Assembly (NCBI GenBank): GCA_038217285.1
Contig: JBBQPO010000052.1
Span: 1-26,503, forward strand
Reading direction: 5' to 3'
Origin: Chthonomonadales bacterium
Lineage (GTDB): Bacteria > Armatimonadota > Chthonomonadetes > Chthonomonadales > Chthonomonadaceae
DNA length: 26,503 nucleotides
Made by a program: the position numbers and the translations under genes. Below the pieces are notes generated by a model, which saw nothing but the letters and a program-made list of their open reading frames with translations, did not search any database and was not told the origin of the DNA. Shown piece after piece: positions 1-26,503 of the stretch (positions within the stretch are counted from its first letter, which is position 1; each line of letters starts with the position of its first letter).

Positions 1-446
1 GCGTTGTCATAGCCGACGTCGGACGAACGCAGCGTGGATTCCGCCAGTGCGACGGAGGCGTCCAGATCTCGCGCATCCAACAGGATCAGCGTCTCACCTC
101 GGCGAACCCGCTCCCCCTCTCGCACCAGGACGTTCTGCACGCGTCCCATGACCTTGCCGACGATGAGAGCTTCCAGTTCGGCCCGCACGGTTCCGGTTAC
201 CTCGAGGCCTCGCAGGGAGTCCGTCGCCGCGACGGACCGCACGAACGCCACGACGGCCGAAGCTTTCTGCTGCCCGTCGGAAGAGTTCGAAGCGGTGACC
301 GGATGCTTCCCGACCCGCATGCTGTACCAGAGCGCGACGCCGACGACAGCCAGTACGACCGCAATCCCGTTTCGCCGGTGATGCCGCTGCCCCGTTGGGA
401 TGCGCAGCGACGGATGTGTGATGGATGGGTCCAGGTTCTTCTCCAT
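1..446 (-). CDS. RND efflux periplasmic adaptor (membrane fusion protein), 5' part; runs off the window
   Basis: Not in the ORF track. Manual translation from ATG at 446 gives MEKNLDPSITHPSLRIPTGQRHHRRNGIAVVLAVVGVALWYSMRVGKH...LEVTGTVRAELEALIVGKVMGRVQNVLVREGERVRRGETLILLDARDL: an N-terminal TM anchor plus the lipoyl/barrel-sandwich MFP motif. The frame is open to position 1. Confidence 0.88.
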   Translation of the reverse strand, partial: MEKNLDPSITHPSLRIPTGQRHHRRNGIAVVLAVVGVALWYSMRVGKHPVTASNSSDGQQKASAVVAFVRSVAATDSLRGLEVTGTVRAELEALIVGKVMGRVQNVLVREGERVRRGETLILLDARDLDASVALAESTLRSSDVGYDN

Positions 447-579
447 AGTCTGTACCTCGTGGTTCTCCCTAGTCTGTCCCTCGATGGGCGTTCATTGGCC
501 CTGATGAAGTTATGGCAATTATGTCAGTTCAGGCTGACAAAGATATCCCCACAATGGCGGATTGTATCCCCTCCATAAG

Positions 580-615
580 TCAATAATAGCAATATATATA
601 TTTAGCTATTCTTGA
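580..615. promoter_or_regulatory. Imperfect palindrome, candidate ArsR operator upstream of the second RND adaptor
   Basis: TCAAtAATAGC-aatatatatattta-GCTATTcTTGA. The core (585-610) aligns with the palindrome at 981-1006. Confidence 0.65.
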
Positions 616-656
616 ACTGTAGTGAGGCGAAAACGCCGGCTGCCTCATTCCTTACT

Positions 657-983
657 TCAGGGCTTTTGATGATGGCGGATGCACTCGAGTAACAGCAGAA
701 CACTCCGATCCGCGATGCCATACAGAACGAAGTTCCGCTCGCGGCGTGCCGAAAGCACGCCCTGATCTTTCAGAATTCGGAGTTGCTGACTGATGATAGC
801 CTGTCCTGCGCCTGTCGCCTCCATAATGTCACTGACGCTGCGCGGTTCGCCTGCCTGATCCAGATAGTCCAGGATACGCAGACGCAACGGGTGCGCGACA
901 TTGCGGATAATAGGAGCCACGCGCTCCAACGTTTCCATATCGATGAGAGTAAAATGCCCCTGGCTCTGTTCTTGATTTATCAT
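657..983 (-). CDS. ArsR/SmtB family transcriptional repressor
   Basis: 108 aa; AHPLRLRIL...SVSDI...QAIISQQLRILKDQGVLSARRERNFVLY winged-HTH signature. Confidence 0.92.
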   Translation of the reverse strand: MINQEQSQGHFTLIDMETLERVAPIIRNVAHPLRLRILDYLDQAGEPRSVSDIMEATGAGQAIISQQLRILKDQGVLSARRERNFVLYGIADRSVLLLLECIRHHQKP

Positions 984-1021
984 AGTGATATAGTTATACC
1001 ACTATGTTCGTATAATGTCAA
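981..1021 (-). promoter_or_regulatory. Sigma70 promoter of the ArsR gene with overlapping palindromic operator
   Basis: Minus strand TTGACA (1021-1016), 17 bp spacer, TATAAC (998-993), 9 nt before the ATG. The palindrome CATAGTGaTATAgtTATAcCACTATG (981-1006) covers the -10 and the start codon. Confidence 0.8.
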
Positions 1022-1047
1022 GTCGGCGGCACGGCTGAATCAAGTTT

Positions 1048-4000
1048 TCAGCGCTGGGGATGGCGATGCTGAAGGTGACGCAGCGTCACATAGAGTGTGG
1101 GGGCGAACAGCAGGGTGAATAGCGTAGAGAAGCTGAGCCCTCCAATGACTGCAATGGCGAGCGGCTGCTGCATTTCCGCTCCGGCCCCGATGCCGAGCGC
1201 GAGTGGGACGAGTCCGAGCAGCGCGGTCAGCGTGGTCATGAGGATCGGTCGCAGGCGGACGCGTCCGGCGTGGACCACGGCCTCCTCCACCGTGCTCCCC
1301 TCTTCTTCCATCTTCTGGGCCTGATCCAGCAGCAGAATACCGTTCTTGACTACGATACCCGCCAGCATCACCCCGCCCATAAGGGACGAGACGTTGAGCG
1401 GCGTGCCTGTGATATAGAGCCCGAACGTGACGCCGAAGAGCGAGAGCGGCATGATGAGCAGGATCACCGTAGGAGCCGTGAAGGCGCGGAACTGGAACAT
1501 CATGACGCTGTAGACGAGCACGATGGCGAGACCAAGCACCACGGCGATATTGCGAAAAGACTCGTTCTGGCTTTCGAACTGGCCGCCAAAGACGGGGGAG
1601 ACTCCGGCCGGCATCTGCGTATGCTTGACCATCGTCTGGACATCCCGCATCACGCTGCCGAGGTCGCGCCCGGAGAGGCGAGCCGTGACCGACACCACAC
1701 GCCGCTGATCTTCACGATGGATCTCCGTTGTGCCGGGCACACTCTCGATCCGCGCCACCGCCGAGAGCGGCAGCGCGAAGCCGTTGGGGGAGCGTAGAGG
1801 CAGTGTCTCGATCTGGGCGAGTTCATTTCGGTACGCGGCAGGATAGCGGACGCGAACACCGATCTGCCGTTCGCCTTGAAGAAGTTGCGTGACGACATCC
1901 CCGAAGAGCGCGGCGTTGGTCTGATCGGCCACCATGTCCGGCGTCATTCCGGCGCGTCCCGCTCGGAGGGGATCGACCTGTATGACCAGTTCCGGCCCGG
2001 CTTCGATCACGCCCGACTTGCTGTCCGCCGTCCCTTTGATTTTATCGAGTTTCTCCTTGAGTCCCTTCGCCAGCTCCTCGACCTGCTGCCGATTCTCCCC
2101 GAACAGTTTGATCTCGACCGGGTCGGTCGCGCCGGCAAGGTCACCGATCATATCCTGGAGAATCTGGGAAAAATCGACATCCACGCCCGGAGCGTCGTCC
2201 GCGATCCGCTTCCGCACATCGGCGATGACCTCCTCGATGCCGCGCTTGCGGTCCGGCTTGAGGATCACCGCGAAGTCGCCCCGGTTCGGCTCTGTGATCG
2301 CGAAGCCAAGTTCCGTGCCGGTACGCCGCGAGTAGCCTGTCACTTCCGGCGTCTCTTTCAGGACGTTCTCGATCTTGCGGAGCAAACGGTCGCTTTCGGT
2401 GAGCGTCGTACCGGGTGGCGTCAGATAGTCGAGAATGAACGCCCCTTCGTCCATCGTGGGCATGAAGCCGGTCTTGAGATTCGAACCGAACCAGAACGTC
2501 AGGCCAAGGATGGCGAGCACGGCCGGAACCATGATCCAACGCGCCCGCAGGCTGCGGCGCAGCACCCATTCATAGAGATGGAGGAACTTTTCGAACAGCC
2601 GTCCATGCTCTTTCTGACCGGGCTTGATCTGCAGGAACGCCGCGCAGAGGCTCGGACTGACAAGCAGCGCCAGCACCAGCGAGACTATGAGCGCGATGCA
2701 GAGCGTGACGGCCAGAGCGGTGAAGAAGGCCCCGGCGACGCCGGACAGCAGGACGAGCGGCATAAAGACCACGACCGTCGTCAGGGTGGACGAGATCATA
2801 GGGGCGGCGATCTCATGGGCCGCGCGCTGCACGGCGGCGATGCGCGTCTCTCCTTCCGAGAGGTGTCGGAATACGTTCTCAACGACGACGATGGCGTCGT
2901 CAATGACCAGGCCGATACCGATGGCGAGAGCGCCCAGGGTCATCAGGTTCAGCGACATGCCGGCCAGACGCATCAGCAGAAAGGTGATCAGCACCGTGGC
3001 GGGAATAATGACGGCGGTGACGAGCGTGGCCCGCAGATTGCCGAGAAACAGCATCAGCACGACCACCGCCAATGCGGCTCCGATAAAGACGGCATCCCGC
3101 ACGCTGCCGACCGCCTCCCCGACCAGCACGGACTGGTCGTAGAAGACGCCGATCTCAGTGCCGGGCGGCAGAGTCTTGCGGATCGCGCTTACTTCGGACA
3201 TGACCGCCGCGACGACCGCCACCGTATTGGCGTCGGGCTGGCGCAGGATATTGATCAGCACCGACTCCGCGCCGTCCGCCGTCACGACCGTCGTGTTATC
3301 CTGGGTAGAAGACCGAATCGTCGCTATCTGACGCAGGAAGGTCGGAACGCCGTTATGCTGCATCACGACCACATCGCCTAAGCGCTGCGGATCGGTCTTC
3401 TCGCCGGAGACCACGACCGAATAGGTCTGGAACTGCCTGTCCAGACGGCCGACCGCCCGAACGACGTTGGACTGCGTGAGCGCCTGTTCGACATCGGTTA
3501 GCGAGAGGTGATAGGCGACCAACTGCTGCGGGATGATCTCGACAGCGATCTCCGGCACGCGACCGCCCTGCACGATAGTGCGGGCGACCCCGGAGGCCCG
3601 CGCCAGACGCGGTCGGATCGTATAGGTCGCCAGCGTCCAGAGCTGGGACTGCGACAGGGTTTTCGAGTGCAGCGACAGGCCCAGGATCGGGAACACAGTG
3701 GCGTTCATGCGCTCTACGCTGACACGCGCATCCATCGGCAACAGCGGACGGACTTCGTCCACTTTCGCAGTCACCAACTGCAGCGCGGAGGCGATGTCGA
3801 CTCCCCAGTCGAAGTCGATATCCACTTCGGTCGCGCCGCGCTCGGTGAGGGAGCGCACCTTATGCACGCCGGGGACGGTGGCGACCGCCTCTTCCAGTCG
3901 CCGCGTGATACTGGCTTCAACCATACGGGACGGCCTGTCCCCAGCCTCTGCGATGACTTTGATCCGTGGAAACGTCACGTCGGGCAGAATAGCGACCGGG

Positions 4001-4095
4001 AACGAGGTCAGCATGATTCCACCGATGACACAGAGCACCACGGTGACAAACAGCACGGCCTTGAGGTGGTCCGTCGCGAATCGGCTCAGGTTCAT
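1048..4095 (-). CDS. RND efflux transporter permease subunit (AcrB/CusA superfamily)
   Basis: 1015 aa with RND topology; motifs GLVIDDAIVVVEN, VVKNGILL, RLRPILMT, QPLAIAVIGGL. Confidence 0.95.
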   Translation of the reverse strand: MNLSRFATDHLKAVLFVTVVLCVIGGIMLTSFPVAILPDVTFPRIKVIAEAGDRPSRMVEASITRRLEEAVATVPGVHKVRSLTERGATEVDIDFDWGVDIASALQLVTAKVDEVRPLLPMDARVSVERMNATVFPILGLSLHSKTLSQSQLWTLATYTIRPRLARASGVARTIVQGGRVPEIAVEIIPQQLVAYHLSLTDVEQALTQSNVVRAVGRLDRQFQTYSVVVSGEKTDPQRLGDVVVMQHNGVPTFLRQIATIRSSTQDNTTVVTADGAESVLINILRQPDANTVAVVAAVMSEVSAIRKTLPPGTEIGVFYDQSVLVGEAVGSVRDAVFIGAALAVVVLMLFLGNLRATLVTAVIIPATVLITFLLMRLAGMSLNLMTLGALAIGIGLVIDDAIVVVENVFRHLSEGETRIAAVQRAAHEIAAPMISSTLTTVVVFMPLVLLSGVAGAFFTALAVTLCIALIVSLVLALLVSPSLCAAFLQIKPGQKEHGRLFEKFLHLYEWVLRRSLRARWIMVPAVLAILGLTFWFGSNLKTGFMPTMDEGAFILDYLTPPGTTLTESDRLLRKIENVLKETPEVTGYSRRTGTELGFAITEPNRGDFAVILKPDRKRGIEEVIADVRKRIADDAPGVDVDFSQILQDMIGDLAGATDPVEIKLFGENRQQVEELAKGLKEKLDKIKGTADSKSGVIEAGPELVIQVDPLRAGRAGMTPDMVADQTNAALFGDVVTQLLQGERQIGVRVRYPAAYRNELAQIETLPLRSPNGFALPLSAVARIESVPGTTEIHREDQRRVVSVTARLSGRDLGSVMRDVQTMVKHTQMPAGVSPVFGGQFESQNESFRNIAVVLGLAIVLVYSVMMFQFRAFTAPTVILLIMPLSLFGVTFGLYITGTPLNVSSLMGGVMLAGIVVKNGILLLDQAQKMEEEGSTVEEAVVHAGRVRLRPILMTTLTALLGLVPLALGIGAGAEMQQPLAIAVIGGLSFSTLFTLLFAPTLYVTLRHLQHRHPQR

Positions 4096-5675
4096 TCTTT
4101 CCCTGCGCCCTTCTTTTCCGCCTCTTTGACTTTGGCCCCGTCCGTGAGTTCATAACCCCCGAGGTTGACGATGCGGGCGTCCGCCGTCAGCCCTTCGGTG
4201 ATGGCAACGAAGCCGTTGCGTTCCGGGCCAACCGTCACTTCTTTCTGGTGCGCGACATCGTCCTTGCCGACCACAAACACGACCGACTTGCCGTCATGGG
4301 CAAGAATGGCCTGCTTCGGCACGACGATCGCGTGCGGATCGGTATGCAGGACGACCTCCGCGAGGGCATAGCCGCCGACGCGCAGGGCGTCTCCCGCGTT
4401 GTAGACTGCGATACGCACGGCAAGGAGGTTGGTCTGTGGATCGACCTGGCCGACACTGAGCACACTGCCGGTGAAGGTCTTGCCGGGCACATCGGGGGTG
4501 GTGATACGAGCGGCCATGCCAGCGCGGAGCTTCATCCCGTCCGCCGCGCTCAGGTTGGCGATAAGGTTCAGACTGCGCCCGTCGGAGATCTCGACAATAG
4601 GATTGGTCACATCCGCCATATCGCCGGGATTCAGGTTTCGGCGGGTGACGACGCCGGACAGAGGGGCATGCACTTCGGCGTAGTTCGCGCTGGCCTGCGC
4701 GGCGGTGAAGTCGGCCTCTTTTTGCGCTACCGTCTGCCGAACGGCGAGGGCATCCTGCCGCTTCACGGCGACCTGGCCGATGGTCTCCCGCGCCTGTTTC
4801 AGCGCCCCTTCGGCCTGCAGAACTTTGCCATCACCCGTCTTCTGCGCCTGCCGCAGCAGCTCCTGGGCGCCATCGACGCGCAGTTGCGCGGCCTGCAGAT
4901 CTTCCCGGCGTGCGCCAGCGCGAACCAGCTCGCTCTGCTGTTTCGCGCTCTCCAGGGTGGAGTTGGCGACATCGAAGGCTGTCTGCGCGTCGTCGACCCG
5001 GCTTTTCGCCGCGATGCCGATACTGAGCAGCTTCTGAGAGCGTTGCAGTTCGAGTTCGGCCCGGTCGCGGGTCGCCTGCGCCTGCCGCACCGCCTGATCC
5101 GCCTGCGCAATCTCCTGCGGACGCGCGCCAGCCTGCGTCTTGCGGAGGTCGGTCTGAGCGGCCAGCAGTGCGTTCTGCGCCTGTTTGATGCCGTTGTCGC
5201 GATCCAGGCGCGCCGACTCCAGGGCCAGCAGCGCCACCTTCACGACGTTGCCCTGATCGGTCGCGGCGGCGCGCGCCGCCATGTCCGCTTCTCGCGCCTG
5301 TTCCTGTGCGACGCGCAGAGCCGCCCCGGCGCTTCGAGCCTGCGACTGCTGCGGGCGGTTATCGACGGTGGCGATAACCTGCCCTGCCGTCACACGGTCG
5401 CCCTCCCGCACCCGAACGGTGACGAGACGCCCCGGCGTCGAAGGCGCCACTCGGGCCACAGCTCCCTGGCCGGGGGCCAGCGTTCCCTGCGCCGCGATCA
5501 CGGTTTCCATCGAGCGCACGGTCGCCGAGGCGAACTCCACGGCGGTCGGCTCCGCGCTCGCCGCATCGGCGGGTGCATCCGCTGCCGCTTCCGGTGCCTT
5601 GTGCCTGCATCCGCTCAACAGCAACACCAGCACGAGACAGATCGCCGGCACTCGGTAATTTTTCGGGTTTCGCAA
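4092..5675 (-). CDS. RND efflux periplasmic adaptor (MFP), lipoprotein with long alpha-helical hairpin
   Basis: Lipobox LLLSGC; GRLVTVRVREGDRVTAGQVIA and VHAPLSGVV lipoyl halves; VDPQT and VVPKQAI motifs; ATGA overlap with the permease gene. Confidence 0.92.
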   Translation of the reverse strand: MRNPKNYRVPAICLVLVLLLSGCRHKAPEAAADAPADAASAEPTAVEFASATVRSMETVIAAQGTLAPGQGAVARVAPSTPGRLVTVRVREGDRVTAGQVIATVDNRPQQSQARSAGAALRVAQEQAREADMAARAAATDQGNVVKVALLALESARLDRDNGIKQAQNALLAAQTDLRKTQAGARPQEIAQADQAVRQAQATRDRAELELQRSQKLLSIGIAAKSRVDDAQTAFDVANSTLESAKQQSELVRAGARREDLQAAQLRVDGAQELLRQAQKTGDGKVLQAEGALKQARETIGQVAVKRQDALAVRQTVAQKEADFTAAQASANYAEVHAPLSGVVTRRNLNPGDMADVTNPIVEISDGRSLNLIANLSAADGMKLRAGMAARITTPDVPGKTFTGSVLSVGQVDPQTNLLAVRIAVYNAGDALRVGGYALAEVVLHTDPHAIVVPKQAILAHDGKSVVFVVGKDDVAHQKEVTVGPERNGFVAITEGLTADARIVNLGGYELTDGAKVKEAEKKGAGKE

Positions 5676-5713
5676 CGTCGCAGACTTCCTTCCGTTTCAC
5701 TGTCTCCATCTTC

Positions 5714-5757
5714 ATTATAACCAGACTCCCTGAGAACAGGTTGAGAAGCCTGTGAGA
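5714..5757 (-). promoter_or_regulatory. -10 box plus three TCTCA direct repeats at 11-bp period; candidate OmpR-family regulator binding site
   Basis: Plus strand TGAGA at 5731, 5742 and 5753; minus strand TATAAT at 5719-5714; no consensus -35. Confidence 0.7.
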
Positions 5758-5762
5758 GTTTT

Positions 5763-7106
5763 CTAAGGGAGAGAAGAGGCGAATGTCACCAGTACGCGCA
5801 CCCCGTCTTCGCTCTGATCCAGGGCGATTTGCCAGCCGTTAGCGGTGGCAATGGCCCGACAGATGGCGAGGCCAAGACCGTTGCCGCCGGTATCCGAGGT
5901 GCGCGCCTCGTCCGGGCGATAGAAAGGCTCGAACAGCGCCGTCGTGTCGAGGCGAGGCTGCGCAGGAAAGGCGTTGAAAAGCTCCAGGCAGGGCACGTCA
6001 CTGGGTGAGAGCAGACGGACGGTGATGCCCCCGCCAGCCGTGGCGTACTTGAGAGCGTTTTCGATCAGATTGCGAATCAGCATCTCCGCGTGCTGGGGGA
6101 ACGCCGCCACCTCGAACCCAAGCTTCAATTCCGAGGAGACGTGCAGATGACGACGGTCGATAAGCGGCTGAAACTGGGTTAGGATGCGCTCCGAAATCTC
6201 GGCAAGATCGACGGGCTCGCGGGGCAGACTGTCGGGGGTGGGTCGATCCAACTGGTTCAGGAGCAGCAGTCCCTGCACCAGCGCAGAAAGGCGCTGCGTT
6301 TGACGCGAGGCCTCTGCTGTCGCCGTTTTGTACTCGTCGCGGCTGCGTTCGCGGCTCAGAGCCACTTCCAGATGCCCGGAGAGGGCCTGCAATGGGGTGC
6401 GAAGCTCATGCGAGGCGGCCGCATAGAAACGTCCTCTCGCTTCGGCGGTCTTGCCGACACTGGTCAACAGCGCATTCAAGGTGGCGACGAGTTCGACCAC
6501 TTCGGCGTCCTGTGAGGGAGCCAGCAGGCGCTGATGCAGACTGTCGGTCACCGCTGCGCCCCGTGCCTGGTGCGAGAGCGAGTGGATCGGGGAGAGCGTC
6601 CGGCCCACGAGCCACCAGGCTCCGAACGCCGAGGCCAGCACAACACAGAGGCTCAGCACCAGCAGCACCACCGCCTCTCGTTTCAAGATCAGCTCCGATT
6701 TGCGCCAGTAGGTGCCGATCACAATGGTTTTCGCGCGGTAAGCCAGAGACCTGGTGCGCCAGCCGTCCTTTCGCCGATGCGGCCAGGAGGGCGCAGCGCT
6801 CTGCGATTTTCGGAGCACGTTGCCCTGCGCGTCCACCAGCAGCAGGGCGAGGCCTTCCATTTTCAGGCTATCGCCATTCTCTGCCAGAAAATCGTTGAAA
6901 CCGTGGCCACTCGTGATGTCCGCCAGTTCGTTTCTTATCCGCCGCGCCGCCGTATCCAATGTCGTCTCTGCAGATTGTACGGCCGTGTAGTGCAGGTAGA
7001 AAAGGAGTCCGCCTGCGATCAGGGCCATCAGGGCAGCGGTCTGCAGCGCAAAGGCGAGCGTCATGCGGGCGCGAATGGAGCCGTGCGCAGGCTTTTCAGA
7101 CGCCAT
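5763..7106 (-). CDS. Membrane sensor histidine kinase (2 TM, HAMP, HisKA, HATPase)
   Basis: H-box AASHELRTPL, N-box NLIENALKY, FEPFYR, G2 GGNGLGLAI; overlaps the response regulator gene. Confidence 0.93.
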   Translation of the reverse strand: MASEKPAHGSIRARMTLAFALQTAALMALIAGGLLFYLHYTAVQSAETTLDTAARRIRNELADITSGHGFNDFLAENGDSLKMEGLALLLVDAQGNVLRKSQSAAPSWPHRRKDGWRTRSLAYRAKTIVIGTYWRKSELILKREAVVLLVLSLCVVLASAFGAWWLVGRTLSPIHSLSHQARGAAVTDSLHQRLLAPSQDAEVVELVATLNALLTSVGKTAEARGRFYAAASHELRTPLQALSGHLEVALSRERSRDEYKTATAEASRQTQRLSALVQGLLLLNQLDRPTPDSLPREPVDLAEISERILTQFQPLIDRRHLHVSSELKLGFEVAAFPQHAEMLIRNLIENALKYATAGGGITVRLLSPSDVPCLELFNAFPAQPRLDTTALFEPFYRPDEARTSDTGGNGLGLAICRAIATANGWQIALDQSEDGVRVLVTFASSLP

Positions 7107-7773
7107 CTTCCACTCCCAGTCGGAACCCGACTCCGCGCACCGTATGGATGAGAGTCGGCGTCTGCCCTCTATCTATTTTGCCGCGCAGGTAGCTGATATA
7201 GACGTCGAGCACATTGTCACTGCCGCCGAAATCGTACTGCCAGACATGTTCGAGAATCATCGAACGCGTCAGCACCCTATCGACGTTCCGCATCAGATAC
7301 TCCAGCAGCGCGTATTCGGTAGCGGACAGAGAGACCGTTTTCCCGGCGCGAATGGCACGTCGTGAAGCCGGGTCGAGCGTCAGGTCAGCCACGCGCAGTA
7401 CCGTCGGCGCACTCACGGCGCGGCGCAGCAGCGCTCGGGCCCGCGCGAGCAGTTCCGCCAGTTGAAACGGCTTGACGATATAGTCGTCCGCGCCGCTATC
7501 CAGCCCGTCCACACGGTCCTGCAGGGTGTCTTTCGCGGTGATAATCAGAATCGGCGTCGAGATGTTGGCGCTGCGCAGGCGGCGGCAGACCTCCAGACCG
7601 TTCATTCCCGGCAGCATCACATCGAGCAGAATGAGATCGTAGCCGAGAGATCGGGCCCGCTCCAGCCCTGTCAGGCCGTCCGCCACACTCTCGACCGCAT
7701 ACCCGGCTTCGCTCAGCGCCTGCCCCAGAAATCGCGCCACGCTCTCATCGTCTTCGACGACCAGTACATTCAT
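7096..7773 (-). CDS. OmpR/PhoB family DNA-binding response regulator (CusR/CzcR/MprA-like)
   Basis: VLVVEDD, LILLDVMLP, GADDYIVKPF, NVLDVYISYLR, IHTVRGVGF. Confidence 0.95.
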   Translation of the reverse strand: MNVLVVEDDESVARFLGQALSEAGYAVESVADGLTGLERARSLGYDLILLDVMLPGMNGLEVCRRLRSANISTPILIITAKDTLQDRVDGLDSGADDYIVKPFQLAELLARARALLRRAVSAPTVLRVADLTLDPASRRAIRAGKTVSLSATEYALLEYLMRNVDRVLTRSMILEHVWQYDFGGSDNVLDVYISYLRGKIDRGQTPTLIHTVRGVGFRLGVEDGV

Positions 7774-7846
7774 AAAGCCACTCCGTATGTTATGGGAAGC
7801 CCTACGGGCACCCCAAATCCTTCGCTTCCGCGCGAAGGATTTCAGG

Positions 7847-7883
7847 AAAAAAGCGCAGTCCGGAGGTTCCGTTCTGCGCTTTC
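7847..7883 (-). terminator. Intrinsic terminator downstream of tmRNA
   Basis: Minus strand AAAGCGCAG-aa-CGGA-acc-TCCG-ga-CTGCGCTTTTTT hairpin with U-tract, just past the ssrA 3' end. Confidence 0.8.
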
Positions 7884-7889
7884 TCGATA

Positions 7890-8240
7890 TGGAGGTGGAG
7901 AGACTCGAACTCTCGTTCCCAGTGACTTGTCCGCGGCGTCTACGAGCGTAGCTCTATTTGTGTTTCGCGACCGCCTGTCTTAGAAGCCCGGCGAACGGTG
8001 CGCTAGACTGCGTTTTGTTGTCCCAGTTCAGGCGGCAGACAGGCCCGAGGCGGTAAGCCGAATTTGGTTATGCCCGAGGCTCTCTCTTCCGGCAAGGGAG
8101 AGGCGGACATCGCAGCACTTAGGCCGCGAGCGCGTACTGATTAGTGTTCGCGTTTATGGTTTTGCCGCTTTTTACGAGGCCCACGGCGCCTCGGCTCGCA
8201 ACCGGGGACAGCATCGACCAGGTCGACACCAATCACCCCC
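7890..8240 (-). ncRNA. ssrA: tmRNA (transfer-messenger RNA), tag (A)ANTNQYALAA
   Basis: 5' GGGGGTG...GTCGAC; 3' T-arm GAGAGTTCGAGTCTCTC followed by CACCTCC-A. The acceptor stem has the G3:U alanine identity pair. Resume codon at 8151 reads GCG AAC ACT AAT CAG TAC GCG CTC GCG GCC TAA (stop 8121-8119). CCA is not encoded. Confidence 0.96.
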
Positions 8241-8251
8241 AGAACAGTGTT

Positions 8252-8280
8252 ATTATACGATACAAATCCCGCAAATGCAA
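8252..8280 (-). promoter_or_regulatory. Sigma70 promoter of ssrA
   Basis: TTGCAT (8280-8275), 17 bp spacer, TATAAT (8257-8252), 11 nt upstream of the mature 5' end. Confidence 0.8.
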
Positions 8281-8287
8281 GGTATGA

Positions 8288-8806
8288 CTAATCGACGCGC
8301 GGGGCGATGACGATGCGGCGGTCCGGCTCATCGCCTTCGCTGTAGGTCATGATGCCGGGCTCGTCGAGCAGAGCGTTGTGGATGATGCGGCGCTCGTGCG
8401 CGGGCAACGGCTCCAGTTCCGCCTCCTGGTTGCGTTCTCGCACCTCGCGGGCCAGTTCCCGAGCGCGTTCGATCAGCGTCGCAGCGCGGCGTGCCCTGTA
8501 GCCTTCGGCGTCCAGCATAAGCCGCACATCGGAGCTGACGCGGTGCGCCAGTACGGTGTTGCAGAGAAACTGCAGGGCATCCAGAGTCTGCCCCTGTCGG
8601 CCCAGAGTCTGCCGCACATTCTCCCCGACGATCTCGATCTGCAGATAGGGTTTTTGCGCGGAGCGTACAACCGCATGCGCTCCGAGTCCGCTGGCTGTGC
8701 ATAGCCCTTGCATAAAGGCCAGCGCCGCCTGCTGATCGGGATTCAGCGTCTCTTCCGGCACAACCGGGCTCTCTTCCACGTGCGCTTCCGTACTGGTGTC
8801 GCTCAT
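8288..8806 (-). CDS. jag: Jag/EloR/KhpB-like RNA-binding protein (KH + R3H), short form
   Basis: LGRQGQTLDALQFL KH motif; LDAEGYRARR; ERRIIHNAL R3H; TYSEGDEPDRRIVI; lies downstream of yidC. Confidence 0.9.
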   Translation of the reverse strand: MSDTSTEAHVEESPVVPEETLNPDQQAALAFMQGLCTASGLGAHAVVRSAQKPYLQIEIVGENVRQTLGRQGQTLDALQFLCNTVLAHRVSSDVRLMLDAEGYRARRAATLIERARELAREVRERNQEAELEPLPAHERRIIHNALLDEPGIMTYSEGDEPDRRIVIAPRVD

Positions 8807-8842
8807 AATGTTCTCTCCTTCTACTCGATCTCACATCTTGCG

Positions 8843-10111
8843 TCAGGGGCGCGGACGGCGTTTTTTGGGACGCGGGCCCGTGCTCGGCGGAATCTTCGGA
8901 GCCGTCTCCGTCCGGTTGAGGGAGCCGCTCGCTCCAGGCCTGTCGCGGTTCGACGTCTCTTTGGAAGACGGACCCGATGACGGCGCCGGAAGGATCTCTC
9001 CGGTGGCGAGACGCGCTTTGTTCGGCCTATAGACGAAATAGTACTGTTGCGCTGTCGAGATGATGTTGAGAATCAGCCAGTAGAATATGAATGCCGCCGA
9101 CCACTTGTACTGCATGAACATGAAGAACATCAGGCCGGTCGTCATCACGGCCATAGACTTCTGCTGCTGCGCCTGCGTGGGATCGGGCGAAGGCGTCAGG
9201 CGCATCGTAAAGTAGTTGCTGGCGGCATAGAGAACGAGCAGCGGAATATCGAATTTTCCCAGGTCGGTTCCCAGGATCGTCGGGTTCGCAAAGGAGAGGC
9301 GACTGCCGACCCACAAAAACTTCCCGTTGGCGAAATGGAACTCGTACAGTCGGATCGTGTTGTAGACCCAGATCATGAAGGGCAGTTGAATGACCATCGG
9401 CAGGCAACTGGCGAACGGGCTTACGCCGTGCTCTTTATAGACTTCCATCGTCTTCTGCTGAAGCAGTTGCGGCTCGTCTTTATACTTCTTCTGAACCTCT
9501 TTCATCACCGGCTGCAGCTTCTGCATCTCCCGCTGACTCTTATACATCTTCAGCGTGAGCGGGAAGGTGATGCCCTTGACGATGACGGCGATGAGGGCCA
9601 GCGCAAACCAGTAGCTGAAAGCGGGGATCCGACCCGTGGCCGCGACGATACTGTCCACCATCTTGTACTGAAACTTCTTGGAGTTAAGGCGATCAAGCTG
9701 ACCTTCGACTTCGGCCCGTCGACTCGGTGCCTGCTTGCCGCGAACGGTGTTGGGATAGTGCTCCATCAACTGCTTGAGGTCTTCACGCGCGAGGTTCAGC
9801 CCCTCGGTCTGCATTTCCACCACGGCTTCGGAGGGATGCTCCGACACAGCTCCGACGAATCGAGTGGACGTAAAGTCTTGATCACTCCAGAGGGCTTCGG
9901 CAGCCTTCTCCTGGTCTTTTTTACCATCGTTGGCATTCTTGATGGAGAGGTACTCTTCGTGCGCTTCGCGGGGCCTCTCCTTCTCAAGGGATTTAGCATC
10001 CTCGACGGTATTGGGATAGTTGTCGCGAATCGGACGCTGACAACCCGTCAGCCCGCCGATAAAAACGATTATTGTAAGAAGTAGTGCGATGGAACGCGAA
10101 GCGGATTTCAA
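8843..10111 (-). CDS. yidC: Membrane protein insertase YidC/Oxa1
   Basis: ITFPLT...MQKLQP...YKEHGVSPFASCLPMVIQLPF, FLWV, FIFYW motifs; N-terminal lipobox-like LTGC; synteny with rnpA-yidD-jag. Confidence 0.93.
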   Translation of the reverse strand: MKSASRSIALLLTIIVFIGGLTGCQRPIRDNYPNTVEDAKSLEKERPREAHEEYLSIKNANDGKKDQEKAAEALWSDQDFTSTRFVGAVSEHPSEAVVEMQTEGLNLAREDLKQLMEHYPNTVRGKQAPSRRAEVEGQLDRLNSKKFQYKMVDSIVAATGRIPAFSYWFALALIAVIVKGITFPLTLKMYKSQREMQKLQPVMKEVQKKYKDEPQLLQQKTMEVYKEHGVSPFASCLPMVIQLPFMIWVYNTIRLYEFHFANGKFLWVGSRLSFANPTILGTDLGKFDIPLLVLYAASNYFTMRLTPSPDPTQAQQQKSMAVMTTGLMFFMFMQYKWSAAFIFYWLILNIISTAQQYYFVYRPNKARLATGEILPAPSSGPSSKETSNRDRPGASGSLNRTETAPKIPPSTGPRPKKRRPRP

Positions 10112-10134
10112 AAGATTGTCCTCGAATCACCGTA

Positions 10135-10371
10135 TTAAGGAACCGGATCGTAGCCGCCGGGGCTAAACGGATTGCAGCGCAGGATACGTCGAATGCCGAA
10201 GGCTACTCCCGTAAGCAGTCCATGTTTCTGGATACTCTGCGCTGTATACTCCGAGCAGGTAGGCTGGTAGCGACACATCGGCGGACGCATGGGCGCGGTC
10301 GCCTGATAGGCGCGAATACAGAGCAGCGCGAGTCGGCGCGGCAGGCCCACGAGCCAGAGCAGAAACAGCAT
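10135..10371 (-). CDS. yidD: Membrane protein insertion efficiency factor YidD
   Basis: IRAYQ...[10 protein letters not shown]...[25 protein letters not shown] upstream. Confidence 0.95.
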
Positions 10372-10395
10372 CCGTGTCCTCCGACATCCGGGATT

Positions 10396-10806
10396 CTATC
10401 CCGTCGAAGCGGGCGGCGTCTGAGAGCGTTCCGCGCGAACCGCGCTGTCCCGAAGCATTCCGGCACGTCGCAGCAGTTCGCCGACCGTGGCCTGAATCTC
10501 AGTCCACTCCGCGCCTTTGGCACCGGTGCGCCCGACGAAGATAATATCGAACGGGCCCTCTCGCAGGTCTGCCAGACGCAGGCGCATGGCCTCCCGAAGG
10601 CGGCGCTTGATGCGATTGCGAACGACGGCATCTCCCAGTTTTTTACTGACGACAAAGCCGATACGTCGCCCCGGAGCCGCGTTGGCATGATCCCCGTTTC
10701 GCCGCAAGACATAGATCACCGCAAGGCTGTCGGCATGGGAGCGGCCTCGCGAATAGATCAGGCGAAAGTCTCGGTTTTCACGTAAACGCTGTTCAGCGGG
10801 CAGCAT
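10396..10806 (-). CDS. rnpA: Ribonuclease P protein component
   Basis: MLPAEQRLRENRDF...RIGFVVSKKLGDAVVRNRIKRRLRE (RNR motif). ATG at 10806 is preferred over GTG at 10851. Confidence 0.93.
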   Translation of the reverse strand: MLPAEQRLRENRDFRLIYSRGRSHADSLAVIYVLRRNGDHANAAPGRRIGFVVSKKLGDAVVRNRIKRRLREAMRLRLADLREGPFDIIFVGRTGAKGAEWTEIQATVGELLRRAGMLRDSAVRAERSQTPPASTG

Positions 10807-10861
10807 CGGCTGTTGTTTCGACGGAGGAGACGCCCCGGCGGGCGGCCTCACGAGTCCATAC

Positions 10862-10894
10862 GGAAGAAAGGCGCGAACGGTTTCCCTTCGCGCC
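10862..10894 (-). terminator. Terminator-like hairpin between rpmH and rnpA
   Basis: Minus strand AGGCGCGAAGG-GAAA-CCGTTCGCGCCT followed by TTCTT. Confidence 0.65.
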
Positions 10895-10901
10895 TGCTTC
10901 T

Positions 10902-11036
10902 CTACTTGATTAGTTCCTGGCGTCCCCGTGCGCGGCGTCGGCGGAGAACATTGCGCCCATCGAGGGTACTCATGCGCTTGCGAAATCCATGGACGCGCTT
11001 GTGGCGTCGATTGTGCGGTTGGAAGGTTCGTTTCAT
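10902..11036 (-). CDS. rpmH: 50S ribosomal protein L34
   Basis: [44 protein letters not shown] (44 aa). The true start is ATG at 11036; the ORF track extends it upstream. Confidence 0.98.
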
Positions 11037-11069
11037 CTGCTGTTCACACCCCTGGAAAAGATTCCCCGT

Positions 11070-11099
11070 ATTATAGCACAGGTAGACCGTGAACGGCAA
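11070..11099 (-). promoter_or_regulatory. Sigma70 promoter of the rpmH operon (extended -10)
   Basis: TTGCCG (11099-11094), 18 bp spacer ending TGC, then TATAAT (11075-11070). Confidence 0.75.
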
Positions 11100-11118
11100 C
11101 CCTTTGCGCGAAATCGTT

Positions 11119-11161
11119 ACTTCCTCCGGTCCCCTCCTTGCGAAGGAGGGGTTGGGGAGGT
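11119..11161. repeat. REP-like palindrome
   Basis: CCCCTCCTT-GCG-AAGGAGGGG (11131-11151) flanked by ACTTCCTCC...GGGGAGGT; no U-tract; single copy in the window. Confidence 0.5.
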
Positions 11162-13320
11162 CATTCGACGGTGAGGGTGTCCAGGTAGGCGCTGAAGTCG
11201 CGGAGGGCGGTTGCGGCCTGGGCGCGCAGGCGAACGGCTTCCTGGCGCAGTATGTCGATTTTGCTCTCCTGCGTGTCCAGTTCTCCGACGTAGCGTTTGT
11301 AGAGCGCGGAGTCCTGGGCCAGGGCCATCATGTTTTTGCGGATACGATCCTGGTCCGCGCCGATCGCCTGAAGGTCGGATTCACGGGCGGCGGCTTCCAT
11401 CTGTAGCTCTTCGACATGCCGGCGGCGGGTGAGGATCTCCTGCAGCGCCGCCAGAAGTTTGGGCGAAATCTCCTTACTTTTGGCGTAGCTTGCCAGTCGG
11501 CCCCTATCCCCGTCGAGTAGAGCCAGAGTTTCGGTCAGGGGGCGCTCCAGCACGACTTTCAGTGTCTCGGCCTTGCCGGGAGCGAGAGCGACCGCGAAGC
11601 GATAGAGCGCGGGAGTGCGCTCGGCAGGCTTGGCAGGCTGCACCAGGGTATAGGCGGCGTTGAAGGGATGCTCGATCAGCACATTGCGGGGCGTCGTCGC
11701 CTTCGATTTCAGGGTGTAGACGGTTTCGACTCGTTCCCGCCTCGCGATTACCAGGAGACGGCGCTTCAGGCTCAGGCCGGTGTCGATAATGGTGGTTTTG
11801 GGCGTCTGTCGCTCCCCTTCTACGGCCAGATCGACCGCGTAGGAGAGCAGGCGGGTGTCCCCGGGCGGAATATCCTCCATCCGGGCGTCCCCCGCGTAGA
11901 CACCGGCGTCGAAGAGGGTAACCGGGCCTCCTTTCAGGTGCAGGGCCGTGGTGTTATGCAGACGCAGAGCATTCAAAGGATATTTGGCGTCGGAGTCGGC
12001 GTTGTAGAGGGAGACCTTTTCCGCCTCGACATCCTGCGTCACGACGGGAATCAGCGCGGCCTGCTGGCGCGGGAGATTCACCGGAGTGCTGATCTTGTAC
12101 TCAAACAGCTCTCCTGCTTTCTGGCCCTCCGCCTGCGCCTTCACGGATTCGCGCAGATAGTCGACGGCAGCGCCCGACTCCGCCGCTGTGGTATCTACGG
12201 TGGGACCCGCCTCTCCTTTGTCTCCTGCAGCCCCGTTGCTGCGCCCGAACGACGCTCCCCCGCGTCCGCGCCCGCCTATGCCCCCTCCGCCGAAGCCGCC
12301 TCCAGTTCCCCCTCCGCCAAAGCCGCCTCCAGCGCCGCCTCCTGGATAGCCGCCTCCGCCAAAGCCGCTGGCCGGTCCGTTCGGGCCGAGCAGACTGCCG
12401 TCGTGGGTCTGCGGATAGGGCGAAGCGACGATGTCTGGCCCCACAACCGGGCGCGGTATATAGAGAGGCTGATAGAGATCCTGAATGAACGAAACAGGGC
12501 GACCCGATACCAGCGAAAGCCGTACATTTTGCCAGTCGTCGTCGGAGGTGTTCTCGACCATCGCCCACCCCTGCAGATAGGGCTTGCCGGGTTTGTCGGG
12601 GTTCGTGCCGCCGATCAGCAGACGATAGCTCATCTTCCAGAGCGGCGCTTCCGTGACATAACCGACGCGCACGTCCCGCTTGCCCTGCCCGGCGAAGTGC
12701 AGGGTCACCTGCCGCCGCTGTTCGTCCGAGCGCGTGGCGAGAGTGGCCAGTGCATCGTGAAACTCTTTGTTTAGCTGCGCATCCAGCAGGCGCACGGTGG
12801 TATCGGTATCGAGGCGGACGCTCATCAGCCCTGTTTCACCGAGCAGGTTCAGGATCGCGACGGTCGTGGGTTTGCCATCGACGCCCAGCACCTGGCGCGA
12901 CTCTACCCCGACGATCTGTCCGGTCAGGGCGGGCCGATTCGCCGCCTCGACCGTGACCCGTGCGCCGCGCAGTCGGTTCAGGATATCCTGCTGGCTCAGG
13001 TTCTGCGTCACATCGATGGCGAAGGACTGCAGCGTGTGGCTGATGGGATCGTGGGCGGCGTAGGTCGCGGGCTGCACCTGTCCCTGGCGATCGATGAGCA
13101 CCATCGACTTGAGGATGTCGTTGATCTGCGGGGCGCGGAAGAGCAGCGGCACGGTCGCATCGCCATCGACGACCCCGCCGCGCTCGGTATAGGAGACGCC
13201 GCTGGTAAAGAGCGTGATCCGCCGCACTGGCAGCGTGCTGGAGGGCGCGAGAGGAGCCTGTGCCAGCGCCGGAGCCGCCACGCACATCGCCGCAAATATC
13301 GAGAGTCTCTTTTTCAACAT
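11161..13320 (-). CDS. DUF4139-like secreted protein with central Gly-rich insert
   Basis: Signal peptide ([21 protein letters not shown]); [62 protein letters not shown] motifs typical of this family; C-terminal coiled coil. Confidence 0.8.
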
Positions 13321-13523
13321 TTTTTCTTCCGCTCGCTTTCCATCCTCAGGTTCTTTTGCATCCGTCGCTTCGCTCCCGCACGATCCCCATTATACCGAAT
13401 CCGTGCACACGCGGACCGAACGGCTGTCTGGCACATTAGACCTGGATAGAGGACAATACGTTACATGCGAGGCTGTACTGAAATCTGATTATTTTTTAAT
13501 TTAGAGGCTCTTCGTAATAACGC

Positions 13524-13552
13524 TTGACGTAAATCCGGAAAGACGCTATAAT
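13524..13552 (+). promoter_or_regulatory. Sigma70 promoter of the ATPase-HK-RR operon
   Basis: TTGACG (13524-13529), 17 bp spacer, TATAAT (13547-13552); AT-rich tract upstream; GGAG RBS at 13572-13575. Confidence 0.8.
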
Positions 13553-13582
13553 GCTCGCTAATATCAACTTTGGAGTTTCGCC

Positions 13583-15166
13583 GTGTTGAGAGATCCAGCC
13601 TGGTTTGAACGGCTCTGGAATAATGCAAAGAACGAGACCGTCCCCAATCCCGAAGGATCCAGTGGCGCTCTCATGCATGCGTTTGCCTCTGCTCTCGATG
13701 CCGACATCGTGGAGTACTCCCGTGAGGGCGAGGCCGCCATCTTCTTACTTGAACTGGGGGCATTGCCGTTCAAGGGTATGGGCCTCAACGTCGTCCTCGT
13801 TACCCACGCGCCTTCCGATGATGCCGATTCCGCCCGGATCGCGACCCTTCTCGCCGATTATCGCGAGGCCGTTCGGTCCATAGGACTGTGCATCCACGTC
13901 GTTCTCCAATCGGAGGAACCCGTCCGCAATCCGTACGTCCCCTCCTCGACCGACATCATCTACATGGCGCACGCGGATTTGGAGAGAATCTTTACGTCGC
14001 GCTTCCCCACCGGCGCGCTCTTTAACGTCATCAAGCGTTACATGCAACTGGAGCGCCTCAATCCATTCAATACGACGGAGGTCGCCCGGGGTTCCATGTT
14101 CGCAGGGCGCAAAAAAGAAGTGGAACAGCTTGTCAATGACCAATCGACGCACTTTCTGGTCATGGGCGCCCGACTTATCGGCAAGACGTCACTCATGCTC
14201 CGGGCGCGAGATCTCCTCTGCGCGGATAGAGAGGTGCGATCACGGGTATTCTATTTCGACTGTTCCACCTGGGGCGGCTATAAAGACTGTGTCGTCCGAC
14301 TGATTTCAAGGCTGGAACCTAAACGCGAGCGGCGCGCAGACATCAGTCTGCGCGAAGTGACGTTCATGCTCAGGCGTCTGAGCCATGACGGCAGGCGCCC
14401 TCTGCTGCTATTCTTCGACGAGTGCGATGGCCTGACAGTACGAGATTCGAGAACCGACTGGACCTTCATGCGACTCCTGGAGGAGGCCAGCGTCAGCCAA
14501 TGGGTTCGCCTGGTATTCGCCGGCTTCCGCGATGTGCAGGCGCTCCGGCAGAACTGGGGAGGCATCGTCGATTCACCGTTTCTCGGCGGGCTAAAAATGC
14601 TCAGCCTTGGCCCGCTTTCCACGGAGGAATCCGCGCGCCTGCTCTGTGATCCGTTGGTGGCCGCGGATATCGATATTCGGGATCAGCCCCTGGTCATCGA
14701 GCGCGTGTTGGCGCACTCGGCAGGCCAGCCGTTTATCCTCCAGTTCTACGGCGAACATCTCTACCGAATCGCCTCCGAACGTGACAGGCGGGAGCTGACG
14801 CTGATGGACGTGCAGAGCATCGAAGAAGGCGACGATTTGAGCGGGTTCCTGATGAACCACTTCATCTGGAACACCCAGCATGGCGCCTATACGGCAAGCG
14901 ACGAGCGCGCGTGCGTGCTCGCTTATGCGGGCCTGGCAGGTACCGAACGGTGGAGTCAGCAGGATTTCGAGACGCACTGTTCCGATCACGGTTATCCGCT
15001 GGATATGACGCAGGTGACCACAGCCCTTCAGAATCTCGTGCATGCGCAGATACTCAGCGTGGCCAGCCGCAAGTATGGTCTGGCATTCCCCCTGTTGCGC
15101 GATATACTCAACGATGCCTACCCCGATCTTGACGGCGCGCTCCGGCGGCTTCGGGAGGTAAAGTAG
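13583..15166 (+). CDS. STAND-like P-loop ATPase with uncharacterised N-terminal domain and C-terminal winged helix
   Basis: NPF...MFAGRKKEV entry motif; Walker A GARLIGKT (14165-14188); Walker B LLLFFDE (14402-14422); SAGQPFILQ GxP motif; C-terminal ALQNLVHAQIL...YGLAFPLL wHTH-like end. Confidence 0.88.
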   Translation: MLRDPAWFERLWNNAKNETVPNPEGSSGALMHAFASALDADIVEYSREGEAAIFLLELGALPFKGMGLNVVLVTHAPSDDADSARIATLLADYREAVRSIGLCIHVVLQSEEPVRNPYVPSSTDIIYMAHADLERIFTSRFPTGALFNVIKRYMQLERLNPFNTTEVARGSMFAGRKKEVEQLVNDQSTHFLVMGARLIGKTSLMLRARDLLCADREVRSRVFYFDCSTWGGYKDCVVRLISRLEPKRERRADISLREVTFMLRRLSHDGRRPLLLFFDECDGLTVRDSRTDWTFMRLLEEASVSQWVRLVFAGFRDVQALRQNWGGIVDSPFLGGLKMLSLGPLSTEESARLLCDPLVAADIDIRDQPLVIERVLAHSAGQPFILQFYGEHLYRIASERDRRELTLMDVQSIEEGDDLSGFLMNHFIWNTQHGAYTASDERACVLAYAGLAGTERWSQQDFETHCSDHGYPLDMTQVTTALQNLVHAQILSVASRKYGLAFPLLRDILNDAYPDLDGALRRLREVK

Positions 15167-18100
15167 TGCAGTTGGCATCTTACTATCGACAGATAGGCGA
15201 TAAACTGATCGTCGATCTTGTACGCGGACTGCAGGCTGGTACACATTACGCTCTGCTCGGCCCACGCCGGGGATCGAAGGCGTGGATTGTCGAGGCGTTG
15301 GTACTACGGGCGAATACCCTCGCGGCGGGTGATCGCCCGCATGTGGTCAAGTTACAGTGGCAGGCGCACCACGAAGCCAGTCATACCGGGTTCCTGAAAT
15401 ATCTCGCGGATTCTCTTGGCTTGGACGCTCCCGAGACGGCCCCCGACGCGCGCCTGTCAGGACAGGTCGCGGCGCTGATCGTGGATGCGCTCGGCATGGA
15501 TAAACGCCCCATCTGGCTGCTCATTCAGGACGTGCTTGGGTTTCCGAAATCGATTGCACGCGAACTGCTGGCCGCTCTGAACAGCCTCCACGAGCAGCTC
15601 AGCGATACAGACGAAGGCCGACGCCTCGGCGCCGTCGTCACCGGCAGTGCGGATTTCACCCCCCTGACGACCGGGCCTAACTCGCCCTATCGTCACGCGA
15701 AACTAATTCTGGTCAGCGGCCTCGACTACGAACACGCCCGTCATTTTTTCCTCGAACGCCGCGCCCGACTGCTCGGCGACCCGGCGAAGGCCGCTGTCTC
15801 CGAAGAGGTCTTCGGATGCCTGTATGAGGCCACCAATGGGAACGCCAACCTTCTGCAAGAACTTGTGATTGCACCGGCCCGGCATCCCTACTATCTCGCT
15901 CCAGACGGTTCCGCCGATGTCTACGGATCGCGGCTCGCCGCTGAGGGAATGATAGAGCACTTCATTCTGAACTTCATGCGGGACGATCAGTACAGCATCG
16001 AAATGGTGCGTGAGGCGGAGCGAGACGCCGAATCCTTCGACTTGCTTCTGCGCGTCCTCGAGGGTCCCGGTCGATTGACTTTGCCGGGCAGACCCCATGC
16101 TCTCGAAGTCTGCGGCCTCCTGGTGAAACAGACGAAAAGCGTCGTCACTTTCTCGTGTCCGATGATCGAGAATTTTGTCCGACGGACGGTCACACCCCGA
16201 CATATCGCGGATGTCTATGTGTCTCAGCGTCGGTGGGACAAAGCGGTGCCCGCGTATGAGTTCATGGCGTCCTTCCATGCATCGCTCAAGGATAGACCCG
16301 TCTCTGGACACGCGCAGTACCATCTGCGTGAATCGATCCTCGTCTGGAAAGACCAGATGATGGACGAAGCCCAGTGGGGTATAGCGCCGGTGGTTCGGCA
16401 CTTCCTGGATGGAATGCATCATCTCTTCTCCTTCGACCGCGGCGGCCTCTATGCACGGAATGGCTCGGGTTGGGTCGAGAGCGCTACGTTCGGATGTGAA
16501 CAGATGGCTCCTCCGCCGCCACAGGAGGAATCGGAAAGCGGTCCAGGTCTCACCAAATCGATCTCCGGGGATCAGCTCAGTATGATGCGCTTGATCGCCT
16601 CCTCCGGCAGCCTGCCGGAGTGGCCGGTCTGTTCTCTCTTCCTGCAGCGCGACCATGCGGGCCACGAGATCGACTCTGCCGAGCGCGCTATTCTCGACAA
16701 CTCGGTAGACCGGTTCTGTCACGCCTATAAGGCCGCAGAGGAGATCGAATACCGCCGCCGTATCGGGGAGCTCCGCGAACAGCACCTCAAGGTGATCGAG
16801 CGTGTCAATGAGGCCGTCTTGAATAAGCAGTTCGACCTCGGTCACGTCGTTCGCTGTGCGACGGATGCTCTTGTCGACGTGGCCGGCTATCGCCGTGTTC
16901 AGATCTGCCTCGTGAACGCGCGGCGAAATCGGATCCAGTCCGTGGCAAGCTGCCATAAGCCGGGCATCCTCGATTTTCGTGATCCTACAAACTATCCGCT
17001 GCGTGTGCCACGCGCGGACGTCCAGGCCTGGGTCGTCGCCAATAAGCAGATCGCCATCATCGACGAAGCCGCCGAATGGTACGGCAAAGAGTTCGACATC
17101 AATGTCTCCCAGTCGGTGGCTCTGGGCATGAAGGCTTTCACGGTGGTGCCGATGATCACAGGGGACGTGGTAATCGGCACAATCCATATCGAACGGGAGG
17201 ACAGGGAGCCTCCTGTCCAGATCGAGCAGGAGCTTTACCTGCTTCTGGCAGGGCATATCGCCGGTGTCTGCCGTCAGGCGCAGCGTCTGGAGATGCTTCA
17301 AAACGTGGTGGAAGCCTCGGATGATGAGATCCGGATCGCCGATCCGACGTTCCGCCTCGTCTATCTGAACCGTGCCGCTCATGACCGTGAACCGCACTCT
17401 CCGACAGCAGGCTGGCAAGACAAGAACGTCCGCTATGATTGGCGCAGGCACGCCTGGGCCTCCAACGGTCCTCAAAGGGGAGAGGCGCTGGAGAAGGCCC
17501 GTCTAGGCGAAACGGCCCGCTATTTTTTGACATCGGACGCCCCGACCGCGCCCCAGGCGCAAGCTCTGGACATAAGCGGTATCGTGGATTTTCGCGGTGG
17601 TCTCACGTCGCCGCTTGTGGCGGACGGCTTGATCGGATTCGTCGAGCATATCCGCGATATGACGCCGCTCTATGAAATCGTGGCGGAAATTACCGAGTGG
17701 CTGAAGGTGGATAATCTGAAAGAGGCGGCACAGACCATTGTAGAGACGGCCGTGCGCCGCGACTACGACTGGTGCCGGATCTACCTGTATCACGATCATC
17801 CGCGTGAGGGGCGCTACCTGGAGAGCTTCGCGGAGAGCGGGTTACAGGTACCGGAGAATATCGATGCCTTTCGCTCGGGAGGCATCCGGGAGTACCCTGA
17901 TAGTGACCCGCTGCCTCATGGCTGGCATGTGATCCTCGAAGCGAAGGGCCCTACGATCTATGAGATCCCCAGGAACCGGGCACCGAAGCGGAAGCAGATC
18001 GTCCGCGCACCCAATCTCGAAGGGGCTCCCCGCTTCTATACCACGGCGCGCGACTGCCAACGCAAACTCGAGAATGACAACATACGACGGTGGATAGAGG

Positions 18101-18945
18101 CCCCTTTGCTTGTCGGAGATCGTGTGGTAGGCGTCATGACGCTGCCCATGCCCAGGGCACCCCTGACCCCGAGCAAATGGGTGCTGCTGGGCCTGTTCGT
18201 CCAGTGCGCCGCGTTGACGCTTGACAGCGTGATTCGCGCCGAGGAACGAGCCACGCCGGATCGCCAGACAGCAGCAGCGATGATATGGATCTTTCATCAG
18301 TTTCGGCAGCCACTGTTCGCATGCCGCGGTTGGCTGCGTCTGCTCGGCCCCACCGACCAGGATCCCTCCCAGAATGAAACCATTAGTGCTATCAAAGAGG
18401 CGATCACAAGGATGGAACGCATTTCGGCGGACTATCTGCACTGGATACGAGAGTACGTGCCGATAATTACAGGGGGCGACATCGTCGATGCCATGAAACA
18501 GACATGCAAGCGAGCGGGTGTCTATCGCGAAAATGTGTTGCCAGAGGTGGTTTCCGACATCAATGCCTACTTTGTCTACACGGACCTCACCGAAATTCAA
18601 AGAGCGGTCGATGAGTTGATCTGGAACGCCATCAGGGCTGGTGCGACGAACATCACTGTGCGCCTGAACACGAAGTCGAATTCCAACGAAGTAACTCTGC
18701 TCGTTGAAGACAACGGCCCGGGAATACCGCAGGAAAAAAGGCAGCGTCTCTTCGAACCTGCGCCCAGTAAATCCAGCGGAGGGACGGGATTTGGGCTTGC
18801 TACCGTCAGAAAACACCTCGGCCTCCTGGAAGGATTGATCGATTTCGAAGAACGAAGTGAGGGCGGCGCATGCTTTCGTTTGCGTATTCCCCTCTCGCCG
18901 GCAGAACCCATAGGGCATCGAAAGGAGAACTCTTATGAGCAATAG
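15166..18945 (+). CDS. Cytoplasmic multidomain histidine kinase: degenerate STAND-like ATPase, GAF/PAS/GAF, HisKA, HATPase
   Basis: N-terminal GPRRGSKA (degenerate Walker A) and LLIQD (degenerate Walker B); GAF ~16830-17280 (VVPMITGDVVIGTIHIE); PAS-like (IRIADPTFRLVYLNRAA); GAF ~17710-18225 (EAPLLVGDRVVGVMTL); H-box HQFRQPL (His1044); ELIWNAIRA, VEDNGPGI, LFEP, GGTGFGLA; no TM helix seen. Confidence 0.88.
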   Translation: MQLASYYRQIGDKLIVDLVRGLQAGTHYALLGPRRGSKAWIVEALVLRANTLAAGDRPHVVKLQWQAHHEASHTGFLKYLADSLGLDAPETAPDARLSGQVAALIVDALGMDKRPIWLLIQDVLGFPKSIARELLAALNSLHEQLSDTDEGRRLGAVVTGSADFTPLTTGPNSPYRHAKLILVSGLDYEHARHFFLERRARLLGDPAKAAVSEEVFGCLYEATNGNANLLQELVIAPARHPYYLAPDGSADVYGSRLAAEGMIEHFILNFMRDDQYSIEMVREAERDAESFDLLLRVLEGPGRLTLPGRPHALEVCGLLVKQTKSVVTFSCPMIENFVRRTVTPRHIADVYVSQRRWDKAVPAYEFMASFHASLKDRPVSGHAQYHLRESILVWKDQMMDEAQWGIAPVVRHFLDGMHHLFSFDRGGLYARNGSGWVESATFGCEQMAPPPPQEESESGPGLTKSISGDQLSMMRLIASSGSLPEWPVCSLFLQRDHAGHEIDSAERAILDNSVDRFCHAYKAAEEIEYRRRIGELREQHLKVIERVNEAVLNKQFDLGHVVRCATDALVDVAGYRRVQICLVNARRNRIQSVASCHKPGILDFRDPTNYPLRVPRADVQAWVVANKQIAIIDEAAEWYGKEFDINVSQSVALGMKAFTVVPMITGDVVIGTIHIEREDREPPVQIEQELYLLLAGHIAGVCRQAQRLEMLQNVVEASDDEIRIADPTFRLVYLNRAAHDREPHSPTAGWQDKNVRYDWRRHAWASNGPQRGEALEKARLGETARYFLTSDAPTAPQAQALDISGIVDFRGGLTSPLVADGLIGFVEHIRDMTPLYEIVAEITEWLKVDNLKEAAQTIVETAVRRDYDWCRIYLYHDHPREGRYLESFAESGLQVPENIDAFRSGGIREYPDSDPLPHGWHVILEAKGPTIYEIPRNRAPKRKQIVRAPNLEGAPRFYTTARDCQRKLENDNIRRWIEAPLLVGDRVVGVMTLPMPRAPLTPSKWVLLGLFVQCAALTLDSVIRAEERATPDRQTAAAMIWIFHQFRQPLFACRGWLRLLGPTDQDPSQNETISAIKEAITRMERISADYLHWIREYVPIITGGDIVDAMKQTCKRAGVYRENVLPEVVSDINAYFVYTDLTEIQRAVDELIWNAIRAGATNITVRLNTKSNSNEVTLLVEDNGPGIPQEKRQRLFEPAPSKSSGGTGFGLATVRKHLGLLEGLIDFEERSEGGACFRLRIPLSPAEPIGHRKENSYEQ

Positions 18946-19462
18946 CCTTGGAATCCTGATCGCAGAAGATGAAGAAAACACCATAATCTACCAGACTTAC
19001 AAACGCATGGGCTTCGATGTTGTGGGTCATCAAATGCCATCTGATGCGCTCGATTGTGTCAGGGAACGACGTGGCAGCCTGGATGTCGGTATTATCGACT
19101 TATGGATGAACTGGCCGGGCCAGGGGAAGCTCGATAAGGAGGCCGGACTTGTGCTTCTGAAGAAAATCAAGTCGGAGATCGACCCTGATCTCGGTGTGGT
19201 GGTTCTCACAGGGCACGGCTCGGAGCCGGAAGAAGACTGTCGCAAAGCCGGGGCATCGGCCTTCATTCTCAAGGCGACCACAGAGACATGGGATCTGCTA
19301 GACGTGGCGGTGGCGAAAGCAGCCATCGAATCGCTCCAGAAACGGCTTACGACCCTCTCCGGGCGTCCGGCGAACCTATCGGAGAATGCGTTTCGAGATC
19401 AACTTGAGGAGCGTATGGCTCAGGCGAAAGCCTTCGCGCAAAAGCTGAATATACCGACCTGA
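18935..19462 (+). CDS. Response regulator, receiver domain with short helical C-terminal tail
   Basis: ILIAEDE, GIIDLWM (Asp55), VVVLTGHG, AFILKA; AGGAG RBS; 11-nt overlap with the kinase gene. Confidence 0.9.
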   Translation: MSNSLGILIAEDEENTIIYQTYKRMGFDVVGHQMPSDALDCVRERRGSLDVGIIDLWMNWPGQGKLDKEAGLVLLKKIKSEIDPDLGVVVLTGHGSEPEEDCRKAGASAFILKATTETWDLLDVAVAKAAIESLQKRLTTLSGRPANLSENAFRDQLEERMAQAKAFAQKLNIPT

Positions 19463-19655
19463 ACGTCGCCGCATCCGAAATCCAGGCACGGATCGGATAC
19501 GCGACACAGGAGATCCGCCACCCCGACAGTTTCCGGCGGAGCAAAAAATGAGGAAGGATAACCGTCGGCGTCCATTGAAGCTAGATCGTAACGATATAGC
19601 AAGCCCCGTCGATCACGAAGGCGTGAGTGGCAGGGCAGGGGACGAAAGGTCACTC

Positions 19656-21038
19656 ATGAAATTTGACGAAAAATCGGTCACCTCGCGACGGCAGTTCCTC
19701 AAAACTACCGGAGGCGTGGTCGCCGCATCGGCTCTGACCGGAATCTATCCGTCCGCCGTCCACGCGGCAGGAAGCGACCTGATCCAGGTAGCGCTGGTGG
19801 GATGTGGCGGACGCGGCAGCGGGGCCGCTATGAACGCTCTGGCCACCACCAGTGGTCCCATCAAGCTCGTCGCCATGGCCGACGCCTTCCCCGACCGTCT
19901 CGCGAGCAGCTACGCAGCCCTCAATCAGGCGGCCGGGAAGCAGGTGGAGGTGCCGGAGGATCGCCGCTTTATCGGCTTCGACGCCTACAAGAAGGCGATG
20001 GACCATCTCAAGCCGGGCGACATTGTGATCCTGACGACTCCGCCGGCATTCCGGTGGGTGCATTTCACGTATGCCATCCAAAAGGGACTCAACGTCTTCA
20101 TGGAGAAGCCGGTGACGGTGGACGGCCCGACCAGCAAGCGGATGCTGAAGCTTGCGGACGAGGCCCATGCAAAAAACCTCAAGGTCGGCGTCGGGCTCAT
20201 GTCCCGCCACTCCCGAGCGCTTCAGGAGCTGCATGAACGCATCCGTAACGGGGAGATCGGTGAGATCCTCATGATGCGCGGTTACCGTATGCACGGCCCC
20301 GCCGCCTCTTTCAACTCTCCGCCGAAGCCGCCCGGCATCACCGATGTGGAGTACCAGATACGCCGGTTCCATAGCTTCCTGTGGGCCAGCGGCGGCAGCT
20401 TCAGCGACTTCTACATCCACCTCATCGACCACGTCTGTTGGATGAAGAACGCCTGGCCGATCAAGGCTCAGGCGCTGGGCGGCCGCCACTACCGCCAGGA
20501 TGTCGATGGCACTCCGTTCGTCGATCAGAACTTAGACACCTATGCTGTGGAGTACACCTTCGCGGATGGCAGCAAGTATTTCTTCGACGGGCGCTGTATG
20601 AACGGCGCCGCAGGCATCTATTCGAGTCACGTCCATGGGACCAAGGGCGTGGCCATTGCCTCCGCCGCCAACGACTGCGGAACGCCCTCCGCCATCTATA
20701 AGGGCCAGAATGAAACGCCGGCGAACCTGGTCTGGCAGTCTAAGGACACGAGCAACCCCTATCAGAACGAGTGGGACGAGCTGGTTGATGCCATCCGCAA
20801 CAACAAGCCCTACAACGAGGTCAAACGCGGCGTCGAGGCGAGCGTGGTCACCAGTATGGGCCGTATGGCGGCGCACACCGGCCAGGAGATCAGCTTTGAG
20901 GACATGCTCAACTGCGAGCATGAGTTCGCCCCCGGCCTCGACAAACTGACGATGAACTCTCCGGGTCCGCTGCCCGCCGACGCCAAAAACCGCTATCCCG
21001 TGCCCATGCCCGGAATCACCATCAAACGCGAGTACTGA
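19656..21038 (+). CDS. Tat-exported Gfo/Idh/MocA family oxidoreductase
   Basis: SRRQFLK twin-arginine signal; VALVGCGGRGSG Rossmann motif; VFMEKPV. ATG at 19656 with GAAAGG upstream is preferred over 19548. Confidence 0.92.
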   Translation: MKFDEKSVTSRRQFLKTTGGVVAASALTGIYPSAVHAAGSDLIQVALVGCGGRGSGAAMNALATTSGPIKLVAMADAFPDRLASSYAALNQAAGKQVEVPEDRRFIGFDAYKKAMDHLKPGDIVILTTPPAFRWVHFTYAIQKGLNVFMEKPVTVDGPTSKRMLKLADEAHAKNLKVGVGLMSRHSRALQELHERIRNGEIGEILMMRGYRMHGPAASFNSPPKPPGITDVEYQIRRFHSFLWASGGSFSDFYIHLIDHVCWMKNAWPIKAQALGGRHYRQDVDGTPFVDQNLDTYAVEYTFADGSKYFFDGRCMNGAAGIYSSHVHGTKGVAIASAANDCGTPSAIYKGQNETPANLVWQSKDTSNPYQNEWDELVDAIRNNKPYNEVKRGVEASVVTSMGRMAAHTGQEISFEDMLNCEHEFAPGLDKLTMNSPGPLPADAKNRYPVPMPGITIKREY

Positions 21039-21067
21039 TTCCCGAACGAGCGCCTGTTGAGGGAGTG

Positions 21068-21103
21068 AAGAGGCTCCGCGTCTTTTTGGCACGGAGCCTT
21101 TTT
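21068..21103. terminator. Intrinsic terminator between convergent genes, possibly bidirectional
   Basis: AAG-AGGCTCCG...CGGAGCCT-TTTT. Confidence 0.75.
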
Positions 21104-21131
21104 GCATCTCGAAACGGCTCGTTCGTTCTGG

Positions 21132-22958
21132 CTATGCCGACTGTATGCCCGCTTCTTCCTGAGTCTCTTGGAACTGCGCGGCATACAGGCGGGTATACGC
21201 GCCGTTTTGAGCCAGCAGTTGCGCGTGTGTGCCGCGCTCTACGATCTGCCCGTGTTCCATGACCAGGATCAGGTCGGCGGCGAGGATCGTGGAGAGGCGG
21301 TGCGCGATGGCGAACGTCGTCCGCCCTGCCATGAGCGGCTCCAGAGCCGCTTGAATCAGCCGTTCCGACTGTGTATCCAGCGCGGAGGTCGCCTCGTCGA
21401 GAATCAGAATGCGCGGGTTTTTCAGGATGGCGCGGGCGATGGCTATGCGCTGCTTTTCCCCACCCGACAGTTTGTATCCGCGCTCCCCTACGACGGTATT
21501 GTAGCCGTCGGGCAGGCTGGCGATATGATCGTGGATGGCAGCGGCGCGGGCTGCGGCGATAAGCTCCTCATCGGTGGCATCCGGACGGCCATAGCGCAGG
21601 TTGGCCGCAATGGTGTCGTGAATCAGATAGGTCTCCTGCGTCACCATACCGACGATGCGGCTGAGGGAGGCCAGTTCGATGCTCCGCACGTCCTGGCCAT
21701 CGATCTGAAGGCTGCCCGAATTCACGTCGTAGAGGCGCGGGATCAGATACGTCAGCGTCGTTTTGCCCGCTCCAGAGGTTCCGACGAGCGCCACCAGTTC
21801 GCCAGGACGCGCCGTAAAGGAGATGTTCTGGAGCGTAGGCGCCGCCTGCTCCGGCTCATAGCGAAAGCCGACGTTTTCGAACTTGACCTCGCCCCGCACG
21901 TCCTGTGCCTCGATCTTTCTGGCATCCGGCGCATCCTGGATCTCCTGAGGCAGATCGAGATACTCGAAGATACGGTCGAATAGGGCCAGCGCGCTCGTCA
22001 CCTCCACCTGCACGTTGAGCAGGCCGGTGAGCGGGAAGAACAGACGGGACTGCAGCGCAGTAAAAGCCACGATCGTTCCCAGATTCAGATGGCTGTCGTG
22101 CTGGCTGACGATCAGATACCCGGCCAGCCAGTAGACCAGGACAGGGGTGATCGAGAACGTCAGACCGATGAGGTTGAAGAAGTAGCGCATGATCATGGCC
22201 TGTTTGATCTGCAGCTCCGTGAGCGCCTGATTCTCCTTTTCGAACGTCTGCAGCGCCAGATTTTGCCGTGCGCTGATCTTCGTCAGCAGCATGCCCGAGA
22301 CGCTCAGCGTCTCCTGCATCGTGGCGTTCAGTTCCGCGAGTTGCGACTGCGTTTTGCCCCGAACCCCCCGCGACAGGTCCCCGACTTTGGCTGCGACGAC
22401 CGCGAACAGGGGCAGAATGCCGACTGAAAGCAGCGTCAGCCGCCAGTCCATCGTGAACATGGCGATCAACGTGGATAAAACGATGGCGAGGTTGGAGAGC
22501 ACATTCGCGGCGGTATCGCTGACGACGGACTGAATGCCGCCCACATCGTTGGCGAGCCGTGACTGAATTTCGCCCGTCCGCGTTCCGGTAAAGAAGCGCA
22601 GCGACATTCCCTGCAGATGGTCGTAGAGCTGGTTGCGCAGGTCGCGCATGATGCGCTGGCCGACCAGGATGCTCAGATAGCCGTAGCCGAGGGCAAGCGC
22701 CGTTCCCAGAATGGTGACGACGAGTGTATACGCGGTGTAACGCGTGACGACATCGAGACGCTGCGCGAGCAGTCCCTCGTTGATAGTGATTTTGAGGAAG
22801 AAAGGTGACAGCAGGCCAAAAGCGGCGGAGACCAGGACCGCCCCAACCGTCAGCGCCACCTGCGGCTTATACGGGAGGAAGGAACGCGCTACGCGCCCCA
22901 GCGTCTCCTTCTTTATCGGTCTTTTGGGCCCTGGAATAGGCCCGCGCATCGCCATCAT
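21132..22958 (-). CDS. ABC exporter, fused permease and ATP-binding domain (MsbA/MdlB-like)
   Basis: N-terminal TM domain; Walker A GTSGAGKT; signature LSGGEKQR; Walker B ILILDEATSALD; IAHRLST. Confidence 0.95.
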   Translation of the reverse strand: MMAMRGPIPGPKRPIKKETLGRVARSFLPYKPQVALTVGAVLVSAAFGLLSPFFLKITINEGLLAQRLDVVTRYTAYTLVVTILGTALALGYGYLSILVGQRIMRDLRNQLYDHLQGMSLRFFTGTRTGEIQSRLANDVGGIQSVVSDTAANVLSNLAIVLSTLIAMFTMDWRLTLLSVGILPLFAVVAAKVGDLSRGVRGKTQSQLAELNATMQETLSVSGMLLTKISARQNLALQTFEKENQALTELQIKQAMIMRYFFNLIGLTFSITPVLVYWLAGYLIVSQHDSHLNLGTIVAFTALQSRLFFPLTGLLNVQVEVTSALALFDRIFEYLDLPQEIQDAPDARKIEAQDVRGEVKFENVGFRYEPEQAAPTLQNISFTARPGELVALVGTSGAGKTTLTYLIPRLYDVNSGSLQIDGQDVRSIELASLSRIVGMVTQETYLIHDTIAANLRYGRPDATDEELIAAARAAAIHDHIASLPDGYNTVVGERGYKLSGGEKQRIAIARAILKNPRILILDEATSALDTQSERLIQAALEPLMAGRTTFAIAHRLSTILAADLILVMEHGQIVERGTHAQLLAQNGAYTRLYAAQFQETQEEAGIQSA

Positions 22959-23208
22959 AATTTGTGCTTCCTTCGTTGAATACCGGATCAGCCCCGTCTC
23001 TTCCTTCGGGGATACCCACGAAGTTTACCCTGTTCTCGGTCGTGCGGAAACATTCCGACTTTTGCGTGGTCATAGATCCAGGCGGCTTCTCGCGCTGTGA
23101 TCCCGCCTGTTTGTCCATAGCTTTCAGTTCCGACCGGTGACGTCAGGAGGTTCAGACGCCGCTCGTAGAGAAATAAAAGCGTACAATAGACCAGGGAGCG
23201 AGACAGGC

Positions 23209-26064
23209 ATGGGGTCGTACAGAAACCTTTTCCGGATGGCGGGGATATGGGGGCTGGTGTTCGGGGTCCTGACGGTGGGAGCCGCACAATCGCCCGAGAA
23301 TAAGACAACGGCTGCCACTCCGGAGGCGCTGGCATTCTTTGAGACGAAGATTCGCCCGGTGCTGGCGGAGAAGTGTCTCTCCTGTCATGGGGAGAAGAGT
23401 CAGTCCGCAGGCCTGCGCCTGGATTCCCGCATCGCCTTGCTGAAAGGCGGCGACCGAGGCGCGGTCATCGACCTGACCAGTCCGGAAAAGAGCCGACTGT
23501 TGGAGGCCCTTCTCTACACAGGCTCCGTGAAGATGCCGCCGTCCGGCAAGCTGCCCGCGCAGGTCGTGGCAGACTTTACCGCCTGGATGAAGATGGGGGC
23601 TCCGTGGCCTGCGGGCGCAGGCACGGCGCCGCACACAAAGAGCATGGCGGAGCGCGTGGCCGAAGCTCGCAGCCACCTCTGGTCGCTCCAGACTGTGCGC
23701 AAACCCACGTTGCCGAAGGTCAAAAACGTCGCCTGGGTGCGCTCCCCGATAGACCGACTGGTGCTCGCGAAACTCGAAGCGAAAGGGCTGTCGCCTGCCC
23801 CACCCGCCTCCCGCCTCACCCTCCTCCGCCGCGCCACCTACGATCTCATCGGGCTGTCACCGACGCCGGCGGAGATCGACGCTTTCGTCTCCGATAAGTC
23901 TCCCAACGCTTTTGAGAAGGTCGCCGATCGGCTGCTGGCCTCCCCTCTCTATGGCGAGCGCTGGGGCAGGCACTGGCTCGATGTCGCCCGCTATTCGGAT
24001 ACCCTGGGCTACCTCGTCGGCAACGTCGGCGACCCCGGCCGGATCTACCCCTACGCCTACACGTATCGGGACTATGTCGTCCGGGCCTTCAATGCGGACA
24101 AGCCCTACAACCAGTTCATCCGGGAGCAGTTGGCCGCCGACCTGATCCCTCTGCAGGACCCGCGCGATCAGGCGGCACTAGGATTCCTCACCGTTGGCAA
24201 CCGCTATCTGGGCAACGGCCAGGAGATCATCGACGATCGTATCGACGTGGTGACCCGCGGCCTGCAGGCCATGACTGTGGGCTGCGCCCGCTGCCATGAT
24301 CACAAGTTCGACCCCATCCCTGCCGCCGACTACTATTCGCTCTACGGCGTCTTCAACAGCATTCATGAGCCCCCGGAGCTGCCCCAGATCGGAGAGCCTG
24401 CCGACCATAAAGCGTATGAGACGTTTCTGGCGAAATTCGACCCCCTGGCGCAGAAACGGGCCCAACTTCTGAAAGACAAAAAGACGGAAGAGGCCAATAA
24501 GATAGGCGAGCAGATCACTCTGCTCGTTCTGAACGACCCTGGGGCGCCACCGCGCGCGATGGTCGTCCAGGACAACCCCACCCCGGACGAGCCGCATATC
24601 CTTCTGCGCGGCAACCCCGGCACGCCCGGCGCTCCTGTGAAGCGGCAGTACCTGCAGGCGGTTCTGGGCGACGCTCGCCAACCCTTTACCAGAGGCAGCG
24701 GTCGACTGGAACTGGCGGATGCCATCGCCTCCCCCGACAACCCGCTCACGGCGCGCGTCTTCGTGAACCGGGTCTGGATGCACCATTTCGGCAAGCCGCT
24801 GGTCAATACGCCCAGTGACTTCGGGACGCGTGGAGAGCCGCCGACCCAGCCGCAACTGCTGGACTACCTGGCCGCCTCCTTTATGGAAAACGGATGGTCC
24901 GTCAAGCGCCTGCACCGGCTTATCCTGCTCTCCAGCGTCTATCAGCAATCCTGCGATCCGGCCCCGATGACCGCAAAGCGGGATCCGGAAAACCGTCTGC
25001 TTGGACACATGAACCGGCAGCGCCTGGACTTCGAGCCCCTGCGCGATACGCTCCTGCAGCTCTCCGGAAGCCTGGATACAACGGTCGGAGGCCGCCCGGT
25101 GCAGGCGCTGCTCGGCGTCAATAGACGCCGCACTATCTACGCCTTTGTGGACCGGCAGGACCTGCCCGGCCTGCTCCGGACCTTCGACTTCGCGGACCCA
25201 GGCGCTCATGCGCCCCAGCGCAGTGTGACCACCGTGCCCCAGCAGGCGCTCTTCCTGATGAACAGTCCGTTCGTGCTTCAGCAGGTGCGCAGCCTGCTCA
25301 CACGCCCGGAGGTCGCATCGAAATCCGCTCCGGCCGAACGTGTGCGCGCCCTGTTCCGACAGGTCTATGGGCGCGCTCCGACCGCGCTGGAACTCACCCG
25401 TAGCCTGACCTTCCTGAGCGGTTGGCAGAACCAGCGCACCGAGGCTCCGACGCCGGCAGCAGCCTGGCAGAACGGGTACGGCGAGGTGGACCCGATCACG
25501 CGGCGCGTCAAGAGCTTCACCCGCCTGCCGCACTTCACCGGAACCGCCTGGCAGGGCGGGCCTCAGCTTCCGGACCCGAAACTCGGCTGGGTGACCCTGC
25601 GCGCAGACGGCGGGCATCCCGGCGACAGTCAGCACTCCGCCATACGGCGCTGGACCGCGCCCTACCCGATGACGGTCAACATTCAGGGTCGCCTGAACCA
25701 CCCTTCGCCGGACGGCGACGGCGTGGAGGCGATGATCGTCTCCAGTCGATCCGGCCCGCTCGGAGGCTGGGTCGCGCGCAACTCGGCGGTGGATGTCACG
25801 CTGAAGGGCGTCTCGGTGATTCGCGGGGAGACACTCGATTTCGTCCTCTCCAGTCGTGCGAACGTCAACTCCGACAGTTTTTCCTGGGCGCCCACCCTGG
25901 AAGTCACCGCCGCGCCGACTGCGGTGAACGGTGTGCAGAGGCTCTGGGATGCGGCGGCGGACTTTGCCGGCCCCGTCTCCACGGCCCCACACGAACCGAT
26001 GACCGCCTGGGAGGTCTACACCCAGGCCCTGCTCCTGACCAACGAATTCCTGTTTATCGACTGA
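23209..26064 (+). CDS. Planctomycete cytochrome c and PSD1 (DUF1549/DUF1553) domain protein
   Basis: Signal peptide; FFETKIRPVLAEKCLSCH; YGERWGRHWLDVARYSDT; GCARCHDHKFDPI; NPLTARVFVNRVWMHHFG; TTVPQQALFLMNS; LLLTNEFLFID. ATG at 23209 with GGGAG upstream is preferred over GTG at 23137. Confidence 0.92.
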   Translation: MGSYRNLFRMAGIWGLVFGVLTVGAAQSPENKTTAATPEALAFFETKIRPVLAEKCLSCHGEKSQSAGLRLDSRIALLKGGDRGAVIDLTSPEKSRLLEALLYTGSVKMPPSGKLPAQVVADFTAWMKMGAPWPAGAGTAPHTKSMAERVAEARSHLWSLQTVRKPTLPKVKNVAWVRSPIDRLVLAKLEAKGLSPAPPASRLTLLRRATYDLIGLSPTPAEIDAFVSDKSPNAFEKVADRLLASPLYGERWGRHWLDVARYSDTLGYLVGNVGDPGRIYPYAYTYRDYVVRAFNADKPYNQFIREQLAADLIPLQDPRDQAALGFLTVGNRYLGNGQEIIDDRIDVVTRGLQAMTVGCARCHDHKFDPIPAADYYSLYGVFNSIHEPPELPQIGEPADHKAYETFLAKFDPLAQKRAQLLKDKKTEEANKIGEQITLLVLNDPGAPPRAMVVQDNPTPDEPHILLRGNPGTPGAPVKRQYLQAVLGDARQPFTRGSGRLELADAIASPDNPLTARVFVNRVWMHHFGKPLVNTPSDFGTRGEPPTQPQLLDYLAASFMENGWSVKRLHRLILLSSVYQQSCDPAPMTAKRDPENRLLGHMNRQRLDFEPLRDTLLQLSGSLDTTVGGRPVQALLGVNRRRTIYAFVDRQDLPGLLRTFDFADPGAHAPQRSVTTVPQQALFLMNSPFVLQQVRSLLTRPEVASKSAPAERVRALFRQVYGRAPTALELTRSLTFLSGWQNQRTEAPTPAAAWQNGYGEVDPITRRVKSFTRLPHFTGTAWQGGPQLPDPKLGWVTLRADGGHPGDSQHSAIRRWTAPYPMTVNIQGRLNHPSPDGDGVEAMIVSSRSGPLGGWVARNSAVDVTLKGVSVIRGETLDFVLSSRANVNSDSFSWAPTLEVTAAPTAVNGVQRLWDAAADFAGPVSTAPHEPMTAWEVYTQALLLTNEFLFID

Positions 26065-26072
26065 GGCAAACC

Positions 26073-26503
26073 ATGATGAGCCATCACAAACCCGAGTTGG
26101 AAGATCTGTTTTTGAATCGCCGCGAACTGCTGAAACGCTGCGGCACCGGCCTCGGCATGCTGAGCCTATCGGCGATGCTCGGCGAGGAGGGCATGCTCGG
26201 CTCCGCCGCTGCCGCACAGAGTCTGCCCAACGCGCTGCATCCGCTCGCGCCGCGCTCGCCGCACTTTCCGGGCAAGGTCAAGCGGGTCATCCATCTCTTT
26301 ATGAACGGCGGCCCCTCCCAGGTCGATACGTTCGATCCCAAGCCGATGCTGACGCAGTATCACGGTAAGCCGCTGCCCGCCTCCCTCTCCACGGAGCGCA
26401 AAACGGGCGCTGCCTACCGGTCGCCGTTCGCGTTCCAGAAGTACGGCAAGAGCGGAATCGAGGTGAGCGAGATCTTCCCCCACGTCGCGCAGCATGTCGA
26501 TGA
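26073..26503 (+). CDS. DUF1501 domain protein (Tat signal), 5' part; runs off the window
   Basis: Not in the ORF track. Manual translation gives MMSHHKPELEDLFLNRRELLKRCGTGLGMLSL...HPLAPRSPHFPGKVKRVIHLFMNGGPSQVDTFDPKP...FQKYGKSGIEVSEIFPHVAQHVD; this family normally follows DUF1553 genes. Confidence 0.92.
   Translation, partial: MMSHHKPELEDLFLNRRELLKRCGTGLGMLSLSAMLGEEGMLGSAAAAQSLPNALHPLAPRSPHFPGKVKRVIHLFMNGGPSQVDTFDPKPMLTQYHGKPLPASLSTERKTGAAYRSPFAFQKYGKSGIEVSEIFPHVAQHVD

Follow-up and report, generated by a model that had tools for sequence, protein, structure and literature searches.

The three tightly packed genes on the + strand at positions 13583-19462 of a 26,503-nt stretch of DNA from a Chthonomonadales bacterium (called the window below) form, as judged by comparison with related sequences, a real and conserved module. 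We lean towards reading this trio as the core of a conserved cytoplasmic two-component module whose input is a pair of STAND-type ATPase paralogues, one of them encoded by gene 1 and the other forming the head of the histidine kinase encoded by gene 2. The features of the locus are as follows:

13524 to 13552, + strand: sigma-70-like promoter (TTGACG at 13524-13529, 17-nt spacer, TATAAT at 13547-13552)
13572 to 13575, + strand: GGAG ribosome-binding site, read directly, 7 nt ahead of the gene 1 GTG start at 13583
13583 to 15166, + strand: gene 1, predicted 527-aa STAND-type P-loop ATPase (P0001), from Pfam, the AF2 model and structural matches
13583 to 14077, + strand: gene 1 N-terminal alpha/beta domain, about residues 1-165, from conserved blocks
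14165 to 14191, + strand: gene 1 Walker A, residues 195-203, G-A-R-x-I-G-K-T-S
14402 to 14422, + strand: gene 1 Walker B, residues 274-280, ending in D279-E280
15166 to 18945, + strand: gene 2, predicted 1259-aa cytoplasmic sensor histidine kinase (P0002), from Pfam, NCBIfam and conserved boxes
15166 to 16215, + strand: putative pseudo-ATPase module of gene 2, residues 1-350, NBD-helical-winged-helix, from hhalign, AF2, VIA and a motif census
16216 to 16842, + strand: gene 2 residues 351-559, a helical (TPR-like) region, a low-confidence linker and a coiled linker into GAF domain 1, from the secondary structure of the model
16843 to 17265, + strand: GAF domain 1, gene 2 residues 560-700 (Pfam GAF_3 and GAF_2)
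17278 to 17715, + strand: PAS-like stretch, gene 2 residues 705-850, assigned from relatives only (PAS_8 at the matching position of P0067 and P0137)
17716 to 18213, + strand: GAF domain 2, gene 2 residues 851-1016 (Pfam GAF, E 2e-12)
18295 to 18438, + strand: DHp/HisKA domain, gene 2 residues 1044-1091, with the His1044 codon at 18295-18297
18583 to 18897, + strand: HATPase_c catalytic domain with N, G1, F and G2 boxes, gene 2 residues 1140-1244 (Pfam, E 2.5e-21)
18935 to 19462, + strand: gene 3, predicted 175-aa receiver-only response regulator with a helical tail of about 50 aa (P0003; Pfam Response_reg, 32.7 bits)

The promoter ahead of gene 1 agrees with the consensus at 11 of 12 positions and is the best site within 13000-20000, which bears out an earlier sequence-only reading of this DNA that had called it near-consensus, though promoter-like sites in that interval are no more numerous than in shuffled sequences (3 versus 2.6 +/- 1.6). 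Given this count, and as the host may not use this consensus, we regard a sigma70-type promoter at this position as plausible only. Overlap of the reading frames, also pointed out earlier, follows from the gene coordinates: the TAG that ends gene 1 and the GTG that opens gene 2 have base 15166 in common, and 11 nt belong to both gene 2 and gene 3. The genes of the trio are translationally coupled.

By its motifs and matches, the gene 1 product is a P-loop ATPase of the STAND/AAA+ type that retains every catalytic motif. Walker A (G195...G200-K201-T202-S203), Walker B (F277-F278-D279-E280) and the GxP motif (G381, P383), previously described as intact, are each invariant in 7/7 family members, and a canonical GxxxxGK[ST] is found in 10/10 distant gene 1 homologues. 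In Pfam the protein has a marginal match to nSTAND1 (28.4 bits at a cut-off of 27.1) and one to AAA_22; precomputed nSTAND1 (PF20703) matches exist for 4/6 other family members, and the distant-clade homologues score 22.3 and 17.2, under the cut-off. The AF2 model (pLDDT 82.5) aligns over 301-322 residues with two archaeal ATPase structures and two plant NLRs, with VIA Z scores of 22.3 to 2qen (322 residues aligned), 20.8 to 2fna, and 20.3 and 19.0 to the NLRs. The winged-helix region is the last part of the protein, which stops at residue 527 and has no C-terminal repeat or other sensor domain and no fused effector. Its N-terminal domain has no Pfam match at E<=5, no PDB sequence match and an atlas best of only 0.86; it is partly common to the distant clade, where profile matches begin at positions 10-49 in 5/11 ORFs.

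The N-terminus of gene 2 retains this fold in decayed form, as had been proposed. Its AF2 model (pLDDT 76.5) has the same four best fold matches as that of gene 1, with VIA Z scores of 16.6 to 2qen and of 15.6, 15.4 and 15.4 to 9h2l, 9qlv and 2fna, so that the NBD-helical-winged-helix fold of STAND/NLR-type ATPases, likewise part of the earlier proposal, is supported for both proteins. If the trio consisted of unlinked neighbours, the likeness of genes 1 and 2 would reflect only the generic P-loop fold, and it is consistent with this that BLASTP of the two window proteins gives just a weak P-loop match (E 0.15) and that hhalign with small alignments gives a probability of 45%. With deep alignments, however, hhalign reaches a probability of 99.2% (E 9.3e-20) over 305 collinear columns joining gene 1 residues 178-514 to gene 2 residues 16-343. 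These profiles make the start of gene 2 a genuine, though degenerate, paralogue of the module in gene 1. The GK[ST], Walker B acidic pair and GxP that mark active P-loop NTPases are not preserved in it, while the fold is kept: K38 is retained, but the residue after it is A39 instead of Ser/Thr, the first Walker B Asp has become Q121, and GxP has lost its proline (G225-x-A). The same decay runs through a census of 119 pseudo-ATPase sequences, with Lys in 111, a following Ser/Thr in 25 and the GxP proline in 22; at the first Walker B position, none of the eight commonest residues is acidic. The module is thus probably inactive as an ATPase; since GK is retained, it may still bind nucleotide.

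Behind this head, gene 2 continues into a stretch (residues 351-559) that is conserved in relatives and has no Pfam match, and then into the GAF/PAS-like/GAF block, of which the PAS-like part has no Pfam match in the window protein itself. Neither this block nor the gene 1 N-terminal domain (about residues 1-165) figured in the sequence-only reading. The DHp/CA kinase at the end of the protein appears intact, in agreement with that reading: H1044 is confirmed, the H-box His is present in 5/5 aligned homologues, and N1154, D1182, G1184, G1186, F1196, G1206, G1208 and G1210 are invariant in 5/5. HisKA itself scores 24.3 bits, under its cut-off of 26.9, and NCBIfam kinase equivalog models align across residues 1042-1246. 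No transmembrane helix is indicated, again as proposed, because the most hydrophobic 19-residue window of the protein (Kyte-Doolittle 1.85, residues 1005-1023) lies mostly within GAF domain 2 and contains D, Q, S and T. Gene 3, which had been described as an intact receiver, encodes a receiver-only regulator whose phospho-acceptor pocket is complete, as judged by conserved residues: D12, D55 (codon 19097-19099), T92 and K113 are all present, and D12 and D55 are invariant in 12/12 receivers. The tail of about 50 aa has no effector domain recognisable by Pfam and is conserved.

Conservation of the trio was evaluated across genomes. A profile of the gene 2 N-terminus has matches in 5/401 Planctomycetota genomes, and strong gene 1 matches (E<=1e-38) occur in exactly the same five; both genes are present but unlinked in G223. 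Among close relatives, a gene 2 homologue follows gene 1 in 5/5 loci with downstream DNA, and also in G309, and a receiver ORF comes next in 5/5, four of them Pfam-confirmed. More widely, the profile of the pseudo-ATPase domain detects 464 cluster representatives at E<=1e-3, most of about 1200-1300 aa, and of 7 that were sampled all have HATPase_c and 6 have GAF. In a distant clade, the ORF immediately upstream resembles gene 1 and carries a canonical Walker A in 11/11 loci with upstream DNA, and a receiver-like ORF lies downstream in 9/10. Genes 1 and 2 hence co-occur across phyla, and the conservation that had been posed as a check on the trio is borne out. The reading as unlinked neighbours is contradicted by the identical five genomes, by adjacency in two clades whose domain identity is only about 22% and by the deep hhalign match, and the overlapping start and stop codons also speak against it; we consider it scarcely credible.

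We infer all mechanistic steps beyond the domain assignments, including the binding of the gene 1 product to that of gene 2 and the effect of the ATPase on the kinase. The active ATPase of gene 1 would assemble with the kinase's pseudo-ATPase head into a nucleotide-dependent hetero-oligomer, much as ORC, clamp loaders and paired NLRs combine active with degenerate subunits. The arrangement of the kinase dimer, and through it autophosphorylation on His1044, would be governed jointly by gene 1 binding or hydrolysing ATP and by a small ligand bound to the GAF/PAS domains. The phosphoryl group is predicted to pass to Asp55 of the receiver, which would act through protein-protein contacts. In relatives the operon itself encodes the likely targets, namely an ECF sigma factor accompanied by a partner of 205-250 aa, and an HExxH zincin peptidase; because the window has the core trio only, the target here may be encoded elsewhere.

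The direction of signalling could also be the reverse, with gene 1 as a downstream target or scaffold that the kinase-receiver pair regulates (for example with the gene 1 N-terminal domain as the real output) and with the pseudo-ATPase merely docking. The strong conservation of that domain would agree with such an arrangement, as would three sensor domains on the kinase and no recognisable one on gene 1, and the co-occurrence data are silent on direction. However, the order ATPase-kinase-receiver and a receiver-only regulator with a conserved tail fit an output that runs from kinase to receiver, and in known STAND systems the ATPase is the switch and not the target. We therefore judge this lack of gating to be quite improbable.

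The surroundings of the trio bear on its biological role, which the sequence-only reading had taken to be that of an NLR-like intracellular sensor; the fold and the linkage of the three genes speak for that proposal, and a defence setting is not supported at this locus. The neighbours of the trio in the window are housekeeping or transport genes that are not conserved beside relatives, and the trio does not lie in a defence island, a setting that had been posed as a check. PADLOC (PADLOC-DB 2.0.0, including Avs and NLR-type models) assigns 0 families to genes 1 and 2, only a noise-level JAB (E 0.014) to gene 3, and none to the ATPase, receiver, partner or peptidase of the distant clade. No effector gene follows the trio in the window operon, and no gene of DUF6055 type was found in the genome, which is 95% complete. 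Neither a sigma profile built from the loci (for ECF sigma factors) nor Pfam (for sigma-factor domains in the ORFs scanned) returned a match in the window, which lacks the sigma factor, partner and peptidase of relatives.

Relatives carry additional genes, the commonest of which encode the ECF sigma factor (in the clusters L003, L004, L005, L015, L016, L018, L020, L021, L023, L024 and L026) and the 205-250-aa partner. In the distant clade, a gene for the cytoplasmic HExxH zincin peptidase follows the receiver in 9/10 loci; in L013 and L014 the peptidase is TIR-fused and followed by a second TIR protein. L013 directly adjoins a complete Gabija system (GajA E 1e-210, GajB E 8e-205), and L014 is a decayed copy.

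These extras could belong to an anti-phage or conflict system, in which the STAND pair would sense an invader-derived cue and activate, by way of the His-Asp relay, an effector, namely the zincin peptidase or TIR protein of relatives, supplied in trans or lost here. Besides the peptidase, its TIR fusions and the Gabija neighbour, this reading can draw on the NLR/Avs-like fold with its marginal match to nSTAND1, a family that the available part of its description defines in counter-invader systems (PMC8195603), and on a very patchy spread, since the trio is found in so few of the Planctomycetota genomes and is absent from 3/3 genomes of the same genus (0/3 matches). Detocs, as far as the accessible part of its source goes, provides a precedent for two-component defence (PMC11728103). 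Against this stand the PADLOC results, the unconserved neighbours and the missing effector, while Gabija adjoins just 1/12 distant loci, and both the commonest extras and the GAF/PAS-type small-ligand sensors are typical of physiological signalling. The sigma factor and partner of relatives together with the GAF/PAS-like/GAF block point to transcriptional signalling at least as much as to immunity; the patchy distribution, the fusion of TIR to the peptidase at two related loci and the presence of Gabija next to one of these are hints of a conflict role that come from distant relatives only. A defence role for the trio is possible, and an anti-phage or conflict system of the kind outlined seems rather unlikely.

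No description of the STAND ATPase/pseudo-ATPase-kinase/receiver arrangement was found in the literature searched, in line with the initial impression that no characterised system has this architecture, and the wiring of an ATPase, a pseudo-ATPase-headed kinase and a receiver seems undescribed. A bolder view, which we put forward tentatively and would not expect to hold, is that the trio makes up the minimal core of an NLR-like surveillance pathway not described so far and present in at least Planctomycetota and Acidobacteriota, whose active/degenerate heteromer detects an intracellular cue and reports it by His-Asp phosphorelay. If true, phosphorelay would take the place of direct cell killing, the relay would drive an ECF sigma programme or free a zincin or TIR effector, and the pathway would amount to a bacterial innate immunity that is inducible and coupled to transcription.

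Several known systems share parts of this design. Gene 1 and the N-terminus of gene 2 both find their best structural matches in PAB2304 (2qen) and SSO1545 (2fna), archaeal Walker-type ATPases that align over the whole NBD-helical-winged-helix unit at 15-19% identity, and one distant gene 1 homologue has a faint match to ATPase_2 (PF01637). Unlike the trio, these archaeal proteins stand alone and have no histidine kinase link, and gene 1 carries an extra N-terminal domain.

We know of no STAND ATPase in ECF sigma cascades. A likeness to the control of ECF sigma factors in PhyR-NepR-EcfG and CseBC-SigE lies in the operons of relatives, where kinase and receiver are encoded together with an ECF sigma factor and its small partner. 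The available part of the relevant source recognises ECF groups that are linked to two-component systems (PMC7826278). The trio differs from the known cascades in that its receiver has no sigma-like domain and the window no linked sigma factor.

Fungal group X hybrid kinases (Candida CHK1) and cyanobacterial HstK-type kinases resemble gene 2 in placing GAF and other N-terminal modules before the kinase within a single cytoplasmic protein, and they also contain an AAA/STAND-like ATPase stretch. Unlike gene 2, they have a Ser/Thr kinase domain, to which the fungal proteins add a fused receiver; CHK1 is listed with S_TKc and GAF domains in the part of its description that was available. To our knowledge, no separately encoded active ATPase paralogue accompanies these kinases.

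In Detocs, one of the receivers carries an enzymatic effector. According to the accessible part of its description, Detocs (DtcA kinase, DtcB buffer, DtcC effector regulator) is, like the trio, a three-gene unit that employs a histidine kinase and receivers outside classical transcription control (PMC11728103). That part describes two receiver proteins and mentions no STAND ATPase (PMC11728103), whereas the trio has pseudo-ATPase and GAF/PAS inputs on its kinase. Assignment of the trio to Detocs was rejected on its single receiver gene, whose tail has no recognisable effector domain.

Plant NLR resistosomes, CED-4/Apaf-1, bacterial Avs and MalT have the same three-domain nucleotide switch with GxP as gene 1, and they share the logic proposed for the trio, in which nucleotide-dependent oligomerisation would activate an attached output. 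In contrast to these proteins, gene 1 lacks both a C-terminal repeat sensor (LRR, TPR, WD40) and a fused output of the nuclease, pore or HTH kind; the trio's output domain is instead a histidine kinase carried on a degenerate paralogue of the switch and encoded by the next gene.

The window is one whole contig from a genome bin of 459 contigs and 6.2 Mb with a completeness rating of 95%. Its PSCyt1/PSCyt2/PSD1 and DUF1501 genes identify the organism as a planctomycete, and every close relative lies in a Planctomycetota bin. ORF listing and translation give the following arrangement of the three genes (the trio), preceded by a candidate promoter:

13524-13552, plus strand: candidate promoter (TTGACG-17-TATAAT; 11/12 match)
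13583-15166, plus strand: gene 1, STAND-type ATPase (527 aa)
15166-18945, plus strand: gene 2, histidine kinase (1259 aa)
18935-19462, plus strand: gene 3, receiver (175 aa)

The trio is translationally coupled: base 15166 is common to the stop codon of gene 1 and the GTG start of gene 2, the last 11 nt of gene 2 are also the first 11 of gene 3, and no terminator-like sites were found between the genes except for weak intragenic matches. Direct reading also places a GGAG motif on the plus strand 7 nt 5' of the gene 1 start. The near-consensus promoter proposed from sequence alone is indeed the top site of its region, but it can be called plausible only, because the number of promoter-like sites there (3) is not above that in shuffled sequence (2.6 +/- 1.6). 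A run search found no RNA sequencing runs containing this stretch, and a single sediment-metagenome DNA run, which may be the source sample.

The checks, domain calls from Pfam and NCBIfam among them, bear out the three-gene description of the sequence-only reading: a STAND-type ATPase with its motifs intact, an intact kinase headed by a degenerate paralogue of that ATPase, and a receiver-only regulator. Gene 1 matches AAA_22 and nSTAND1, the latter with what is, at sequence level, a marginal score (28.4 bits; cut-off 27.1). Its Walker A, Walker B (D279-E280), and GxP motifs, already described as intact, proved invariant in all seven sequences compared, as did a conserved Arg316 past the fourth strand. 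Ahead of the ATPase part, the first 165 or so residues of gene 1 form a further domain that had been overlooked; residues 1-165 had no Pfam match at E<=5, the PDB sequences offered no match either (best E 0.56), and a top atlas score of 0.86 pointed to no family, while fold searches with the whole protein were dominated by the ATPase part. Gene 2 consists of the pseudo-ATPase, a helical region, a block of GAF/PAS-like/GAF sensors that had likewise been missed, and the kinase, with these domain boundaries:

Residues 560-700: GAF (Pfam)
Residues 851-1016: GAF2 (Pfam)
Residues 1044-1091: HisKA (24.3 bits, under the 26.9 cut-off)
Residues 1140-1244: HATPase_c (E 2.5e-21)

Residues 1-540 of gene 2 gave no Pfam or NCBIfam match, and no significant Pfam match was obtained for its residues 351-540 and 701-850 or for the tail of the receiver. 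The phosphoacceptor region holds up, with His1044 verified in the sequence, and so does the predicted lack of a transmembrane helix, as the peak hydrophobic stretch falls mostly within GAF2 and is not membrane-like. Gene 3 is an intact receiver (32.7 bits) in which D12, D55, T92, and K113 were verified. Straight after the phospho-Asp, its residues 55-72 (19097-19150) contain an insertion of around 10 residues (D-x-W-M...) that is kept in the four closest homologues and different in a distant clade of relatives.

The relationship between gene 1 and the head of gene 2 emerges from profiles and structure models. Plain BLASTP aligned the P-loop alone (E 0.15), and a profile comparison with small alignments reached 45% probability. 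Deeper profiles, built from 16 gene 1-family sequences and from the first 460 residues of gene 2-family proteins of at least 900 aa, aligned across 305 collinear columns, which span residues 178-514 of gene 1 and 16-343 of gene 2, at a probability of 99.2% (E 9.3e-20). AlphaFold models (pLDDT 82.5 for gene 1 and 76.5 for the gene 2 N-terminus) were compared with 48,161 PDB representatives, with Foldseek run in addition, and both retrieved an identical set of four top matches.

Top fold matches of the two models (Z gene 1; Z gene 2 N-terminus)
2qen, archaeal ATPase: 22.3; 16.6
2fna, archaeal ATPase: 20.8; 15.4
9h2l, plant NLR: 20.3; 15.6
9qlv, plant NLR: 19.0; 15.4

Lower-ranked matches for both models include CED-4, Cdc6/ORC, MalT, and Avs. 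By predicted fold, the two modules belong with the STAND/NLR proteins and the archaeal Walker ATPases. The view of the gene 2 start as a decayed version of the gene 1 fold is thus upheld by profile probability and shared fold matches alike. Its motif residues are a retained Lys38 followed by Ala39, then Gln121 and G-x-A; among 119 members of the pseudo-ATPase family, the Lys is present in 111, a Ser/Thr follows it in 25, and the GxP proline is found in 22, with no acidic residue among the eight commonest at the first Walker B position. Given this loss of catalytic motifs, the name pseudo-ATPase is well founded; going by the retained residues, some nucleotide binding may persist.

Word-indexed searches returned only seven proteins for gene 1 (37-66% identity, 520-547 aa) and four for the gene 2 N-terminus, and the genome collection contributed six loci out of five Planctomycetota bins. 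In all five close loci with downstream DNA, a gene 2 homologue (27-35% identity across the full length) directly follows gene 1 and is itself followed by a receiver ORF, which Pfam confirmed in four. The kinase homologue of L005 (1095-4988) is interrupted into ORFs of 175 and 1105 aa. Co-occurrence of genes 1 and 2 is strict: the profile of the gene 2 N-terminus matched 5 of 401 Planctomycetota genomes, the window's own counted, and strong gene 1 profile matches (E 1e-38 or better) came from exactly the same five, whereas 13 further genomes gave only weak P-loop matches of partial length (E 1e-9 to 1e-5). The remaining three genomes of the window's genus, with completeness of 85-98%, yielded neither gene 1 nor gene 2. 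G+C content over the trio (13001-19000) is 0.56-0.60 per kb, slightly under most of the contig (0.61-0.68), which together with this patchy distribution might hint at horizontal acquisition.

Two Planctomycetota genomes differ in linkage. The trio genes are adjacent in G309; in G223, the ATPase gene (contig C113) and the kinase gene (contig C192) lie on separate contigs among unrelated neighbors, an RRM-type RNA-binding protein gene following the ATPase gene. That G223 keeps both genes though unlinked argues for a functional tie and against mere hitch-hiking. We regard a trio of genes that sit together with no functional link as highly improbable.

The kinase family extends well beyond these genomes. 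Of 1.84 billion cluster representatives searched by hmmsearch, 464 match the pseudo-ATPase profile at E<=1e-3; 273 of them pass 1e-10 and 67 pass 1e-30. Among the 150 matches listed of these 464, with the window's own kinase excluded, 120 are at least 900 aa long, most of them about 1200-1300 aa, and the domain sits N-terminally in the matches listed; sampled distant members end in HATPase_c (7/7) and mostly contain GAF (6/7). Named members belong to Planctomycetota, Acidobacteriota (including Pyrinomonadaceae), and one Nitrospiraceae-labelled bin, and their records say only "sensor histidine kinase", "PAS/GAF domain-containing protein", "ATP-binding protein", or "hypothetical protein". The Nitrospiraceae-labelled bin encodes a full-length kinase relative (P0014) with 36% identity in the N-terminal domain, and its label could reflect inter-phylum transfer or a binning error.

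The metagenome scan used a 4-sequence alignment, and twelve metagenome loci, two of them near-identical (L023 and L024), form a distant clade with around 22% identity to the window's domain. A gene 1-family ORF with canonical Walker A (E 1e-24 to 1e-41) lies directly upstream of the kinase in all 11 loci with upstream DNA, often overlapping it by 4 nt, and a receiver-like ORF of around 223 aa comes next in 9 of 10 loci with downstream DNA. The one locus that departs from this, L021, encodes a kinase cut short at 757 aa (4514-6787), with unrelated ORFs after it in place of a receiver. Another locus, L014 (5657-11513; 76% identity to the L013 locus), looks decayed, with an ATPase ORF of only 246 aa, a kinase broken into three or more ORFs, and a receiver split in two.

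A link to defense had been suggested from sequence alone, and the window's surroundings do not bear it out. Upstream of the trio lies a gene for a DUF4139 protein and downstream one for a Tat-signal GFO/IDH/MocA oxidoreductase, neither conserved beside any relative examined. The remaining contig genes encode RND efflux together with a second kinase-regulator pair in a cluster of ordinary type (657-7773, all on the minus strand), as well as YidC, Jag/KhpB, and an ABC exporter:

657-983, minus strand: ArsR-type regulator
1048-4095, minus strand: AcrB-type RND pump
4092-5675, minus strand: membrane-fusion protein
5763-7106, minus strand: histidine kinase of the efflux cluster
7096-7773, minus strand: OmpR-type regulator
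8288-10111, minus strand: Jag/KhpB (R3H + KH) and YidC insertase, a common housekeeping pair
23137-26501: PSCyt1/PSCyt2/PSD1 protein (975 aa) and DUF1501 protein, a planctomycete-typical pair; the DUF1501 ORF leaves the contig end

This is not a defense island, and PADLOC reported nothing for genes 1 and 2. Some distant relatives do keep such company: in L013, both genes of a Gabija system (1320-5260; GajA E 1e-210, GajB E 8e-205) stand directly before the module and a TIR-zincin fusion plus a solo TIR protein after it (11535-13760), and the fusion and solo TIR recur in L014. We consider a role of the trio in defense or conflict unlikely. Extending the TIR/Gabija context to the whole family was rejected, since Gabija occurs in 1 and TIR in 2 of 12 distant loci and the two TIR-bearing loci are close relatives of each other.

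Other accessory genes recur more widely. In the distant clade, the position upstream of gene 1, taken by Gabija in L013, holds an ECF-type sigma factor in seven loci and a partner protein of around 205 aa in eight, and a gene for a protein of around 410 aa comes next downstream in 9 of 10 loci with downstream DNA. This protein, which is the one fused to an N-terminal TIR domain in L013 and L014, matches DUF6055 weakly and has HExxH in 8 of 8 cases examined; part of PMC11241649 links DUF6055 to MEROPS family M106. Among planctomycete loci, the receiver is followed in L003, L004, and L005 by a protein of around 200 aa, an ECF sigma factor, and a protein of around 240 aa, and G223 has a divergent sigma-like ORF upstream of gene 2. 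The core trio stands alone in the window, L002, L006, and G309. Searches of the window's genome with PF19527 and with two L004 proteins of no known family gave no match; as the genome is 95% complete and single-protein queries are weak, we call these genes not found rather than absent.

STAND and AAA+ proteins can combine active and inactive subunits. We slightly favor an ATPase-gated two-component system, in which the paralogous modules of genes 1 and 2 would assemble in a nucleotide-dependent manner and this assembly would set kinase output to Asp55 of the receiver. Complex prediction for gene 1 with residues 1-440 of gene 2 scored 0.26 against a mark of 0.32, a value that counts neither for nor against contact between them. 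A reversed relationship between ATPase and kinase, or one of scaffolding, seems distinctly less probable to us. The conserved tail of the receiver, together with the sigma, partner, and peptidase genes that recur in relatives, suggests output through protein-protein contact; release of an ECF sigma factor would be one, speculative, possibility.

Gating of two-component kinases is usually ascribed to membrane or PAS/GAF-type sensors, and the action of STAND/NLR ATPases to fused death or DNA-binding domains. The trio family unites the two, pairing a working ATPase with a kinase that bears a disabled copy of it across the tested loci. Gating of the kinase by the ATPase, if it occurs, would give phosphorelays an input principle that is new, and would add a bacterial case to the pairing of active and degenerate paralogues seen in ORC, clamp loaders, and paired plant NLRs. 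Through its variable accessory genes (ECF sigma factor with partner, zincin peptidase, TIR), the family has an output that lends itself to direct tests; these genes could also show how NLR-like sensing came to be coupled to gene regulation rather than to cell death.

Among the papers searched, none describes the trio as such or the pairing of an active STAND ATPase with a histidine kinase headed by a pseudo-STAND module; Supplementary Text S2/Table S2 of PMC7826278, on the gene neighborhoods of ECF groups and outside our coverage, might mention a sigma-linked version. Ties between ECF sigma factors and two-component systems are known in general, as parts of PMC7826278 describe. The surveys of the Aravind group that define nSTAND1 and related conflict systems list, in the sections available, receiver domains and no histidine kinases among effectors (PMC8195603, PMC7159879). 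Detocs uses kinase-receiver signaling in defense, but its composition, as far as the accessible part of PMC11728103 sets it out, differs from that of the trio. Classical STAND proteins combine sensor repeats with a fused effector, whereas gene 1 has neither. The trio is a combination of familiar parts that is undescribed and widely conserved.

Follow-up and report, generated by a model that had tools for sequence, protein, structure and literature searches.

How is a histidine kinase controlled when its input end resembles a decayed ATPase, and an intact ATPase is encoded directly in front of it? This question is raised by a locus of a Chthonomonadales bacterium (GCA_038217285.1), which we studied within a window of 26,503 nt, meaning the whole stretch of DNA analysed (JBBQPO010000052.1, positions 1 to 26,503, forward strand). 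A first-pass annotation had described the N-terminus of the kinase, here gene 2, as a catalytically dead homologue of the upstream ATPase, here gene 1. The features of the locus are collected in Table 1.

Table 1. Features of the ATPase-kinase locus, with positions counted in the window
Feature	Position	Strand	Description
Candidate sigma-70-like promoter, 5' of gene 1	13524..13552	+	TTGACG, 17 nt spacer, TATAAT
Gene 1	13583..15166	+	527-aa STAND ATPase; N-terminal alpha/beta domain of ~160 aa, then NTPase module
Gene 1 Walker A	14165..14188	+	GARLIGKT, residues 195-202
Gene 1 Walker B	14402..14428	+	LLLFFDECD, residues 274-282
Gene 1 / gene 2 junction	15153..15168	+	GGGAGG ribosome-binding site before the overlapping stop/start; read off the sequence
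Gene 2	15166..18945	+	1259-aa cytoplasmic histidine kinase; translation and Pfam GAF, HisKA, HATPase_c
Predicted inactive STAND NTPase module	15166..16200	+	Gene 2 residues 1-345
Degenerate Walker A	15259..15282	+	GPRRGSKA, gene 2 residues 32-39
Degenerate Walker B	15517..15531	+	LLIQD, gene 2 residues 118-122; Q121 at the Asp and D122 at the Glu position
Sensor-1 strand end	15634..15648	+	VVTGS, gene 2 residues 157-161; without Arg or Lys
TPR-like helical arm	16195..16422	+	Gene 2 residues 344-419; helix pairs in the model
First GAF domain	16843..17265	+	Gene 2 residues ~560-700; Pfam GAF_3 and GAF_2
Second GAF domain	17716..18213	+	Gene 2 residues 851-1016; Pfam GAF
Kinase core	18295..18897	+	HisKA 1044-1091, HATPase_c 1140-1244
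Gene 3	18935..19462	+	175-aa single-domain response regulator; Response_reg 32.7 bits

A conserved operon of ATPase, histidine kinase and response regulator

Genes 1-3 (13583-19462) are best explained as one operon encoding a cytoplasmic two-component system. The TAG stop of gene 1 (15164-15166) and the GTG start of gene 2 (15166-15168) have one base in common, and the junction, as read, seems best explained by translational coupling of gene 1 to the kinase gene. Gene 3 shares its first 11 nt with the 3' end of gene 2. The promoter-like site is a consensus match only, at 11 of 12 positions, and it sits in an AT-rich stretch. We took gene 2 to be a two-component histidine kinase as both HATPase_c (76.6 bits) and HisKA were detected, the latter at 24.3 bits and thereby under its cut-off of 26.9. 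Its translation contains HQFRQPL, DNGPGIP and GTGFGLA, which presumably are the H-box, G1 and G2 boxes. The arm following the N-terminal module gave a weak TPR_7 match (E 0.08), and repeat proteins match residues 340-420. According to Pfam the gene 3 regulator is without an output domain.

The ATPase, kinase and response regulator form an operon that is conserved across loci. A match to the gene 1 family was found 5' of the kinase at 20 of the 21 loci examined, which include a subfamily of only 20-25% identity, and at 18 of the 21 the ATPase is no further than 50 nt from where the kinase starts; in 17 of 18 other loci the intergenic distance is -29 to +50 nt. A receiver gene follows 3' of the kinase at nine of ten further loci tested, as well as at L006 and L010. 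Full-length matches to gene 1 and gene 2 occurred in the same five of the 401 genomes of a phylum sample, neither being found singly. At locus L026 the two genes are separated by a 2 kb gap, and in genome G223 they are found on separate contigs with no ATPase within 1.6 kb 5' of the kinase, hence adjacency is not obligatory. Together the conserved order and spacing and the exact co-occurrence indicate a tight functional unit, and they fit direct and indirect coupling alike.

The operon is surrounded in the window by genes for RND efflux, YidC, an ABC transporter and PSCyt/PSD1 proteins, which is a housekeeping setting. A PADLOC search with genes 1 and 2 (E 0.1) gave no match. As there is neither such a match nor a defence-island neighbourhood, we rejected the idea of an anti-phage defence system. 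No MoxR or vWA genes were seen among the genes of the window.

Fold and ancestry of the kinase N-terminus

No Pfam or NCBIfam model covers the N-terminal domain of gene 2, whose family counts 168 or more clusters at 50% identity. Searches of its first 420 residues with Pfam, NCBIfam and PADLOC returned nothing except the weak TPR_7 match, and the same residues did not match Pfam AAA_35 (PF14516, cut-off 27 bits) even at E 10. Kinase residues 1-345 are nevertheless predicted to have a STAND/AAA+ P-loop NTPase fold. The AF2 model (pLDDT 94.4, pTM 0.91) places a nucleotide-binding domain at residues 1-186, helical domains at 188-299 and a winged helix at 312-341; its strands run at 27-31, 59-64, 116-121, 154-160 and 179-186 and are followed by helices, with a beta-hairpin and a helix at 319-341. 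Foldseek aligned the modelled module to 2qen, 2fna, CED-4, MalT, Cdc6/ORC, Apaf-1 and Avs3 (E 1.5e-8 to 1e-5), and a profile search of the PDB gave ORC4 (E 1.3e-6). Those relatives of the module whose motifs are intact match Pfam AAA_22 at 34 bits and AAA_35 at 45 bits (44.9 bits for relative P0080), and come close to nSTAND1. The first-pass claim of a P-loop NTPase fold is thus in agreement with both the AF2 model and Foldseek.

The sequence of gene 1 is best explained as that of an ATPase which belongs to the same STAND lineage and is intact. It passes the Pfam nSTAND1 cut-off (PF20703, 27.1 bits) marginally, with 28.4 bits over residues 169-413, and also matches AAA_22. The best Foldseek matches of its AF2 model (pLDDT 89.2) are 2qen and 2fna, the same two PDB entries that lead the list for the kinase module. 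Both Walker motifs appear intact; G195, G200, K201 and T202 of Walker A and D279, E280 and D282 of Walker B are invariant across 21 family members, and the residue after the sensor-1-equivalent strand, R316, is R or K throughout the family. For residues 1-165 the Protein Atlas offered only a lead of 0.86 to an unnamed cluster, which is below the meaningful level.

We find that kinase residues 1-345 are homologous to gene 1 residues ~179-516. Pairwise BLASTP of gene 1 against gene 2 falls short of significance (E 0.15), its best HSP coinciding exactly with the Walker A region. When profiles were compared with hhalign, 98 kinase N-termini against seven gene 1 family members gave Prob 97.6% and E 2.8e-12 over 301 columns, spanning kinase residues 17-345 and gene 1 residues 179-516. 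A second run gave 96.4% and E 1.3e-9, and with a 21-sequence gene 1 alignment the values rose to 99.1-99.3%, E 1.7e-18 to 3.1e-20 and scores of 135-147; the aligned columns numbered 204-304 across comparisons. As controls, the gene 1 alignment was used in one reversed and five column-shuffled versions, which reached only Prob 0.1-1.0% and scores of 14-21. The six motif pairs listed by the first-pass annotation all share columns in the alignment of 98 with seven sequences: the two Walker A motifs, the two Walker B motifs, VFAG/VVTG, DSPF/NSPY, AGQPFILQ/NGNANLLQ and YGLAFPLL/VTFSCPMI, and both kinase Walker motifs lie where it had placed them (GPRRGSKA and LLIQD in Table 1). In this register Q121 corresponds to D279, the Walker B Asp, D122 to E280, the catalytic Glu, and L124 to D282. 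That short motifs of the two proteins resemble each other by chance would fit the BLASTP value of only E 0.15, yet we regard the probability as close to nil, given profile-profile values of E 1e-9 to 3e-20, a score of 135 against 14-21 in the controls, and independent fold predictions which set both proteins beside the same PDB chains.

The homology to the upstream ATPase therefore stands far beyond the controls, but the kinase module does not stand out as a copy of gene 1 in particular. When the kinase-domain HMM was run against the ORFs of the genome, AAA_35 proteins outscored gene 1, which was not among the best 25 listed, and on this ground we rejected the module as the closest paralogue of gene 1 in that direction. 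By profile-profile comparison the module is about equally near to gene 1 and to AAA_35 proteins (99.2-99.6% for the latter), while the nearest profile to gene 1 among three tested is the kinase domain. A recent and simple duplication of gene 1 is unsupported, since the module is no closer to it than to AAA_35 NTPases. Other weak matches to the kinase-domain profile, both in the phylum (G190, G181, G061, G370, G277 and G339) and in the same genome (C260, C120 and C2), were set aside as STAND NTPases without a kinase; Pfam detects AAA_35 and WD40 in L012, C260, C120 and C2.

Erosion of the catalytic residues

The catalytic residues of the kinase module are eroded across the family, as judged from the aligned sequences. 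The Walker A motif GPRRGSKA does not fit GxxxxGK[ST], with Ser in place of the Gly before the lysine and Ala in place of Ser/Thr. Of these changes the Ser is found in the window protein only, the glycine (position 37) being kept in 89 of 98 relatives, while position 39 is Ser/Thr in just 28. The lysine K38 is kept in 97 of the 98 and the GPR motif in ~80. LLIQD likewise fails the Walker B pattern hhhhD[DE] in a register set by hhalign to gene 1 and by model strand 116-121. Position 121 is Asp in six of the 98 relatives, position 122 is Asn in 51 and Asp in 29 and never Glu, and position 124 is Asp in 50, hence most relatives have an acidic residue one or three positions past the canonical site. 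Competent STAND NTPases have a basic sensor-1 residue after strand 4; here position 161 is Ser in the window, and Glu in 46 and Ser in 37 of the 98. The 21 locus kinases all lack both Ser/Thr after the Walker A lysine and the Walker B Asp, while each of the 18 partner ATPases examined has intact motifs (G..R.GKT and hhhDE.D). The loss of catalytic residues and its conservation among homologues, which the first-pass annotation had suggested, are hence borne out at the level of sequence.

The word dead needs qualification. Having lost the Ser/Thr that would bind Mg, the Asp/Glu of Walker B and the Arg of sensor 1, the module would at most bind nucleotide or phosphate and would not turn it over. 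As the P-loop lysine is kept, and the preceding glycine in most relatives, it probably still binds phosphate or nucleotide, so that dead probably means non-hydrolysing and not non-binding. We also considered that the module is still an active NTPase using non-canonical residues, either K38 with D122 or the N-V-D motif of a distant subfamily. The nearly invariant lysine and the Asp at position 122 (29/98) or 124 (50/98) would leave room for residual nucleotide chemistry of this kind. We find it improbable all the same, as the Ser/Thr after the lysine, the Walker B Asp and the sensor-1 Arg are all lost together and the window protein is unique among the 98 in having Ser for the P-loop glycine. 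Further, the six relatives with Asp at 121 are those that also keep K[ST], suggesting that the canonical set works, and was lost, as a unit.

Proposed coupling of the two modules and related systems

As the best explanation of the locus we suggest an operon in which a pseudo-STAND module gates the kinase and gene 1 associates with it, a reading we hold with a little better than even confidence. The inactive STAND module, the TPR-like arm and the two GAF domains would replace a conventional input domain. Gene 1 and the pseudo-NTPase module may associate by the usual STAND domain contacts, and gene 1, through its ATP/ADP state or its oligomerisation, would set the dimer geometry and autophosphorylation of the kinase. 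The phosphoryl group would then move to the single-domain response regulator, and the GAF domains and TPR arm would contribute small-molecule or protein inputs. The active/inactive hetero-oligomer of the first-pass annotation, with the pseudo-ATPase docking the kinase onto gene 1, is plausible from synteny, co-occurrence and analogy. A complex prediction of gene 1 with kinase residues 1-420 scored 0.00 and was counted neither way.

It seems rather unlikely to us that the pseudo-NTPase acts only in cis, as a self-association scaffold or as a non-hydrolysing nucleotide/phosphate sensor that sets kinase activity alone. Gene 1 would in that case, with the same low probability, belong to the same pathway without co-assembly of the domains, as a separate sensor, a kinase-remodelling ATPase or the target of the regulator. 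The retention of the lysine (97/98) and of GPR (~80/98) is as expected of a binding site under selection, and the kinase and ATPase are unlinked in G223. The regulator is without an output domain and so needs a protein target, and gene 1 has an N-terminal domain of ~160 aa besides its NTPase module; both agree with action in cis. On the other hand, such action does not readily account for a gene order and spacing that persist in 18 of 21 loci from widely diverged subfamilies, nor for the exact co-occurrence of both genes in five of 401 genomes.

In the same genome and phylum we also found adjacent pairs of AAA_35 STAND genes, in the order Trans_reg_C/BTAD-AAA_35 then AAA_35-WD40, for which a literature search by family names only returned no paper. 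They resemble genes 1 and 2 in belonging to the same STAND lineage (hhalign 95.8-99.6%) and in encoding first the shorter protein with a C-terminal NTPase module; the second protein, like gene 2, is long (890-1320 aa) and has an N-terminal NTPase module and sensor-type domains. They differ in that the downstream member keeps GK[ST] and DE and has WD40 propellers instead of a kinase, and in that the upstream member, unlike gene 1, bears a DNA-binding domain.

Paired sensor/helper plant NLRs are linked STAND genes in which one member tolerates a non-functional P-loop and carries an extra sensing or integrated domain. The likeness is one of analogy only, as those pairs belong to the NB-ARC clade, have cell death as output and occur in eukaryotes. 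Tentatively, and judging it somewhat less probable than not, we raise the possibility that the present pair is their bacterial counterpart, an obligate hetero-oligomer whose assembly, driven by ATP, would turn a histidine kinase on or off, with a phosphorelay replacing cell death. If so, the AAA_35 pairs would make heteromeric two-gene STANDs an old and general design, with the output on one partner, the sensor on the other and one ATP site free to decay. Among histidine kinases, KdpD has a P-loop-like N-terminal domain and SasA a KaiB-like domain that binds the KaiC ATPase. As in gene 2, their input domain either has a fold of the nucleotide-binding type or mimics part of an ATPase complex; their folds are unrelated to STAND, and no separately encoded active paralogue of the same fold is known to adjoin them.

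Kaur, Iyer, Burroughs and Aravind (eLife 2021, PMC8195603) describe an operon of two genes in which an active STAND NTPase is paired with an eroded one, and they predict a toroidal hetero-multimer. The present locus shares with it the adjacent STAND genes and the fusion of the eroded module to a variable functional domain. According to these authors, that family is nearer to CR-ATPases and S29/Dap3, and GT4 or HEPN effectors are fused to its inactive module within a mobile conflict system, while the present lineage is AAA_35-like, with a GAF-GAF histidine kinase, a response regulator and a housekeeping neighbourhood; we did not find in the present proteins the conserved arginine finger that they mention. 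In Kaur et al. (eLife 2020, PMC7159879; 2021, PMC8195603), iSTAND and iSTAND2 belong to MoxR-vWA ternary systems, where an active AAA+ ATPase is likewise accompanied by an inactive STAND with a non-enzymatic role. The window differs in being without MoxR and vWA, in its partner, a STAND of the same lineage, and in its output by phosphotransfer. BREX, as described in NAR 2026 (PMC12839542), combines the ATPase BrxC, the iSTAND BrxB and PglW, a Ser/Thr kinase of a phage-defence locus whose C-terminal iSTAND is without the helical bundle. Unlike PglW, the present histidine kinase has a complete N-terminal module with winged helix, and no BREX genes accompany it.

Outside the architecture supplements of Kaur et al., our literature searches turned up no account of a histidine kinase that has both a STAND-like or inactive-STAND domain and a partner ATPase. 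The inactive STAND is a known theme, and in the conserved ATPase-kinase pairing a signalling kinase may be gated in a manner not described before. Histidine kinases are usually seen as switched by ligand-binding input domains; the input end of gene 2 is a decayed molecular-switch ATPase, mostly encoded beside an intact relative. Inactive STAND modules are thereby not limited to conflict systems. Should gene 1 and the kinase module co-assemble, the locus would offer a simple bacterial system, with phosphotransfer as an easy readout, for the way in which inactive and active STAND/NLR-type subunits work together, a question that also concerns paired plant NLRs, ORC and iSTAND defence systems.

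The three-gene operon and its neighbourhood

The upstream STAND ATPase (gene 1), the histidine kinase (gene 2) and the response regulator (gene 3) are located on the same strand and together span 13583-19462. The GTG start of gene 2 overlaps the TAG stop of gene 1 by one base, with GGGAGG 8 nt upstream, and ahead of gene 1 we found TTGACG-17-TATAAT (11/12 positions), which is a consensus match only. In gene 2 HATPase_c scored 76.6 bits and HisKA 24.3 bits, the latter below the Pfam cut-off of 26.9, and the translation contains HQFRQPL, DNGPGIP and GTGFGLA, which we take to be the H, G1 and G2 boxes. Residues 1-420 of gene 2, an NTPase-like module (1-345) followed by a TPR-like helical arm, were not named by any of the family libraries Pfam, NCBIfam and PADLOC. 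Computationally, genes 1-3 make up one operon of an intact STAND ATPase, a kinase and its cognate receiver, and the input end of the kinase is a STAND-fold module without the catalytic residues.

The genome of the window is of planctomycete type; PSCyt/PSD1 genes also lie in the window, and Planctomycetota MAGs are its relatives. No defence context was detected here, either by PADLOC on genes 1 and 2 or in the gene content of the window. An RND efflux pump is adjoined by a second two-component system, with a conventional HisKA/HATPase_c kinase and an OmpR-type regulator. The first 160 residues of gene 1 were modelled by AlphaFold2 as helix, three strands, helix and strand, an order we take to be reminiscent of restriction-endonuclease-like folds; no (D/E)xK is conserved in these residues, and neither Pfam nor Protein Atlas gave a family match for the domain.

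Coordinates of the operon, neighbouring features, two variant loci and AAA_35 pairs of the same genome (L, locus; C, contig)
Feature	Position	Strand	Remarks
Gene 1	13583-15166	+	527 aa; Pfam nSTAND1 28.4 bits (cut-off 27.1) and AAA_22; Walker A GARLIGKT, Walker B LLLFFDECD
Gene 1, residues 1-160	13583-14062		Conserved alpha/beta domain ahead of the NTPase module
Gene 2	15166-18945	+	1259 aa; two GAF regions, HisKA, HATPase_c (Pfam)
Gene 3	18935-19462	+	Response regulator, receiver domain only (Pfam)
719-aa ORF	11161-13320	-	Divergent from gene 1; no Pfam match at E 1e-4
RND efflux pump with second two-component system	1048-7773	-	Pump AcrB-like and HlyD-like
Variant locus L026	1292-4532		ATPase ORF of 399 aa, C-terminal part absent, 2 kb from kinase start
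Variant locus L003	11624-15760		Kinase ORF extends ~100 residues into receiver-like sequence (VLVVDDD-type start)
AAA_35 pair	C260:2232-7678		
AAA_35 pair	C120:9241-15140		
AAA_35 pair	C156:10521-14789		
AAA_35 pair	C2:12476-17858	-	
AAA_35 pair	C208:1-3189	-	

Homology, fold and ATP site of the kinase N-terminus

The first-pass annotation had read the kinase N-terminus as a catalytically dead homologue of gene 1 on the basis of six motif pairs, and the coordinates and motif sequences it gave proved correct by translation and sequence reading. Pairwise BLASTP of gene 1 and gene 2 is alone not convincing, as the best HSP, in the Walker A region, has E 0.15. Relatives of gene 2 residues 1-420 were gathered by phmmer from 1.84 billion representatives, resulting in 168 matches at E <= 1e-3 and 65 at <= 1e-10, mostly of 1200-1300 aa; family members sampled near and far carry HATPase_c (7/7) and GAF (6/7). 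From 150 of the 168 matches along with four locus proteins we kept 98 relatives, whose match spans positions <=40 to >=330 and begins <=80 residues from the N-terminus, leaving out fragments and repeat-only matches. Aligned by hhalign to the 7-sequence gene 1 family, this set gave a probability of 97.6% (E 2.8e-12; 301 columns, 17-345 versus 179-516), and all six motif pairs fell in register. An 18-sequence kinase alignment gave 96.4% (E 1.3e-9; 204 columns), and the modules only, with a 21-sequence gene 1 alignment, 99.1-99.3% (E 1.7e-18 to 3.1e-20; score 135-147). As controls we took the gene 1 alignment once reversed and five times with its columns shuffled; these scored 14-21, and the contrast of 96.4-99.3% with their 0.1-1.0% substantiates the homology.

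AlphaFold2 modelled gene 2 residues 1-420 with a pLDDT of 94.4 and pTM of 0.91 (61 aligned sequences), in the order P-loop alpha/beta domain, helical domains, winged helix to ~341 and paired helices. Foldseek matched the module in the PDB to 2qen, 2fna, CED-4, MalT, Cdc6/ORC, Apaf-1, plant resistosomes and Avs3 (E 1.5e-8 to 1e-5), and its sequence profile found ORC4 at E 1.3e-6. The gene 1 model (pLDDT 89.2) has the same top two Foldseek matches, 2qen and 2fna. The model, the structural matches and the ORC4 hit therefore predict a P-loop NTPase fold for the kinase N-terminus, so that the lack of such a fold, which by the first-pass annotation would have refuted its reading, was not seen.

In the register set by the profile alignment and model strand 116-121, Q121, D122 and L124 of gene 2 stand opposite D279 (the Walker B Asp), E280 and D282 of gene 1, respectively. 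Among the 98 relatives the Walker A Lys at position 38 is near-invariant (K97), the first Gly of the P-loop at 32 is G81 and A17, and the Gly before the Lys at 37 is G89 and A7, with Ser in the window only. The Mg-binding Ser/Thr at 39 is kept in 28/98 (R36, S18, A17, T10), the Walker B Asp at 121 in six (Q26, S25, A20, D6) and the catalytic Glu at 122 in none (N51, D29), while sensor 1 at 161 is E46 and S37. None of the 21 sequenced-locus kinases, of which L019 and L021 are near-duplicates, has Ser/Thr at 39 or Asp at 121. Judged from these sequence counts, the erosion of the kinase module is real and conserved across homologues. The six relatives with Asp at 121 (P0041, P0052, P0091, P0115, P0126 and P0147) all also end Walker A with K[ST], and one of them, P0052, has the full GAF/HATPase kinase architecture and a Pfam AAA_22 match of 34 bits; hence in the ancestor the STAND joined to the kinase was probably still active. 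The near-invariant Lys and the P-loop shape suggest that a phosphate-binding site is still under selection. The name of dead homologue is apt for the lost catalytic residues, but the module likely still binds and is not a special copy of gene 1.

Linkage to and possible joint action with the partner ATPase

Both Walker motifs are invariant in the relatives of gene 1 (7 proteins, 37-66% identical). Four complete genome loci, and likewise genome G309, have the ATPase followed by a 1258-1378-aa protein with the same degenerate N-terminus, and a metagenome scan using the distant 'GKR / NVD' subfamily gave 17 loci. The gene 1 HMM found an upstream match on the same strand at 20/21 loci (E 1e-257 to 1.5e-8), and G..R.GKT and hhhDE.D were present in all 18 upstream ATPases inspected. 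The distance from ATPase end to kinase start is -29 to +50 nt in 17/18, and at L021 the genes are adjacent too. Of 401 sampled genomes from the phylum, five (G000, G223, G303, G309 and G357) had strong kinase-domain matches (E <= 2e-22), and full-length ATPase matches (E <= 5.5e-90) fell in exactly these five; it should be noted that these span four families and that kin are not independent. A receiver gene follows the kinase at 9/10 further loci, plus L006 and L010.

Some loci deviate. No ATPase was found in the 1.6 kb upstream of the G223 kinase (L008, contig C192); this is the sole unlinked genome, with its ATPase on C113 (L009), and the kinase and ATPase contigs are 10.8 and 66.7 kb. The short ATPase of L026 may represent a copy that was disrupted or interrupted, and the extended ORF of L003 suggests a fusion or frameshift with the downstream regulator.

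By synteny, co-occurrence and analogy, an active/inactive STAND hetero-oligomer of gene 1 and the kinase module, as proposed in the first-pass annotation, is plausible; the two NTPase modules would come together, and gene 1 would gate the kinase through its nucleotide state. The main rival is that the pseudo-NTPase acts only in cis, its coupling to gene 1 being indirect, and a minor one is that the module retains non-canonical hydrolysis. As for the hetero-oligomer, the portions of the literature covered already describe inactive STAND modules beside active ATPases (PMC7159879, PMC8195603, PMC12839542), among them iSTAND and iSTAND2 in MoxR-vWA systems (PMC7159879, PMC8195603). Elsewhere an active STAND and an eroded one are encoded together in a two-gene operon, for which a toroidal hetero-multimer was predicted; there the eroded member is fused to GT4 or HEPN effectors (PMC8195603 section 15), whereas in the window it is fused to a histidine kinase. 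In BREX, BrxB and PglW lie beside the BrxC ATPase (PMC12839542); PglW is a Ser/Thr kinase with a C-terminal iSTAND, unlike gene 2, a histidine kinase with the STAND module N-terminal. In these portions and in our literature searches we found no description of a histidine kinase that carries an inactive STAND and is partnered by an ATPase of the same lineage, although the supplements of PMC7159879, PMC8195603 and PMC12839542 may list one.

AAA_35 STAND pairs

When the genome's ORFs of >=100 aa were searched with the kinase-domain HMM, about fifteen other proteins scored 25-63 bits, and gene 1 was absent from the best 25 matches. These fifteen or so are Pfam AAA_35 STAND NTPases with the common motifs RQxGK[ST]SL, hhhFhDEID, SPFN and GGHPYLTQ; diverged versions of these motifs occur in both gene 1 and gene 2. 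Profile-profile scores were 135-162 for the kinase domain versus AAA_35, 135-147 for the kinase domain versus gene 1, and 69-94 for gene 1 versus AAA_35. On these scores the kinase domain is the nearest of the three profiles to gene 1, and is itself equally near gene 1 and AAA_35. The tie of gene 2 to gene 1 is less specific than the first-pass annotation supposed, as AAA_35 NTPases score comparably.

The AAA_35 proteins also occur in adjacent pairs, both here (C260, C120, C156, C2 and C208) and in the genomes G190, G181, G061 and G339; loci L012, L013, L037 and L040 likewise have such pairs. The upstream member (540-790 aa) has a C-terminal NTPase module, placed after Trans_reg_C and/or BTAD in 4/5 of those scanned with Pfam; the downstream member (890-1320 aa) has an N-terminal module, with WD40 propellers in all that were scanned. 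Both members keep GK[ST], and some upstream ones have D-G for D-E in Walker B. Next to these adjacent pairs, the pair of the window appears to be a derived form of an old STAND design with two genes, its downstream member having acquired a kinase and lost the ATP site.
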